In this document: positions 1-64,000 of the stretch, piece by piece | Layout: every line of letters begins with the position of its first letter | Position numbering within the stretch: position 1 is the first letter of the stretch | Assembly (NCBI GenBank): GCA_900768185.1 | Contig: CAAGCB010000012.1 | Location: forward strand, 15,461-79,460 | Direction: 5' to 3' | DNA from: Alphaproteobacteria bacterium | Lineage (GTDB): Bacteria; Pseudomonadota; Alphaproteobacteria; CAAGCB01; CAG-977 | DNA: 64,000 bases | Translations under genes and position numbers: made by a program | Notes under the pieces: generated by a model | Seen by the model: only the letters and a program-made list of their open reading frames with translations | Database searches by the model: none | What the model was told of the DNA's origin: nothing

Positions 1-37
1 TCGAGTCCTATTTTGGGCACCAAAGCAAGTTCAAGAC

Positions 38-68
38 AAAGGGGCGGTTAAAGCCCCTTTCTTTTTGA
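38..68 (+). terminator. Rho-independent terminator-like hairpin of an upstream gene
   Basis: GGGGC-ggttaaa-GCCCC stem-loop followed by tttcttttt. Confidence 0.4.
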
Positions 69-87
69 ACGGAAGGAATTTAAATCA

Positions 88-702
88 ATGACGCAAATTT
101 ACTTTCACGAAGGGGATTTGCCCGAAAACGTCCGTTTCGAAAACGCCGTCGCCGTCGACACCGAAACGATGGGGCTGGAATTGAACCGCGACCGGCTGTG
201 TCTGGTTCAGTTGGGGGACGGCAAGGGAAACGCCCATATCGTCCGTTTTAAAAAAGGACGGTACGACGCGCCGAATTTGAAATCGCTGATCGAAGATCCG
301 TCCGTTCTGAAAATTTTTCAATACGCGCGATTCGATGTCGCCGCGTTGTACAAATATCTGGGGGCGGTCTGTCGTCCCGTCTATTGCACGAAAATCGCGT
401 CAAAGCTGGCGCGCACGAACGCCCCGTCGCACAGTCTGAAATCGTTGTGCGAATCCCTGTTGGGCGTCGAATTGGAAAAAGAACAACAATGCTCCGACTG
501 GGGGGCTGACGAATTGTCGCCCGAACAGCTGAAATACGCCGCGAACGACGTTCTTTACCTGCACGCGCTGAAAGAAAAGCTGGACGCTTTGCTGGCGCGC
601 GAGGGACGGACGGAAACGGCGCGCGCGTGCTTTGATTTTCTGCCTCGCGTCGGTATGATGGATATCGACGGATTTGACTGCGGTATCGTGTTTTCACATT
701 GA
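88..702 (+). CDS. 3'-5' exonuclease (RNase D-like DEDD family)
   Basis: 204 aa; DTETMGL acidic motif near N-terminus, YAANDVLY motif, family typical upstream of kdsD in alphaproteobacteria. Confidence 0.7.
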   Translation: MTQIYFHEGDLPENVRFENAVAVDTETMGLELNRDRLCLVQLGDGKGNAHIVRFKKGRYDAPNLKSLIEDPSVLKIFQYARFDVAALYKYLGAVCRPVYCTKIASKLARTNAPSHSLKSLCESLLGVELEKEQQCSDWGADELSPEQLKYAANDVLYLHALKEKLDALLAREGRTETARACFDFLPRVGMMDIDGFDCGIVFSH

Positions 703-705
703 TTT

Positions 706-1698
706 TTGATAAAAGGAACGGCGCGAATGATAACTTCCGGCGAAATACTGCAAACGGCTCACGATGTTTTGGAACAGGAAAGCGCGTCGTTAAAGCTTTT
801 GAGCGACAGCATTGACGATTCTTTCGTCCAAGCCGTCAACGCCGTCAACGCGACAAAGGGACGCGTCGTCATTACCGGCATGGGCAAAAGCGGACACGTC
901 GGTCGCAAAATCGCCGCGTCTTTGTCGTCTTTGGGAACGACGGCGTATTTCGTCCACCCCGGCGAAGCCAGCCACGGCGATTTGGGCATGATTGAACCCG
1001 ACGACATCGTTATCGCCCTGTCCAATTCGGGCGAAGCCCCCGAGCTGAGCGACATTATCGCTTTTTGCCGCCGTTTCGGCATCAAGCTGATCGGCATGAC
1101 CGGACGGCGGGACAGCACGCTGGGACGGCAATCGGACGTCGTCCTGTGTCTGCCGCCCATTCACGAAGCCTGTCCGTTCGGACTGGCGCCCACGACGTCA
1201 ACGACGCTGATGATGGCGCTGGGGGACGCGCTGGCGATCGCTTTGCTGAAACTGCATAACTTTTCCAAAGAGCAGTACAAACTGCGCCACCCCGGCGGCA
1301 AGCTGGGCAAAATGATGCTGACCGTCGCCGATTTGATGCACAAAGGCGATGAAATGCCGCTGGTTAAACCCGGTTTGAACATGGCTGACGCTTTGGTGGA
1401 AATGAGTTCGAAGGGCTTCGGGTGTCTGGGCGTCGTTGACGACGCGGGCAAGTTCTGCGGCATATTCACCGACGGCGATTTGCGGCGCGCCATGGCTCCG
1501 GATTTGTTGACGAAAACGGTCGGCGACGTGATGACGCGCACGCCGACGACGACGACGGCGCAGACGTTGGCGATCGACGCTTTGCGTATTATGAACACGA
1601 CGGGCAAGGGCATTACCAGCCTGTTCGTTCTTGATGACGACAATCGTCCGATCGGGTTGTTGCACATGCACGACTGTTTGCGCGCCGGAGTGGCTTGA
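706..1698 (+). CDS. kdsD: Arabinose-5-phosphate isomerase KdsD/KpsF (SIS + tandem CBS domains)
   Basis: SIS motif VITGMGKSGHVGRKIAASL, C-terminal CBS pair, position upstream of lptC. Confidence 0.85.
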   Translation: MIKGTARMITSGEILQTAHDVLEQESASLKLLSDSIDDSFVQAVNAVNATKGRVVITGMGKSGHVGRKIAASLSSLGTTAYFVHPGEASHGDLGMIEPDDIVIALSNSGEAPELSDIIAFCRRFGIKLIGMTGRRDSTLGRQSDVVLCLPPIHEACPFGLAPTTSTTLMMALGDALAIALLKLHNFSKEQYKLRHPGGKLGKMMLTVADLMHKGDEMPLVKPGLNMADALVEMSSKGFGCLGVVDDAGKFCGIFTDGDLRRAMAPDLLTKTVGDVMTRTPTTTTAQTLAIDALRIMNTTGKGITSLFVLDDDNRPIGLLHMHDCLRAGVA

Positions 1699-2399
1699 TG
1701 ACGCGGAAAGTCGTCGACATCAGCGATGTGAAATGGGGTAAAACCCGCACGGGCGGTGCGGCGGATTGGCAGCGCAGGCAAAAACGGCGCATGAGGACGC
1801 ACAGCCGTCTGGTCGTTTCTTTGAAAATTCTGTTTCCCAGCATGGCGGCGGTTCTGATCGGACTGGTGATTGTCTGGCCGCAGCTGAACGCGCAGCGGGA
1901 AGAACAGATTTCCCTGTTGGCGTCAGAGGTCGGAAATATGGCTTTGCCCGACGATCAGGCAATGGTCAATCCGCGCTTTTTCGCTGTTGACGAAAAAGGC
2001 GAGCCGTTTAATCTGATCGCGAAAAGGGCTTTTGAACTGCCGGGCGAAACGCGCCGTGTCCAGCTGGACGACGTCAAAGCCGATTTGTTGCGCAAGGATA
2101 ACCGTTGGTTCGCTTTGGACGCCGATGTCGCCGTCTATTCGCAAAAGGACGATACGATGGAATTGTCGAAGCAGGTTTTTCTGTACACCGAAACGGGCGA
2201 GGAAATCGAAACGACCCGCGCCGTCATCAATATGAAAACCCGCGACATTTCCGGAAACGAAAAAGTGTTCGCCCGCGTTCCCGCGGGCAACGCCGAAGCC
2301 GACGGCTTTTCCGTTTCGCAAAAGGGAACCGTGATCCGCCTGACGGGAAAAACGCGCGCCGTGTTTTATCCCGAAAACAAACCGAAAGGAAAAAAGTAA
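1695..2399 (+). CDS. lptC: LPS export protein LptC
   Basis: N-terminal TM anchor then periplasmic domain; 4-nt overlap with kdsD and directly followed by lptA-lptB. Confidence 0.6.
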   Translation: MMTRKVVDISDVKWGKTRTGGAADWQRRQKRRMRTHSRLVVSLKILFPSMAAVLIGLVIVWPQLNAQREEQISLLASEVGNMALPDDQAMVNPRFFAVDEKGEPFNLIAKRAFELPGETRRVQLDDVKADLLRKDNRWFALDADVAVYSQKDDTMELSKQVFLYTETGEEIETTRAVINMKTRDISGNEKVFARVPAGNAEADGFSVSQKGTVIRLTGKTRAVFYPENKPKGKK

Positions 2400-3314
2400 A
2401 TGCGCCGCAGTCTTTTCTGGTGTTTGACATGGATTTTCGTTTTCGGAACATCGCCGGCTTTGTGCGCCCGCGTGTCCGGAACGTCCCAAAAGCAACAGGT
2501 CGTTTTGACCAGTGACGGCGGGCTGGAATGGAACAGCGTTAAAAAAACGCTGACCGCCGAAAAAAAAGCGCTGGTCACGCGCGGCGATACGGCGATGGGC
2601 GCCGATAAAATCACCGCTTTTTACCGCGAGGCGAACGGCAAAGACGGCGACGTCTATCTGGTCAAGGCGTTCGGCAACGTCATCATCTCCACGTCGAAAC
2701 AGACGGTCTATGCCGATTCGGCGGTCTATGAAATCGAAAAATCGGTAATTATTCTTAAAGGAAATCCCGTTAAGCTGTTCGCGGGTCAGGAACGCATGAC
2801 GGCGAAAGTTCTGGAGCTGTGGCAAAACAAAGACATGGCGGTTGCCAGGTGCAACGTTACGGCTTTGAAGGATTCCCGCCGTTTGGAAGCCGATGTCGTC
2901 AAAGCCTACTTTGTCAAAAAGGGCAACGCGACGCAGGTCGAGCGTTTCGAAGCCGAAAACAACGTCGTCATTTCGAACGACAAAGAAAAAGTCCAAGGCG
3001 ATTCGGGCGTTTATCTGGTCGATAAGGAAACGGCGACCCTGCAGGGAAACGTCAAAATTTCGCAGGGAAAGAACTTTATCGTCGGCGAAGTCGCCGATAT
3101 AAATATGAAAACAGGCGTAAGCCGCTTGCAAATGATGTCTGAAAAGGGTAAATCTAAAAAGCAGGTGCGCGGTGTTTTCGTTCCCGAAAGCGGCAAAAAG
3201 CCCGTCGAAATCGAAAAACCCAAAGCGCCGACCGTTTTAAAGGGAAACAACAGCGGTGACGATGACGGACGCGAATCAAACGAAAAACTCCTCAGTTCCT
3301 CCGACGGGGAATAA
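2400..3314 (+). CDS. lptA: LPS transport periplasmic protein LptA (OstA-like)
   Basis: Signal peptide, OstA-like beta-jellyroll repeats, position between lptC and lptB. Confidence 0.7.
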
Positions 3315-3345
3315 CAACGCGCCGCGTCTGGCGGCGACCACCGAA

Positions 3346-4065
3346 ATGGGGTTGCGCGCGACCTGTCTGTCCAAAGCGTATAAAAAACGTCCCGTTCTGC
3401 GTAACGTGTCCTTTAAAGTCGACCGCGGCGAAGCCGTCGGGTTGTTGGGACCGAACGGCGCGGGGAAAACAACGTCCTTTTATTGCATCACGGGGCTGAT
3501 CACCCCCGATTCGGGAACGGTGACGGTTGACGGCATTGACGTAACGTCTTTGCCGATGTACCGCCGCGCGCGGTTGGGGATCGGTTATCTGCCGCAGGAA
3601 GCGTCCATTTTCCGCAGTTTGAACGTCGAAAACAATATCCGCGCCATCTTGGAAATCGCCGAACCCCGCTGGGATCGGCGCGAAGAAATGCTGGAAGAGC
3701 TGCTGAACGAATTTTCAATCGCCCATTTGCGCCGCGCGCCCGCTTTGGCGTTGTCGGGGGGCGAACGGCGCCGCGTCGAAATCGCGCGCGCTTTGGCGTC
3801 TTCGCCGTCGTTCATTCTGTTGGACGAACCGTTGGCGGGGATCGATCCGATTTCGGTCGGGGAAATCAGGGATCTGGTGTCGCATCTGAAACACCGCGGC
3901 ATCGGCGTTTTGATTACCGATCACAACGTGCGCGAAACGCTGGATATTATCGATCGCGCCTATATTTTACACGACGGCGTCGTTTTGATGGAAGGCGATC
4001 CGCAAGACGTCGTGCGCCACGAAGATGTCCGCCGCGTTTATCTGGGTGAAAAATTCGCGCTGTGA
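3346..4065 (+). CDS. lptB: LPS export ABC transporter ATP-binding protein LptB
   Basis: Walker [13 protein letters not shown] signature [15 protein letters not shown], Walker B ILLDEP; start chosen at ATG 3346 (ORF track starts at 3256, overlapping the lptA end). Confidence 0.9.
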
Positions 4066-4088
4066 TTTCGCAAGACAGGGGGCGGCAG

Positions 4089-5588
4089 ATGTCTTTGACA
4101 CCTCGTCTGGATTTACGGCAATCGCAAGCTTTGACGATGACGCCGCAGCTGCGGCAAGCCATACGCCTGTTGCAAATGTCGGCGCAGGAATTGGAAACGG
4201 CGGTCGCCGAAGAACTGGAAAAAAATCCTTTTTTGGAACGCGAGGGCGCGCTTGATCTTGGCGATGCCGATCAGCCTTTTGACGATTCCGAAACGGCGGA
4301 ACGCGACGGCTTGCCGGATTTGTTCGATTCAACGGGGGAGGAAAACGCGCCGCTTGACACGAACGACGAACCGACCGAGGACAGCTTTTACGAACAGGCG
4401 CGCGACGCCGAACCTGATTTCGAACCCGATTTTTCGATGAATCCGATGACGGGCGCGGGCGCGACCGGATACGACGGCGATTTTTCAGCCGTCGATTTGT
4501 GTGCCGCGAAACCGCAATCCCTGTCCGAATCCGTCGAACAACAGATTCGGCTGGCTTTTGACGATGAAAGCGACCGCGTGATCGCCCGCGGGCTTGCGGA
4601 AAAACTTGATGGCAACGGCTGGTTGACCGAAAAAACGGACGATGTCTGTTCCCCCGAAACGCTTGACAGGATTTTACCGGAACTGCAGTCGTTCGCGCCG
4701 ACGGGGATTTTTGCCCGCGATTTGGCGGAATGTCTGGCTTTGCAGTTGAAAGAGGGCAATCGTTTCGATCCCGCCATGGCGGCGATGATCGCGCGTTTGG
4801 ATCTGGTCGCAAAGCGCGAATACAAACAGCTGGCAAAAATTTGCGGCGTCGACGCGGACGACGTTACCGACATGATTGATGAAATCAAACGCTTGAATCC
4901 CCGCCCCGCGGCGGCTTTCGACGTCGCGGACGCCGCCGTCGTCGTTCCGGACGTTTTGTCGCGGCGAACGAAAGACGGCGATTTTATCGTCGAACTGAAT
5001 CAAGCCGTTCTGCCCCGCGTGCTGATCAACCGGTCTTATGCCGCGCGGGTGGCGGGGCTGGCGAAAGGCGACAAGGCGGCGAAAAAGTTTTTGACGCAAC
5101 ATCTGTCCGCCGCGAATTGGCTGATCAGGGCGTTGAATCAGCGCGCCGAAACGATTTTAAAAGTCGCCGCCGAAATCGTCGATCGTCAGCGGGATTTTTT
5201 CCTGCGCGGGGAAACGGCGTTGAAACCGATGGTGCTGCGCGACGTCGCCGAAGCCGTCGGCATGCATGAAAGCACGGTCAGTCGCGTGACGGCGCAAAAA
5301 TACATCGCCTGTTCCGCGGGCGTGTTCGAACTTAAATATTTCTTTTCCAGAGCGTTGGAAGCGGAAAGCGGCGGCGACGCCGTTTCGGCGCAGGCGGTCA
5401 GACGGCGCATTCGGGAATTGATCGCCGCCGAAGACAAAGGCGGTGTTTTGTCGGACGAGGCTTTGGTTGCCGCACTGAAAGCCGAAGGGGTCGAAATCGC
5501 GCGGCGGACGGTCGCCAAGTATCGCGAATCAATGGGGATTCCGACGTCGGCGCAACGCAAACGCGACAAACGCCGCGGCGGCGATTAA
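4089..5588 (+). CDS. rpoN: RNA polymerase sigma-54 factor RpoN
   Basis: N-terminal LxLxQ activator-interacting region, acidic region II, C-terminal RpoN box ARRTVAKYRE; start at ATG 4089 preceded by a GGGGG RBS. Confidence 0.9.
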   Translation: MSLTPRLDLRQSQALTMTPQLRQAIRLLQMSAQELETAVAEELEKNPFLEREGALDLGDADQPFDDSETAERDGLPDLFDSTGEENAPLDTNDEPTEDSFYEQARDAEPDFEPDFSMNPMTGAGATGYDGDFSAVDLCAAKPQSLSESVEQQIRLAFDDESDRVIARGLAEKLDGNGWLTEKTDDVCSPETLDRILPELQSFAPTGIFARDLAECLALQLKEGNRFDPAMAAMIARLDLVAKREYKQLAKICGVDADDVTDMIDEIKRLNPRPAAAFDVADAAVVVPDVLSRRTKDGDFIVELNQAVLPRVLINRSYAARVAGLAKGDKAAKKFLTQHLSAANWLIRALNQRAETILKVAAEIVDRQRDFFLRGETALKPMVLRDVAEAVGMHESTVSRVTAQKYIACSAGVFELKYFFSRALEAESGGDAVSAQAVRRRIRELIAAEDKGGVLSDEALVAALKAEGVEIARRTVAKYRESMGIPTSAQRKRDKRRGGD

Positions 5589-5698
5589 ATCACGGTGAAC
5601 GCAACATTTTCTTGACTTACGGCGCGCGGGGTCGTACCTTTTCGGTTTAGGCGGCGCGTCCGCCGCAGGTTCAACCATTAACTTATGAGAACGGCATC

Positions 5699-6259
5699 AT
5701 GAAAATTTCTATCACAGGAAAACAGATCGACATCGGAACCAGCTTGCGCTCTTATGTTGAAGAACGCATCGAAAGTACCGTCAAAAAGTATTTCGACACG
5801 CCTCTGACCGCTTCCGTCGCCTTTTCCAAAGAAGGCAATTTGATCAAAGCGGACATTTCCGCCCACCCGATGAGCAGCGTTTTGATTCAGGGCACGTCCG
5901 CGAACGCCGACGCCTACGCCGCTTTCGACGCCGCCAACGATCGCATTGCCAAGCAGTTGCAGCGTTACAAAAAACGTCTGACCGATCATAAAGCCAGCGC
6001 CGAAACGGTCAACTTCGCCGTTATCGAACCGGAAAAGGAATCCGACGAAGAATCCTTGCCGCAGGACGAAGCCGCGCCCGTCGTTGTCGCGGAAATGCAG
6101 TCCGAACTGCCGCTGTGCACCGTCAGCGGCGCCGTGATGCGTATGGATTTGGCGGACGTTCCCGCTTTGATGTTCAGAAATATCGCTCATGGCGGATTGA
6201 ACATGGTTTATCGCCGCGCCGACGGAAACATCGGCTGGGTGGATCCTCAGGCGAACTGA
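5699..6259 (+). CDS. hpf: Ribosome hibernation promoting factor, long form
   Basis: MKISITGKQIDIGTSLRSYVEERI N-terminus typical of the S30AE/HPF family; conserved rpoN-hpf-ptsN order. Confidence 0.85.
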   Translation: MKISITGKQIDIGTSLRSYVEERIESTVKKYFDTPLTASVAFSKEGNLIKADISAHPMSSVLIQGTSANADAYAAFDAANDRIAKQLQRYKKRLTDHKASAETVNFAVIEPEKESDEESLPQDEAAPVVVAEMQSELPLCTVSGAVMRMDLADVPALMFRNIAHGGLNMVYRRADGNIGWVDPQAN

Positions 6260-6276
6260 AACAGCAGTTTTCGGTC

Positions 6277-6732
6277 ATGTTGATTTCCGAATTGTTGACG
6301 CCCGAATCGATTTTGCCCGATTTAAAGGCGACAAGCAAAAAGCAGGCGTTGCAGGAAATCGCGTCTCTCGCCGCGCGTCGGCTGGGGCTGGAGGATCGCG
6401 CCGTTCTGGACGTTTTGCTGGAACGCGAACGGTTGGGGTCAACGGCGGTCGGGTACGGCGTCGCCGTTCCGCACGGCAAGATGACGGATCTGGATCGGCT
6501 GTATGTCGCGTTTGCCAAATTGGCGAATCCCGTTGATTTCGACGCCCCCGACGGGCGTCCGGTCGATTTGATTTTTCTGCTGTTGACGCCGGAAAATTCG
6601 GGCGGAGATCATTTGACCGCGCTGGCAAAGGCGTCGCGGTTGTTGCGTGACGAAAAGGTACGCACGTTGTTGCGCGGCAGTGATAATGCCGAAGCGATTT
6701 ATTCCGCGTTTTTGGAAAGTGAACAGGACTAG
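6277..6732 (+). CDS. ptsN: PTS IIA-like nitrogen regulatory protein PtsN (EIIA-Ntr)
   Basis: 151 aa from ATG 6277; PTS EIIA type 2 motif with phosphorylatable His in GVAVPHGK. Confidence 0.85.
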   Translation: MLISELLTPESILPDLKATSKKQALQEIASLAARRLGLEDRAVLDVLLERERLGSTAVGYGVAVPHGKMTDLDRLYVAFAKLANPVDFDAPDGRPVDLIFLLLTPENSGGDHLTALAKASRLLRDEKVRTLLRGSDNAEAIYSAFLESEQD

Positions 6733-6762
6733 AAAAAGCTTGCGGAACGCTCGTTCGAACAA

Positions 6763-6800
6763 GATCGGAAAACACGTTTTTTCCGGTCTTGTTTTTTTAT
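6763..6800 (+). terminator. Possible terminator after ptsN
   Basis: Imperfect hairpin gatcggaaaacacg / cgttttttccggtc followed by a T-run. Confidence 0.3.
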
Positions 6801-6850
6801 AAAAAATTGAAAAAAGATATTGACAATAACCGTCAAATGGCGGATATTAC
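6791..6850 (+). promoter_or_regulatory. Sigma-70-like promoter with AT-rich UP element for tRNA-Ala
   Basis: tTGACA at 6820-6825, 17-nt spacer, gatatt -10 at 6843-6848, A/T-rich tract 6791-6819; tRNA 5' end lies 12 nt downstream of the -10. Confidence 0.5.
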
Positions 6851-6860
6851 GTCACGTCGT

Positions 6861-6936
6861 GGGGGTGTAGCTCAGCTGGGAGAGCGACGCGTTCGCATCG
6901 CGTAGGTCAGGAGTTCGATTCTCCTCATCTCCACCA
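6861..6936 (+). tRNA. tRNA-Ala (anticodon CGC)
   Basis: 76 nt cloverleaf; acceptor GGGGGTG / CATCTCC with G3:U70 alanine identity pair; anticodon loop TTCGCAT; TTCGATT T-loop; encoded CCA. Confidence 0.9.
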
Positions 6937-6937
6937 T

Positions 6938-6980
6938 AACAAAGCCGCAGGCGGACGTCTGCGGCTTTGTTATGTTTTTG
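6938..6980 (+). terminator. Rho-independent terminator after tRNA-Ala
   Basis: Perfect 13-bp stem AACAAAGCCGCAG / CTGCGGCTTTGTT with 8-nt loop, followed by tgttttt. Confidence 0.7.
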
Positions 6981-7135
6981 CGTTTGCTGTTCGGACTGTG
7001 CGGAAAACGCCGACAATCCGTCAAGGATTGCCGGTCGTCGTTCCGTTCGGCGGGCGGTTGAAAACGCCGAACGACCGTATGTGCGGAAATAAAAGCGGAA
7101 CGGTCGAAATCAAGGCGTTTCAACCCCTCTTTCCG

Positions 7136-8545
7136 TTAAAATCTGAAATCCCGTTCGCCCGCGGCGATGTGGGTCAAGTGGTCTTGGCAGACATCGCGGA
7201 CTTTCGGATTTGTGATGTTGGCAAGCTCGCGCTTGATCAATTCTTCGCCGACTTTTTTGGTTTCGGGGGACGCGTAGTCTTCCAGATATTCTTTCAGCGT
7301 CATCAGCGCGTTCGGGTGGCAGCAGTTCAAAATCTGCTTTGATTTGCACAAATCCATAAACCTGTCGCCCGTGCGCCCCGCGCGATAACAAGCCGTGCAA
7401 AAACTGGGAATATACCCCATGTCCATCAGCCACTTGATCACTTCGTCCAGCGTGCGGGTGTCCGCGCGGTCGAATTGCGCCGTTTCGGTTTCGCGCACGA
7501 CATAGCCGCCGACCGACGTCGACGACGCGCCGCTGATTTGCGAAATGCCCAAATGCAACGCGCGTTCCCGCATCTTTTGGCTTTCGCGCGTGGAAATAAT
7601 CATGCCCGTGTACGGCGTCGAAACGCGAATGCAGGCAATAATCTTGGCAAAAATATCGTCGGGCAGGGCGTTTTTGAACGACGCGGGGTCGATGTCGTCA
7701 GCGGGGCAGATTCTCGGCACGGAAATCGTATGCGGTCCGACACCGTGGACGGCTTCCAAATGTTCGGCGTGCATCAGCTGACCGACAAATTCGTACGCGT
7801 AGTTTTCCAGCCCGTACAACACGCCCAATCCCACGTCGTCGATGCCGCCCTGCATGGCTCTGTCCATGGCTTCGGTATGGTAAGCGTAGTTGTGCTTGGG
7901 TCCCGTCGGGTGCAGTTTTTCATACGATTCCCTGTTGTACGTTTCTTGAAACAGAATGTACGTCCCGATGCCCGCTTCGTGCAGTTTTTTATAGTTTTCG
8001 ACCGTCGTCGCGGCGATATTGACGTTCACGCGGCGAATCGCGCCGTTTTTGTGCTTGATTGAATAAATGGTTTTAATGCTTTCCAAAATGTATTCAATCG
8101 GGTTGTTGACGGGGTCTTCGCCCGCTTCCAGCGCCAGACGCTTGTGTCCCATATCCTGCAAAGCGACGACTTCGGCGCGGATTTGCTCCTGCGTCAGCTT
8201 TTTGCGGGGGATATGCTTGTTTTTGATGTGATAAGGGCAGTACACGCACCCGTTCACGCAATAGTTCGACAGGTACAGCGGCGCGAACAAAACAATGCGG
8301 TTGCCGTAAAAGTCTTTTTTCAGCTGTTCGGCAAGCCCGAAGATTTCCGCGTTTTTTTCGGGAATTTCGCACAGCAGCAAAACGGCGGCTTCGCGGTGGG
8401 ACAATCCTTTCCACAATTTGGCTTTGGCGATGATTTCGTCAATCAGTTCAGCGTTGTTCGCGTTTTTGCGCGCGTATTCCAGCGTGTCCAGAATTTCGTC
8501 ATGGCTGATAAATTCTTCAGCCTTCATGGATTTTACGTCGTACAT
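7136..8545 (-). CDS. hydG: HydG-like radical SAM tyrosine lyase ([FeFe]-hydrogenase maturase family; ThiH-related)
   Basis: 469 aa; radical SAM CVNGCVYC motif; C-terminal auxiliary-cluster region FCTACYRAGRTG...LNCCHPNAL characteristic of HydG rather than ThiH or BioB. Confidence 0.65.
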   Translation of the reverse strand: MYDVKSMKAEEFISHDEILDTLEYARKNANNAELIDEIIAKAKLWKGLSHREAAVLLLCEIPEKNAEIFGLAEQLKKDFYGNRIVLFAPLYLSNYCVNGCVYCPYHIKNKHIPRKKLTQEQIRAEVVALQDMGHKRLALEAGEDPVNNPIEYILESIKTIYSIKHKNGAIRRVNVNIAATTVENYKKLHEAGIGTYILFQETYNRESYEKLHPTGPKHNYAYHTEAMDRAMQGGIDDVGLGVLYGLENYAYEFVGQLMHAEHLEAVHGVGPHTISVPRICPADDIDPASFKNALPDDIFAKIIACIRVSTPYTGMIISTRESQKMRERALHLGISQISGASSTSVGGYVVRETETAQFDRADTRTLDEVIKWLMDMGYIPSFCTACYRAGRTGDRFMDLCKSKQILNCCHPNALMTLKEYLEDYASPETKKVGEELIKRELANITNPKVRDVCQDHLTHIAAGERDFRF

Positions 8546-8589
8546 TTTTTTTCCTTTCCGAATCGGGACGTCCCCTTTTCGTCAACAGA

Positions 8590-8832
8590 TTACTTTGAAT
8601 AAACGGTTTTCGTCGACACGCCGTCCAGCATGCCCAGCTTGCCCGACAAGGCGCTGACAACGTCCTGCGGCGCGTCCATGGCGACGCTGATGACGCTGAT
8701 GCCGCGTTTGTGGTACGGAATCCCCATGCGTCCGATGATGTACGCGCCGTATTCGTGCAGCAAAGCGTTCAGCGTCATGACGGATTCGGAATTTTCGACG
8801 ACGATGCCGATCAAAGCGACTCTGGTTTCCAT
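8590..8832 (-). CDS. Small ACT-like regulator of the putative iron-only hydrogenase system regulator family (TM1266-like)
   Basis: 81 aa from METRVALIGIVVENSESV...; this family is typically found immediately upstream of hydG/hydE; same strand, 44-nt gap to hydG. Confidence 0.5.
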   Translation of the reverse strand: METRVALIGIVVENSESVMTLNALLHEYGAYIIGRMGIPYHKRGISVISVAMDAPQDVVSALSGKLGMLDGVSTKTVYSK

Positions 8833-8990
8833 TGAATTTTTTCCTCTTGCGCCGCAGGGCAATCCTTTGGCGTCAGACGGACAAAGTATAAAGGCAATTC
8901 CCCCGCGTTGCAAACGCTTTTCGTCTTGAACAAAAGGCGCGACAAGGGTAAAACGGTAGAAATTTCATTTAAACGCCAAGGACGCTTCCC

Positions 8991-10637
8991 GTGATCAGAA
9001 TCGCCAATGTAAAATTCAGACCCAAAGCTTTGCCTGATGATTTCAAAGCCTATATCGAGGAATTGACGGGCTTTAAAAACATCGTGTTTTTCCGCATCGC
9101 CAAAAAATCGGTCGATGCGCGCAAACGCCAGAATCTGATGTTGCAATACGTTTTCGACGTGGCTTTGGACGGGGACGAAAATCAGGCGGTCGCCGAATGC
9201 CCGTACAAGGACGTCGTCGTCTTTACGCCGCCCGCCCAGTTGCCCGAACCCGTCTGGCGCGTGGGCAAGGGATTGCGTCCGATCGTCGTCGGCACGGGAC
9301 CCGCCGGGCTGATGGCGGGGTTGGCTTTGGCGCGCGCGGGGGCGAATCCGATCTTGATCGAACGCGGCAAGCCCGTTTCCAAACGCCGCAAGGACGTGAA
9401 CAGATTTTGGAAAATCGGCGAGCTGAACGAAAATTCGAATGTTCAGTTCGGCGAAGGCGGAGCGGGGACTTTTTCCGACGGAAAACTGACAACCGGCATC
9501 AAAAAAGACAGCTGGACAAGCAAAGTCCTGCAGGAATTCGTCGCCGCCGGCGCGCCCGAGGAAATCATGTACCTGAACAAACCCCATATCGGCACGGACA
9601 AGCTGGGGTACATGGTCGGCAATCTGCGCCGTCAAATCATGTCATCGGGCGGGGAATACAGATTTGAAACGCGCCTGACCGATCTGATCGTCAAAGACGG
9701 GCGGGTCATCGGCGTCAAGGTTGAAAACGCACAGGGCGAAACGGAGGAAATCGCCGCCGACAGCGTGATCTTGGCGTTGGGGCACAGTGCGCGCGACACG
9801 TTCGAAATGCTGTACGAACGCGGATTGCAGATGGTGCAAAAACCTTTCGCCGTCGGCGTGCGCATTGAGCATTTGCAGAAATTCATCAACAAAAGCCAGT
9901 ACAGCGTCGCCAATCCGAAAACAGTCGTCGGCGCCGCCGATTACAAGCTGGCGGTGCATCTGGATAACGGGCGGTCGATGTACACGTTCTGCATGTGTCC
10001 CGGGGGAACGGTCGTCGCCGCCGCGTCCGAAGCGGGACGGCTGGTCACCAACGGCATGAGCACTTACGCCCGCGACAAAATAAACGCCAACAGCGCGTTG
10101 CTGGTTGATGTGCGCCCCGCCGATTTCGGTTCCGACCACCCGCTCGCGGGCGTCGAATTCCAGCGCGGAATCGAGGAAAACGCGTTTAAAGCGGGCGGCG
10201 GATTGTTTCGCGCCCCCGTCCAGCGCGTCATTGATTTTTTGAACGACCGCGAAACGGTCGTGTACGGGTCGGTCAAGCCGTCCTATCTGCCGGGGGTGCA
10301 AATGTCGGATTTTCGTGCCGTTCTGCCCGATTTCGTACTGGAAACAATGAAAATGGGATTTAAGAAAATGGATCGTAAAATTCGCGGTTTCGCATCGCCC
10401 GACGCGCTGATGACCGCGGCTGAAACCAGAACGTCTTCACCCGTGCGCATGCTGCGCGATCCCGCGTCGCTGCAAAGCGTTTCGATCGCCGGCGTCTATC
10501 CCTGCGGCGAGGGGGCGGGGTACGCCGGCGGCATCATGTCCGCAGCCGTCGACGGACTGAAATGCGCCTATAAAATTATCGGCGGAGTGGAAATCCCCGA
10601 AACGGAAGCGGTCGATTGCGCCGCGGAACGTGTTTGA
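8991..10637 (+). CDS. FAD-dependent protein (uncharacterised NAD(FAD)-utilising dehydrogenase family, COG2509-like)
   Basis: GTG start; Rossmann dinucleotide motif VVGTGPAGLMAGLALARAG; ~548 aa length typical of this family. Confidence 0.65.
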   Translation: MIRIANVKFRPKALPDDFKAYIEELTGFKNIVFFRIAKKSVDARKRQNLMLQYVFDVALDGDENQAVAECPYKDVVVFTPPAQLPEPVWRVGKGLRPIVVGTGPAGLMAGLALARAGANPILIERGKPVSKRRKDVNRFWKIGELNENSNVQFGEGGAGTFSDGKLTTGIKKDSWTSKVLQEFVAAGAPEEIMYLNKPHIGTDKLGYMVGNLRRQIMSSGGEYRFETRLTDLIVKDGRVIGVKVENAQGETEEIAADSVILALGHSARDTFEMLYERGLQMVQKPFAVGVRIEHLQKFINKSQYSVANPKTVVGAADYKLAVHLDNGRSMYTFCMCPGGTVVAAASEAGRLVTNGMSTYARDKINANSALLVDVRPADFGSDHPLAGVEFQRGIEENAFKAGGGLFRAPVQRVIDFLNDRETVVYGSVKPSYLPGVQMSDFRAVLPDFVLETMKMGFKKMDRKIRGFASPDALMTAAETRTSSPVRMLRDPASLQSVSIAGVYPCGEGAGYAGGIMSAAVDGLKCAYKIIGGVEIPETEAVDCAAERV

Positions 10638-10653
10638 TCAAGGAGTCCGGATT

Positions 10654-11871
10654 ATGAGAGAGTTTCAAAAATCGTCGCGATTGAACGGTGTGCATTACGA
10701 AATCCGCGGTCCCGTTTTAAAAGCCGCCAATCAACTGGAAGAAGCCGGCTACAAAATCCTGAAACTGAACATCGGCAATCCCGCCGTGTTTGATTTGAAC
10801 GCGCCCGAGGAAATCATCAAAGACGTCATTTTGAACATTCCGTTTTCCGACGGCTATTCCGATTCAAAAGGAATTTTTCCCGCGCGCAAAGCGGTCATGC
10901 ACTATTGCCAGCAAAAGGGCGTCGAAGGCGTGCAGATTAACGACATCTATCTGGGCAACGGCGTTTCCGACCTGATTTTGCTCAGCATGGAGGCGTTTCT
11001 GGACAACGGCGACGAAATTCTTGTCCCCGCGCCCGACTATCCGCTGTGGACGGCGGCAATCTGTCTGGCGGGCGGAAAGCCCGTGCATTACGTTTGCGAC
11101 GAAGAATCCGACTGGTATCCCGATTTGAACGATCTGGAAAGCAAAATCACGCCCAAGACAAAAGGCATCGTCGTCATCAATCCGAACAATCCGACGGGTG
11201 CCGTCTATCCGAAAGAAATTCTGGAAAAAATAGCCGCTATCGCCGAAAAGCGCAAACTGGCTGTTTTCTGCGATGAAATTTACGACAAAATCCTGTACGA
11301 CGGCGCGGTGCACACGTCGCTGGCGTCCATGATTCACGACACGCTGTGCGTGACGTACAACGGATTGTCCAAAAACTACCGCGCCTGCGGTTTCCGCGCG
11401 GCGTGGATGATTTTAAGCGGTAACAAGAAAATCGCCGAAGACTATATCGACGGTCTGGATCTTTTATCGAATATGCGCCTGTGTTCCAACGTGCCGGGGC
11501 AGTACGCGATTCAAACCGCGCTGGGCGGCTACCAAAGTATCAACGATCTGGTCAAGCCGGGAGGGCGGCTGTATGAACAGCGCACCTTGTGTCACAAGCT
11601 GCTGAATGATATTCCTGGCATTTCGTGCGTCAAGGCGATGGGGTCTTTGTATATGTTCCCCAAAATCGACACGGCGAAATTCAATATTCGCGACGATCAG
11701 AAATTCGTGCTGGATCTGCTGATGGACAAACGTATTCTGCTGGTGAACGGAACGGGGTTCAACTGGGACAAGCCCGATCATTTCCGCGTTGTGTTTCTGC
11801 CGCGCGCGGACGATCTGGAAAAGGCGTTGGGACGGTTGAAAGATTTTTTGGCGACATATCGTCAGGAATGA
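10654..11871 (+). CDS. alaA: Class I/II pyridoxal-phosphate aminotransferase, AlaA-like alanine transaminase
   Basis: KILKLNIGNP N-terminal motif of the AlaA/YfbQ family, PLP lysine region YNGLSKNYRACGFR; start at ATG 10654. Confidence 0.75.
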   Translation: MREFQKSSRLNGVHYEIRGPVLKAANQLEEAGYKILKLNIGNPAVFDLNAPEEIIKDVILNIPFSDGYSDSKGIFPARKAVMHYCQQKGVEGVQINDIYLGNGVSDLILLSMEAFLDNGDEILVPAPDYPLWTAAICLAGGKPVHYVCDEESDWYPDLNDLESKITPKTKGIVVINPNNPTGAVYPKEILEKIAAIAEKRKLAVFCDEIYDKILYDGAVHTSLASMIHDTLCVTYNGLSKNYRACGFRAAWMILSGNKKIAEDYIDGLDLLSNMRLCSNVPGQYAIQTALGGYQSINDLVKPGGRLYEQRTLCHKLLNDIPGISCVKAMGSLYMFPKIDTAKFNIRDDQKFVLDLLMDKRILLVNGTGFNWDKPDHFRVVFLPRADDLEKALGRLKDFLATYRQE

Positions 11872-11872
11872 C

Positions 11873-11905
11873 AAAAAAGCCCGCCGGAAAAGCGGGCTTT
11901 TTTCT
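11873..11905. terminator. Bidirectional rho-independent terminator
   Basis: GCCCGC-cggaaaa-GCGGGC hairpin flanked by an A6 run upstream and a T6 run downstream; sits between convergent alaA and the 11908-12723 ORF. Confidence 0.75.
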
Positions 11906-11907
11906 GT

Positions 11908-12723
11908 TCACACCAACAAGCTGAACAGTTTTGCGGCTGAAGACGCGTTGGAACGGTTGTTCAACGTCGCCATGTTGGTGTATCCCGCCGCCAGCAGGTT
12001 CGCCGCCCCTTGCGCCGCCAGCGTCCGACTGTTGACGGTCGATGTTCCCGAATACGACGACGAACTTTCGGCTTGCGCCCGACGCAATTCGGCTTCGGTG
12101 ATTTTGGTGTGGTCGACGGACGTTTCTTTGGTGACGTAGTTGTGCGTGTATTTGTCGCCGAGCTGTACCTGCAAAGCGTACAGCGTGTCTTCATCAACGG
12201 GTTTTCCGTCCTTGGTCGTCACATGAACGTAAAAAGTGCCGGCTTTCTGCACTTTGTATTCGCCGCGCATCAGTTGTTCGAACGCTTCGGTTTTCTTGCC
12301 CTGTCCGTCCTCGTTCGTGGCAACCAGCGTTTGACGATTTTGAACGTACTGGTAGATTTCGACCTTCAATCCCTGACCTTTGAACCGTTCAATCGCCTTT
12401 TCATAGTCTGAAACGGCGTTTTCCAATTCGTCGGACGCCGAAACGTCCTTTGTGTCGGTGGCGTTTTTTTCCTCTTGAATGGCGGACACGTTGACCGCGG
12501 TCAGGCGTAATTTTCCGCGCGATGTGACTTTGAACGAAAACCAATCGTCGGTTTCCCGTTTCGACAGGGTGGTGATCATGTTCAGACGCGAATAATTCAG
12601 CCGCGCCTGACCGATGTCGCGCGCCGTTTGAATCGTGTCGCCGTACAAATCGGACGTCGATTTTTCAAAAGATTTTATGTTCGTCGATGTCGAAGCCGCA
12701 TTCAGAACCGTCGTAGCCATCAT
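11908..12723 (-). CDS. Hypothetical protein (Ser/Thr-rich termini, no recognised domain)
   Basis: 271-aa ORF with good coding look in the central part; no motif recognised. Confidence 0.4.
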   Translation of the reverse strand: MMATTVLNAASTSTNIKSFEKSTSDLYGDTIQTARDIGQARLNYSRLNMITTLSKRETDDWFSFKVTSRGKLRLTAVNVSAIQEEKNATDTKDVSASDELENAVSDYEKAIERFKGQGLKVEIYQYVQNRQTLVATNEDGQGKKTEAFEQLMRGEYKVQKAGTFYVHVTTKDGKPVDEDTLYALQVQLGDKYTHNYVTKETSVDHTKITEAELRRAQAESSSSYSGTSTVNSRTLAAQGAANLLAAGYTNMATLNNRSNASSAAKLFSLLV

Positions 12724-12803
12724 TCACCTCTGCCGTCAAAGCGATGTCCGGAATTCTTCCGTTTCTTGAAATATAGCACGTTTATTCCGAAAAATAAAGA
12801 TTC

Positions 12804-14792
12804 TTAAAGTTCGGGCAAAACCTGCGACAGTTTCGTTTCGACAACCGGTTGTTCGGGAACGGCGTCCCGCGTTTTAGCGTCGGTCGCTTCCTCCGGTTTT
12901 TCGGTTGTGTTCCAAATAACCTCGTACAGTGTCTGCGGAGTGTTGACGCCCTTTAAATTGAAATCGCCCAGCGGTTTGAAAACGTAGTTTTTGCCCGCCG
13001 CCAATTCTTTGACGACCGAAGACACATAGATTTCGTCCTTGCCCGCTTCGTTGCAGACGCGCGCCGCGATTTGGACGGTCAATCCGAACAAATCGTTGTT
13101 TTCGACGATCGGTTCGCCCGCGTTCAATCCGATTCGCACAGCCAAAGGAACCGTCGGCAATTCGCTGTTGTACGCGCTGACGGATTTTTGAATCGCGACG
13201 GCGGCGTCGATCGCGTTCGACGCCCACTGGAACGACGCCATAATTCCGTCGCCCGTCTGTTTGATTTCTTCGCCTCCGCAAGTGTCGAGCGCCTGCCGCA
13301 CGATCGTGTTGTGGCGGTGAATCAGCTGTTGCGCCAATCGATCCCCCAGCGTTTGCGTCATTTGCGTCGACGAAACGATATCGGTGAACATGACAATGCA
13401 GACCCCCGACGAAACGGTTTCTTTTTTCGACGGATTCAGCCAGCCGCTCATCGTGCTTTGAATCAAGCCGATCAATTCCGGGGACGTTTTGTTGGTCATA
13501 TAAATCTGCATGCTTTTCGCGCCGCTGTCGATAACGGGCAGGTATTTCGATTCCAACATGTATTCGTCGATTTTATCGAAAAACAAAGCCGCCAGCGCCG
13601 GCGCGCGTCCCAGCAATTCCAAAACGCCCGAAAGCATCAGGCGGTTTTGCTGTTTCGTCAACGCCCGCGTTTTGCACAGCTGTTCGCACGCCCCCGCCAA
13701 AAACAGTTCAATCCCGAAACGGGCGTAGGTGTTCAGCAGCGTGTTTCTTTCCTGCAATACGCGCAGAACAAGTGATAGCAAAGAGGTCAGTTTCAGATAA
13801 TCTTTTTCCAATTCCGCGGGAATGACGGCGGCTTCGGCGGGCGGCGTCGATTCGCTTTCGTGCGCGTCGCCGGTTTCCGCGGGGGTTGCGGATTGATCCG
13901 CCGGTTCCGTTTCGGATTGATCCGCCGGTTCCGTTTCGGTTTCGGCGTCGGCTTCGTCGGCTTGCCGTTTGCGTTCGTCTTCGGCGGCTTTGTCGGCTTC
14001 TTCTTCGCGCTTGGCTTGTTCTTCCGCTTTCAGGCGGGCGTCTTCCAGACGTTGGGTCATGGTCTTTCTGCCCATCAGCAAATCCAGCGCGTCAAAGAAA
14101 CGGCGCACCAGATGCGACAGCCGCGTATCGGGCGTGTATTGGCGGTCTTCCGCCGTTTCGTAAAGCTCGCGCAAGACGGCGGAGGAAACGGCTTTGTCCG
14201 GATCGTTTTCCGTTTCGCCGGCGGAATCGGACACCGTTTTTATCGTCGCCGCGAATGAAATGTCGTCATTGGATCCCAGCAGGTTGTCCCAATTCACCCA
14301 TTTGATCGCCGTCGGAATGGAAATGACCAGAAAGAAGAACGTGAAAACGCCCAGAACCATCTGGTTTGTGATGTCTTGCGGCGTAAAGCCGGCGGTCAGC
14401 ATCAGCCGCAAAACCAGCGTCGTGACGACGGCGGACGCCATCATGGAAAACAGCACCGACAGGAAAATCATGATGACGCCTTCGGTGATCGAATTGGACG
14501 TCCGTTTTTTCTTTTTGGTTTTGTTGACGGTCGGAATCACGCTGTTTTGGTACGGCGACGATTTTCGGGGCTGAGGTTTCGGAATTTCGCTGAGGTAGAC
14601 CATCGCCTCTTGGAACATTTGGGTGTCCAGATTGTAGGTTTCGCGCACGACTTTGGTCGGTTTGCGTTCCGAATTTTCAATGCTTTTGGCGTATTCGGTC
14701 GCTTTCGCGCGCTGTTCGGACGGATAGCGCGCCAGCAAATCCCAAGCGCCGTTTTGATAGGCATAGACTTCGTAATGTACAATATCGGACAC
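12804..14792 (-). CDS. Membrane-anchored class III adenylate/guanylate cyclase
   Basis: C-terminal CHD domain with FTDIVSSTQ...GDGIMASF...RIGLNAGEPI motifs; N-terminal hydrophobic segments; acidic Glu/Ala-rich linker. Confidence 0.8.
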   Translation of the reverse strand: MSDIVHYEVYAYQNGAWDLLARYPSEQRAKATEYAKSIENSERKPTKVVRETYNLDTQMFQEAMVYLSEIPKPQPRKSSPYQNSVIPTVNKTKKKKRTSNSITEGVIMIFLSVLFSMMASAVVTTLVLRLMLTAGFTPQDITNQMVLGVFTFFFLVISIPTAIKWVNWDNLLGSNDDISFAATIKTVSDSAGETENDPDKAVSSAVLRELYETAEDRQYTPDTRLSHLVRRFFDALDLLMGRKTMTQRLEDARLKAEEQAKREEEADKAAEDERKRQADEADAETETEPADQSETEPADQSATPAETGDAHESESTPPAEAAVIPAELEKDYLKLTSLLSLVLRVLQERNTLLNTYARFGIELFLAGACEQLCKTRALTKQQNRLMLSGVLELLGRAPALAALFFDKIDEYMLESKYLPVIDSGAKSMQIYMTNKTSPELIGLIQSTMSGWLNPSKKETVSSGVCIVMFTDIVSSTQMTQTLGDRLAQQLIHRHNTIVRQALDTCGGEEIKQTGDGIMASFQWASNAIDAAVAIQKSVSAYNSELPTVPLAVRIGLNAGEPIVENNDLFGLTVQIAARVCNEAGKDEIYVSSVVKELAAGKNYVFKPLGDFNLKGVNTPQTLYEVIWNTTEKPEEATDAKTRDAVPEQPVVETKLSQVLPEL
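13889..13936. repeat. Perfect 2 x 24-bp tandem direct repeat inside the cyclase gene
   Basis: cggattgatccgccggttccgttt repeated twice in tandem; encodes ETEPADQS x2 in the minus-strand frame. Confidence 0.9.
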
Positions 14793-14931
14793 TTTTAAAC
14801 CTGCAAAAAAATTTATCCATATATTATAAAGGTTTCGACGGAAAAATCAGCAAAAAAATGAATCTGCGCGGCGCGTATAAAAAAACGACCGCCGATCCGG
14901 CAGCTGTTTTTTTTTTGAAACTTCGCAAAAA

Positions 14932-15156
14932 TCACTTCTTTTTCGTGAAAGCCGCGAAACGCTTGTTGAATTTCGCCAACTGACCGCCGCTGTCGACCAA
15001 ACGGTACACGCCCGTCCAAGCCGGATGAGCCAACGGGTCAATGTCCAAGCGAACCGTGTCGCCTTCTTTGCCCATTGTCGAACGCGTCTTGAATTCGGTT
15101 CCGTCTGTCATGACCACGGTGATTTCATGGTAGTTCGGATGGATATCTTTTTTCAT
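14932..15156 (-). CDS. rpmE: 50S ribosomal protein L31
   Basis: [22 protein letters not shown]...FNKRF matches L31; start taken at the second Met of the ORF. Confidence 0.9.
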
Positions 15157-15247
15157 AACTTCTGCTCCAGACAATGCAATAAGTTTCTTTTCTATACTCT
15201 AAAAGATTTGGCATTTCAAGCCTGTTTTCGCGAGAAACGGCAAAAAA

Positions 15248-16312
15248 TCAACGCTCGGTCAATTTGAATTCGATTCGGCGGTTTTTACGTCGCGCTTTTT
15301 CGGTGTCGGCGGGGTCGACGGGTTGAAATTCGCCGAAACCCGCCGCGACCAGACGACGCGCGGGGACGCCCCGTTCGATCAGGTACTGCACGACGGCGAT
15401 CGCGCGTTCGGCGGACAGCTGCCAGTTTGACGCGAAACGGGCGGCGTCTTTGACGGGGACGTTGTCGGTGTGACCGTCCACGCGCAGAACCCAAGGCACT
15501 TTGGCGGGGATTTTGCGGCGCAGTTCCTTGACCGTTTTCGCCAGAACGCGCAGTTGTTTTTTACCTTCGTCTTCCAGCGAAGCGGAACCGCTTTTGAAAA
15601 ACAGTTCGGATTGGAACACAAAGCGGTCGCCTTCGATTCGAAAATCGTCGCGGTCTTCCAAAACTTTGCGTAATGTTCCGAAAAATTCGGAACGGTAAGA
15701 CGCCAGTTCGCCCGCTTTCGCCGCCAAAGCGCGGTTCAGGCGTTTTCCCAGATCGGCGATTTGCGCGCGCTGTTTTTTATCCGTGCGGTCGGCTTTATCC
15801 AGCAAAGCCCCCAGTTTGGCAAGCTCTTTGGTCAGTTTTTCCGTTTGCGTCGTCAACAGGGCGATGTGGGCTTTGGCTTCCTGAGAAATCTTGCGCTCGC
15901 TTTTCAGCGCTTTTTCTTTGGACGCCGTTTCCTTTTCCAGTTCGTCGCGGCGCAAGGTCAGCGCCTTGATGTCCTGTTCCAGCAGGGCGATTTGCGCCAG
16001 CGTGCGGGTTTGTTCGGCTTTGACGCCGGTCAGTTCCGCCTCCAACCGCGCGGCTTCGTCCGTTTGCAGCGTCAGCCGGCGGGTCAGATCCCGCGTCGCG
16101 TCGCGTTCGGCGGACAGTTCCGCCGTCAAATCGTTCAAATGCTCCGTCAGCACGTCGATTTCCGCGTTTTTCGTGTCGAGATTCCGCCCCATGAAAAAGT
16201 GCGCCATCACGAACAGCAACAGGAAAAACAACACCACGATCAGCAACGTCGACAACGCGTCGACGAAACTGGGCCAGAAATTGTAGCCGCCCGACTGCCT
16301 GAACCGCCGCAT
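15248..16312 (-). CDS. MotB-like protein: N-terminal TM helix, ~180-aa coiled coil, C-terminal OmpA-like peptidoglycan-binding domain
   Basis: TM FWPSFVDALSTLLIVVLFFLLLF; heptad-rich central region; OmpA-like LRVDGHTDNVPV...NWQLSAERAIAVVQYL...NRRIEF. Confidence 0.65.
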   Translation of the reverse strand: MRRFRQSGGYNFWPSFVDALSTLLIVVLFFLLLFVMAHFFMGRNLDTKNAEIDVLTEHLNDLTAELSAERDATRDLTRRLTLQTDEAARLEAELTGVKAEQTRTLAQIALLEQDIKALTLRRDELEKETASKEKALKSERKISQEAKAHIALLTTQTEKLTKELAKLGALLDKADRTDKKQRAQIADLGKRLNRALAAKAGELASYRSEFFGTLRKVLEDRDDFRIEGDRFVFQSELFFKSGSASLEDEGKKQLRVLAKTVKELRRKIPAKVPWVLRVDGHTDNVPVKDAARFASNWQLSAERAIAVVQYLIERGVPARRLVAAGFGEFQPVDPADTEKARRKNRRIEFKLTER

Positions 16313-16313
16313 T

Positions 16314-17303
16314 TTACTTGTCCTGTCCCGATATGGTGCGAATCAGCAGCTTGAACGAATCGCGGACTTCGCGCAACAGGATTTCCTGACGCGCTTCGCT
16401 GCGTTTGTCTATTTGGTTGACGTTGTGATCGATTCGGCTGATAAAGCGTAAAATGTCCAAATCGGTTTGCGCGCTTTCCTGCGATTTCGCTTCATTCTTT
16501 TGCAGCTGGGAACGGATGTCGGACAGGCTTTCGACCACCTGTTCCAGCAAGGCGTTGGCATAGGCGGCGTTTGACGTGACCGTTTCGTCCGACTGGTTCC
16601 CGACCGCGGACGAATAGCGGGTCAGTGAAGCCAGATGTTCGTCCAAGCCGTTGTAAAAATTATTCTGCGCGCGTCCTGCCTGCAAATCCAAAAAGCCGAC
16701 GATCAACGCCCCCGACAACCCCAGCAGGGACGATGAAAACGCCGTTCCCATGCCCGACAGCGGCAGTTCCAGCGATGTTTTGATCGTGTTGAAAGCTTGC
16801 GTGGCTTCCTCGCCCGACACGTTCAGGGATTTGATTACGGTCGCGACGGCGCCGACGGTTTCCATCAGCCCCCAAAACGTCCCCAGCAATCCCAGAAAAG
16901 TCGACAATCCGATCAGGTATTTCGAAATGTCGCGGCTTTCCTCCAAACGCATTTCGACGGAATCCAAAATCGTGCGCGCGATGGTCGGGGAAAGGACGGC
17001 GTTTCCCTTGGCGCGGTTGTTTTTCAAAACCAAAGCCAGCGGAGACAACAGGCGCAATTTCTGCAACGCGGCGTCGTCCAAAGACAGGGCGGGGGCTTTC
17101 AGCCATTTGATTTCGCGGTACAAAGCGAAAACGGAATGGAAATTCAGTCCGACGCCGAACAGGAATACCAGCGCAATCAAACTGTTCAGGGCGGGATTGG
17201 TCAAAAAGGCATTCGACAGGACGGGAAACAAAACCGCGCCCGCGCCCGCGACCAGAATCAGAAACAAAAACATGCGCGTCACATAACGGTTCGGCAGTTC
17301 CAT
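16314..17303 (-). CDS. MotA/TolQ/ExbB proton-channel family protein
   Basis: Multiple TM helices; family signature LIGLSTFLGLLGTFWGLMETVG; 2-nt gap to the MotB-like gene. Confidence 0.7.
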   Translation of the reverse strand: MELPNRYVTRMFLFLILVAGAGAVLFPVLSNAFLTNPALNSLIALVFLFGVGLNFHSVFALYREIKWLKAPALSLDDAALQKLRLLSPLALVLKNNRAKGNAVLSPTIARTILDSVEMRLEESRDISKYLIGLSTFLGLLGTFWGLMETVGAVATVIKSLNVSGEEATQAFNTIKTSLELPLSGMGTAFSSSLLGLSGALIVGFLDLQAGRAQNNFYNGLDEHLASLTRYSSAVGNQSDETVTSNAAYANALLEQVVESLSDIRSQLQKNEAKSQESAQTDLDILRFISRIDHNVNQIDKRSEARQEILLREVRDSFKLLIRTISGQDK

Positions 17304-17318
17304 TTTTTTAAATCCTTG

Positions 17319-18485
17319 TCAGTCTTTGATTAAAACGTCCGTTCTGTCCGGACAGGACGCGCCCGCGCCGCGATTGCCGAACGCCCTGATTTCGACGCGC
17401 ATGGATTTGACGCCCCGGCGCATCAGATAGGAACGGATCGCCAGCGCGCGCCGCAGGGCGTGCCGACGTTCGGCGCCCCGTTCGTTTGACGCGTAAGCGT
17501 ACAAAAACACGCGGGACTTGTTTTTAACGGCTTGCGCCGCCGTCAAATCCAACGCGTTTCGCGCTTCGGGCGTCAGTTCGGACGATTTCGGTTCATGAAC
17601 AAAAACCCATTGCAGTTTTTTGCCTTGCGCGACGGCGGTCGCCGTCGGCGAATCGAACGGAACGACGCTTGTCAGCAGGGCGTTTCTGTCTTCCGCCGAC
17701 GGATCGGGGGACGCCGGCAAAACGGTCGGCGCCGCCGTTTTCTTGGCGGTTTCGGTTTCCGGCGTTTCGGAAACGGAAGCGGCTTTCGATTTCGCAACCG
17801 CGTTGTTATCGGCGGATTCCGATTTTTCAAAGGTTTTTAACGCTTCCGCCAAATCCGCCAGCGTTTGTTTCGGCGTGTCCGTTTTTTTCTGTTCTTTCGC
17901 GACCGTCCGGACGGGGGCGGCGACGGCGGTCGGCCGGACGGGGGACGGAGCTTTGGCGGCGGGTTTGGGTTTGGCGGCGGCAATCGCCTTTTTCGCCGTT
18001 TCCTTTTTCTTTTCGGCGATTTCGGCGCGTTCCGCCTGTTCCAGAAAATGTTTCGACAGTTTCAGTTCTGCCGCCGGAGTTTTATTCAGCGCTTCCGCCG
18101 CCGGTTTAACCGTGGTGTCCACCGCCAGAATTTTGACTTGCGGAACGGGCTTCGCGCGCGGCTTCAGCTTGTCGTGTTCGTCTTTGACGGCGGCTTCGCG
18201 CACCTGATAGCCTTTGGCTTTCGGCGGCTTGGCGGATTTGTTTTGCTTTTGAGGGGGGCGGGATTGCTTCGCCGATTTTTTTTTCGTCGGCTCGGCTTTT
18301 TTTACGGCGGGATCGATCAACGCCGCCGCGCTGTTTTTTTTCACGTTCCGATCTGACGAAATGGTGTCTTTGGGAATGAAATCCTCGGTTAAAACGTCCA
18401 GATCAACCGTGACCTGAGCAAAAGCCGCCCGTGCCGTCAAAAACGCGACGGCAGAGAACAGGGCTGCTTTTGCTCGTAAATTCAA
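17319..18485 (-). CDS. Secreted Ala/Lys/Pro-rich protein with degenerate C-terminal OmpA-like region
   Basis: Probable TTG start at 18485 preceded by GGAGG (ORF track gives an ATG at 18536 that overlaps suhB); signal peptide AALFSAVAFLTARAAFAQV; low-complexity AKP-rich linker; C-terminal RALAIRSYLMRRGV resembles an OmpA-C motif. Confidence 0.45.
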   Translation of the reverse strand: MNLRAKAALFSAVAFLTARAAFAQVTVDLDVLTEDFIPKDTISSDRNVKKNSAAALIDPAVKKAEPTKKKSAKQSRPPQKQNKSAKPPKAKGYQVREAAVKDEHDKLKPRAKPVPQVKILAVDTTVKPAAEALNKTPAAELKLSKHFLEQAERAEIAEKKKETAKKAIAAAKPKPAAKAPSPVRPTAVAAPVRTVAKEQKKTDTPKQTLADLAEALKTFEKSESADNNAVAKSKAASVSETPETETAKKTAAPTVLPASPDPSAEDRNALLTSVVPFDSPTATAVAQGKKLQWVFVHEPKSSELTPEARNALDLTAAQAVKNKSRVFLYAYASNERGAERRHALRRALAIRSYLMRRGVKSMRVEIRAFGNRGAGASCPDRTDVLIKD

Positions 18486-18498
18486 GGGGCTGCCTCCT

Positions 18499-19617
18499 TT
18501 ACTCCTTTGCGGGGGCGGGGGAAAGCGTTCTTTCAAACTGTTTGAACGCGTCCGATTCTTCGGGAAGCGTCAACATCTTTTTGAACGGCGTGAACAGCTG
18601 GTCGTTCGACGCGATAATCGTTCCCGCGTTCACGATGCCGACCGAATCTTCTTTACCGTCATAGGTGCAGACGCGTCCGCCCGCCTCTTTGACGATCAAC
18701 TGACCCGCGGCGACGTCCCAAGGTTTGATGTCTTCTTCGAAATAGCATTCGAAGCGACCCGCGGCGACGTAAGCCAAATCCAGCGATGCGGCGCCCATGC
18801 GGCGAACGCCCGCCGTTTTCTGCATCATCGGCATCAGCTGGCGTACGAAACGGTCGGGATTGGAATGTCCCAAATGCGGGATTCCCGTCACGACGACGGC
18901 TTCGTTCATCGTGTTGCGGTTTGAAACGTGAATGCGACGGGAACCCGACGCCGTCATCGCCCATGCGCCGCCGCCGCGTTCCGCGTAGAACAAATCGCCC
19001 GTGACGGGGTTGAAAATGACGCCCGCGACGATGTCGTTGTCTTCCTGCAAAGCCAGAGAAATCGCAAAGTGCGGAACGGCGTGCAAAAAGTTGCTGGTGC
19101 CGTCCAGCGGATCGATAATCCAGCGGTGGGACGTGTCCTCACCCGCTTTGACGCCGCTTTCCTCTTGCAAAAAACCGTAGCGGGGGCGGACTTTCAGCAA
19201 ATATTCGCGCAACGTCTTTTCAGAGTTCAAATCGGCGGTCGACGCGAAATCGGCGGCGCCTTTTTTCGAAATTTGCAGTTGTTCCAGTTCGCCGAAGTCG
19301 CGCACCAAACCGCGCCCCGCTTTCTGCACCGCCTGAATCATGACGTTCAAGGTCGGCGACAGCGACGAAATGAATTTGTCCTGACGCGATTCGCGAAACT
19401 GTTCCACGGGATCGGGACGGTTGCGGACGGGGAACGCCGATTGTTGCAGTCCCGCCGCCTGTTCGGATTTCCGCTGCAACAATTCCATCGCGCGGGTTTT
19501 GATTTCCGATTTGCGCTGGAACGTTTTGCGTTCGGTCGAAAGTTCCTCCGCGACGGCGCGGCGCACGGTCGTCCGTCTGAACGACGGACGCGGCGGTTTA
19601 ATGGTTGATTTGGGCAT
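18499..19617 (-). CDS. suhB: Inositol monophosphatase family protein (SuhB-like)
   Basis: IMPase motifs WIIDPLDGTSNFLHAVP and metal-binding region; true start is probably the internal Met at 19491, since the first ~40 residues are basic and atypical. Confidence 0.75.
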   Translation of the reverse strand: MPKSTIKPPRPSFRRTTVRRAVAEELSTERKTFQRKSEIKTRAMELLQRKSEQAAGLQQSAFPVRNRPDPVEQFRESRQDKFISSLSPTLNVMIQAVQKAGRGLVRDFGELEQLQISKKGAADFASTADLNSEKTLREYLLKVRPRYGFLQEESGVKAGEDTSHRWIIDPLDGTSNFLHAVPHFAISLALQEDNDIVAGVIFNPVTGDLFYAERGGGAWAMTASGSRRIHVSNRNTMNEAVVVTGIPHLGHSNPDRFVRQLMPMMQKTAGVRRMGAASLDLAYVAAGRFECYFEEDIKPWDVAAGQLIVKEAGGRVCTYDGKEDSVGIVNAGTIIASNDQLFTPFKKMLTLPEESDAFKQFERTLSPAPAKE

Positions 19618-19641
19618 GTCGGACGCTTTCCTTCAAGTCAA

Positions 19642-20205
19642 TCATTTCGCGCGTTCGACATAGGTGTTGTCGATCGTGGAAACGACAATCTTGTCGCCGG
19701 CGGCGACGAACGGAGGCACGCCGATGCGCAGACCGTTGTCCAGAACGGCGGGCTTGTAGGACGAGGAAACCGTCTGTCCCTTGATCACGGGTTCGGTTTC
19801 GACGACCGTCTGTACGACCTTGGCGGGCAGTTCGATGCCGACGGGGCGTCCTTCGATGAATTCGACGACGACTTCCATGTTGTCCTGCAGATAAGCGGCG
19901 CGATCGCCCAGCATTTCTTTGGAAATCGTGAATTGGTCGTAGGTGTCGACCATCATGAACGTGTAGTCCGTTCCGTCGGAATACAGGTACTGGCAATCAC
20001 GGTCTTCGCTCATCAGTTTTTCGACGAAGTCGGCGGTGCGCCAGCGTTGTTCGGTTTTGACGCCCGTGGCGACGTCGCGCATTTTAACCTGAATGGTGGC
20101 GTTTCCCTTGCCGGGAATGACCAGTTCGTAGTCGATCACGACGCACGGTTTGCCGTTGTATTCGATGACCCAACCCGGACGGATTTGGTTAGCTTGCATT
20201 TTCAT
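19642..20205 (-). CDS. efp: Elongation factor P
   Basis: 187 aa; KOW-like N-domain with the modification loop VIPGKGNA carrying the conserved Lys. Confidence 0.9.
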   Translation of the reverse strand: MKMQANQIRPGWVIEYNGKPCVVIDYELVIPGKGNATIQVKMRDVATGVKTEQRWRTADFVEKLMSEDRDCQYLYSDGTDYTFMMVDTYDQFTISKEMLGDRAAYLQDNMEVVVEFIEGRPVGIELPAKVVQTVVETEPVIKGQTVSSSYKPAVLDNGLRIGVPPFVAAGDKIVVSTIDNTYVERAK

Positions 20206-20310
20206 GAGTTTTTTCCTTGTATATTAAAAGAAAGCCAATAGAATTTAAGCCGAAAATTAACAGATTAGCTTTCTGAACGCAAGAGTTCTGCGCTAAAAAA
20301 TATCGGGAGA

Positions 20311-21366
20311 ATGTTTATGAACAACCGGATTCCTTTTTGGCACCCCGCGGAATACGCCCGCCGACTGCCTGTTTTGAAACGGCGCGCGGCGATAATCGAC
20401 GCGATTCGCCGCTTTTTCACCGAACGGGATTTTTTAGAGGTCGAAACCCCGATTTTGCAGATTTCCCCCGGACTGGAACCGCATTTAAAAGCGTTCAAAA
20501 CCGAATTGGTCGAACCGTTCGGACAGGCGGATCGCGACATGTATCTGCACACGTCGCCGGAATTCACCATGAAAAAGCTGCTGGCGGCGGGACTGCCCAA
20601 AATTTTTCAGATGGCGCGCGTTTTCAGAAACGAAGAACGGTCCAAACGCCACCACCCCGAATTTATCATGCTGGAATGGTATCGGGCGGGCGCCGACTAT
20701 ACGGTTTTGATGGACGATACCGTCGAACTGGTGCGGGCTTGCACGCGGGCGGGCGGCGCCGAAGTCCTGAAGGACGGCGATTTGGAAGTCGACCCGTTCA
20801 AAGAATGGAATCGGATTTCGGTCGCCGAAGCCTGCCGCGAATACGCGGGATTCGATTTGGAATCGACCCTGCCCGACGAACCGACGTTGGAACCCGATCC
20901 GAAGCCGCTGGCGAAAGTCGCCGAAAATATGGGGATTCGGGTTTCTTCCGACGACCGTTGGGACGACATTTATTTTCGCATCGCTTTTGAAAAAATCGAA
21001 CCGAATCTGGGACGCGGCGTTCCGACGATTTTGTACGACTATCCCGTGTGCATGGCGGCTCTGTCCCGTAAAAAGCCGACCGATCCCCGATTCGCGGAAC
21101 GGTTCGAAGTGTATGTCGGCGACACCGAGCTGGGCAACGCGTTTTCCGAATTGACCGACGCGGCGGAACAACGCCGGCGGTTCGAATACGATATGGATTT
21201 GAAAGAAAAGCTTTACGGCGAACGCTATCCGATTGACGACGATTTCATCAACGCCGTCGCCGCGATGCCCGAAGCCGCGGGGATCGCAATCGGCGTCGAT
21301 CGTTTGGTCATGCTGGTCGCGGGGGTGACGCGAATCGAAGACGCGATGTGGGCGCCCGTCGCATGA
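20311..21366 (+). CDS. epmA: EF-P lysine beta-lysyltransferase EpmA (PoxA/GenX, truncated class II LysRS paralog)
   Basis: Class II aaRS core motifs (FRNEE..., GLGIDRL-like GIAIGVDRLVML), ~350 aa with no anticodon-binding domain; divergent from efp. Confidence 0.75.
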   Translation: MFMNNRIPFWHPAEYARRLPVLKRRAAIIDAIRRFFTERDFLEVETPILQISPGLEPHLKAFKTELVEPFGQADRDMYLHTSPEFTMKKLLAAGLPKIFQMARVFRNEERSKRHHPEFIMLEWYRAGADYTVLMDDTVELVRACTRAGGAEVLKDGDLEVDPFKEWNRISVAEACREYAGFDLESTLPDEPTLEPDPKPLAKVAENMGIRVSSDDRWDDIYFRIAFEKIEPNLGRGVPTILYDYPVCMAALSRKKPTDPRFAERFEVYVGDTELGNAFSELTDAAEQRRRFEYDMDLKEKLYGERYPIDDDFINAVAAMPEAAGIAIGVDRLVMLVAGVTRIEDAMWAPVA

Positions 21367-21833
21367 TTTTTTTCAAAAGGCTGTTTTTTCGGGGCGTGTC
21401 GATCGCCGCTAAAGTCACGGGACTGTCCGAACAATTCGTTTCGTTCCTGATTATGGGCGGCGTGAACACGGTGTTTTATTACGCGCTGTATTCCTTGCTG
21501 ATTTACGCCGGACTGCATTACGCGGCGGCGGTCGCGATCGCGACCGTTTGCGGCGTTTTGTTCAATTTTCAGACGTTCGGGCGCGTCGTGTTCAAAAATT
21601 TTCAAACCCGTCTGCTGGGACGGTTCGCCGCCGTCTACGCCGTCGTGTATCTGGCAAACGTCGCGGGGCTGGCGGCGTTGGAACGGGTCGGGCTTGCCGA
21701 CAAATATCTGGCGGGCGCTGTTTTGGTTTTGCCCGTGGCGATGCTGGGATACGTCCTGAACAGGACGTTCGTGTTTAACCGCCCAGCGGCTTCACGCGAA
21801 AATCAGCCGCGTCCGACGGATCCGACAAATTAA
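21363..21833 (+). CDS. GtrA-family small membrane protein
   Basis: Four hydrophobic helices; GtrA-like FVSFLIMGGVNTVFYYALYSLL; 4-nt ATGA overlap with epmA. Confidence 0.6.
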   Translation: MIFFKRLFFRGVSIAAKVTGLSEQFVSFLIMGGVNTVFYYALYSLLIYAGLHYAAAVAIATVCGVLFNFQTFGRVVFKNFQTRLLGRFAAVYAVVYLANVAGLAALERVGLADKYLAGAVLVLPVAMLGYVLNRTFVFNRPAASRENQPRPTDPTN

Positions 21834-22287
21834 AGTCGACGCAGGGGACGTTGAACAGTTCCGCCCACCATTCGGTCAGCTCTCCGGCGTTTTCGCCGTC
21901 GAATCCGATATAGTCGGCGCCCGCTTCGCCCGCGCGCATCGCTTCGTCGCGGGTGGCGCATACGACGCCCAGCGCGATATCGCCGATTTTCGACCGGATT
22001 TTTTTTATATCGGGGCGAAAGTCGATTTGCACGCCGTCCGCCGCGATTTTTAACGCGGCTTCGATATCGTTTTTGACGATGAAAGCGACGTTTTCCGCCT
22101 GAACCGCCGCCGCGAATTTCCGCAGTTCGTCTTCGGTCATGCCCGTCCCGTCGCACAGCAAAGCGTCGGGGCGTTCGGCTTTTTCACCGGCGAAAGCGGC
22201 GATCGGATCGGTTGTTTCGGCGCTGCATGTCAAATAAAGTCCCTGTTTCATCGCGTGTCCTTTCAAATCGGCAATATTATACGTCAA
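21775..22287 (-). CDS. Thiamine-phosphate synthase (ThiE/TenI) superfamily protein
   Basis: TIM-barrel phosphate-binding pattern FIVKNDIEAAL...ADYIGFD; start may be the second Met at 22251. Confidence 0.45.
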   Translation of the reverse strand: MTYNIADLKGHAMKQGLYLTCSAETTDPIAAFAGEKAERPDALLCDGTGMTEDELRKFAAAVQAENVAFIVKNDIEAALKIAADGVQIDFRPDIKKIRSKIGDIALGVVCATRDEAMRAGEAGADYIGFDGENAGELTEWWAELFNVPCVDFNLSDPSDAADFRVKPLGG

Positions 22288-22397
22288 AACATGACGCTTT
22301 TGTCAACACGGGCGTGAAAAAGTCAAAGAACGCTGTTGCACAAAAATGACAACACCTTTATTCTGACGGAAAGTTTTGTATCAAAGGGGATATCGCT

Positions 22398-23000
22398 TTG
22401 GGGATTCACGAACAGCTGGAAAACGCGGCGCAAGCCCTGACTTCCGCCGTCGACCGATTGGAAAAGGCGGCTGGAAAAATCGCCGAAAAACAACGCGAAA
22501 TCGACGCGTTGCACGCTAAATGCGGGGAATTGCAGTCGGCGCTGGACCGCGCGGGCGACGAATTGGCGCAGGGGCGCAAAAGCGACGCGGATTTTGAAAG
22601 ACTGCGCGCCGAACGCGACGAACTGCTGAACGCGCGCAACCGCTTGGTGGCGGAAAAAAATCAGCTGCTGGGCGAACGCGATCAGTTCAAAAAATTCCAT
22701 GCCGTCTGGGAACGCGAACGTTCCGCGCTGATCAAAGCCAAAGAGGACGCCGAACGCGAAACCGCGCGGCTGAAAAACGAAACGGCGTCGGTCGGCGGCG
22801 GAAACGGCGAGGAGGAACGTTTGCGCGAGGAATTGCGCCGCGTGTCGGAATCGGAACAAAACCTGATAAAGGAAAAGGAAGGGCTGTCCATTGAATTGGA
22901 CGGCGTGCGCCGCGCTTACGAGGATTTGAAACGGACGGCGGGGCAGGCGTCCGTGCAGCTGGACGCGACGTTGGCGGAACTGAAAGCGTTGAGGGGATAA
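22398..23000 (+). CDS. Coiled-coil protein upstream of zapA (ZauP/DUF4164-like)
   Basis: Almost entirely heptad coiled coil; conserved position immediately upstream of zapA as in Caulobacter zauP. Confidence 0.45.
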   Translation: MGIHEQLENAAQALTSAVDRLEKAAGKIAEKQREIDALHAKCGELQSALDRAGDELAQGRKSDADFERLRAERDELLNARNRLVAEKNQLLGERDQFKKFHAVWERERSALIKAKEDAERETARLKNETASVGGGNGEEERLREELRRVSESEQNLIKEKEGLSIELDGVRRAYEDLKRTAGQASVQLDATLAELKALRG

Positions 23001-23004
23001 AATC

Positions 23005-23328
23005 ATGTCGGTTGTGCAGTTGTCCGTCGGCGGACGAAAATATTCCGTTTCCTGCGGCGAAGGACAGGAAGACACCTTGAACGCGCTGGCGTTGATGCTG
23101 GACGAAAAAGTCGAACGGATCAAAGCGCGCGCGCCCGTCGGCGAATCCATGGGACTGCTGATGGGGGCTTTGCTGCTGGCGGGAGAGTTGTCTGACCGCA
23201 ATCAGCAGCTGATCGCCGGACAGAAAGAAAACGCCGTTTCGCCGGAAACGCTTGCCGCGACCGTCAAAATGACGGAAAAAATGGCGGAACGCATTTCAGG
23301 TGTTGCCGAATTGATCGAAAATGCGTAA
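23005..23328 (+). CDS. zapA: Cell division protein ZapA
   Basis: 107 aa, VQLSVGGRKYSVSC N-terminus typical of ZapA; synteny with 6S RNA and ygfA. Confidence 0.75.
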   Translation: MSVVQLSVGGRKYSVSCGEGQEDTLNALALMLDEKVERIKARAPVGESMGLLMGALLLAGELSDRNQQLIAGQKENAVSPETLAATVKMTEKMAERISGVAELIENA

Positions 23329-23334
23329 TCTGAA

Positions 23335-23540
23335 CGCGGGGGAGACGACTTCTCGATTCGTTAGAATCCCGCTGGTACTCGGGGCCAACGTTTTTAATAT
23401 CGGGAGCTGTCCCTGCGGCGGGCGACGAGCTTTGATCTCTTAGTTCGAACCCTGTTCGCATTACGGCGCCCACCTATACAAAGCGGCCCACGCGACGCGT
23501 GAGTTGGTTCGACGGTCACAGCAGTCTTTCCCCTTTTTTG
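23335..23540 (+). ncRNA. ssrS: Predicted 6S RNA (ssrS)
   Basis: ~200-nt non-coding gap in the conserved zapA-ssrS-ygfA arrangement; closing stem GGGGGAGAC (23338-23346) pairs with GUCUUUCCCC (23524-23533); U-tract at the 3' end. Boundaries are approximate. Confidence 0.45.
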
Positions 23541-23559
23541 AAAACGGAAAGCCGCCCTG

Positions 23560-24132
23560 ATGGATTATTCTTTTTTGAAACAAAAGCTGCGCACGAAAGC
23601 CGTTCGCCTGCGTTCCGAAATCGCGCCGGATCACGCGCTGTGGTGCGCGCGGGAAATCGTGCGTCGTTTCAACGATCTGCCGTTGCCCGAAAATCCCGTC
23701 GTATCCGCCTACTGGCCGATGAAAACGGAATTGGACGTGCGTCCGCTGATGTTTTCCCTGCATAACAAAGGCATTCCCGTTTGTTTGCCCGTCGTTGTCG
23801 AGGTCGATGCGCCGCTGTCGTTCAGATTGTGGCGACCCGACGCGAAACTGGTCGCGGGACCTTACGGCACGGAACAGCCCGACGAAAGGTGCGCGACGGT
23901 CGTGCCGAACGTTCTGCTGCTGCCGTTGTTGGCGTTTGACAATCGCGGCGGACGGTTGGGCTACGGCGGCGGATATTACGACCGGACGGTCGCCCGTCTG
24001 CGGCAACGGGGCAATCCCGCGGTTGTCGGCGTCGCGTTTTCGGATCAGGAAATCGATGCCGTCCCGTCCGAAAAAACAGATGAACGGCTGAACTTTGTTT
24101 TGACCGAAGAAAAAATCGTAAAGGGTCTTTGA
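23560..24132 (+). CDS. ygfA: 5-formyltetrahydrofolate cyclo-ligase
   Basis: GxGGGYYDR motif (LGYGGGYYDRT) and fold pattern of 5-FCL. Confidence 0.85.
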   Translation: MDYSFLKQKLRTKAVRLRSEIAPDHALWCAREIVRRFNDLPLPENPVVSAYWPMKTELDVRPLMFSLHNKGIPVCLPVVVEVDAPLSFRLWRPDAKLVAGPYGTEQPDERCATVVPNVLLLPLLAFDNRGGRLGYGGGYYDRTVARLRQRGNPAVVGVAFSDQEIDAVPSEKTDERLNFVLTEEKIVKGL

Positions 24133-24947
24133 TGCGTGTTTTGTTTTTAGGGGACGTCGTCGGCAAGTCGGGACGCCGTCTGGTGGCGGAAACTTTGCCG
24201 GATTTTCGCCGTAAGTACAAAGTCGATTTCGCGATCGTGAACGGGGACAACGCCGCCCACGGTTTCGGATTGAGTCAAAGCGTCCTGCGCGAGCTGTTTC
24301 AAAGCGGGGCCGACGTCGTGACATCGGGAAATCACGGCTGGATCGCGAAAGAGATGCAACCTTTTCTGAATACGGAAAACCGCCTGTTGCGCCCCGCCAA
24401 CTATCCCGAAGGCGCGCCGGGAAAAGGCGCCGGACTCTACCGTTTGCCCGACGGACGAAAGGTCGCCGTTTTGCATTTGCAGGGGCGGGTTTATATGGAT
24501 TCGATCGAAAATCCGTTCGCCGCCGCCAAACGCTGGACGGACGCGGTCGGACTGGGGCGCGACGCGCAGGCGATGATCGTCGATCTGCATGCCGAAGCGA
24601 CCAGTGAAAAAATGGCGATGGGGCAGTATCTGGACGGTTCGGTCAGTCTGGTGGTCGGCACGCACACGCATATCCCGACGGCGGACGCGCAGATTTTGCC
24701 GCGCGGCACGGCGTATCTGACCGACGCGGGCATGTGCGGCTGTTTCGATTCCGTCATCGGCATGAACAAGGTCGAACCCGTGTCGCGTTTCGTCACCAAC
24801 AGGGCGAACGAGAAATACACCCCCGAAAAGGGCGACGCGACCGTGTGCGGCGTCATGGTCGACACGAACGACCGAACGGGGCTGGCGGAAAAAATTTATA
24901 TGATTCGGTACGGCGGACGCTTACAGGAATCTTTACCGCCGCTTTAA
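24132..24947 (+). CDS. YmdB-like metallophosphoesterase (TIGR00282 family, 2',3'-cNMP phosphodiesterase)
   Basis: MRVLFLGDVVG...NGDNAAHG...GNHGW metallophosphatase motifs. Confidence 0.8.
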   Translation: MRVLFLGDVVGKSGRRLVAETLPDFRRKYKVDFAIVNGDNAAHGFGLSQSVLRELFQSGADVVTSGNHGWIAKEMQPFLNTENRLLRPANYPEGAPGKGAGLYRLPDGRKVAVLHLQGRVYMDSIENPFAAAKRWTDAVGLGRDAQAMIVDLHAEATSEKMAMGQYLDGSVSLVVGTHTHIPTADAQILPRGTAYLTDAGMCGCFDSVIGMNKVEPVSRFVTNRANEKYTPEKGDATVCGVMVDTNDRTGLAEKIYMIRYGGRLQESLPPL

Positions 24948-25001
24948 ATGGTGGTAAAAGGATAAAGAAATTGGTTCTAACCTCAATGATCGAGGAGTGT
25001 T

Positions 25002-25751
25002 ATGTCAGGTCATTCACAATTTAAAAACATCATGCACCGCAAAGGCGCGCAAGATAAAATCCGCGCTCGCACGTTTTCAAAACTGGGGCGCGAAATCACG
25101 GTCGCCGCGAAATCGGGACTGCCCGATCCGGCGTACAACCCGCGTTTGCGCGCCGCCATCGCCGCCGCTCGCGCCGAAAACATGCCAAAGGACAACATCA
25201 AGCGCGCGATTGAAAAAGCCGCCGCCGGCGACGGTGCCGACTATATGGAAATCCGTTACGAAGGTTTCGGTCCCGGAAACGTCGCCGTTATCGTCGAAGC
25301 GTTGACCGACAATCCCAAGCGCACGGCACCGATTGTTCGTTCGATTTTCGGCAAAGCCGGTTGCGTCATGGGTGAAACGGGTTCCGTCGCGTTCAATTTC
25401 CAACGCGTCGGGCTGATTGAATATCCCGCCGCCGTCGCCGAAGCCGACGCCATGTTCGAAGCCGCCTTGGAAGCCGGCGCGGACGACGTCGAATCCGACG
25501 AAGAAACGCACCGTATTCTGTGTTCGCCCGATGATTTGGGTGCGGTTCGCGACGCTTTGGAATCCAAATTCGAAACGCCGACCGTTTGCCGTCTTGATTG
25601 GAAACCGCTGGTCGAAACCGAATTGACCGACGCCGAAATCGCCAAAAAATTCTTTGATTTCGTTGAAACTCTGAATGACGAGGAAGACGTTCAGCGCGTC
25701 GCGTCGAACGTGTCCGTTTCCGACGAAATCATGGCAAAATTGGAAGGCTGA
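25002..25751 (+). CDS. yebC: YebC/PmpR family DNA-binding transcriptional regulator
   Basis: [17 protein letters not shown]-terminus diagnostic of the family. Confidence 0.9.
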
Positions 25752-25752
25752 T

Positions 25753-26271
25753 TTGGGAAAATCCGTCAGGATTTTGGGGCTTGACCCCGGCTTGCGCCAT
25801 ACTGGGTGGGCGGTAATCGATTCACGCGATTCCCGCCTGTCCTTTGTCGCCGCCGGGGTCGCTGATTCGACGGATAGTCTGTCTTTGGCGCAGCGTTTGG
25901 CGGAATTGCACCGCCAAATTCGGACGGTCATTGACGAAGCTCAACCGTCGGAGGCGGCGATCGAGCAGACTTTTGTGAACAAAAATCCCGAATCGACGTT
26001 GAAGCTGGGACAGGCGAGGGGCGCGGTTCTGCTGGCGCCCGCGCTGGCGGGAATTCCCGTTTCGGAATATACGCCGAACCAGATTAAAAAAGCCGTCGTC
26101 GGCGCCGGGCACGCCGAAAAACGGCAGGTCGACATGATGGTGCATACGCTGTTGCCCGCGGCGGGCAAATTGCGCCCCGACGCGGCGGACGCTTTGGCGG
26201 CGGCGATTTGCCATTCCTATATGCGCGTGACGGCGGAACGAATGAAATTGTTGGCGGAGCTGGCGAAATGA
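25753..26271 (+). CDS. ruvC: Holliday junction resolvase RuvC
   Basis: ILGLDPGLRHTGWAVI catalytic-Asp motif; probable TTG start at 25753 immediately after the yebC stop (ORF track ATG at 25675 overlaps yebC). Confidence 0.85.
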   Translation: MGKSVRILGLDPGLRHTGWAVIDSRDSRLSFVAAGVADSTDSLSLAQRLAELHRQIRTVIDEAQPSEAAIEQTFVNKNPESTLKLGQARGAVLLAPALAGIPVSEYTPNQIKKAVVGAGHAEKRQVDMMVHTLLPAAGKLRPDAADALAAAICHSYMRVTAERMKLLAELAK

Positions 26272-26876
26272 TAGCGAAACTGCGCGGCATGGTGGACAGT
26301 ATTGAGGACGGGTTCGTCATTTTGGACGTGAACGGCGTCGGATACAGGGTGTTCTGTTCGGCGAAAACGCAAATGAAGCTGCCCGCAAAAGGGCAGGTCG
26401 CGTCCATGCTGATCGAAACGCAGGTGCGCGAGGACGCGATTCACCTGATCGGGTTCGCGGACGCCGTCGAAAAAAACTGGTATCTGTTGCTGGGCGGCGT
26501 GCAGGGCGTCGGGACAAAGGTCGCTTTGGCGATTTTGTCGGTTTTAAGCGCGGACGAATTGTCCGTGGCGATCGCGTCGGGCGATTCAAAGGCGGTGACG
26601 CGCGCCCCCGGCGTCGGACCCAAGCTTGCCCTTCGCATCGTGACCGAATTGAAAGGCAAGGTCGGTAAAATTTCTTTGGCGGGCGCGGATTCCCCCGCGG
26701 GCGAAATCGTCCAAGCCAAAGGTTCCGCCGTTGACGACGCGGTGTCGGCTTTGGTCAATTTGGGATACGCCCGCATGGACGCCGCGATGGCGGTCGCCAA
26801 ATCGTTTAAACAACGCGGAGAAGCGGCTCAAGTCGGCGATTTGATCCGCGACGCCCTGAAAGAGTTTGCTCCATGA
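26268..26876 (+). CDS. ruvA: Holliday junction branch migration protein RuvA
   Basis: [12 protein letters not shown]...; ATGA overlap with ruvC; HhH motifs. Confidence 0.9.
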
Positions 26877-27907
26877 CCGAAGACAGAATTGTCAGTCCCG
26901 CCAAACGCGTCGGCGACGAGGATTTCGCCAACATGCGTCCGAAATCGCTGGCGGATTTTACGGGACAGCGCGCGGTTTGCGAAAATTTAAAGGTGTTCGT
27001 CACGGCGGCGCTGACCCGCGGCGAAGCTTTGGATCACGTTTTATTGTTCGGTCCGCCGGGGTTGGGGAAAACGACGTTGGCGCAAATCGTGGCGCACGAA
27101 CTGGCGGTCGGTTTCCGCGCGACCTCCGCCCCCATGATATCCAAGGCGGGCGATCTGGCGGCGATTTTGACGAATTTGGAAAAAAACGACGTTTTGTTCA
27201 TTGACGAAATCCATCGTTTGAATCCCGCGATTGAAGAAGTCCTGTACGCCGCGATGGAGGATTTCCAGCTGGATCTGATTATCGGCGAAGGTCCCGCCGC
27301 CCGTTCCGTGCGGATCGATTTGCAACCGTTCACGCTGATCGGGGCGACGACGCGGTCGGGGCTGTTGACGCAACCTTTGCGCGACCGTTTCGGCATTCCT
27401 TTGCGGCTGGATTTTTACGATCCCGCCGATTTGGAAAAGATCGTGATCCGCGGCGCGGGCGTGCTGAACACAGCCATTACCGCCGAAGGGGCGCGCGAAA
27501 TCGCCAAGCGGGCGCGGGGAACGCCGCGCGTGGCGGGGCGTTTGCTGAAGCGTGTGCGCGACTTTGCCGCGTTCGAAGGAAAAAAGGAAATCGACGCCGA
27601 CATCGCCGATCGCGCGCTGAAACGGCTGGACGTGGACAAGCAGGGGCTGGACATGATGGATCGGCGGTATCTGAACTGCATCGCGCGGAAATACGCCGGC
27701 GGTCCCGTCGGGGCGGATACGCTTGCCGCTGCTTTGTCCGAGGAACGCGACACGATTGAAGAAGTCATCGAACCCTATCTGTTGCAACAGGGGTATCTGC
27801 AACGCACGCCGCGCGGGCGCGTTCTGACCGCGTTGGGGTATAAACATCTGGGATTACCGCCGCCCGCGACGGATGCGGCGGATCTGTTTTCGAACGCGGA
27901 AAAATAG
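26873..27907 (+). CDS. ruvB: Holliday junction branch migration helicase RuvB
   Basis: AAA+ Walker [10 protein letters not shown], Walker [10 protein letters not shown], sensor residues; ATGA overlap with ruvA. Confidence 0.95.
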
Positions 27908-28105
27908 GCTTGCCGCCGTCCGGCGTGGGCGATCGGAAATCTTTGACGGCGCGCCGGCAACGAAAGGTCGCCGACTTTCCCGCATTCGGATTGAAAGCGG
28001 TCTGAAAATTTTTAGCTTGTTATCAATAATAACGGTGTTCGATTTTTGTTGAAAACACGGGGAAAGGTATATATTTTTCATTAGAACGATTAAAAGGAAC
28101 GGAAG

Positions 28106-28762
28106 ATGACCTTACGCCTCTCGTCCGGTGCCGGTTCCAAGAAGGAAGGCACGGAACAACTTGTAGAAAAGTATTTAAAAGACGTCGTTTCCGAAATGCA
28201 CTGCGTCGACGCCGTGACGCGCCATTTCGGCAAAGCCCCCAACCGCTCCGTCGAAGAATACGTGGCAAACGTGTATATGAAAAAACGCCCGTTGAAGGTC
28301 GCCGATAAAACGGCGGCGTTGTTGGCGGTGCGCGAAGCCGAAAGACACTATCGCGGCAAAATTAAAAAAATCCCTCTGCACACCCGTCTGCATTACATGA
28401 CGGGAAACGTCGGCAAAAAGAAAATCGAAGCCGCGATCGTTTGCGGCATCAGTCTGGCGGCGGGGTGCGTCGCCGTGGCGCGCGGGGCTGATCCGGCGGT
28501 CGTTCCGGCGATTCTGGCTGTCGCGGGCGGAACGCTGATGGCTGCGGACTACGCGTTGTATTCGCTGGAACCGAAAAAACACGGCGCCGAAATCCTGCGC
28601 AAAAAGGAAGTGCTGGCGAATTACACGCGCGCGAAACAGGCTCTGTTCGTTTTAAAGGCGATGGAAAAACAACTGACCGCGCGCGGCGGACAGCCGAAAA
28701 ACAAAGCGGCGGACGATGACGGTTTTACTTTTCTTATGTCAAAAAAAGGCGCGGCGCGCTGA
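28106..28762 (+). CDS. Island family A paralog 1: small membrane protein with bilobed hydrophobic segment (unknown function)
   Basis: 218 aa; ~115-aa N-terminal soluble domain, Gly/Ala-rich two-lobe hydrophobic region (residues ~115-160), basic amphipathic tail KQALFVLKAMEKQL shared with paralogs 2-5. Confidence 0.55.
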   Translation: MTLRLSSGAGSKKEGTEQLVEKYLKDVVSEMHCVDAVTRHFGKAPNRSVEEYVANVYMKKRPLKVADKTAALLAVREAERHYRGKIKKIPLHTRLHYMTGNVGKKKIEAAIVCGISLAAGCVAVARGADPAVVPAILAVAGGTLMAADYALYSLEPKKHGAEILRKKEVLANYTRAKQALFVLKAMEKQLTARGGQPKNKAADDDGFTFLMSKKGAAR

Positions 28763-28781
28763 AAAAAAACGGGGGATTGCG

Positions 28782-29435
28782 ATGGCTTTGACGATTTTAA
28801 CGGCTGAAAACGGTCGTCACGAAGACACGGCGAAACTGGTTCGCGACTATTTAAAGGGCGCGATCAAAGTGATGCGCCGCATCGACGCCGCCCGCAATTT
28901 TTACGACAAACCCGCCAATCGCCGCGTCGAACGGGTGGAGGCTTTGCGTTATATGGTCAAAAATCCGTTTTGTGTCAACGATACCGAACGGGCGGGCGAA
29001 ATGCTTGACGACGCTCAAAGATACTATGAGAAGCAAACCAAGGACGCGCCGTTGAAAGTCAAAATGGATTACGCGTTCGGTTGTGTCGGCGCGATGCTGT
29101 TGAAAGACACGTTACTGTACGGGGCGGCGCTGGCGGCGGGCGTGACGGCGGCGGCGATGAACGGCGGTTCGCCCGAATTGATTTGCGGGGCGGCGGTCGC
29201 GGCGGTCGGCATCGCGGGGGTGACGCAAATCGGCGTCGCGATGGGCAAAATGTCGCGTCCGCCGACCAAGGCGGAACGGAAACACCCCGAAACGCTGGAA
29301 CAATACACGGAAGCCAAACAGGCGCTGTTCGTTTTGAAACAAATGAAAAAACAGCTGGCGTCGTCCGTGAAAAACAACAGGGGCAAAGGCGGAAACGTCG
29401 TTGTCCCGATGCCTAACAGGTGCGTCCTTCGCTGA
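28782..29435 (+). CDS. Island family A paralog 2
   Basis: 217 aa from ATG 28782; same architecture; tail KQALFVLKQMKKQL. Confidence 0.55.
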   Translation: MALTILTAENGRHEDTAKLVRDYLKGAIKVMRRIDAARNFYDKPANRRVERVEALRYMVKNPFCVNDTERAGEMLDDAQRYYEKQTKDAPLKVKMDYAFGCVGAMLLKDTLLYGAALAAGVTAAAMNGGSPELICGAAVAAVGIAGVTQIGVAMGKMSRPPTKAERKHPETLEQYTEAKQALFVLKQMKKQLASSVKNNRGKGGNVVVPMPNRCVLR

Positions 29436-29457
29436 TTTTTACGCGAATTAAAAAAAA

Positions 29458-29495
29458 ATCGCTCGACCGATCGGGCGCGGTGTTTCTTTTTTTAC
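29458..29495 (+). terminator. Weak terminator-like element after paralog 2
   Basis: Self-complementary CCGATCGG core followed by tgtttcttttttt. Confidence 0.3.
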
Positions 29496-29574
29496 CGCCT
29501 TTAATAAAAAAAATGTTGGAAAACTGGACAAATAAAGGTATATGCTTTGTCAAGCGGGCGGAAAGGGGGTAAAA

Positions 29575-30156
29575 ATGTCTTTGACAATCGACAATCACCA
29601 AAAAACGACGGGCTTGGACGCGAAAACGGCGGAGGTCGTGGCGGCGTATGTGAACGGGCTGTATTATGCGACAAACGGCGTTCCCCGTGATTTGCGCGAC
29701 GCCGCTGCGGACGCCTATATGAAAGACAATCCGCTGAAAGTCGACGATAAAGCCGCCGCCGTGAAAGAAATCGACGCTTTGACGCGTGAATGCGAAGACG
29801 AAGCGAAGTCGGCATCGTGGCGAACCAAACTGCAATACGAATACGGTCGCAAGGGCGAACGAATCGCCAAACTGGCGATGTTGGGCGCGGCGACCGCCGT
29901 CGGAAGCGTTCTGGCGGCAAACGGCATGCCTTTGGCTTCCTCTTCCGTTTTGTTCGCGGGGCTGGTCGCCATTCAGGGAGGAAACACTCCGACGGATAGG
30001 GAAAAAGCCGATATCGAAAGATACGGCGTAATCAAGCACGGACAGTTCGTTTTGAAAAAAATGAAGCGGGCGCTGACGTCCGAAGATGACAAAGAAAACG
30101 CGTCCGCGGTCAAACGCAAAACCGTGCTGAATTTGAAACGAAACGGCGGACGCTGA
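29575..30156 (+). CDS. Island family A paralog 3
   Basis: 193 aa from ATG 29575 (RBS GGGGG); NGVPR motif in N-domain shared with paralogs 4 and 5; tail GQFVLKKMKRAL; ends NLKRNGGR. Confidence 0.6.
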   Translation: MSLTIDNHQKTTGLDAKTAEVVAAYVNGLYYATNGVPRDLRDAAADAYMKDNPLKVDDKAAAVKEIDALTRECEDEAKSASWRTKLQYEYGRKGERIAKLAMLGAATAVGSVLAANGMPLASSSVLFAGLVAIQGGNTPTDREKADIERYGVIKHGQFVLKKMKRALTSEDDKENASAVKRKTVLNLKRNGGR

Positions 30157-30180
30157 TTTCCGGTCGCCCCTTGGATTTTT

Positions 30181-30220
30181 ACGCCGCGGCATTTGGTGTC
30201 GCGGCGTTTCGCTTTTTTAG
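30181..30220 (+). terminator. Rho-independent terminator after paralog 3
   Basis: ACGCCGCG / CGCGGCGT 8-bp stem with 11-nt loop, followed by ttcgctttttt. Confidence 0.55.
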
Positions 30221-30310
30221 GGCGAAAGCGCGGTTTTCAATAAAAAATATTTGAAGAGTTGGACAAATCGTGTTAATCTTTTTGTCAAACAGACAGGAAA
30301 GGATAAGCAA

Positions 30311-30934
30311 ATGTCTTTGGTTCTCAATTCCGAAAAGGGTATGACGCTGAACGATGTTAAAACGACGATGAAAGTCGCGGCGTATCTCGGCGGCTTGGCG
30401 GAGCAAATCAACGGCGTTCCCCGTCGGTATCGCGACAGCGTCGCCGACGCCTATATGGAAGACCACCCGTTGACAGTCGACGATAAAGCCGCGGCTTACG
30501 ATCTGGTCGGAAAAATGGAAAAGCAATACAAAAAGGAAACCAAATCCGCGTCTTTGGATACGAAGCTGCAATATATGTTCGGCAACAAGGGCGCCGAAGT
30601 CGCCAAAGCGGTCGCTTTGGGCGCGGCGGCGGTCGTCGGCAGCGTGATGGCGGCGCAGGGCGTCGATCAGGCGGCGGCTCCCGCGTTCGTGATGGCGGCG
30701 GGCGCGCTTTGCACGGGGGCGCACGCGGCGACGGTGAACGACAAATATCAGACGAACGCCGTTGAAAAATACGGTGAAGCCAAACGCGCTTTGTTCGCTT
30801 TGAAAAAAATGAAAAAGGCGCTGGCGCCCGAATCGACGTACAAACAGGACGTTCAGGCACTGTACGCGTCCGGTCTGGGCAATCCCGGCGGCATGATCAC
30901 CGCGTTGAATCTGAAACAAAAAGGCGGCAGATAA
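30311..30934 (+). CDS. Island family A paralog 4
   Basis: 207 aa from ATG 30311 (RBS AGGAAAGGA); ends NLKQKGGR. Confidence 0.6.
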   Translation: MSLVLNSEKGMTLNDVKTTMKVAAYLGGLAEQINGVPRRYRDSVADAYMEDHPLTVDDKAAAYDLVGKMEKQYKKETKSASLDTKLQYMFGNKGAEVAKAVALGAAAVVGSVMAAQGVDQAAAPAFVMAAGALCTGAHAATVNDKYQTNAVEKYGEAKRALFALKKMKKALAPESTYKQDVQALYASGLGNPGGMITALNLKQKGGR

Positions 30935-30952
30935 GCCGGAAAAGGAGGAAAT

Positions 30953-31618
30953 ATGTCAATAGGACTGAACGAATCGATGACTTTTGAAAAAGCCGATAGC
31001 GCGACGATATCTCAGGTCTATATGTACTTGGGGGCTTTGGACTGCTTTACGAACGGCGTTCCCGAACGAAAACGCGGAAAGGTCGTCGACGATTTCATGC
31101 AAAAATATCCGTTGCGCGTCGATAATAAAGCCAATGCGCTGAAAACGGTCGAGTCTTTGGAAAAAATGTATGTCGACGCCGTTAAGAAAACGCCTCTGAA
31201 AACAAAAATTCAGGCGGCGTTCGGCATGAAAGCCCCCGAAAACGCTTTTAAGACGGCGTGCGTTTTGGGCGCGGCGGCGGTCGTCGGCAGCGTTATGGCG
31301 GCGCAGGGCGTCGATCATGCGGCGGCTCCCGCGCTCGTCGGCGCGCTGTCGGTCGGCATGACCGCCCTGGCGGCTGTCGTCGGCAAAACCGCGGCGGATG
31401 GAACGGAAGACAAGCCCGAAAAAATCGCAAAGGAAGAATGGAACGTTCAGAAATACGGCGATGTCAAACGCGCTTTGTTCGCTTTGAAAAAAATGAAAAA
31501 GGCGCTGACGCCCGAATCGACGTACAAACGGGACGTTCAGGCGCTGTACGCGTCCGGTCTGGGCAACCCCGGCGGCATGATCACCGCGCTGAACCTGAAA
31601 CAAAACGGCGGGCGCTGA
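30953..31618 (+). CDS. Island family A paralog 5
   Basis: 221 aa; RBS AAGGAGG; C-terminal 55 aa and one hydrophobic lobe nearly identical to paralog 4 at the DNA level; ends NLKQNGGR. Confidence 0.6.
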   Translation: MSIGLNESMTFEKADSATISQVYMYLGALDCFTNGVPERKRGKVVDDFMQKYPLRVDNKANALKTVESLEKMYVDAVKKTPLKTKIQAAFGMKAPENAFKTACVLGAAAVVGSVMAAQGVDHAAAPALVGALSVGMTALAAVVGKTAADGTEDKPEKIAKEEWNVQKYGDVKRALFALKKMKKALTPESTYKRDVQALYASGLGNPGGMITALNLKQNGGR

Positions 31619-31648
31619 TTCATCTGCGGTGCAAGGCAAGGTGTTGTG

Positions 31649-32776
31649 ATGTCGAACAATGTGGCGGAATTTTTTTCCAAAAAAGGAATTAAAAAATTCA
31701 AAAGCGGCGTGAACGCCTTTAAAAACCTCAGCACGCCGAAAAAGCTTATGGCGGGCGGCGTTTTGGCGGCGGCGTTCGCCGTCGCGACCAACACAGACAA
31801 TTACAGCCGCGTTGAAAACAGATTGAAAGCGCAAACGGTGTACGCGATTATGGAAAACGGCGACACGCTGTGCGCCTATCGGGCGATTCCGATGACGGAC
31901 GCCGATTTCGCGCGGTTGCAAAAATTGGTGAACAACGCGACGAAAACCGAATCGGGGCGCGAGATTTTAAAAGGGCTGTCCGAAACGGGGACGACTTTGC
32001 GCATCGATTATTCGGGCGAGGATAATCTGGGCTATTTTCAGCCCGACGACAATTCGATCTGTCTGGGGCGTCAGCACGGCGACGCGGATTTGCAGTCCGT
32101 TTTGATCCACGAGGGTGAACACGCTTTGCAGAACGGGCGCGTTCCCGAAAGCACCAACGGTTACACGTTTGAATCAAACGCGAAAGTTCAGCGCGTGATG
32201 GAAGCCGATGCGATGACCTTGCAAACGATGTTTTCGTTCGAAATGGCTGAAAAGGGCGACAGCGCGGCGTTGAAAATGATGACGGTCCGTCACAAGGGCA
32301 TGGTGGACGCCTATGCCGACGCTTGCGCAAAATACGGCAAAGGCAGTCCGAAGGCGTTAAAGGAAACGATGCTGAGCTGGTATGACGATAAAAACTATGT
32401 CGCCATCTATGACGAATACATGGCGGCGGAACACGCCGAAAAGGTCGGAGAAACACCGGGGATTTTGTTGCTGTCCCGTTTTTCCAAAGCCTGTGACGCC
32501 GATGCCGTTTTGGCGGGCGCTTGCCGGTATAAAGGCGTGAAATACGCGGGAACGGACGGATCTTTGCTGAATACGCCGCGCACGGCGTGGCTGAATGTGG
32601 AAACGCGCGATAAAATGTCGCGGGTTCACAACCGGCTGGTTTCCAAAACATCGGGCTTCAACGGTGACGACAGCGCGGATAATTTCTATATGTGCAAAGA
32701 CGGTGTCGTGTCTAAACAGACCTATAAACAGATTATCGCGGCGACGGTCGCCCGACGCGCGAATCAAGGACGATGA
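31649..32776 (+). CDS. Island family B paralog 1: HExxH zincin-like putative metallopeptidase with N-terminal signal/anchor
   Basis: 375 aa; N-terminal hydrophobic KKLMAGGVLAAAFAVA; HExxH as LIHEGEHALQNG with Glu-rich segment downstream; no family name recognised. Confidence 0.55.
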   Translation: MSNNVAEFFSKKGIKKFKSGVNAFKNLSTPKKLMAGGVLAAAFAVATNTDNYSRVENRLKAQTVYAIMENGDTLCAYRAIPMTDADFARLQKLVNNATKTESGREILKGLSETGTTLRIDYSGEDNLGYFQPDDNSICLGRQHGDADLQSVLIHEGEHALQNGRVPESTNGYTFESNAKVQRVMEADAMTLQTMFSFEMAEKGDSAALKMMTVRHKGMVDAYADACAKYGKGSPKALKETMLSWYDDKNYVAIYDEYMAAEHAEKVGETPGILLLSRFSKACDADAVLAGACRYKGVKYAGTDGSLLNTPRTAWLNVETRDKMSRVHNRLVSKTSGFNGDDSADNFYMCKDGVVSKQTYKQIIAATVARRANQGR

Positions 32777-32788
32777 GGAGATAAATTC

Positions 32789-33961
32789 ATGTCGAATTCC
32801 ATATCCGAATTCTTTTCCAAATCGGGAATTAAAAAGTTTAAAAACGGCGTGAGGGCTTACGCGGAACGTCAAGCGGGCAAGGTCGTCGCCGCGTCAATGG
32901 TTCTGACGGGGGCGTTCGGCGCCGTCAGCGCGCGTTCCGCCGTTGAACAGATTGAATTGACGCCTTCGCGGGTGACGGCTTACGCCGTTACGGAAAAAGG
33001 CGACACGCTTTGCAGCTATCTGGCGGAAAAAACCGACAGCGCGTCCTTCGCCCGTTTGCAGAAACTGGTCAACAACGCGACAAAAAGCAAAACGGGGTGT
33101 GAAATTCTGAAATGCGTTTCGGAACAGAACACCGTTTTGACGATAGGAGAGGCGGGACGCAACACGGTCGGATTCTTCGTCGCCGATGAAAACATGATCC
33201 GCCTGAACGGCAATTTTGACGACGCGACGTTGCAATCCTGTCTGGTGCACGAAGGAAAACATTCCGCCCAAAACGCTTCGCTGGGCAGAACGCTGGAAAG
33301 CACGAACACTTTTTTGACCAATATCGTCATGTCCCGCGTGATGGAAGCCGACGCCGTCGCGGCGCAGACCAAGTTTTCCTATGAAATGGCACAGCGGGGC
33401 GACAGCGCGGCGTGGAAATCCCTGCGCGAGGAACACGGGGAAATCGCCGACACGTTTGCAAAAAACGCTAAAAAACACGGCGTCGATAAAAAGGAAACGA
33501 TGAAGGAAACCATGCTGGCGTGGTACAAGGATAAAAGCTACACCAAGCTGTATGATCAATCCATGATCGCGTTTTACAAAAACATCGTTCGAAACGCGCC
33601 CGACAATCAAATTCAGGACAGTTTTAAGAAAAGCATCGATACCGACAAATTGATCCGCGCCGTGTGCAAATCGGGCGGCGAAACGTACGCTCGGGACGGT
33701 GCTTTGCTGATGACGCCCGAAACGGCATATCTGTCGCGCTCCGACCAGTTTTCGCTGGAAGCCCTGAATGTCTTTTTGAAACAAAGAACGGGACGCGAAG
33801 ACGTTTCGTCGAAGTTTATGTATCCCGTCGAACGTGACGGATCCGTGTCGAAAAAGACTTTCCTTCAGGAAGATCAGGCGGAGCGTCTGGCGGAAAAGAA
33901 TAAACAGAGTACGGCGAAAACGCAAAAAATCGTTAATAAAATGAATACGCGGACGCGATGA
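32789..33961 (+). CDS. Island family B paralog 2: HExxH zincin-like putative metallopeptidase
   Basis: 390 aa; RBS GAGGAG; HExxH as LVHEGKHSAQNA; collinear with family B paralog 1 across the N-terminal 250 aa; stop TGA overlaps the ybgC ATG (ATGA). Confidence 0.55.
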   Translation: MSNSISEFFSKSGIKKFKNGVRAYAERQAGKVVAASMVLTGAFGAVSARSAVEQIELTPSRVTAYAVTEKGDTLCSYLAEKTDSASFARLQKLVNNATKSKTGCEILKCVSEQNTVLTIGEAGRNTVGFFVADENMIRLNGNFDDATLQSCLVHEGKHSAQNASLGRTLESTNTFLTNIVMSRVMEADAVAAQTKFSYEMAQRGDSAAWKSLREEHGEIADTFAKNAKKHGVDKKETMKETMLAWYKDKSYTKLYDQSMIAFYKNIVRNAPDNQIQDSFKKSIDTDKLIRAVCKSGGETYARDGALLMTPETAYLSRSDQFSLEALNVFLKQRTGREDVSSKFMYPVERDGSVSKKTFLQEDQAERLAEKNKQSTAKTQKIVNKMNTRTR

Positions 33962-34371
33962 CGATGAAGACGTTTGTTTCCAAAAAATTTCTGATGTGCT
34001 ACGCCGATACCGACGCGGGCGGCGTGGTGTATCATTCCCGCTATGTCGATTTGGCCGAACGCGCGCGCATGGAAATGCTGCACGAACTGGGGGTTTGCTG
34101 TCGCGAAATGGCGGCGGCGGAAAAACCCGTCGGTTTTATGGTGCATCACATGGAAATCGATTTCAAACGCCCCGCCTATCTGGAAGACGAGCTGATCGTT
34201 GAAACAAGCGTTTTGAAAATCGGCGGCGCGACGTTTGATCTGGCGCAGACCGTCAAACGCGGCGACGAGGTGCTGGTCGAATTGAAAGTCTGCGTTCTAA
34301 CGGCGGCGGGCATCGGAAAGCCGACGCGGATCCCCGCCGAAATCAGAACGAAATTAACCGGAATTTTGTAA
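33958..34371 (+). CDS. ybgC: Tol-Pal-associated acyl-CoA thioesterase YbgC (4HBT hot-dog fold)
   Basis: 137 aa; hot-dog motif YADTDAGGVVYHSRYV; position upstream of tolQ. Confidence 0.85.
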   Translation: MTMKTFVSKKFLMCYADTDAGGVVYHSRYVDLAERARMEMLHELGVCCREMAAAEKPVGFMVHHMEIDFKRPAYLEDELIVETSVLKIGGATFDLAQTVKRGDEVLVELKVCVLTAAGIGKPTRIPAEIRTKLTGIL

Positions 34372-34433
34372 TCTGTTAATGAATATGGGTTAAACTCCCC
34401 GTCAAAACTGTAATTTTGAAGGGGAGTTTTTCT

Positions 34434-35171
34434 ATGCCGGCAGCGTCTTTGGCATCAACCGCGACCGATTTATCCATGTTCGGGTTGTTTTTACAGGCTG
34501 ATTTTATCGTTAAAGCCGTGATTATCCTTCTGATTTCGGCATCGGTGTGGACATGGGCGATCATTTTTGAAAAAGTGATGTTGTTGCGTTCGGCGAACGA
34601 TGCCGCCGGAAAATTTCTGGATAAATACGACGAAGGTCGATACGACCAGCTTTATGACGAATTGGAAAGCAAAGCGTCGTTCAGCCACGATCCGATGTCC
34701 GCCATTTTTATGAGCGCGATGAAAGAATGGCGCAAATCGTCAATGGCTTTGATGGGCGGAATCCACGGCGCCAGTCTGGCTCAGCGTTTGGACAGGATCA
34801 TGCAGGTCACGATGGATCGCGGAATGGAACGCATTGAAAAACGCATGACTTTTCTGGCGTCCACGGGAGCCGTGTCGCCGTTTATCGGTCTGTTCGGAAC
34901 GGTGTGGGGCATCATGAACAGTTTTCATAGCATCGGCGCCAGTTCCAACACGTCGCTGGCGGTCGTCGCCCCCGGCATCGCCGAAGCGTTGTTCGCGACG
35001 GCTTTGGGGCTGGTCGCCGCCATTCCCGCCGTTCTGGCGTACAACAAACTGTCCAGCGACATCAATCGCTATGCCAAAAAACTGGAAAACTTCGCAGGCG
35101 ATTTTTCCAGCATTCTGTCGCGCCAGATCGATAATATGGCGATTCGCAACGAAAAACAGCGGAACGGCTGA
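34434..35171 (+). CDS. tolQ: Tol-Pal system protein TolQ
   Basis: MotA/TolQ/ExbB signature FIGLFGTVWGIMNSF; three TM helices; followed by tolR. Confidence 0.9.
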   Translation: MPAASLASTATDLSMFGLFLQADFIVKAVIILLISASVWTWAIIFEKVMLLRSANDAAGKFLDKYDEGRYDQLYDELESKASFSHDPMSAIFMSAMKEWRKSSMALMGGIHGASLAQRLDRIMQVTMDRGMERIEKRMTFLASTGAVSPFIGLFGTVWGIMNSFHSIGASSNTSLAVVAPGIAEALFATALGLVAAIPAVLAYNKLSSDINRYAKKLENFAGDFSSILSRQIDNMAIRNEKQRNG

Positions 35172-35173
35172 CC

Positions 35174-35641
35174 ATGGGGACGAACGTTAAATTTTCCGCC
35201 AGAGGAAACCGTCGTCAACGGGCGGCGTTCGGCGACATCAACGTCACGCCGCTGGTTGACGTCATGATGGTTCTTTTGGTGATTTTCATGGTTACGGCGC
35301 CGATGATGACGACGGGCATTTCATTGGATTTGCCCCGCGGCGACGGGCAGGCGATGGAAGAATCCGACCGCGCCGTCGATATCGGCATCGACGCGCGTTC
35401 CGACATTTATCTGGGCGATAAAAAAGTATCGCCCGATACGCTGGTCAAAAAATTGAAAGCCATGCAAAAAAGCAATCCCGATTTGAAAATCGTCATCAGC
35501 GCGGACAAAGCGACGTCTTACGGTCAGGTCATCGAACTGATGAGCGTTCTGCGTCTGGCGGGAATTTCAAAGGTCGGGCTGAAGACCGCCGATATTGTCG
35601 ACATGTCCTTGTCCGATTTCAAAAAGAAGGGGAAAAAATAG
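35174..35641 (+). CDS. tolR: Tol-Pal system protein TolR (ExbD/TolR family)
   Basis: 155 aa; single TM with conserved Asp (INVTPLVDVMMVLLVIF), ExbD periplasmic domain. Confidence 0.85.
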   Translation: MGTNVKFSARGNRRQRAAFGDINVTPLVDVMMVLLVIFMVTAPMMTTGISLDLPRGDGQAMEESDRAVDIGIDARSDIYLGDKKVSPDTLVKKLKAMQKSNPDLKIVISADKATSYGQVIELMSVLRLAGISKVGLKTADIVDMSLSDFKKKGKK

Positions 35642-35644
35642 TCC

Positions 35645-36616
35645 GTGTTTGAACGATTGCGCCGCCGTTTCTTTATGCGATTGCGCCGCAGCCCCGTGCT
35701 GTTCAAGGTCGTCGTCGGCGCGCGCGATCATTTGCCGATGGTTTTGTCGCTGGCGCTGCATGCGTTCGTCGTTATTTTGCTGACGGTCGATTTCGTCGCC
35801 GAATCCAAAGATCGGGTCGTGTCCGTACCGATGTTCGTCGTTGATTTGAGCAAGGTTAAAATCGCCGAAATGACGAACTTGCCGCCGAAACTGACCTTGT
35901 CGAAATCAAAGGCGAAATCCGCGCCGAAAGGAACGGTGCGCACCTCCGCGTACAGCAAGGCGTCGAAAGGCGACGCGTCGCAGTCAAGCTTTGTCGCGTC
36001 GAAATCGTCTTTGAACGGCGCGATGCTGGAAAACGAATTGAGCGGATTGTTGAAAAAGGTTTCGAAATCGAAAAAATCCAAAGACGAAGAACTGTCCAAT
36101 TCGATTAAAAACATCGCCAAATCGGCTGACAAGGACGCTTTTAAAACTCTGTTGGCGTCGGTTGACGGCATCAAAAGCGGCATGGGGTACGCGGACGAAA
36201 GCACGGCGGACGCCGATCCCGACGATATGGTCACGCGGGGGATCGAAGGCGGGCAAGGCGGCAGCTATATGCAGGAACTCAGCGTTTCCGAAAAAGACAT
36301 GATCGGCATTAAATTGCGCGAATGCTGGAATTTGGACGCCGGCGTGCGTGGCGCGCAAAACATGCTGATTGAAATCCGCGTCTTTTTGACGCCGGAAGGG
36401 GCGGTCAAAGACGTTAAAATTTTAAACAAAGCCAGATACAACAAAGATACGGCGTTTCGTTCCGTCGCGGAAAGCGCGCGGCGCGCCGTTTATATCTGCG
36501 ATAAAAAGAACGACGCTTCCCCGTTCAGGATCTTTCCCGATCATTACGGGCAATCCTATGACATGTGGAAGACGCTGTTGCTCAGGTTCAACCCGTTTGA
36601 CGGCGGAGTGATGTGA
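35645..36616 (+). CDS. tolA: Tol-Pal system protein TolA
   Basis: N-terminal TM anchor, Lys/Ala/Ser-rich extended region, C-terminal TolA/TonB-like domain; position between tolR and tolB. Confidence 0.6.
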   Translation: MFERLRRRFFMRLRRSPVLFKVVVGARDHLPMVLSLALHAFVVILLTVDFVAESKDRVVSVPMFVVDLSKVKIAEMTNLPPKLTLSKSKAKSAPKGTVRTSAYSKASKGDASQSSFVASKSSLNGAMLENELSGLLKKVSKSKKSKDEELSNSIKNIAKSADKDAFKTLLASVDGIKSGMGYADESTADADPDDMVTRGIEGGQGGSYMQELSVSEKDMIGIKLRECWNLDAGVRGAQNMLIEIRVFLTPEGAVKDVKILNKARYNKDTAFRSVAESARRAVYICDKKNDASPFRIFPDHYGQSYDMWKTLLLRFNPFDGGVM

Positions 36617-36617
36617 T

Positions 36618-37946
36618 ATGAAAAGACTGTTTTTTGCTTGTTTGCTGTTTGTTTTCGGCGTCGTTCCGGCGGCGCGCGCGGAGCTGAGCATCGATATTAC
36701 GGGCGCGCGTTCCGAACCGATGAAAACGGGACTGCCCGTGTTTTCGTCAAACGGGGCGGCGGGGGCTAAAATCGCCAAAGACATGACGAACGTCATCGAA
36801 AGCGATCTGGAAAGCTCCGGTCTGTTCCGCATTTTGGATTCCATGGCGTATTTGCAGACGTTCAAATCGATTTCGGACGCCCCCGCTTTCGTCGATTGGC
36901 AGGCGATCAAGGCAGAAGCGCTGATACAAGGGCACGTTGATTACCAAAATCCCAAAAAAATACGCGTTTCCGTTCGTTTGTGGGACGTGTACGCGGCGCA
37001 GGAAATGTATTCCGCGACGTTGGAAATCGCCCAAAACGGCTGGCGTCGCGCGGCGCACATGATCGCGGACGCCGTTTATAAACGCGTTACGGGCGAAGAC
37101 GGGTATTTCGATACCCGCATCGTGTACATCGCCGAAACGGGGTCGCCGCTGAACCGCATCAAACGGCTGGCGATTATGGATCAGGACGGCGAAAACCACC
37201 AGTTTTTGACCGACGGTTTGAATTTGGTTTTAACGCCGCGTTTTTCGCCGAACATGCAACAGATCACCTATCTGTCGTTTTACAAGGACACGCCCCGCGT
37301 CTATCTGTTCGACATCGAAACGGGCAAACAGCAGGTCGTCGGCGATTTCCCCGGCATGACGTTCGCGCCGCGTTTTTCGCCCGACGGGCATAAACTGATC
37401 ATGTCGATGGCGGAAAACGGCAAAACCGACATTTACGAGATGAACCTCGATACCCGCGCGGTGCGTTTGCTGACGCCGAAATCGCGCGCGATCGACACGT
37501 CGCCCAGTTATTCGCCCGACGGAAAAAGAATCGTGTTCAATTCCGACCGCAGCGGGGCGCAGCAGCTGTACGTCATGGATTCGAACGGTAAAAACGTCAA
37601 GCGCATCAGTTTCGGCAAAGGACGGTACGCCACGCCCGTGTGGTCGCCTCGCGGGGACTATATCGCTTTTACGAAAATGCTGGGAGGCAAGTTTTATATC
37701 GGCGTGATGTTCCCCGACGGCAAGGGCGAACGGCTGGTGGCGGAAGGCTATCTGGTCGAAGCGCCGACATGGTCGCCGAACGGACGCATTTTGATGTATT
37801 TCCGCCAAGATCCGCCCAATCGTTTCGGCATACCGGGGGCGACGAAGATTTACGCCGTCGACATTACGGGGTATAACGAACGCCGCCTGATTACGCCGAT
37901 CGACGCGTCGGATCCCGCGTGGTCGCCGCTTTTGTCGAAACGCTGA
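36618..37946 (+). CDS. tolB: Tol-Pal system beta-propeller protein TolB
   Basis: Signal peptide, TolB N-domain, repeated SPxFSPDG propeller blades. Confidence 0.9.
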   Translation: MKRLFFACLLFVFGVVPAARAELSIDITGARSEPMKTGLPVFSSNGAAGAKIAKDMTNVIESDLESSGLFRILDSMAYLQTFKSISDAPAFVDWQAIKAEALIQGHVDYQNPKKIRVSVRLWDVYAAQEMYSATLEIAQNGWRRAAHMIADAVYKRVTGEDGYFDTRIVYIAETGSPLNRIKRLAIMDQDGENHQFLTDGLNLVLTPRFSPNMQQITYLSFYKDTPRVYLFDIETGKQQVVGDFPGMTFAPRFSPDGHKLIMSMAENGKTDIYEMNLDTRAVRLLTPKSRAIDTSPSYSPDGKRIVFNSDRSGAQQLYVMDSNGKNVKRISFGKGRYATPVWSPRGDYIAFTKMLGGKFYIGVMFPDGKGERLVAEGYLVEAPTWSPNGRILMYFRQDPPNRFGIPGATKIYAVDITGYNERRLITPIDASDPAWSPLLSKR

Positions 37947-38037
37947 AAAACCGCGAAAAAACAGTTGCGAAACCTTGCGATTTTATTTACATTCAATCAC
38001 AGAGGAATCAATTCACCTTTGTTTAGGAGCATTTTTA

Positions 38038-38493
38038 ATGAAAAAACATCTGATTGCCGCTTTTGCCGCCGTCGCTTTGGTTTCGGGTTGCGCTTCCAAC
38101 GCCCCCGTCGAAGAAGACGTCAATGTCAACGTTGCCGTTGAAGAAGGTCAGGAATCCGTCATGAACGCCAAAGACCGCGTTTATTTCGGTTTCGATCAGT
38201 ACAATCTGACCAACGAAGCGATGGAAGTTTTGCAGGAACAGGCGCGTTTTCTGGTCGACAATCCCGAAGCGTCCGTCGTTGTCGAAGGTCACACCGACGA
38301 TCGCGGCACGCGCGATTACAACTTGGCTCTGGGCGAACGCCGCGCGGTTTCCGTTAAAAACTATCTGATCGCCAACGGTGTCGACGCCGGTCGCATTCGC
38401 GTCATCTCTTACGGCAAGGAACGTCCCGCCGTCGTCGGCGCGAACGAAGCCGCTTGGGCTCAAAACCGCCGCGCCGTCACGGTTGTGAAGTAA
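38038..38493 (+). CDS. pal: Peptidoglycan-associated lipoprotein Pal
   Basis: Lipobox LVSGCAS; OmpA-C domain VEGHTDDRGTRDYNLALGERRAVSVKNYL. Confidence 0.9.
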   Translation: MKKHLIAAFAAVALVSGCASNAPVEEDVNVNVAVEEGQESVMNAKDRVYFGFDQYNLTNEAMEVLQEQARFLVDNPEASVVVEGHTDDRGTRDYNLALGERRAVSVKNYLIANGVDAGRIRVISYGKERPAVVGANEAAWAQNRRAVTVVK

Positions 38494-38533
38494 TCGTTTG
38501 TTTGAACGACCAACGGTCATCTTTCTTGATGTG

Positions 38534-38566
38534 AAAAAGCACCCTACAATCAGGGTGCTTTTTTCA
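38534..38566 (+). terminator. Rho-independent terminator after pal
   Basis: 12-bp stem AAAAAGCACCCT / AGGGTGCTTTTT with acaatc loop and T-run. Confidence 0.7.
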
Positions 38567-38588
38567 TTGAACGCAAAGGAGAAAACCG

Positions 38589-39017
38589 ATGAATAAAAAA
38601 ATGCTGGGCGCGCTGGGCGCGCTGATGATGGTGTCGGCGTGCGCGCATCACGCCACGACGTGCGAAAACTTTAAACAGGTGTTTAAACAGGAACAGGTGT
38701 TGTTTTCGTCAAACAGGGCGGAGCTGGACGCCGAAAGCAAAGCCGTTCTGGATCATCAGGCCGACTGGCTGAAAAAGAATCCGCGCAGAAAAGTCGTCAT
38801 TCAGGGATACGCCGATCCGCGCGGAACGGAAGCCCATAACATGAATTTGGGTATGAAGCGCGCCGACGCGGTTAAAGCTTATCTGGTTAAATCGGGCGTC
38901 AATCCCGATCAAATCGCCGTGACCAGCAAAGGCGCGACCGAACTGGCGACCACGCAGAACACCACGCAGGGGTGGACGGCGGACCGCCGCGCCCTGACGC
39001 TGATCGTAACGGAATGA
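38589..39017 (+). CDS. Second OmpA-family lipoprotein (Pal paralog)
   Basis: Lipobox MVSACAH; OmpA-C domain IQGYADPRGTEAHNMNLGMKRADAVKAYL. Confidence 0.7.
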   Translation: MNKKMLGALGALMMVSACAHHATTCENFKQVFKQEQVLFSSNRAELDAESKAVLDHQADWLKKNPRRKVVIQGYADPRGTEAHNMNLGMKRADAVKAYLVKSGVNPDQIAVTSKGATELATTQNTTQGWTADRRALTLIVTE

Positions 39018-39046
39018 CGCGTCGTAAAAAAATGTTAGCATAAACG

Positions 39047-39080
39047 AAAGAGTGCTTTATAATAAGCACTCTTTTATTTT
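39047..39080 (+). terminator. Rho-independent terminator after the second OmpA lipoprotein
   Basis: 11-bp stem AAAGAGTGCTT / AAGCACTCTTT followed by ttatttt. Confidence 0.6.
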
Positions 39081-39094
39081 ATCGGCAGGTTGAA

Positions 39095-39997
39095 ATGAAC
39101 GGTTTTTTTTCGATTGCGGTTTTGACTGTTTTTTTGTGGGCGAACGATGCGGGCGCGGTGTCGATCAATATCGTCGAATTGGCGGAACGCATGGATAAAA
39201 TCGAAACGGCGGTCAAGGGTGTTCAAAAAAAACTGTCGAACAATTACGTCGGCGCGAAACAGCCCGCCGTTCAGCCGCAAACGGACAGCCGCTATGACGC
39301 TTTGTTGTTGCAGGCTCAGGAAAACGAGCAGACGCTGCGTCTGTTGACGGGCGAGATTGAAACGATCAAATTCAATCAGGAAGAATTGAAAAGCAAGATT
39401 GAACGGCTGGGGGACGACGCGTCTTTGCGTTTTTCCGATTTGGAAAAGCGGCTGGACGCTCTGGAAAATCGGTTTAAAAAGATGGACGATGAAAAGACCG
39501 CCGCCGAAAACGCCGTCAAAGAGGCTGAAAAAAAGAAAAAGGAACAACGTGCCGCCGCCGCGAAAGCCGCGAAGGAAAAAGATCGGCAGATCAAAGAAAA
39601 ATACGGCAAGAAAAAGCCGAAAGAATTGTATGACGAAGCCACCGCCGCCGTGAAAAAACAGCAATATAAAACGGCGCAGACGCTGTTCGAGGCGTTTTTG
39701 CATCTGTATCCGAAAAACGCTTTGGCGGGCAACGCGCAGTATTGGCTGGGCGAAACGTATTTCGCGCGCAACCGGTACGCCGACGCCGCGGTCGCTTTCG
39801 CCGACGGATTCCAAAATTACCGCGACAGTCAAAAAGCCCCCGACAACCTGTTTAAACTGGGCGTTTCTCTGGCGAAATTGAAAAAGAAAAAAGACGCATG
39901 CACCGCTTTCGCCAGCTTTGCCCGCGAATATCCGAAAGTCGCCGAAACCATGAAAAAACGGCTGGACGCCGAAGTCAAAGCGCTGGCATGTCAGTAA
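39095..39997 (+). CDS. cpoB: Cell division coordinator CpoB (YbgF), coiled coil + TPR
   Basis: Signal peptide, central coiled coil, C-terminal TPR-like YWLGETYFARNRYADAAVAF; position after pal. Confidence 0.8.
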   Translation: MNGFFSIAVLTVFLWANDAGAVSINIVELAERMDKIETAVKGVQKKLSNNYVGAKQPAVQPQTDSRYDALLLQAQENEQTLRLLTGEIETIKFNQEELKSKIERLGDDASLRFSDLEKRLDALENRFKKMDDEKTAAENAVKEAEKKKKEQRAAAAKAAKEKDRQIKEKYGKKKPKELYDEATAAVKKQQYKTAQTLFEAFLHLYPKNALAGNAQYWLGETYFARNRYADAAVAFADGFQNYRDSQKAPDNLFKLGVSLAKLKKKKDACTAFASFAREYPKVAETMKKRLDAEVKALACQ

Positions 39998-41253
39998 CGC
40001 GTACCCGCGCCGTTTTTGAAAAAGCCATGCGATCGTTCGGTTTTCCGAACGGGGATAAAATCGCCGTCGCCGTGTCGGGCGGGGCGGACAGTTCTGCGGT
40101 TTGCCTGTTGGCGCGGGAATTTATCGAAAAATTCGGCGGGGAAATGATCGCTTTGATTGTCGATCACGGCTTGCGCCCCGCGTCGCGGGAACAGGCTTTG
40201 ATTACCGTCGAACGGCTTTCGCGTCGCGGAATAGATTGCCGTCTGTTGACGTGGACGGGGGAAAAACCGGCGACCGGCGTCGAAAAAGCTGCGCGCGAAG
40301 CCCGCTATCGCCTGTTGTCCGACGCGTGCCGCGCGACGGGGGCAAAGGCGTTGTTGCTGGGACATCACAGACAGGATCAGGCGGAAACTTTTTTGATGCG
40401 TCGGGCGCGCGGCAGCGGGACGGTCGGTCTGGCGGGCATGTCTGCCGTCCGCGCGGCGGTTTTCGGACGGATTTTGCGTCCCGTTCTGGGGCTTTATCCC
40501 GCCGATTTGCGCGAATACGACCGTGAAGCGGGTTTGGATTGGGTTGAAGACGAAACCAATCTGTCCGATTGTTTCGAACGCGGGCGTCTGCGTCAAACGC
40601 TGACGGCGGTCGAAATCGACGACGCGTTCAATCAAACGCTGCTTTTCGGGGAAAAACGCCGCGCGCTGGAAGAACGGGCGAACGCTTTTGTCGGCGAAAG
40701 CGTCGAAGAATCCGATTTCGGTTATTTGCTGTTTGACAGGGCGTCTTTTAACGCGCTTGAACGGGAAACGGCGCTGTATTTGCTGGGCGCGTTTTTGCGC
40801 CGTGTCGCGAACCGCGCTTATCCGCCGCGGTCGGAATCTCTGGTCGGGCTGTATGAAAATTTGCGCGAACGGAATTTCGCGGGATCGACTTTGGGCGGTT
40901 GCCGTCTGGCGCCGACGACAAAGAATCGAATGATTGTTTGGCGCGAGGAAAGTGATCTGCCGCCGCCCGTGACGGTGACGGGCGTTTCCCGCTTTTCGTG
41001 GGACGGATTTTCTTTCGAATTTGAATGTCCGCTTGATTTTCCGGTCACGGTCGCGCCGCTGGGACGCCGTTTGAAAATCGGCAAAGTGTTTGCCAAGCGG
41101 GCTTTTTCCGTTCTGCCCGCGATTTTTGACAATCAGGGGCTTTTTATTGTCCCGCATTTGGGGTATAAACGAACGAAAACAACTTGTCAGGTCGTCCGGT
41201 CGTCCGAAAACGCTTTGCGCGCGACGGTGCCGTGGACGCGTCCTGTGATGTAA
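39988..41253 (+). CDS. tilS: tRNA(Ile)-lysidine synthetase TilS
   Basis: PP-loop SGGADSSAV; start taken at ATG 39988 overlapping the cpoB end. Confidence 0.85.
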
Positions 41254-41266
41254 AGGCGGTTTTGAC

Positions 41267-43174
41267 GTGAAGAAAAACTTTTTTATGTGGCTGTTGATCG
41301 GCGTCGTCCTGTATTCGCTGTTTGATTCGTTTTCGGACAAGACGACGTCGGGCGACCGTTCGGCGATGGCTTTTTCCGAATTCGCGCAACAGGTGGATCA
41401 GGGCAAAGTCCGCGAAGTCGTTTTGCAGGGCAATAAAATAGCGGGCATTTTGTCCGACGGACATAAATTCGCGCTTTACGCCCCCGACGACGCGGGATTG
41501 GTCGACAAACTGCTGGACAAGGACGTGCGCGTGACCGCCGTTCCGCCCGAAAGCGGTTCGTTTTGGAGCGGGCTGGTCTATTGGCTGCCGTTCGTTCTGT
41601 TCATCGGCGTGTGGGTGTTCTTTATGCGTCAGATGTCCGCCGGCAACGGCAAGGCGATGAGCTTCGGCAAATCGCGCGCCCGTATGCTGGAAGGACAGGG
41701 CAAGGTCACGTTCGCCGACGTGGCGGGCATTGACGAAGCCAAAGAGGATCTGGTCGAAATCGTCGACTATTTGAAAGATCCCGCCCGTTTTCAGCGTCTG
41801 GGCGGTAAAATCCCCCGCGGCGTTTTGCTGGTCGGTCCCCCCGGAACGGGCAAAACCCTGCTGGCGAAAGCCGTCGCGGGCGAGGCGGACGTTCCGTTTT
41901 TTACGATTTCCGGTTCGGATTTCGTCGAAATGTTCGTCGGCGTCGGCGCTTCGCGCGTGCGCGATATGTTTGAACAGGCGAAAAAACACGCGCCGTGTCT
42001 GGTCTTTATCGACGAAATCGACGCGGTCGGACGTCATCGCGGCGCGGGGCTGGGCGGCGGCAACGACGAACGCGAACAGACGCTGAACCAGCTGTTGGTG
42101 GAAATGGACGGTTTCGACACGAACGAAGCGGTCATTCTGATCGCGGCGACGAACCGTCCCGACGTGCTTGATCCCGCTTTGCTGCGCCCCGGTCGTTTCG
42201 ACCGTCAGGTCGTCGTGCCGAATCCGGATCTGGTCGGACGCGAAAAAATCCTTGCCGTCCATATGAAAAAAAGCCCGATGGGGCCCGATGTCGATATCAA
42301 AAAAATCGCGCGCGGCACTCCCGGATTTTCGGGTGCGGATCTGGCGAATCTGGTCAACGAAGCGGCTTTGCTGGCGGCGCGGCGCAACAAACGCGTCGTG
42401 ACGATGGCGGAATTCGAATACGCCAAGGACAAAGTCATGATGGGCGCGGAACGCAAATCCCACATCATGACCGAGGACGACAAGAAAATGACCGCCTATC
42501 ACGAAGCCGGACACGCCTTGATGATTTTGGAATCGCCGCATTCCGATCCGTTGCACAAGGTCACGATCATTCCGCGCGGTCGGGCGTTGGGCGTCACGAT
42601 GTCCCTGCCGACGGACGACAAGGATTCGCGGTCCTATATTTATTTGAAAGAACGCATGGGAATCTGTTTCGGCGGTCGTGTGGCGGAAGAAATGATCTTC
42701 GGCGCGGAAAACGTGTCGACGGGCGCGTCGCAGGACATTCGCGTGGCGACGAACATCGCGCGCAACATGGTCACGCAGTGGGGCATGAACAAAAATATCG
42801 GTCCCGTCGCGATCGAGGAACCCGACGGCGAAGTGTTTTTAGGCTATTCGATTTCACAGCGCAAAAACGTTTCCGAAGAACTGGCGGCGAAAGTCGATGC
42901 GGAAATCAAGGATCTGATTGACGAAGCCTATCGCACCTGCGAACGCGTGTTGCATGACAAACGCGACGCGCTGGAAAGTATCGCGCAGGGGCTGTTGGAA
43001 TACGAAACGCTGACGGCGGACGAGGTCAACGCCTTGATTCGCGGCGAAAAAATCACCCGCGAAGAGGAAGGCGTCCATGTTTCCGCGCGGTCGACCGTTC
43101 CGATTACGGACGTCGCGGAACCGTCCGGCGGGACGGACGGTGAAAAATCCGGCGGCGTTGACCCGCGGGAATGA
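41267..43174 (+). CDS. ftsH: ATP-dependent zinc metalloprotease FtsH
   Basis: Two N-terminal TMs, AAA Walker [12 protein letters not shown], zinc site HEAGHAL. Confidence 0.95.
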
Positions 43175-43281
43175 TCTTTCGTATGGTTTTGTAACAGAAT
43201 GTGTATTGAACGTCCCGTCGGATTTGGTAAAACGAAACGGCGGGACATCACCGTATAACGGATTATTTTAAGGAGCTTGAC

Positions 43282-44661
43282 ATGGCGGTAAGAAAACTTT
43301 TCGGAACGGACGGCGTTCGCGGCAAAGCGAACCAATACCCGATGACGGCGGAAATCGCGCTGAAACTGGGGATTGCGGCTGGATCTTTGTTCAAACGCGG
43401 CGACCACCGCCGGCAGGTCGTCATCGGCAAAGACACGCGCCTGTCGGGCTATATGATCGAAACCGCGCTGACGGCGGGCTTTACGGCGGTCGGCATGGAC
43501 GTTTTGCTGTTGGGACCGATGCCCACCCCCGCGGTGGCGATGCTGACCCGTTCGATGCGCGCCGATCTGGGCGTCGTCATTTCCGCGTCGCACAACCCGT
43601 ACGAGGATAACGGCATCAAATTCTTCGGTCCCGACGGCTACAAGCTGTCCGACGAAATGGAATTGGAAATCGAAGAACGCGTATTCGGCGACACAAAGGA
43701 CTGCTTGGCGCCGTCGTCGCAAATCGGACAGGCGCGGCGGTTGGACGACGCGGTCGGTCGCTATATCGAATACGCGAAAAACACGTTCCCGCGCGGCAAG
43801 CGTCTGGACGGGCTGAAAGTCGTTCTGGATTGCGCGAACGGCGCGTCCTATCGCGTCGCTCCGACGGTTTTGTACGAATTGGGGGCGGAGGTCGTCGCCA
43901 TCAGCGTCGATCCCGACGGGCGCAACATCAACGCCGATTGCGGCGCTTTGCACACGGATAAAATGTGCGCCGAAGTCGTCAAACAGGGCGCGGACATCGG
44001 CATCGCTTTGGACGGCGACGCCGACCGGCTGATCGTTTGCGACGAAAAGGGGCAGGTGATCGACGGCGATCAGATTTTGGCGCTGGTCAGCCGCGAATGG
44101 AAAGAAACCGGCATCTTGAAAGGCAACGGCGTCGTCACGACGGTGATGTCGAACTTGGGACTGGAAAGATACTTGAAATCGAACGGTATGAAGCACATTC
44201 GCACGCAGGTCGGCGACCGTTACGTCGTCGAACGGATGCGGGCTGACGGCTACAATCTGGGCGGCGAACAATCCGGTCATCTGATTTTGGGCGAACATTC
44301 GACGACGGGCGACGGGCTGGTCGCCGCGTTGCAGGTTTGCGCCGCCGTCGTCAAGGAAAGAAAGCCTGTCAGTCAGGTCATGCACCTGTTCGAACCCGTG
44401 CCGCAGTTGTTGAAAAACGTGCGCCTGTCGGATCGAGCTTTGGCGCGTGCGGCTTTGGACAGCGACCCCGTCAAAATCGCGATCGACAAGACGGAACGCG
44501 CGCTGGGCGACAACGGGCGGCTGTTGATTCGTCCGTCCGGCACGGAACCGCTGATCCGTATCATGCTGGAAGGCGAGGATCAGAATCAGATCGCCGCCAT
44601 GGCGGAGGAAATCGCGCAGGCTCTGGTCGGCGAAGTTAAAGCGTTGGAAGCGCACTTGTAA
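43282..44661 (+). CDS. glmM: Phosphoglucosamine mutase GlmM
   Basis: Active-site [25 protein letters not shown]-terminus. Confidence 0.95.
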
Positions 44662-44682
44662 TTTGAACAGGGGAATACGAAT

Positions 44683-45831
44683 ATGCAAAAACCCGTTGAA
44701 AAACCGAATTGTCCGAACTTTTCGTCCGGTCCCTGCGCCAAACGTCCGGGGTGGACGTTCGATGTTTTGAACGCGAACGTTTTGGGGCGTTCTCACCGTT
44801 CCGTTTTGGGGCGTTCGCGCCTGAAACTGGCGATTGATTTGATGAAAGAGGTTCTGGGCGTTCCTGAAACCTATCGCGTCGGCATCATGCCCGCGTCGGA
44901 CACGGGCGCGGTCGAAGCGGCGCTGTGGTCTTTGCTGGGGGCGAAAGGCGTTGATATGTTCGCGTGGGAAACGTTCGGCAAAGGCTGGGTGACTGACGTC
45001 GTCAAACAGCTGAAGCTGACCGACGTGCGCGTGTTTGATGCGCCTTACGGCTGTTTGCCCGATTTGTCGCAGGCGGATAAAGACCGCGACATCGTGTTCG
45101 CATGGAACGGTACGACATCGGGCGTTTGCGTTCCGAACGGCGATTGGATCGCCGCGGACAGGACGGGGGTGACGATTTGCGACGCGACTTCCGCGGCGTT
45201 TGCGATGGATCTGCCGTGGGACAAGCTGGACGTTGCGACGTTTTCGTGGCAGAAGGCGTTGGGCGGCGAAGCGGCGCACGGCGTGCTGATTCTCAGCCCG
45301 CGGGCGGTCGAACGGCTGGAAAGCTTTGTTCCCGACAGACCGATGCCGAAGATTTTCCGCATGACGGCGAACGGCAAGCTGAACGAAGGCATTTTCGTCG
45401 GCGACACGATCAATACGCCGTCCATGATGTGCGTCGAAGACGTGATCGACGCGCTGAACTGGGCGAAATCCGTCGGCGGTTTGCGCGGTATGATCGCCCG
45501 CAGCCGCGCGAATTTCGACGTGTTGGCGGATTTTGTCGCGCGTTCGGATTGGGCGGAATTTCTGGCGCGGGAACCGCAATACCGTTCCAACACGTCGGTG
45601 TGCCTGTCGATCAAAGCGGACTGGTTCAAACGGAAATCGCCCGATGAACAGAAAGAAACCGTGAAAAAAATGGTCAAACTGCTGGGCGACGAAGGCGTCG
45701 CGTTCGACTGCAACGCGTACAAAGACGCGCCCGCGGGGTTGCGTTTCTGGTGCGGGACGACGGTTGAAACGGACGACGTAAAGAAACTGTGTCCGTGGCT
45801 GGATTGGGCGTACGAACAAATCAAAGAATAA
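44683..45831 (+). CDS. serC: Phosphoserine aminotransferase (SerC-type class V aminotransferase)
   Basis: NFSSGPC N-terminus, ~380 aa, PLP-fold pattern. Confidence 0.7.
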   Translation: MQKPVEKPNCPNFSSGPCAKRPGWTFDVLNANVLGRSHRSVLGRSRLKLAIDLMKEVLGVPETYRVGIMPASDTGAVEAALWSLLGAKGVDMFAWETFGKGWVTDVVKQLKLTDVRVFDAPYGCLPDLSQADKDRDIVFAWNGTTSGVCVPNGDWIAADRTGVTICDATSAAFAMDLPWDKLDVATFSWQKALGGEAAHGVLILSPRAVERLESFVPDRPMPKIFRMTANGKLNEGIFVGDTINTPSMMCVEDVIDALNWAKSVGGLRGMIARSRANFDVLADFVARSDWAEFLAREPQYRSNTSVCLSIKADWFKRKSPDEQKETVKKMVKLLGDEGVAFDCNAYKDAPAGLRFWCGTTVETDDVKKLCPWLDWAYEQIKE

Positions 45832-45848
45832 AAAAACAACCGTTCACG

Positions 45849-45880
45849 AATCCCCCGATTTTAAAATCGGGGGATTTTCG
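45849..45880 (+). terminator. Rho-independent terminator after serC
   Basis: Palindrome AATCCCCCGATTTT / AAAATCGGGGGATT followed by a T-run. Confidence 0.7.
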
Positions 45881-46208
45881 CATTTAAAACTTGCTGTTGC
45901 CGACAATTTTCCCTAACCTGAAAAAAGACGCGCGCGGCATGGTGTCCGTGTGGTCAGAGCCTGAAAAAACAGGTTCGGAGCCGTCAGAAGCTCTTGCATG
46001 GGGGCGTTGATATAAACGCCCTAATCCGTTTTGCATGATGCGGAACGGAATTATATCCCCGATTTCCTTTACGGATCGGGGAGGATTTGACGTATGTTCA
46101 GAAGCCCCGATTTGAATCGGAACGCTTTAAAGGTCGATCGTCATTCCATGCAATGATTCTGAACTCTCCGATCCGCCTGATTTCAGGCGGAAACGGGGAG
46201 AGTTTTTT

Positions 46209-56395: not shown

Positions 56396-59158
56396 GTGGC
56401 GGAAAAACGGCCGCTGGCAATGGCGGCGGGATTAAAGGATTTCGTGTTGACGACGGCGGACGGCGGCGACGTGCGCGTGGTCGCGGCGCATGACGTTTTC
56501 CGCCAAACCGACGGCGCGCCGGTGCTGATTTGCAACCGTTCCCTGATGCGCGGGCGGTTGGGGCGGCAGATGCCGCAAACCGTTTTGGACGTTTTGGAGC
56601 TGTTCGCTTTCGTCTGTCCCGCGAAAAACGTCGTGCCGACGGCGCGGGAAATCGCCGCTTTTCTGGGTGTCACCGTGCCGACAAACGCGATTGAGGAAGC
56701 CAAATCCCTGTTTTCGATCACGCGGGTTCTGTTGGGAAAGCTGGCGGCTTTCGACGGCGACGAACGCAAAAGCGCGGTGGCTCTGGCTTTGACAATGGCG
56801 CGCGAGGGCGGCTGGATTTGGGGTGCGGACGTTTTGGCGGCGATGGGACGGTCGGCGAACGCGGCGGGGATTGCGGGGCTGACGGGGTTCGCGGTGTGGA
56901 ACGGGTTGACCGAATGGCAGGAAAGCGCGCCGCCGCCCCCCGCGGGGACGCAGCCCGTCGAATCCGTCGAAGTCGCGGCGAAATTAAAGGATTTGCTCGC
57001 TGTTCCCGTTCACGGCTTTGAGGTCGAAAACCGCGCCGATCAGACCGCTTATGCTCAAACGGCGGCAAAAGCTTTCAATCCGCCGATGGACGAAGGCGTT
57101 CCCGTCGCCGTTTTGGCGCAGGCGGGGACGGGCATCGGCAAAACGCTGGGGTATCTCGCGCCGACGGCGGCGTGGGTGGAAAAAAACGCGGGCGCGGTGT
57201 GGATCAGCACCTATACCCGCAACCTGCAACGCCAGTTGGAACGCGAGCTGGAACGCCTGTATCCCGATCCGCAGATCAGGCGGCGCAACGTCGTCGTGCG
57301 TAAAGGGCGCGAAAACTATCTGTGTCTGCTGAATTTCGCCGAAGCCGTCGGACGCGTTCCGCAACAGCCCGCCTCCGCCGTTCCGCTGGGGCTGATCGCA
57401 CGGTGGATATCCAAAACCAAAGACGGGGATTTGAGCGGCGGGGATTTTCCGGGGTGGTTGGGCGATTTGCTGAACAAGCAGGGATTGGCGGCGCTGGCGG
57501 ATCAGCGCGGCGACTGCATCTACGCCCAATGTCCGCACTATAAAAAATGCTTTATTGAAAAGGTCTTGCGCCGCTCCCGTCACGCGAAGATCGTTGTCGC
57601 CAATCATGCGCTGGTGATGACGCAACTGGCGGGCGCGACGGAGGACATCGTTCTGCCCGCGCGTTATGTGTTTGACGAAGCGCATCAGATTTTCAACGCC
57701 GCGGACGATATTTTCGCGGGCGAAATCAATCTGCGCGAAGGGCTGGAAATGCGCCGCTGTCTGCTGGGGGCGGAGGATCGGCGGCACGCGGGGCGCGCGC
57801 AAGGGATCGCCCGCCGGATCGGAGATTTGTCGCTGGTCGTTCCCGATATCGGCGCGGCGGTGGGGGATATCTCGGTTTTCGCCGCTTTTCTGCCGCATGT
57901 CAACGCTTTGTCGCGTCTGAAAAACCGCACGCCGCAGGGAAATTACGAAAAGTTCCTGACGCAAGTCTATCGGCAGGTGACCGCCCGCGCCGAACAGGCG
58001 GACGCGCTCTATTCGCTGGAATGTGATCCGCGCCCCGTCAGTCCCGAATTGGAACAGGCGGCAAAAGTCCTTTACGCTGATGTCAAGATGTTGGAGGAAA
58101 AGGTAAAATACCTGATCCGCCTGATCGAAAAATACATGAACGACGCGGCGGCGGAGATCGAAACGGCGGATAAACAACGCTACGCCGCCGTGTTGAAATC
58201 GCTGAAAAAAACGGCGGCGGAACCGTTGGCGGTCTGGCGCGTGATGTTGGAACAGCTGAGTCTGAAAACACCGGCGGATTTCGTGGACAGGCTGGAAATA
58301 ACGCGGACGGAGGGGTTCGATTCCGATGTCGGCTACCACCGTCACTGGGTCGATCCGACGTTTCCGTTCGCCCATGTTTTGCGCCAAACCGCTCACGGGG
58401 TGCTGATGACATCGGCGACGCTGACCGACAAAAGCGGCGATACGGAAAAGGATTGGGCGTTCGCGACGAAACGCACGGGCGCGTCGTATCTGGCGATGCC
58501 GGATATGCCGTTTGACCTGACTTTGGCGAATTTCGATTCGCCGTTCGATTATGCGAACAACGCGCGGGTGTTTATCGTGACCGACGTGGACAAATACAGT
58601 CCCGATCAGGTCGCCGCCGCGTACCGCGAGCTGTTTTTGGCGGCGAACGGCGGCGGTTTGGGCATCTTTACGGCGATCAAGCGGTTGAAAGCCGTGTACC
58701 GCCGCATCAAGGAACCGCTGGCGGACGCGGGAATTCCGTTGTTGGCGCAACATATCGACACGGTGAATCTGCAAACGCTTTTGGATATTTTCAAAGCCGA
58801 ACCGGAATCCTGTCTGCTGGGAACGGACGCGGTCAGGGACGGCATCGACGTTCCGGGGAAATCCTTGCAAATGATCGTGTTCGACCGCGTGCCGTGGCAC
58901 CGTCCCGACATCGCGCACAAAACCAGAAAAGCCGCGCTCGGCGAAACGGGCGAAGCGTACAACCTGACGCTGGTACGCACCAAATTGCAACAGGCGTTCG
59001 GACGATTGATCCGCAAGCACGACGACAGGGGCGTGTTTGTTTTGCTGGATCGCGCGGTGCCGTCGGAAACGCTGTCGGCTTTTCCCGCGAACGTGCCGGT
59101 CGAAAAACAGGGGCTGAAAGAAACGCTGGCGAAAATCAGGGAATTTCTGGGACGCTGA
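56396..59158 (+). CDS. dinG: DinG/Rad3-family ATP-dependent DNA helicase (FeS-cluster helicase) with ~230-aa N-terminal extension
   Basis: Walker A AGTGIGKTLGYLAP, four-Cys FeS insert (C..C..C..C around 57340-57560), DEAH-like VFDEAHQI, C-terminal helicase motifs. Confidence 0.8.
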   Translation: MAEKRPLAMAAGLKDFVLTTADGGDVRVVAAHDVFRQTDGAPVLICNRSLMRGRLGRQMPQTVLDVLELFAFVCPAKNVVPTAREIAAFLGVTVPTNAIEEAKSLFSITRVLLGKLAAFDGDERKSAVALALTMAREGGWIWGADVLAAMGRSANAAGIAGLTGFAVWNGLTEWQESAPPPPAGTQPVESVEVAAKLKDLLAVPVHGFEVENRADQTAYAQTAAKAFNPPMDEGVPVAVLAQAGTGIGKTLGYLAPTAAWVEKNAGAVWISTYTRNLQRQLERELERLYPDPQIRRRNVVVRKGRENYLCLLNFAEAVGRVPQQPASAVPLGLIARWISKTKDGDLSGGDFPGWLGDLLNKQGLAALADQRGDCIYAQCPHYKKCFIEKVLRRSRHAKIVVANHALVMTQLAGATEDIVLPARYVFDEAHQIFNAADDIFAGEINLREGLEMRRCLLGAEDRRHAGRAQGIARRIGDLSLVVPDIGAAVGDISVFAAFLPHVNALSRLKNRTPQGNYEKFLTQVYRQVTARAEQADALYSLECDPRPVSPELEQAAKVLYADVKMLEEKVKYLIRLIEKYMNDAAAEIETADKQRYAAVLKSLKKTAAEPLAVWRVMLEQLSLKTPADFVDRLEITRTEGFDSDVGYHRHWVDPTFPFAHVLRQTAHGVLMTSATLTDKSGDTEKDWAFATKRTGASYLAMPDMPFDLTLANFDSPFDYANNARVFIVTDVDKYSPDQVAAAYRELFLAANGGGLGIFTAIKRLKAVYRRIKEPLADAGIPLLAQHIDTVNLQTLLDIFKAEPESCLLGTDAVRDGIDVPGKSLQMIVFDRVPWHRPDIAHKTRKAALGETGEAYNLTLVRTKLQQAFGRLIRKHDDRGVFVLLDRAVPSETLSAFPANVPVEKQGLKETLAKIREFLGR

Positions 59159-59256
59159 ACGGGGAACGCCGCCATTTTCGTCGGCAAAAGGCGGACACAA
59201 AAAAGGCGGACGGGAAAAACCCGACCGCCTTGCCGTTAAAGTAAAATAATCCGGCT

Positions 59257-59514
59257 TTAATCCAAGCCCAGAGCGCGTTTGTAGACGTCCAAAACGAACT
59301 CCTCTTCTTGGCGTTCCTGATCGTCCATTTTGCGGATTTTCAGCAACTGTTTGATTGCTTTGACATCGAAATTTGCCGATTTGGCTTCTTCGAAGATTTC
59401 CTTGATATCGTTTTGCAAGGCTTTCTTTTCTTCTTCGATATGTTCGATGCGTTCGATATAGGACAGCAGACGCGCGGCGTCAACGCCGTTCACATCTTTG
59501 GTTTCGTCGGTCAT
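59257..59514 (-). CDS. gapR: GapR-like nucleoid-associated protein (DUF2312)
   Basis: 85 aa; IERIEHIEEEKKALQNDIKEIFEEAKSANFDVKAIKQLLKIRK resembles the Caulobacter GapR core. Confidence 0.75.
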   Translation of the reverse strand: MTDETKDVNGVDAARLLSYIERIEHIEEEKKALQNDIKEIFEEAKSANFDVKAIKQLLKIRKMDDQERQEEEFVLDVYKRALGLD

Positions 59515-59526
59515 GGGTAAAACTCC

Positions 59527-60096
59527 TTATTCTTCGTCGGCGTCTTCAACGTCAAACGCGACCTGATCGCGCATCGGGCTGCGCGGAGCGGCGGCGACCG
59601 CCTTTTCCAAATCGGCTTCGGTGCATAATCCCAGCAAAACGGGGTTGCGCGCCTTGATGTTCGCCATATTCCAATGCGTGCGGTCGCGAATCGCGTCAAT
59701 CGAGTTTTTCGTCGTGCCGATCAATTTGCGGATCTGCGCGTCCGTCAAGTCGGGACGGTGTTTCAACAGCCACGCAATCGCGTCGGGCTTGTCCTGACGT
59801 TTCGCCATCGGCGTATAGCGCGCCCCCTTTGTGCGCGGCATCGCGACGGGCAAATCGGCGACGGCGCGTTTTAACGACGCGGTTTCGTCGGCTTCGCAAC
59901 GTTTGATTTCCTCTTGCGTCAGCTGACCGTTGGCGATCGGATTCAACCCCATCATGCCGACGCCGACGTCGCCGTCGGCAATCGCCTGAATTTCCAAAGC
60001 GTGCATACCGCAAAATTCCGCGATCTGGTCAAACGTCAAAGCGGTGTTTTCGACCAGCCAGACGGCGGTCGCTTTGGGCATAAGTGGTAAAGACAT
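59527..60096 (-). CDS. DUF1013-family protein (TrcR-like cell-cycle regulator family)
   Basis: 189 aa; KATAVWLVENTALTFDQIAEFCGMHALEIQAIADGD N-terminal region typical of DUF1013. Confidence 0.65.
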   Translation of the reverse strand: MSLPLMPKATAVWLVENTALTFDQIAEFCGMHALEIQAIADGDVGVGMMGLNPIANGQLTQEEIKRCEADETASLKRAVADLPVAMPRTKGARYTPMAKRQDKPDAIAWLLKHRPDLTDAQIRKLIGTTKNSIDAIRDRTHWNMANIKARNPVLLGLCTEADLEKAVAAAPRSPMRDQVAFDVEDADEE

Positions 60097-60183
60097 GGAT
60101 ATTCCCCTTGAATATAATGAATCACTTTTATCGGCAGAATAACTTAAACGCCGCGTCAGGTCAAAGCGATATTTGTCCGCCGT

Positions 60184-60561
60184 TCAAAATTCTTTGACGG
60201 GCGACCATTTTTCACCGACCGCGCCGGCTTTCATGCCGTCAAAGATTTTTCCGAACGCGCTCGGACAGCCGTACCGACGCAATATCGGCAGAAAAGCCGA
60301 CGCCAAACGGCGATTCCGTTCGTTCAGGACGGAAAAATCCGTTCCCTGATATAAATAGACATCGCCGTCCAAAGCGTAACCGCGCGGGTTGTTTTCGATA
60401 ATCGCGCGCGCCTGATTTTCGTCAAAGCCGGATACCGTCAGCAAATCGAAATGCGATCCCGTAAAGCCGTCCGCGGCGATCAAAACGCCCCCGTCCAAAA
60501 AGACGAACGCTTTGCGGCGGCGGTGAAATGCCGTTTCGACGTTATTTTGATCGGCGGGCAT
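60184..60561 (-). CDS. Hypothetical protein
   Basis: 125-aa ORF; no domain recognised; overlaps the bactofilin gene 3' end by 20 nt. Confidence 0.35.
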   Translation of the reverse strand: MPADQNNVETAFHRRRKAFVFLDGGVLIAADGFTGSHFDLLTVSGFDENQARAIIENNPRGYALDGDVYLYQGTDFSVLNERNRRLASAFLPILRRYGCPSAFGKIFDGMKAGAVGEKWSPVKEF

Positions 60562-60973
60562 CGGTCAGCATCAAATCCGCGGGCGCCTGTTCGGCGGGAA
60601 TGGGATCGCTCATGTGGCGGCAGTGTCCTTCCAGATAAGCCCCCGGTTCGATTTCCAGCCGTTCATGCGTGATGTCGCCCGTAATTTTTGATTGCGACGC
60701 CAAAAATACCGATTTGGCGCACAAATGCCCCGTGATGCTGCCGTGAACTTTGGCGACGTCAGCCTGAATTTCGCCGTTGATTTGGGCGTTGACGCCGACA
60801 ATCAGTTTGCGGCAGCGAATGTCGCCCTGAATTTTGCCGTCAATGTGCAGTTCGCCTTCGCACACCAAATCGCCCGTGATTGACAAATCAGAGCTGATAA
60901 TGGACGGGGAGGACGGTCTTCTGTCGTTGTCGGACAGTTTTGTTTCGATGTTGCTTTTAACTCTTGAAAACAT
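60542..60973 (-). CDS. bacA: Bactofilin (DUF583)
   Basis: Beta-helical bactofilin repeats ITGDLVCEGELHIDGKIQGDIRC... Confidence 0.8.
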   Translation of the reverse strand: MFSRVKSNIETKLSDNDRRPSSPSIISSDLSITGDLVCEGELHIDGKIQGDIRCRKLIVGVNAQINGEIQADVAKVHGSITGHLCAKSVFLASQSKITGDITHERLEIEPGAYLEGHCRHMSDPIPAEQAPADLMLTDARRSK

Positions 60974-62291
60974 TTTTTTTCGCCTTGATAAATTTCATGG
61001 GATCGACCGCCTGCCCCCTGACGCGGATTTCATAATGCAGGTGCGGTCCCGTGCTGCGTCCCGAATTGCCGACCGTGCCGATTTTGTCACCGGCGCGAAC
61101 GGTGTCACCCTGTGTGACCAAGATTTTATCCAAATGGGCGTAGCGGGTTCTGAAGCCCATGCCGTGGTCGATTTCGACCATGTTGCCGTACCAGCCCCAA
61201 CGTCCGGCGCGCACGACTTTTCCCGGCGCGGTCGTCCGGACGGGTTCCCCCGTCATGCCGCCCAGATCGACGGCTTCGTGATGGGCGGGCGCGCCCTGGA
61301 ACGGATCGCCGCGAGAACCGAACGGCGACGTAACGCGAATGCGATCGATCGGTTTTCCGATCGGCAAAGTGTTTTGCAGCGTCGTCAAATCGTACCAGCG
61401 ATCCAGTCGACTGTTCAAGCTGACCAAAGAAACATTCAGGCGATGTTGCGGTTTCGCCGCGGGCGCGGGAATGAACGGTCCGCCGATGCCGACGTTTTCC
61501 TTGTCGCGGCGAATGCGGTTCAGCAGGCTTTCCATGCCCAGTCCCGTCGCCGCCAAAGACTGTTTGATGCCGTCGAGGTTGTTTTCAATCCAATCGACGT
61601 TGCCGTCCGCCAGCGACGCCATTTTGCGGAATACCAGAAACTGTGTTTCCTGCATGTCCGAAATCTGTTTTTCCAGCGAACGGACTTTGCGCCGCAACGT
61701 GTTCGCTTGCGCTTCGGCGACGTCGCGTTGCAGGGCGATTTTGTGATAAGACAAGGCGTCGCGAACCGCGTCGTCCCCGTCCGTTAAACGATTCAGACGT
61801 TCGCGCACCAAAGCCGTTTCGCTTTTCAGGCGTTCGGCGTTTTCCGCCAAAACCTGCGCGTTTTGATCCTTCGTATCGTTTTTGACCGCGCCCCGACCGT
61901 TCGCCTTTCGCACGACGCCCGTTTCGTCGCCGTCCAAGGAACGGCGCAAATCGTCGACGGCGGCTTGATTATCGTCGACGGCGGCGGCGACTTTGTCCAG
62001 GTGTTCGGCAAAAGCCGCAATCTCGCCTTGCAATCTGGCGTTTTCGTTTTTGGCGCGCGTCAACGCGGCGCGATTGTCGGCAAAAGCGGCGTCATGGTAC
62101 AGAAAATAACCCGTCGCAAATACGCTCCAAGCCGCCGCCGCGCCCAGCAAAAGGGACAAAGCGACCTGCCGCTTTGATGTCAAAGCGCAGAAAAAGACGC
62201 CTTCGGTATCCCGAACGAATAAATCGCGGGGTTTGAAAAAGCGTTTCAGCCGGCTTTTTTTCATGTTCCTCCGTTTTCGGGGCGTCCCCAA
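60957..62291 (-). CDS. M23-family peptidase with N-terminal TM and coiled coil (LmdC-like partner of bactofilin)
   Basis: C-terminal LytM/M23 motifs HHEAVDLGG ... GNSGRSTGPHLHYEI; 17-nt overlap with the bactofilin gene. Confidence 0.8.
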   Translation of the reverse strand: MGTPRKRRNMKKSRLKRFFKPRDLFVRDTEGVFFCALTSKRQVALSLLLGAAAAWSVFATGYFLYHDAAFADNRAALTRAKNENARLQGEIAAFAEHLDKVAAAVDDNQAAVDDLRRSLDGDETGVVRKANGRGAVKNDTKDQNAQVLAENAERLKSETALVRERLNRLTDGDDAVRDALSYHKIALQRDVAEAQANTLRRKVRSLEKQISDMQETQFLVFRKMASLADGNVDWIENNLDGIKQSLAATGLGMESLLNRIRRDKENVGIGGPFIPAPAAKPQHRLNVSLVSLNSRLDRWYDLTTLQNTLPIGKPIDRIRVTSPFGSRGDPFQGAPAHHEAVDLGGMTGEPVRTTAPGKVVRAGRWGWYGNMVEIDHGMGFRTRYAHLDKILVTQGDTVRAGDKIGTVGNSGRSTGPHLHYEIRVRGQAVDPMKFIKAKKNVFKS

Positions 62292-62373
62292 AAATATATG
62301 GCTTTTTTGACAACATACTATAAGATACGGACGTTTCGAAACATTTTTTTAACTCTAAAAGGAAAAAACAACC

Positions 62374-62871
62374 ATGACGGTTAAAACAAAAGCGGCTTTC
62401 GTTTTGGGGACGTGGTTCGGGGCGGGAAAATCCCCCGTCGCCCCGGGAACGTTCGGATCTTTGGCGGCGTTGCCGTTCGGTTGGGCGATTCTGCATTTCG
62501 GCGGCGCGTGCGGATTGGCGGCGGCGGCGTTCGCGGTCTTTTTCATCGGCGTGTGGAGCGCTGATGTCGTTATGCGTGAAACAAACACCGAAGACCCCGG
62601 CATGATCGTGATTGACGAAGTCGTCGGACAATGGATCGCGCTGTTGTGCGTTCCGGCGGATTGGATCGGCTATCTGCTGGCGTTCGCTTTGTTCCGCGTG
62701 TTCGATATTTCCAAACCGTGGCCCGCCTGCTGGGCGGATTCGAAATTGCGCAACGCGACGGGAGTCATGTTGGACGACGTGTTCGCCGGATTGTACGCGC
62801 TGTTGTGCGCCGCGCTGTCGACGCATTATTTCATGCCCGACGGCGGCTGGCTGAACCTGTTGGTGAAATAA
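62374..62871 (+). CDS. pgpA: Phosphatidylglycerophosphatase A
   Basis: GTWFGAGKSPVAPGTFGSL N-terminal PgpA motif. Confidence 0.85.
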   Translation: MTVKTKAAFVLGTWFGAGKSPVAPGTFGSLAALPFGWAILHFGGACGLAAAAFAVFFIGVWSADVVMRETNTEDPGMIVIDEVVGQWIALLCVPADWIGYLLAFALFRVFDISKPWPACWADSKLRNATGVMLDDVFAGLYALLCAALSTHYFMPDGGWLNLLVK

Positions 62872-62929
62872 ATCTCAAAAAGGAGGAATGACCGGACGGC
62901 GTTCCTCTTTTCTTTGGGAAAGTTTTTTT

Positions 62930-63841
62930 TCAGTCCCACGCGGCGGCTGGTGCGACGCAAGGTTTGATGTTCGCGTTTTGCACGAATTGCGTCAATTTTT
63001 CGACGGCGCGGTTTTCGATTTGGCGCACGCGTTCGCGGGAAATGCCCAGACGTTCGCCCAGCTCGTCCAGCGTTTCGGGATTTTCCGACAACCGTCTGGC
63101 TTGGACGACGATTTTTTCGCGATCGCTCAGCGCGTTCATCGCTTGCGTCAGCAAAGTGCGGCGCAGAGTCGTTTCTTGACGTTCGGCGATTTCGCTTTCA
63201 ATATTGCCCTCGTCGGTCAGAAAGTCCTGACGTTCGGCGTATCCGTCGTCGTAGACGGGCGTGTTCAGCGACACGTCGCCGTTCAGCCGCATGTCCATTT
63301 CGGTCACGTCGGATTCGGAAACGTGCAAATCTTTGGAAATTTCCTTCACGCTGTCGGAATCCAGCGCCGAATCGCCATAGAGTCCAAGGCGCGCTTTAAT
63401 TTTGCGCAGATTGTAAAACAGGCGTTTTTGCGCCGCGATTGTGCCGATGCGCACCAAAGACCACGATTTCAGGACAAATTCGTTGATCGCCGCCTTGATC
63501 CACCACACGGCGTAAGTTGACAGGCGATTTCCCTTGTCGGGGACAAAGCGTTTGACCGCCTGCATCAGTCCGACGTTGGCTTCGGAGATTAAATCTTCCA
63601 AAGGCAAACCGTAATAGCGGTAGGAAAAAGCGACCTTCGCCGCCAAACGCAAATGCGCGGAAATCAGCTTTTTAGCCGCGGATAAATCGCCGTGATCGCG
63701 AAATCTGCTCGCCAGCATGTATTCTTCTTCGGCGGACAGAACGGGAATGCGGCGAATCGCCGCCAGATAAGAATGCAGTCCGTTTTGAACGGCGGGCAAT
63801 AAAGCCTTTGTGTTGATTGTCAAATCAGTCATTTTCGTCAT
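62930..63841 (-). CDS. rpoH: RNA polymerase sigma-32 factor RpoH
   Basis: Regions 2-4 of sigma-70 family plus the RpoH box QAMNALSDREKIVVQARRL-type region; AT-rich promoter region upstream (63842-63990). Confidence 0.9.
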   Translation of the reverse strand: MTKMTDLTINTKALLPAVQNGLHSYLAAIRRIPVLSAEEEYMLASRFRDHGDLSAAKKLISAHLRLAAKVAFSYRYYGLPLEDLISEANVGLMQAVKRFVPDKGNRLSTYAVWWIKAAINEFVLKSWSLVRIGTIAAQKRLFYNLRKIKARLGLYGDSALDSDSVKEISKDLHVSESDVTEMDMRLNGDVSLNTPVYDDGYAERQDFLTDEGNIESEIAERQETTLRRTLLTQAMNALSDREKIVVQARRLSENPETLDELGERLGISRERVRQIENRAVEKLTQFVQNANIKPCVAPAAAWD

Positions 63842-64000
63842 ATCCTTTCATAAGCAACATGACATTGCTTGCGAAAAACCCTGAACAGGCGTTTTCCGCA
63901 TTTCAGGATAATATAAAATTATCCGTTAAAATGCAATAGGCAAAATGATAGTTTTTAATAGTTCTAATTTCTATTTAATCAGTGCGGTCAGCTTTTCCAT

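What the first reader, a model, noticed from the sequence alone, without database searches (positions are those of the whole stretch)
15248..18501. Non-flagellar MotA/MotB-like proton-channel module with coiled-coil B subunit and an extra AKP-rich OmpA-like protein, packed downstream of efp-suhB
Three tightly packed minus-strand genes follow suhB. The suhB stop sits at 18499-18501, then a GGAGG, then a TTG start at 18485; the three genes are separated by gaps of 15 and 1 nt. The first encodes a secreted Ala/Lys/Pro-rich protein with a degenerate OmpA-C tail. The second is a TolQ/ExbB/MotA-family channel (GLLGTFWGL). The third is a MotB-like protein whose periplasmic linker is replaced by a ~180-aa coiled coil before the OmpA-like peptidoglycan-binding domain. 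This is neither Tol-Pal (present separately in the window) nor a flagellar stator, and it lacks an ExbD/TolR-type partner. The architecture resembles ion-driven envelope machines (Zorya-like or Tol-like paralogs), but the family is not identifiable here.
Basis: partly seen in the sequence, partly recalled or inferred. Interest (0 to 1): 0.6.

Follow-up and report, generated by a model that had tools for sequence, protein, structure and literature searches.

The report
Conserved non-flagellar MotAB/ZorAB-like envelope motor
Three tightly packed genes next to efp and suhB encode a membrane ion-channel pair related to the flagellar and Zorya motors, tied to the cell wall by an unusually long stalk; the pair is widely conserved in Alphaproteobacteria, and I found no paper on what it does.

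Summary
Three minus-strand genes (17319-18485, 16314-17303, 15248-16312) follow suhB, with gaps of 15 and 1 nt.

- **g1** is a secreted Ala/Lys/Pro-rich protein with a divergent OmpA-like end.
- **A** has the fold of the TolQ/ExbB/ZorA channel subunit. It barely passes Pfam MotA_ExbB. By sequence it is nearest to ZorA, but far below the ZorA family cut-offs.
- **B** has a MotB-type helix with an invariant Asp18, then an unbroken coiled coil of about 177 residues (about 26 nm), then a MotB-type peptidoglycan-binding domain. It is a full member of NCBIfam NF006543 (PRK09039).

The A-B pair is adjacent in all 80 related genome loci where the sequence extends far enough. The order efp-suhB-(g1)-A-B-(rpmE) recurs across several alphaproteobacterial orders, including Sinorhizobium meliloti. 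g1 is present in about half of the loci.

It is not a flagellar stator, not Tol-Pal (which lies at 33958-38493) and not a Zorya defence system: no ZorC/D/E, a short tail, and inherited synteny.

Most likely it is a proton-driven A5B2 motor anchored to the cell wall that does a housekeeping envelope job. The function is inferred, not shown. I call it a new variant of a known kind; interest is moderate to high.

The parts
17319..18485 (-). g1: secreted Ala/Lys/Pro-rich protein, 388 aa, with a C-terminal divergent OmpA-like domain. An accessory gene, present upstream of A in about 45% of related loci.
   Evidence: The TTG start follows AAGGAGG. Public gene calls give 388 aa. Pfam OmpA E 1.4e-11. 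Composition. A homologue is aligned over the full length in L001. 34 of 75 upstream ORFs carry the same domain.
18417..18485 (-). g1 signal peptide (residues 1-23, AFA|Q)
   Evidence: Read from the sequence. No transmembrane segment at the Kyte-Doolittle threshold. The conserved motif QVTVDLDVLTEDFIPKD follows directly.
17322..17618 (-). g1 OmpA-like domain (about residues 290-388). It lacks the canonical peptidoglycan-binding Asp and Asn but keeps the Arg.
   Evidence: Aligned with the window's Pal and with the B domain: GHTD becomes AYAS, and N..LS..RA becomes RRHALRRA.
16314..17303 (-). A subunit, 329 aa: MotA/TolQ/ExbB/ZorA-superfamily channel-forming subunit
   Evidence: Pfam PF01618, 24.5 bits against 22.9. 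PADLOC ZorA3 7e-15 and ZorA1 8e-14. Foldseek top 50 are all TolQ/ExbB/ZorA chains, probability about 1.0. More than 8000 homologue clusters. 925 clusters at E<1e-30.
16683..16916 (-). A channel hairpin: TM3 (residues about 130-152, FLGLLGTFWGL with invariant T142), a periplasmic loop, and TM4 (about 185-207, MGTAFSSSLLGL...GFLDLQ)
   Evidence: Invariant columns in 63 sequences. This is the only stretch that aligns with the window's TolQ and with the Pfam, tolQ, exbB and MotA1 profiles.
16326..16574 (-). A C-terminal cytoplasmic helical tail (residues 244-326, about 12 nm as one helix). Invariant Y248, A251-Q255, T323. About 50-60 residues shorter than in Rhodospirillales homologues.
   Evidence: AlphaFold helix 244-326, pLDDT 79-88. 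Alignments. The ZorA1 profile match extends to residue 324.
15248..16312 (-). B subunit, 354 aa: MotB-type transmembrane helix, long coiled coil, and MotB-type peptidoglycan-binding domain. Member of NF006543 (PRK09039.1-2).
   Evidence: NCBIfam 388 bits against 305. AlphaFold model. Always directly downstream of A in related loci where sequence is available.
16259..16261 (-). Codon GAC for B Asp18, the predicted proton-carrying residue in the WPSFVD motif
   Evidence: Read. D18 is invariant in 46 homologues, together with W13, P14, F16 and V17. The N-terminus matches the ZorB1 profile (residues 2-108, E 7e-5).
15659..16189 (-). B periplasmic coiled coil (residues 42-218, about 177 aa, about 26 nm)
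   Evidence: One continuous helix 15-218. Constant heptad register and no Pro. Homologue lengths differ in 7-residue steps: 353, 346, 339, 332.
15251..15640 (-). B peptidoglycan-binding OmpA/MotB domain (residues 225-354). Invariant DGHTD and SNW.LS..R.
   Evidence: Pfam OmpA 3e-19. Profile against PDB: best hit MotB 6ysf at 1e-24. Foldseek best hits are MotS, MotB and PomB. Invariant columns.
18499..19617 (-). suhB-like inositol-monophosphatase-family gene directly upstream. Its stop lies just before the g1 ribosome-binding site, so it is a conserved neighbour that is probably co-transcribed.
   Evidence: Pfam Inositol_P 1e-57. Synteny in most alphaproteobacterial loci.
19642..20205 (-). efp, a conserved neighbour
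   Evidence: tblastn synteny. Pfam EFP domains in public gene calls.
14932..15174 (-). rpmE (L31) downstream, a conserved neighbour. Public gene calls use a shorter 74-aa form.
14888..14904 (-). First good terminator-like hairpin with a T-run on the minus strand, after rpmE
   Evidence: 7 pairs, 5 GC, tail CGTTTTTTTA. This is a consensus match only. Overall, 18 terminator-like sites were found against 14.1 expected.

Best explanation
A and B form a chromosomal, vertically inherited ion-driven membrane complex of the MotAB/ZorAB type, most likely with A5B2 stoichiometry.

**Proposed mechanism.**
- Protons pass from the periplasm to the cytoplasm via Asp18 of the B transmembrane helix. The path is lined by A helices TM3 and TM4 (T142, T187, S190-S192).
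- The B dimer is held on the cell wall by its MotB-type peptidoglycan-binding domain. That domain sits at the end of a two-stranded coiled coil of about 26 nm, which continues straight out of the membrane helix. It replaces both the plug and linker of MotB and the linker-less fusion of ZorB.
- With B fixed, proton flow turns the A ring. The output is the small cytoplasmic part of A: a loop of about 70 residues and a conserved helical tail of about 12 nm.
- g1 is a lineage-specific periplasmic accessory. Its OmpA-like domain has lost the canonical peptidoglycan-binding residues, so it more likely binds B or another partner than the wall. The nearest analogy is MotY or MotC for flagellar stators.

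**Proposed role.** A housekeeping envelope function (wall-membrane coupling or sensing of envelope state). It is not flagellar rotation, Tol-Pal or phage defence.

**Shown versus inferred.** Shown: domain architecture, invariant residues, fold class, conservation and synteny. Inferred: stoichiometry, proton use, which part rotates, the role of g1, and the cellular function.
For: **A belongs to the 5:2-motor A-subunit class.**
- Pfam PF01618 is above its cut-off.
- All 50 top Foldseek PDB hits are TolQ, ExbB or ZorA chains, with probability 0.98-1.0.
- The FLGLLGTFWGL and MGTAFS motifs are invariant.

**B has the channel Asp and a working-looking wall anchor.**
- W13, P14, F16, V17 and D18 are invariant.
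- The peptidoglycan-binding residues DGHTD and SNW.LS..R are invariant.
- The domain is closest to flagellar MotB, MotS and PomB.
- The stalk is one helix from 15 to 218, with a constant heptad register and 7-residue length steps among homologues.

**A and B are functionally coupled.**
- There is a 1-nt gap between the genes.
- A and B are adjacent in all related loci with sequence downstream, including gamma- and betaproteobacterial loci that lack efp-suhB.

**The context is housekeeping.**
- efp-suhB-(g1)-A-B-(rpmE) is conserved in Rhodospirillales, Acetobacteraceae, Kordiimonas, Devosia, Roseibium, Rhodomicrobium and Sinorhizobium.
- The window is core genome: lptCAB, rpoN, ruvAB, tolQRAB-pal, ftsH, glmM.
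- The family is large: 925 clusters at E<1e-30.

**Not Zorya.**
- No ZorC/D/E/F/G profile hit in nine flanking genes or in g1.
- ZorA scores are far below the cut-offs.

**Lead for an envelope role.** A ChvI-bound DNA fragment lies inside SMc03993 (PMC3687685). By gene order, SMc03993 is the S. meliloti A gene.
Against: - There is no experimental evidence for any member of the family in the searched literature.
- The A model is only moderate (pLDDT 74, pTM 0.48), the TM-scores to known motors are 0.3-0.58, and the Foldseek E-values are only 1e-3 to 1e-2.
- No multimer model could be made, so the 5:2 stoichiometry is an extrapolation.
- A straight 26-nm stalk is about three times the membrane-to-wall distance of about 9 nm quoted for E. 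coli (PMC11946911). The geometry of a simple anchor is therefore unexplained.
- A long two-stranded coiled coil may be a poor torque anchor.
- No cytoplasmic partner for the A tail was found. The genes between B and rpmE in other lineages are unrelated transporters.
- The ChvI fragment is intragenic and comes from an in vitro screen.
Confidence: 0.55

Rival explanations
1. Energised wall tether rather than a rotary signalling motor. B combines in one chain the roles of TolR (transmembrane Asp), TolA domain II (long helical periplasmic span) and Pal (OmpA-type wall binding). Proton flow through A and B drives extension, retraction or repositioning of the stalk to keep the inner membrane, the wall and perhaps the outer membrane in register. 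It would act as a second, Tol-like envelope system.
For: - The stalk length (about 26 nm) suits a periplasm-spanning element better than a short anchor, given the roughly 9 nm membrane-to-wall distance quoted in PMC11946911.
- g1 has a TolA-like Ala/Lys-rich composition.
- The family is as conserved and as chromosomal as Tol-Pal.
- Foldseek ranks TolQ chains first.
Against: - B does not match TolR, and A aligns with the window's TolQ over only 24 columns.
- The stalk length varies from about 140 to more than 400 residues between homologues (NF006542 model of 627 positions; homologues of 312-462 aa). That argues against a fixed ruler.
- No outer-membrane partner was found.
- The A tail is conserved, which suggests a cytoplasmic output.
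Confidence: 0.2
2. A Zorya-like sensor without its nucleases. The complex detects envelope perturbation (phage, stress), and rotation of the A tail signals to a cytoplasmic effector encoded elsewhere or nearby. One candidate is the membrane adenylate/guanylate-cyclase-like protein at 12804-14792, which lies after rpmE in many loci.
For: - ZorA profiles are the best and most consistent sequence matches: PADLOC ZorA3 7e-15 and ZorA1 8e-14; NCBIfam ZorA_4 in 14 of 15 members and ZorA_2 in 13 of 15.
- ZorB profiles match both ends of B.
- A has a conserved helical C-terminal tail, and some family members are 557-614 aa with repeated tail stretches.
- The cyclase gene recurs downstream in at least nine loci and has weak PycC-type hits.
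Against: - Scores are 20 bits against cut-offs of 100-500.
- The tail is about 120 aa against about 500 aa in ZorA (PMC11946911).
- ZorB has no linker, whereas B has a 177-residue stalk.
- There are no ZorC/D/E/F/G genes.
- Synteny with efp, suhB and rpmE across orders indicates vertical inheritance, not a defence island.
- The cyclase is separated from B by rpmE and is absent from the Sinorhizobium locus.
Confidence: 0.15
3. B is the moving part, as in GldLM. The A ring is static, and the B dimer with its coiled-coil shaft rotates in the periplasm to drive something at or beyond the wall.
For: - The helix is continuous from the membrane to residue 218, with no flexible linker. It would transmit rotation like the GldM rod; the analogy comes from the 5:2-motor review PMC9389320, listed.
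- The stalk is longer than the membrane-to-wall gap.
Against: - The tip of B is a MotB-type domain with every canonical peptidoglycan-binding residue invariant. That marks it as the fixed element.
- No outer-membrane track or cargo gene is linked.
Confidence: 0.06
4. An ordinary flagellar (or gliding) stator pair mis-placed in the genome, as the public names 'flagellar motor protein MotA' and 'chemotaxis protein MotB' suggest.
For: - Source annotations use these names.
- The B wall-binding domain is closest to flagellar MotB, MotS and PomB.
- A has four hydrophobic helices, like MotA.
Against: - MotA1 TIGR03818 scores 13 bits against a cut-off of 304, and only 4 of 15 members match at all.
- The cytoplasmic loop between TM2 and TM3 is about 70 residues with three short helices. 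It lacks the 4-5-helix torque interface that defines flagellar stators (PMC12505986).
- There is no plug or linker.
- No flagellar genes occur in the window or in the related loci.
- S. meliloti has separate motA (SMc03022) in its flagellar cluster.
Confidence: 0.03

Closest known systems
ZorAB core of the Zorya anti-phage system (E. coli ZorA5B2, PDB 8QYD; PMC11946911)
   Same: - Best sequence-profile matches for A and, at both ends, for B.
- The A fold matches 8qyd, 8qyk and 8vvn.
- The B subunit has a transmembrane Asp and a peptidoglycan-binding domain.
- The A subunit carries a C-terminal cytoplasmic helical tail.
   Different: - The tail is about 120 aa instead of about 500 aa.
- A has four hydrophobic helices, not three (PMC11946911).
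- B has a 177-residue coiled coil where ZorB has no linker.
- There are no ZorC/D/E/F/G genes.
- The module is vertically inherited in a housekeeping context.
- Scores are far below the ZorA family cut-offs.
Flagellar stator MotAB/PomAB/MotPS
   Same: - B has the WxxFxD-type transmembrane motif and a peptidoglycan-binding domain most similar to MotB, MotS and PomB.
- A has four hydrophobic helices.
- The two genes are adjacent and translationally coupled.
   Different: - No torque-generating cytoplasmic domain, no plug and no flexible linker.
- No MotA equivalog match.
- No flagellar genes nearby.
TolQR-TolA-Pal and ExbBD-TonB
   Same: - The A fold is ranked first against TolQ and ExbB, and the GLLGTxWG motif is shared.
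- The system is conserved, chromosomal and envelope-related.
- Long helical or extended periplasmic elements, with the Ala/Lys-rich composition of g1.
   Different: - B is not TolR/ExbD-like.
- There is no TolA/TonB-type membrane-anchored partner; g1 has a cleavable signal peptide.
- The canonical Tol-Pal system is present separately at 33958-38493.
NCBIfam NF006543 / PRK09039 'peptidoglycan-binding protein' (five sub-models, NF006542-NF006546)
   Same: B is a full-length member above the curated cut-off (388 bits against 305, residues 2-354 on profile positions 6-350 of 350).
   Different: The family carries only a name and no described function. Its obligatory pairing with a ZorA-like A subunit is not reflected in the annotation.
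MotY / MotC-type periplasmic stator accessories (analogy for g1)
   Same: A secreted periplasmic protein with an OmpA-like C-terminal domain, encoded next to a B subunit that binds the wall. MotY chains appear among the profile hits of the B domain.
   Different: - No sequence relationship to MotY or MotC was tested or shown.
- The g1 domain lacks the canonical Asp and Asn.
- g1 is mostly low-complexity linker with short conserved motifs.
- g1 is absent from about half of the lineages.

Membership tests
MotA/TolQ/ExbB superfamily (Pfam PF01618; A subunits of 5:2 motors) | Profile match above the curated cut-off | tested here: met
   24.5 bits against 22.9, residues 109-156. This is marginal. 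Some homologues fall just below: P0075 at 19.8 and P0107 at 22.0.
MotA/TolQ/ExbB superfamily (Pfam PF01618; A subunits of 5:2 motors) | Fold of the transmembrane core resembles solved A subunits | tested here: met
   The top 50 Foldseek PDB hits are all TolQ, ExbB or ZorA, with probability 0.98-1.0 and TM-scores (target-normalised) up to 0.58. The E-values are only 1.6e-3 and weaker, and the model pLDDT is 74.
MotA/TolQ/ExbB superfamily (Pfam PF01618; A subunits of 5:2 motors) | Pentamer of A around a dimer of B | not testable with these tools
   Only monomer prediction was available.
MotB/ZorB-type B subunit | Single N-terminal transmembrane helix with a conserved Asp | tested here: met
   D18 is invariant in 46 sequences, within W13-P14-x-F16-V17-D18. 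There is one transmembrane segment, 23-41.
MotB/ZorB-type B subunit | C-terminal OmpA-like domain with peptidoglycan-binding residues | tested here: met
   Pfam OmpA 3e-19. D279-G-H-T-D283 and S295-N-W-x-L-S-x-x-R303 are invariant. Best PDB matches are MotB, MotS and PomB. Binding itself was not tested.
Flagellar stator (MotAB/PomAB) | Match to MotA/PomA equivalog models | tested here: not met
   TIGR03818 scores 13.2 bits against a cut-off of 303.8. Only 4 of 15 family members match at E<1.
Flagellar stator (MotAB/PomAB) | Expanded cytoplasmic torque-generating interface (4-5 helices) in A, and a plug plus linker in B (PMC12505986) | tested here: not met
   The A loop 61-129 has only short helices at 77-81 and 87-98 plus the start of helix 106. 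B is one unbroken helix from the membrane to residue 218.
Flagellar stator (MotAB/PomAB) | Genomic association with flagellar genes | tested here: not met
   None in the 64-kb window. The flanks in related loci are efp, suhB, rpmE and transporters. S. meliloti keeps motA elsewhere. The rest of this genome was not seen.
Zorya defence system | ZorA and ZorB family models at curated or full-length level | tested here: not met
   NCBIfam ZorA_4 scores 20 bits against 500, and ZorA_2 scores 12 bits against 100. The PADLOC ZorA matches are partial (residues 123-324) at 45-52 bits.
Zorya defence system | Long ZorA tail, and ZorB wall-binding domain fused to the membrane helix without a linker (PMC11946911) | tested here: not met
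   The tail is about 120 aa. A 177-residue coiled coil lies between the membrane helix and the domain.
Zorya defence system | Adjacent effector genes (ZorC+ZorD, ZorE, or ZorF+ZorG) | tested here: not met
   No PADLOC Zor hit in g1 or in nine flanking ORFs.
Zorya defence system | Sporadic, island-like distribution | tested here: not met
   The same housekeeping neighbours recur across orders. There are no phage records with the pair.
Tol-Pal / Ton | TolQ/ExbB equivalog and a TolR/ExbD-type partner | tested here: not met
   tolQ scores 13.8 bits against 221 and exbB 12.5 against 206. hhalign of B against TolR gives probability 0.2%. The true Tol-Pal operon is at 33958-38493.
NCBIfam NF006543 (PRK09039.1-2) peptidoglycan-binding protein | Full-length match above the curated cut-off | tested here: met
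   E 6e-116, 388.1 bits against 305, residues 2-354 on 6-350 of 350.
OmpA-like peptidoglycan-binding domain (for g1) | Pfam OmpA match | tested here: met
   45.1 bits against 27.2, covering profile positions 3-83 of 98.
OmpA-like peptidoglycan-binding domain (for g1) | Canonical diaminopimelate-contacting Asp (GHTD) and Asn/Arg (N..LS..RA) | tested here: not met
   AYAS replaces GHTD, and Arg or Glu replaces Asn. Only the Arg of RA is kept, both in the window and in 34 homologues. That these residues are needed for binding comes from established OmpA/Pal structures (my knowledge) and from the ZorB mutants in PMC11946911.

The most novel reading that the evidence does not exclude
Alphaproteobacteria, and some Gamma- and Betaproteobacteria, carry a housekeeping relative of the Zorya sensor motor. 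It would be an A5B2 proton-driven rotor whose stator reaches the wall through a coiled coil of about 26 nm with variable, heptad-stepped length. Its short cytoplasmic tail would report or act on envelope state. If so, it would be a fourth physiological use of 5:2 motors, besides motility, Ton/Tol transport and integrity, and phage defence. It might also be the lineage from which ZorAB was recruited.
Probability: 0.25. Interest if true: 0.75.

Novelty: new variant of a known kind. Interest (0 to 1): 0.55.

Why it matters
Ion-driven 5:2 motors are known to power flagella, gliding, Ton/Tol and Zorya defence, and each new use has revealed new biology. This pair is conserved next to core genes across Alphaproteobacteria, including the genetically tractable S. 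meliloti. By inferred gene order its orthologues there are SMc03993 and SMc03992.

The pair has an architecture seen in none of the characterised systems: a periplasmic coiled-coil stalk several times longer than the membrane-to-wall gap, plus a short ZorA-like tail. Public annotation calls it either 'flagellar motor protein MotA' or just 'peptidoglycan-binding protein'.

It is a concrete, testable candidate for an unrecognised envelope function in a class that lacks Braun's lipoprotein (my knowledge). It could also bear on where the Zorya sensor came from.

Tried and rejected
1. **Rgs proteins.** From memory I suspected the trio was RgsB/C/D of S. meliloti. Reading PMC7327166 showed those are unrelated periplasmic, M15-peptidase and peptidoglycan-binding proteins. 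RgsF (SMc03995) merely lies two genes upstream of the S. meliloti A gene.
2. **Literature.** Searches for PRK09039, MotA/TolQ/ExbB with OmpA/MotB in Alphaproteobacteria, MotA-like/MotB-like, ZorAB in Alphaproteobacteria, and SMc03991-SMc03994 found no paper on the family.
3. **Wrong locus tag.** I guessed SMc04042 as the neighbouring suhB. It is a different paralogue (histidinol-phosphate phosphatase) next to pldB and ilvD2.
4. **Tn-seq data.** The rows for SMc03992 and SMc03993 in the diCenzo 2018 supplements are not held; the files are truncated.
5. **PDB by sequence.** A profile of A against PDB sequences gave only coiled-coil noise.
6. **Extra conserved partner.** The recurrent genes between B and rpmE are an MFS transporter and an ABC exporter, that is, unrelated insertions.
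7. **Other lineages.** The neighbourhoods of the gamma- and betaproteobacterial copies were uninformative with naive ORF calling in high-GC DNA.
9. **g1 homologues.** A search with the g1 C-terminal domain returned nothing.
10. **RNA and phage links.** No Rfam family occurs in 12000-22000. Phage records share only generic OmpA domains.

Full report
**Observation.**
- On the minus strand, the suhB-like gene ends with TAA at 18501-18499. AAGGAGG follows, then TTG at 18485.
- Gene g1 ends at 17319.
- Gene A runs 17303-16314, after a 15-nt gap.
- Gene B runs 16312-15248, after a 1-nt gap.
- The longest-ORF listing extends g1 to TTG 18536, inside suhB. Public gene calls on four independent assemblies that carry an identical B protein use the 388-aa form, and give 329 aa for A and 354 aa for B.
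- The flanks are efp (19642-20205), suhB (18499-19617), rpmE (14932-15174) and a membrane cyclase-like gene (12804-14792).

**g1.** It starts with a signal-peptide-like MNLRAKAALFSAVAFLTARAAFA|Q, and no membrane anchor is predicted.
- The next roughly 270 residues are 17.5% Ala, 15.7% Lys and 9.6% Pro.
- Short blocks in this region are conserved with the 70%-identity relative L001: QVTVDLDVLTEDFIPKD, HDxLKPRAKPVPxVK and LSKxFLEQ.
- The last roughly 90 residues match Pfam OmpA at 45 bits against a cut-off of 27.2.
- Aligned with the window's Pal and with the B domain, GHTD is replaced by AYAS. The Asn of N..LS..RA is also lost, and only the Arg remains.
- The same replacements occur in 34 homologous upstream genes. 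'Degenerate OmpA tail' is therefore accurate, and canonical wall binding is doubtful.

**A subunit.**
- Pfam MotA_ExbB is just above its cut-off, at 24.5 against 22.9 bits.
- There is no sequence hit to any solved structure.
- The AlphaFold model (pLDDT 74) is all-helical. Its 50 best Foldseek matches in the PDB are all TolQ, ExbB or ZorA chains, with probability 0.98-1.0 and target-normalised TM-scores up to 0.58. The E-values are only 1.6e-3 and weaker.
- The sequence has four hydrophobic helices (11-29, 42-60, about 130-152, about 185-207). These are followed by a loop of about 35 residues and a helix at 244-326.
- Across 63 homologues, F136-L146 (FLGLLGTFWGL), much of the M185-L196 stretch, G203, F204, D206, Q208, Y248 and A251-E254 are invariant.
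- By sequence the nearest described family is ZorA. PADLOC gives ZorA3 7e-15 and ZorA1 8e-14, the latter reaching residue 324. NCBIfam ZorA_4 matches 14 of 15 members (best 4e-6) and ZorA_2 matches 13 of 15. TolQ matches 9 of 15 (best 0.0098), MotA1 4 of 15 and ExbB 3 of 15.
- All of these lie far below the curated cut-offs, for example 20 bits against 500. A is therefore not a member of any of those families.
- Against the TolQ encoded in the same window, only 24 columns around GLLGTxWG align.

**B subunit.**
- It is a full-length member of NCBIfam NF006543 (PRK09039.1-2, 'peptidoglycan-binding protein'): 388 bits against a cut-off of 305.
- W13, P14, F16, V17 and D18 are invariant in 46 homologues. 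The N-terminus matches a ZorB1 profile.
- AlphaFold predicts one helix from 15 to 218, then an OmpA fold.
- Residues 42-218 contain no proline and keep one heptad register from 41 to about 180.
- Homologue lengths step by seven residues: 353, 346, 339, 332. This is what a canonical coiled coil predicts.
- At about 0.15 nm per residue, 177 residues make about 26 nm. The Zorya paper quotes about 9 nm between the inner membrane and the wall in E. coli (PMC11946911).
- The C-terminal domain has invariant DGHTD and SNW.LS..R. It is closest to flagellar MotB, MotS and PomB by profile (6ysf, 1e-24) and by fold.
- It does not resemble the window's TolR.

**Distribution and context.**
- A has more than 8000 homologue clusters at 90% identity, almost all labelled Alphaproteobacteria where labelled.
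- In 1.84 billion 50%-identity representatives, 925 match at E<1e-30 and 2293 at E<1e-10.
- In 80 genome loci, B lies directly downstream of A wherever sequence is available.
- efp-suhB lies upstream and rpmE downstream in Rhodospirillales, Acetobacteraceae, Defluviicoccus, Kordiimonas, Devosia, Roseibium and Rhodomicrobium loci.
- Dokdonella, Chiayiivirga and Denitromonas carry the bare A-B pair.
- The g1-type gene precedes A in 34 of 75 loci. It is absent from Roseibium, Devosia, Kordiimonas and Sinorhizobium.
- Where there is space between B and rpmE, it holds an MFS transporter or an ABC exporter, so there is no further conserved partner.
- S. meliloti has suhB, then A (368 aa), then B (342 aa; in strain 1021 CAC47355/Q92JX6, 'hypothetical protein signal peptide'), then an ABC gene, then rpmE.
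- The published assignments thiE2 = SMc03996, SMc03995 (RgsF) and suhB = SMc03994 make A = SMc03993 and B = SMc03992. This is an inference from gene order.
- A ChvI-bound fragment from an in vitro screen lies inside SMc03993 (PMC3687685).
- The window itself is core genome: rnd, kdsD, lptCAB, rpoN, hydG, epmA, yebC, ruvAB, ybgC-tolQRAB-pal-cpoB, tilS, ftsH, glmM, serC, lysK and dinG. It has no flagellar genes.
- The closest genome is a human-gut MAG.

**Operon.**
- The suhB stop and the g1 ribosome-binding site abut, and A and B are separated by 1 nt.
- No convincing terminator lies between suhB and B.
- The first good hairpin with a T-run on this strand is after rpmE, at 14904-14888. The scan as a whole is no richer than shuffled sequence (18 found against 14.1 expected).
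- A TTGAAA-17-TATAGA element in the 73-nt gap before rpmE could be that gene's own promoter. I read this directly; the scanner did not flag it.

**Mechanism.** What is shown:
- an A subunit of the 5:2-motor fold class;
- a B subunit with the invariant membrane Asp and an intact MotB-type wall-binding domain;
- strict adjacency of the two genes.

From the established mechanism of MotAB, ExbBD, TolQR and ZorAB (PMC9389320; PMC11946911), I infer an A5B2 complex. Protons would pass via D18 and drive relative rotation. Because the B tip keeps every peptidoglycan-binding residue, B is most likely the fixed part and the A ring the moving part. The output would then be the cytoplasmic loop and the conserved tail of about 12 nm.

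The stalk is the unexplained part. It is too long for a perpendicular membrane-to-wall anchor, and its length is not fixed across the family: members range from 312 to 462 aa, and one sub-model has 627 positions. The possibilities are a tilted leash, passage through the wall, or a Tol-like spanning role. None could be tested here.

Since g1 has lost the canonical binding residues, it more likely docks on B or on another partner than on the wall.

**What it is not.**
- **Flagellar stator.** No MotA model match, no torque domain, no plug or linker, and no flagellar neighbours.
- **Tol-Pal or Ton.** B is not TolR/ExbD-like, and the real operon is elsewhere in the window.
- **Zorya.** No effector genes, a short tail, a linker present, inherited synteny, and scores far below the cut-offs.
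- **Phage-borne element**.

**Novelty.** The sequences are catalogued: Pfam for A and NCBIfam PRK09039 for B, and sources often name A 'flagellar motor protein MotA'. I found no paper that treats the pair as a system or gives it a function. The searched library lacks most subscription journals, so this absence is not proof. I rate it a new variant of a known kind (5:2 ion-driven motors). It has moderate-to-high interest because it is widespread, sits in tractable organisms and has an architecture unlike the characterised classes.

Noticed in passing
window 28106-33961 (+ strand): A tandem array of unannotated paralogues is inserted between ruvB and ybgC-tolQRAB-pal. Five are about 205-240 aa proteins (28106-28762, 28716-29435, 29542-30156, 30251-30934, 30953-31618). 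They share a hydrophobic GAAAVVGSV-like segment and a K.ALF.LK.MKK.L motif. Two are about 380-aa paralogues (31646-32776, 32789-33961) with an HExxH-like LIHEGEHA / LVHEGKHS motif. The six scanned have no NCBIfam hit (32789-33961 was not scanned). GC is lower (0.52-0.54) and the AT skew is strongly positive.
   Followed up: no
window 12804-14792 (-): A 662-aa membrane protein with a conserved N-terminal cytoplasmic domain, two transmembrane helices, an acidic low-complexity stretch and a class III nucleotide cyclase domain (Pfam Guanylate_cyc 3e-14; weak PycC hits). It recurs downstream of rpmE in at least nine related loci, so it belongs to the conserved gene order. It is absent from the Sinorhizobium locus.
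   Followed up: partly
window 18499-19617 (-): The suhB-like ORF is 372 aa, but the inositol-monophosphatase domain starts at about residue 86, and homologues align only from residues 63-90. The basic N-terminal extension may be real or a start-codon artefact. The scores are below the curated cut-offs of both SuhB (186 against 332) and HisN (161 against 275), so the enzyme's identity is open. In S. meliloti a different paralogue, SMc04042, is the histidinol-phosphate phosphatase.
   Followed up: no
window 17319-18485 and loci L082-L085: Among strains whose B protein is identical, g1 differs by point changes. One strain has a 9-residue in-frame deletion (VRPTAVAAP) within a short direct repeat of the Ala/Pro-rich region. 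g1 is only about 35-41% identical to the L001 homologue, where A is 70% and B 61% identical. g1 therefore evolves much faster than A and B.
   Followed up: partly
window 38589-39017 (+): A second small OmpA-like lipoprotein (142 aa, signal peptide ending in Cys, canonical GYADPRGT..N..LG..RA motif) lies directly after pal and before cpoB/ybgF.
   Followed up: no
window 11908-12723 (-): A 271-aa ORF with no Pfam, NCBIfam or PADLOC match, conserved in position in the near-identical assemblies, where it is called as 270-271 aa.
   Followed up: no
window 7136-8545 (-) and 54717-56309 (-): HydG, the [FeFe]-hydrogenase maturase (911 bits), and a class I lysyl-tRNA synthetase. Together with the closest genome being a human-gut MAG, this suggests an anaerobic, gut-associated alphaproteobacterium.
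   Followed up: no
L081 (S. meliloti Ak57, CP090106.1) 2758-8060: In S. meliloti the pair sits in the order thiE2, SMc03995 (RgsF, an essential polar-growth and septation factor), suhB, A, B. A ChvI-bound fragment maps inside the inferred A gene, SMc03993. The record is labelled 'plasmid pSymB' in PLSDB but is 3.7 Mb long and carries core genes such as rpmE, purE and suhB, so it looks like the chromosome.
   Followed up: partly
protein ids P0241, P0243, P0273, P0279, P0331: Some members of the A family are 557-614 aa and match the profile in 3-5 stretches, suggesting repeated or extended C-terminal tails. Tail length, like the length of the B stalk, varies within the family.
   Followed up: no

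Follow-up and report, generated by a model that had tools for sequence, protein, structure and literature searches.

The seven genes between ruvB and ybgC in the window, our term for the whole 64-kb stretch of DNA analysed, form a module that is specific to one clade and inherited vertically. It consists of two families, which we call A and B, that occur together and evolve fast. A sequence-only reading of this DNA had described five paralogous genes for ~200-aa proteins (A1-A5) and two for ~380-aa HExxH proteins (B1, B2) at this site, and the ORFs bear this out: all seven are found on the + strand between ruvB and ybgC, the same genes are predicted on the source contig by a public gene caller, and both families have the architectures that were described (Table 1). 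Relative to the orthologues at the related locus L005, dN/dS is 0.16-0.49 (0.49 for A1, whose orthologue is 90% identical; 0.26 for A2), indicating purifying selection; hence, the seven ORFs are real coding genes. Long antisense ORFs within the block are without support.

Table 1. The A-B module and its surroundings; coordinates are positions in the window.
Feature	Coordinates	Strand	Details
yebC-ruvC-ruvA-ruvB, upstream neighbours	25002..27907	+	
A1, family A paralog, 218 aa	28106..28762	+	hairpin encoded 28430-28561; no GNPGG motif; tail FTFLMSKKGAAR
A2, family A paralog, 217 aa	28782..29435	+	start MALTIL; hairpin encoded 29109-29246; tail VVVPMPNRCVLR
Terminator-like hairpin after A2	29460..29487	+	T-rich tail; pattern match only
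Conserved upstream element before A3	29503..29553	+	AATAAAAAA...CTGGACAAAT...TTTGTCAA
A3, family A paralog, 193 aa	29575..30156	+	start MSLTID; hairpin encoded 29863-29979; tail KTVLNLKRNGGR
Terminator-like hairpin after A3	30181..30217	+	12-bp stem, 8 G-C pairs, T run
Conserved upstream element, copy 2, before A4	30239..30288	+	AATAAAAAA...TTGGACAAAT...TTTGTCAA
A4, family A paralog, 207 aa	30311..30934	+	hairpin encoded 30599-30730; single copy of YK-DV-ALYASGLGNPGGMIT motif; tail ITALNLKQKGGR
A5, family A paralog, 221 aa	30953..31618	+	hairpin encoded 31256-31387; one GNPGG motif; tail ITALNLKQNGGR
B1, DUF6782 zincin-like, 375 aa	31649..32776	+	HEGEH 32108-32122; MEADA 32198-32212; tail AATVARRANQGR
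B2, DUF6782 zincin-like, 390 aa	32789..33961	+	HEGKH 33248-33262; MEADA 33341-33355; tail QKIVNKMNTRTR
ybgC-tolQ-tolR-tolA-tolB-pal operon	33958..38493	+	physically coupled to the module in every relative examined

In many other Alphaproteobacteria, ruvB and ybgC are contiguous. In each of the eight related lineages examined, the A-B module, made up of one to five A genes and one to three B genes, directly precedes ybgC-tolQRAB-pal on the same strand. One lineage (L002) has lost the linkage to ruvB and kept that to tol-pal, and intergenic gaps are almost absent from the module in L006-L008. The earlier view that the block is not a fresh insertion is thus upheld; the block is universal at this site within the clade, and is without annotated function there. 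The module seems to belong to the core genes of the clade, and its sequences diverge quickly: RuvB and TolB are 90-92% and 86-89% identical to those of the relatives, as against 42-53% for B and at most 49% for A, and dN of B is 3-8 times that of RuvB or TolB. Since dN/dS is below 1 everywhere, diversifying selection is not demonstrated.

B1 and B2 are 43% identical to each other. The sequence-only reading could place neither family in Pfam, which was wrong for family B: both proteins match PF20573 (DUF6782, 'putative metallopeptidase family') over nearly the full 241-position model (E = 1e-38 and 1e-41; 133 and 143 bits, cut-off 27). The fold is that of a zincin, and the HExxH motif (at residue 154) and a downstream Glu within the MEADA motif are invariant; hence, family B proteins are most likely zinc metallopeptidases. 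The closest solved zincins are of the gluzincin type: botulinum neurotoxin light chains (M27), anthrax lethal factor, M1 aminopeptidases, thermolysin, Wss1 and minigluzincins. DUF6782 has no characterised member and no known cell-wall hydrolase relative, and a literature search for DUF6782 and PF20573 found neither name in any paper. B1 and B2 differ from other DUF6782 proteins by an added N-terminal segment of ~55 residues, which in this clade places a weakly hydrophobic Gly/Ala helix behind a conserved basic amphipathic one (both seen in B1), and from PF20573 by an added C-terminal extension of ~90 aa that ends in a basic tail. The N-terminus is basic and leads into one hydrophobic stretch, an h-region of 15 aa whose last residues are AFA or AFG, with a Cys directly after it in some orthologues; two Cys residues are invariant in the family. 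The first 27 residues are far more conserved than a usual signal-peptide n-region.

Family A is unannotated and all-helical, and consists of a variable N-terminal domain of ~100 aa, a hairpin, a conserved basic amphipathic helix (Y-x-x-x-K-x-x-x-F-x-L-K-x-M), zero to six copies of the motif SYK-EV--L-A-G-Y/L-G-N/Q-P-GG (also written SYK-EV--L-A-GYGNPGG) and a basic tail. The paralogs in the window are 27-33% identical to A1 and have this one architecture; members of the family are 200-440 aa long. Two Gly/Ala-rich hydrophobic lobes make up the hairpin, with a loop of 4-6 residues between them (e.g. ADPAVV, NGMP, QGVDQA) that is uncharged or has one acidic residue. Because the loops lack Lys and Arg and the flanks are basic, an N-in/C-in topology is predicted. 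The lobes are only marginally hydrophobic, with simple Hessa sums of +2.1 to +5.7 kcal/mol, compared with 0.1-0.8 kcal/mol for the anchors of TolR, TolA and FtsH. The 3' 168 nt of A4 are 93% identical to A5, a case of mosaic gene conversion. We found no match to family A in Pfam, NCBIfam, PHROG or PADLOC, and the family is small: a set of 1.84 billion proteins yields 60 clusters, every one of them from uncultured Alphaproteobacteria. The host of the window is an uncultured, anaerobic human-gut alphaproteobacterium, and such organisms are known only as gut metagenome bins.

Both families also occur in other settings. At one distant locus (L034) three DUF6782 genes are followed by an A gene, and at another (L025) a double-DUF6782 gene and an A gene converge; the DUF6782 genes are genuine PF20573 matches (E = 1e-42 to 1e-57) whose products have no N-terminal hydrophobic segment or signal peptide. 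Elsewhere, A genes are scattered among housekeeping genes as arrays (five copies at L010, three at L022) or singly, and many of these loci have no tol-pal or B gene nearby. At one distant locus, ~640 nt separate an A gene from a genuine VirB8 gene (PF04335, E = 2.6e-19).

The B2 stop and the ybgC start overlap by 4 nt (ATGA), which supports the proposed translational coupling of the block to ybgC. Tight packing is limited to A4-A5-B1-B2-ybgC, with gaps of 18, 30, 12 and -4 nt. Given the gap of 198 nt between ruvB and the block and the terminator-like hairpins after A2 and A3, the whole block is probably not a single transcript with tol-pal. Terminator-like sites are no more numerous in the region than expected from shuffles. 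A1-A2 and A3 appear from the sequence to be separate transcription units. The upstream elements before A3 and A4 hold promoter-like pairs, TTGGAA-N17-TATATG (hexamers read by eye) and TTGAAG-N17-TAATCT, respectively.

The two families share a C-terminal tail of the form hydrophobic-x-hydrophobic-K-x(2-4)-(G)R-COOH. The last residue is Arg in 83 of 94 proteins of family A and in 137 of 138 of family B (46/54 and 8/9 in reduced-redundancy sets). When 30 diverse A proteins are compared, no more than four columns are invariant, and the terminal Arg is among them. The last 20 aa have a net charge of +2.9 in A and +3.7 in B (reduced-redundancy sets); across 53 further genes called in the window, tail charge averages +0.06 (sd 2.1), and four of the 53 encode proteins that end in Arg. 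A third HExxH protein, encoded within the L005 array of a sister genome (703 aa, HEFQH) and unrelated to B by hhalign, also ends in ...NAGR. Downstream Shine-Dalgarno sequences were considered as a cause of the tail and rejected, these being located in intergenic DNA. The A/B tail does not follow the Agrobacterium consensus R-x7-R-x-R-x-R in detail.

As a best explanation, we tentatively suggest, by analogy, that A and B are co-exported cargo working like type IVA-secreted transmembrane and protease effectors. A 2026 review describes the type IVA signal as a positively charged C-terminus recognised by VirD4, and a two-helix N-in/C-in hairpin as typical of transmembrane effectors of type IV secretion systems (T4SS; PMC12981334). 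The anatomy of A matches that of such effectors, with a short-loop hairpin, predicted N-in/C-in topology and moderate hydrophobicity (PMC12981334; also PMC6110835, PMC11602083). Paralog expansion, and a positively charged extreme C-terminus in common with soluble co-encoded proteins, are further points of likeness. The DUF6782 proteins at L034 and L025 lack a hydrophobic segment at the N-terminus, so that any signal which they have in common with A, whose C-terminus is predicted to be cytoplasmic, would have to be recognised in the cytoplasm. The recurrence of A-B linkage in different arrangements favours this reading, and the genes behave like an effector repertoire, with tandem expansion, copy-number change, scattered copies, A4/A5 conversion, linear motifs and fast divergence. 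The VirB8 neighbour also counts in favour, and may be a coincidence. The idea of an effector-like system, already raised from the sequence, thus gains support from the common tail and the predicted N-in/C-in hairpin; it is still viable.

Several observations count against effectors. No secretion machinery was seen in the stretch covered, the window and ~10 kb beyond it, and the one T4SS gene seen is the VirB8 gene near a distant A gene. A and B have no sequence similarity to known effectors, from which they also differ in being embedded in a housekeeping operon; this constant site and the coupling to ybgC are unusual for effectors and fit an envelope role. An intracellular or contact-dependent lifestyle is not known for these gut metagenome bins, dN/dS gives no help, being below 1, and the tail departs from the Agrobacterium consensus. 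Chlamydial Inc proteins resemble A in having a bilobed hydrophobic domain of ~40-45 residues in an otherwise soluble, fast-evolving, multi-copy protein; however, they belong to a different phylum, have no sequence similarity to A, and use an N-terminal type III secretion signal where A has the conserved C-terminal tail.

The main rival, in our view somewhat less likely, is that the module is a resident part of the envelope with a tie to Tol-Pal. B would be a Sec-exported zinc peptidase, periplasmic or tethered to the inner membrane, with peptidoglycan-outer-membrane links or envelope proteins among its possible targets during constriction. A, a hairpin protein of the inner membrane, would serve it as partner, regulator or substrate, and the tail would bind a common partner rather than serve export. 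The Sec-signal-like h-region of B1/B2 and the two invariant Cys do suggest Sec export to the periplasm and so count against effectors; the basic n-region and the Cys that follows the h-region in some orthologues fit the rival too. The fixed place upstream of tol-pal in 8/8 lineages, retained in L002, the ATGA overlap, the near-zero gaps of L006-L008 and the apparently core genes under purifying selection are also in keeping with this rival. Like the accessory genes of the Tol-Pal cluster (ybgC, cpoB/ybgF), the module is conserved in position, co-oriented and translationally coupled; unlike them, it is confined to a single clade, differs in copy number, evolves quickly and has members at sites other than tol-pal. 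Housekeeping envelope parts seldom vary between one and five copies among close relatives, nor do they typically fall to 30-50% identity where TolB is still at 86-89%. Moreover, many A loci have neither tol-pal nor B nearby, typical DUF6782 proteins beside A genes lack a signal peptide, the start of B is over-conserved for an n-region, and, were B exported, its tail would not share a compartment with that of A, which is predicted to be cytoplasmic.

It is quite improbable that A is a class II holin or pinholin-like protein and B a SAR (signal-anchor-release) or soluble endolysin, domesticated for controlled lysis or for vesicle or cargo release. The order of membrane protein then hydrolase, the two weakly hydrophobic helices and charged C-terminus of A, and the adjacency of both anchored and soluble DUF6782 forms to A genes are consistent with this, as are the Gly/Ala-rich helices of A and the B N-terminus, which we take to resemble SAR domains. 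However, there were no PHROG matches and no relatives in 50,697 phage records or IMG/VR, A differs from holins in its size (200-440 aa), its 100-aa N-terminal domain and its repeated motifs, DUF6782 has no known relative among cell-wall hydrolases, a lysis cassette transcribed constitutively together with tol-pal would be lethal, and the shared tail is not accounted for. We likewise give little credence to a toxin-immunity or bacteriocin locus, in which B would be a zincin toxin and A an immunity array or, in reverse, A a colicin-like pore-former. Group A colicins are imported through Tol, the helical A protein contains an Ala-rich helical hairpin, and variable copy number, tandem arrays, fast divergence and 'orphan' A genes fit such a locus; against it, PADLOC and Pfam colicin and immunity matches were not found, A has the tail of B and conserved linear motifs (not a feature of immunity proteins), the catalytic core of B is conserved rather than a polymorphic toxin tip, delivery domain and lysis gene are absent, and the module appears core. 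Finally, a recently acquired mobile island or prophage remnant, one sense that the label 'island' can carry, would explain the interrupted gene order and a GC content slightly below that of the ruv genes (0.52-0.55 versus 0.57-0.60), but is effectively refuted by conserved synteny, with the same site occupied in all relatives down to 90% RuvB identity. The block and the tol-pal genes also agree in GC content, composition shows no break, tRNA, integrase and flanking repeats are all absent, and no plasmid, phage or viral relatives were found.

In our opinion the shared tail is most likely a C-terminal export signal, in which case A and B would work like the substrates of type IVA (VirB/VirD4-type) secretion. 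As a transmembrane effector, A would end as a hairpin in a target membrane, B would be a protease delivered together with it, and the site ahead of ybgC-tol-pal would mainly give constitutive expression.

The sequence-only reading described a block of five small membrane proteins (family A, ~200 aa) followed by two HExxH proteins (family B, ~380 aa) between ruvB and ybgC, and this description is accurate. The five A proteins align end to end, with 27-33% identity to A1. B1 and B2 are paralogs with 43% identity that carry HEGEH and HEGKH at residue 154, and 4 nt are shared by the stop of B2 and the start of ybgC. The same seven genes were returned by an independent gene caller on a 183-kb human-gut metagenome scaffold that contains the window. 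Antisense ORFs of 246-343 aa overlapping the A and B genes are Arg-rich, have neither a homologue nor gene-caller support, and were set aside as shadow ORFs. The block is real and out of the ordinary.

Coordinates of the genes and sequence elements discussed in the text
Feature	Locus	Coordinates	Strand	Remark
OmpA-domain, MotA/ExbB-like and OmpA-domain genes	window	15248-18536	-	
yebC	window	25002-25751	+	
ruvC, ruvA	window		+	downstream of yebC
ruvB	window	26873-27907	+	after ruvA
A1	window	28106-28762	+	
A2	window	28782-29435	+	
Terminator-like hairpin	window	29460-29477		3' of A2
Conserved element	window	29503-29553		5' of A3
A3	window	29575-30156	+	
Terminator-like hairpin	window	30181-30207		3' of A3; 12-bp stem and T run
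Conserved element	window	30239-30288		5' of A4
A4	window	30311-30934	+	
A5	window	30953-31618	+	
B1	window	31649-32776	+	
B2	window	32789-33961	+	
ybgC	window	33958-34371	+	then tolQ, tolR, tolA, tolB, pal
Second Pal-like gene	window	38589-39017	+	directly after pal
Shadow ORF	window	29413-30192	-	
Shadow ORF	window	30179-30919	-	
Shadow ORF	window	30956-31921	-	
Shadow ORF	window	32894-33925	-	
Type ISP/MmeI-like gene and preceding ORF	window	46209-49241	+	712 aa; 267 aa
PPPDE-like protein	window	49218-49922	-	~235 aa
Signal-peptide protein	window	50157-51911	-	584 aa
PPPDE-like protein	window	53490-54209	-	~235 aa
Segment matching A1-A2	L005	956-2296		low dS
HEFQH protein	L005	3214-5325	+	703 aa
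Family A gene	L019	6995-7702		
VirB8 gene	L019	8339-9085	+	

Translational coupling to tol-pal had been proposed for the whole block. The spacers from A4 through A5, B1 and B2 to ybgC are 18, 30, 12 and -4 nt, but ruvB is followed by a gap of 198 nt, pattern matching places terminator-like hairpins 3' of A2 and of A3, and a ~50-nt conserved element with promoter-like hexamers, also a pattern match, lies 5' of A3 and of A4. Hence, judged from these signals, the coupling is solid only for the last four genes. The AT-rich element (AATAAAAAA..TGGACAAAT..TTTGTCAA), which may be a shared promoter or operator, is also kept before A paralogs in three relatives (L002, L005 and L009), as judged from read-through translations.

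The ruvB-ybgC junction was compared across relatives by annotating fetched loci locally with HMMs and phmmer and by contig look-ups; in every clade relative examined, ybgC-tolQRAB-pal-pal is directly preceded by an A-B module. Copy number changes from locus to locus: five A and two B in the window; two A and two B in L002-L004; two A and three B in L009; three A, a 703-aa HExxH gene, two more A and three B in L005; ruvB followed by one A and two B in L006 and L016; and ruvB followed by one A and one B in L007 and L008. The expected link to ruvB did not hold throughout, since the upstream neighbour in L002 is rpe, on the opposite strand; the constant partner of the module is therefore tol-pal. 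To our knowledge, tol-pal clusters elsewhere lack an A-B module. The claim that the block is not a fresh insertion is borne out by this synteny, and the label 'island' is not. There is no break in composition relative to tol-pal, no tRNA and no Rfam element, and with the conserved synteny as well a mobile island was rejected; a phage or plasmid origin was likewise rejected, with no PHROG match, no tblastn match in plasmids or phages and no IMG/VR relative. We conclude that the clade has long inherited the block vertically, with changes in copy number. One of the loci, L009 (CAVCSV010000009.1), is titled 'Limosilactobacillus gorillae' while carrying an alphaproteobacterial tol-pal cluster and an A-B module, and this contig is probably mis-binned. 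The second, shorter OmpA-domain (Pal-like) gene after pal is kept in all relatives, and is followed by a cpoB-like TPR gene, tilS and ftsH. Elsewhere in the window, a cluster with a MotA/ExbB-like gene (a faint match) between two OmpA-domain genes may represent a second Tol/Mot-like stator system.

Neither family had been thought assignable to Pfam. For B this proved incorrect: B1 and B2 match PF20573 (DUF6782, 'putative metallopeptidase family') with 133.3 and 143.0 bits, against a curated gathering threshold of 27 bits, and cover positions 14-240 of the 241 in the model. Precomputed PF20573 matches exist for all of the 200+ relatives. In 20 diverse relatives H154, E155, H158 and E186, the last within the MEADA of RVMEADA, are invariant. 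The AlphaFold2 model of B2 is confident (pLDDT 85), with the HExxH active-site helix on a mixed sheet and the third ligand on the next helix, as in zincins. B is thus a DUF6782 member by the family's own criterion and, on the model, a zincin by fold, with putative peptidase activity. A sequence search of the PDB gave no match to B, full-text searches of a paper library found no paper naming DUF6782 or PF20573, and searches on the gut clade yielded no functional information. The first 27 residues of B (MSNSVSEFFSKKGIKKFKNG...) are highly conserved and are followed by a Gly/Ala h-region of 15 residues that ends in AFA or AFG, with a Cys directly after it in some orthologues. At +5.4 kcal/mol or more, this h-region is predicted to be too weakly hydrophobic for a stable anchor. 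Two Cys residues are invariant in B.

For family A, distant members included, the earlier expectation stood: none of Pfam, NCBIfam, PADLOC and PHROGs gave a match. When 1.84 billion representative proteins were searched exhaustively with a profile, only 60 clusters were recovered at E <= 1e-3, and the few named members, from MAGs, are labelled 'hypothetical protein [Alphaproteobacteria bacterium]'. The structural model is all-helical and of low confidence (pLDDT 62), and a fold search with it returned generic helical hairpins only. The two lobes are marginally hydrophobic, with simple 19-residue Hessa sums of +2.1 to +5.7 kcal/mol compared with 0.1-0.8 kcal/mol for the TolR, TolA and FtsH anchors. 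Since Lys and Arg are absent from every loop between the lobes and the flanks on both sides are basic, the hairpin is predicted to be N-in/C-in. A linear motif, S-Y-K-(D/E)-E-V-x-x-L-(F/Y)-A-x-G-(Y/L)-G-(N/Q)-P-(S)-G-G-(M/L)-(I/V) (GYGNPGG for short), follows an amphipathic helix; A4 and A5 have one copy each and A1-A3 none, and it is repeated in the distant members P0186 (three copies), P0212 (four) and P0190 (six, the maximum). A4 and A5 are 93% identical in nucleotide sequence in the first lobe and in the final 168 nt despite diverged N-domains, a pattern that indicates gene conversion or mosaic duplication.

In architecture, A resembles two groups of known proteins. Its features, as predicted from sequence, would fit type IV secretion system (T4SS) transmembrane effectors, which have two TM segments, a short loop, N-in/C-in topology and a hydrophobicity moderate enough for them to escape or leave the inner membrane. 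PMC6110835 deals with the transmembrane segments of effector membrane proteins that are exported, and PMC11602083 with Legionella transmembrane effectors secreted via an inner-membrane intermediate. The proposed likeness to inclusion-membrane proteins is right as to the bilobed hydrophobic domain of 40-60 aa, which chlamydial Inc proteins also have, but goes no further: the context is alphaproteobacterial rather than chlamydial, no Pfam or NCBIfam match links A to a known Inc family, and where Inc proteins use an N-terminal T3SS signal A has a conserved C-terminal tail. Glycine-zipper 2TM proteins (PF05433 and relatives) gave no match at E <= 1 for 14 family A proteins, and A does not match pore-forming colicins, which are defined by a Pfam pore-forming domain and a bundle of ten helices whose helices 8-9 form the hairpin. 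No described family includes A, and it is like T4SS transmembrane effectors and Inc proteins in architecture only.

A metagenome scan with a query alignment of nine sequences, together with contig look-ups, located family A well beyond this operon, in at least 12 loci that lack tol-pal. The settings are varied and of housekeeping type: five A genes stand in tandem before mgsA (L010) and three after rpoA-rplQ (L022); others follow gyrB or recA, precede groES or adjoin ruvX. At two loci outside the clade A again accompanies DUF6782: three DUF6782 genes precede an A gene in L034, and a double-domain DUF6782 gene is convergent with an A gene in L025, with PF20573 E-values of 1e-42 to 1e-57. The A-B association is thus no accident of one locus. 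The DUF6782 proteins of both loci begin directly at the domain and lack the hydrophobic N-terminus, so the N-terminal segment of B1 and B2 is a clade-specific addition. At another locus, L019, a RadC gene lies directly upstream of a family A gene, and a lone VirB8 gene (PF04335, E 2.6e-19) lies ~640 nt downstream of it; no other T4SS genes are visible in the 14.7 kb of this locus.

Both families diverge quickly. Identity between the window and L006-L008 is 90-92% for RuvB, 86-89% for TolB, 75% for TolQ, 68-71% for TolA and 60-63% for YbgC, compared with 42-53% for B and, at best, 47-49% for A; against L016 it is 90% for RuvB, 44-54% for B and 30% for A. We calculated dN and dS relative to the closest relative, L005. 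For B, dN is 0.13-0.16, versus 0.016-0.022 for TolB and RuvB. Values of dN/dS are 0.16-0.49 for A and 0.20-0.30 for B, compared with 0.04-0.10 for RuvB, TolB, TolR and YbgC; however, Pal (0.24), TolQ (0.28) and TolA (0.16) overlap the A/B range, and constraint on A/B is thus relaxed only relative to RuvB, TolB, TolR and YbgC. Since all dN/dS values against L005 are below 1, positive selection on A/B is not shown. In the same comparison dS is only 0.10 for A1 and 0.16 for A2, with ~0.35-0.38 for the flanking ruvB, ybgC and tolB, which hints that the A1-A2 segment recently recombined between lineages.

Families A and B share a basic C-terminal tail of the pattern hydrophobic-x-hydrophobic-K-x(2-4)-(G)R-COOH, with a family A consensus of [IVL]-x-A-[AL]-L-K-K-K-x-G-G-R. 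A terminal Arg is present in 83/94 A and 137/138 B proteins (46/54 and 8/9 in reduced-redundancy sets) but in only 4/53 of the other called genes of the window. The last 20 residues carry a mean net charge of +0.06 (sd 2.1) in those 53, compared with +2.9 in A and +3.7 in B in the reduced-redundancy sets. Only four columns are invariant in an alignment of 30 A sequences whose mean column identity is 26%, and the terminal Arg is among them. The tail is not a by-product of the next gene's Shine-Dalgarno sequence, since such sequences sit in the spacers, outside the last codons, and single A genes retain the tail. Mimicry of ubiquitin-like LRGG by ...LKQKGGR was dropped because B and many A proteins do not conserve the GG; conservation is confined to the terminal Arg and the basic character. 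WH2-like, FtsZ-tail-like and PDZ-ligand readings of motif or tail we take to be loose resemblances only. A conserved extreme C-terminal tail on unrelated proteins encoded side by side is usually a sorting signal or a common docking motif. The simplest view is that the tail is read in the cytoplasm, given that the A tail is predicted to lie there and that a signal peptide is absent from most DUF6782 proteins.

Similar tails occur on some other proteins. The 703-aa HEFQH protein of the sister genome UBA6347 (L005), encoded amid the family A array, has a long low-complexity C-terminal half and ends in ...ARAQNAGR, an A/B-type tail. It has no Pfam match and no counterpart in the window, and neither hhalign nor Pfam supported a relationship to DUF6782; it is unrelated to B. 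In the window, two paralogous ~235-aa proteins (51% identity) without a signal peptide match PPPDE/C97 peptidase and TseH-like models below threshold (E 3e-4 to 1e-2). Both are strongly basic in the C-terminal half, and ...LVSKLAMTR, the end of one of them, resembles the A/B tail. Between them is encoded a 584-aa signal-peptide protein with a Cys-rich N-terminus, the rest being Ser/Thr/Gly-rich. A 267-aa ORF that lies before a Type ISP/MmeI-like restriction-modification gene has no Pfam match and may be a split N-terminal fragment.

We tentatively favour the view, possible rather than probable, that A and B are cargo of an export route that uses a C-terminal signal and is T4A-like in operation: the tail would be read in the cytoplasm as a sorting or export signal, and both proteins would leave by that route. 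Type IVA signals are positively charged C-termini recognised by VirD4 (2026 review of T4SS transmembrane effectors, PMC12981334), and A and B have a C-terminus of that kind. The tail, the anatomy of A, the effector-repertoire-like traits of both families (copy-number flux, scattered paralogs, repeated linear motifs and fast divergence) and the VirB8 gene close to one A gene all point this way. Neither the window nor the ~10 kb upstream, where only housekeeping genes are found, contains a VirB/VirD4-type machine. The class of a secreted membrane-plus-protease effector pair, to which A and B would then belong, is one that we infer.

The main rival, which we regard as somewhat unlikely, takes the block for a resident module of the envelope with a functional tie to Tol-Pal. 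Its operon position ahead of ybgC is invariant in the clade, and the translational coupling to ybgC, the N-terminus of B1 and B2, which is Sec-like, and the pair of invariant Cys in B are all consistent with work in the envelope. However, many A loci have neither tol-pal nor B, the DUF6782 partners elsewhere lack a signal peptide, and the behaviour of copy number and rates does not suit such a module. Holin/endolysin-like and toxin/immunity readings are both very unlikely; for a phage holin/endolysin cassette there was no PHROG match, no tblastn match in phage records and no IMG/VR relative, and DUF6782 is not known to be related to any cell-wall hydrolase. PADLOC gave no match to a known anti-phage defence system. 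A wider form of the cargo reading is one we consider improbable: the tail would be an unrecognised export signal that defines a repertoire of DUF6782 zincins, hairpin proteins with repeated GYGNPGG motifs, another HExxH family and perhaps the window's PPPDE-like proteins. These supposed commensals would then send proteases and proteins that insert into membranes into the cells of hosts, protists or bacteria, and the core pair would be hard-wired to the Tol-Pal operon.

The pairing of A with DUF6782, the shared tail, the GYGNPGG motif and the fixed place ahead of tol-pal appear to be undescribed. The host organisms occur widely in metagenomes of the human gut, in British, Hadza and Nepali samples, and none has ever been brought into culture. 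Were the tail to prove an export signal, the secreted proteins of this clade could be listed by a simple sequence criterion, and contact-dependent interaction with microbial or host cells would be suggested. If the module is instead a Tol-Pal accessory, it would be a rare lineage-specific, fast-evolving addition to a very conserved envelope machine. DUF6782 has no characterised member, and either outcome would give this family its first functional context.
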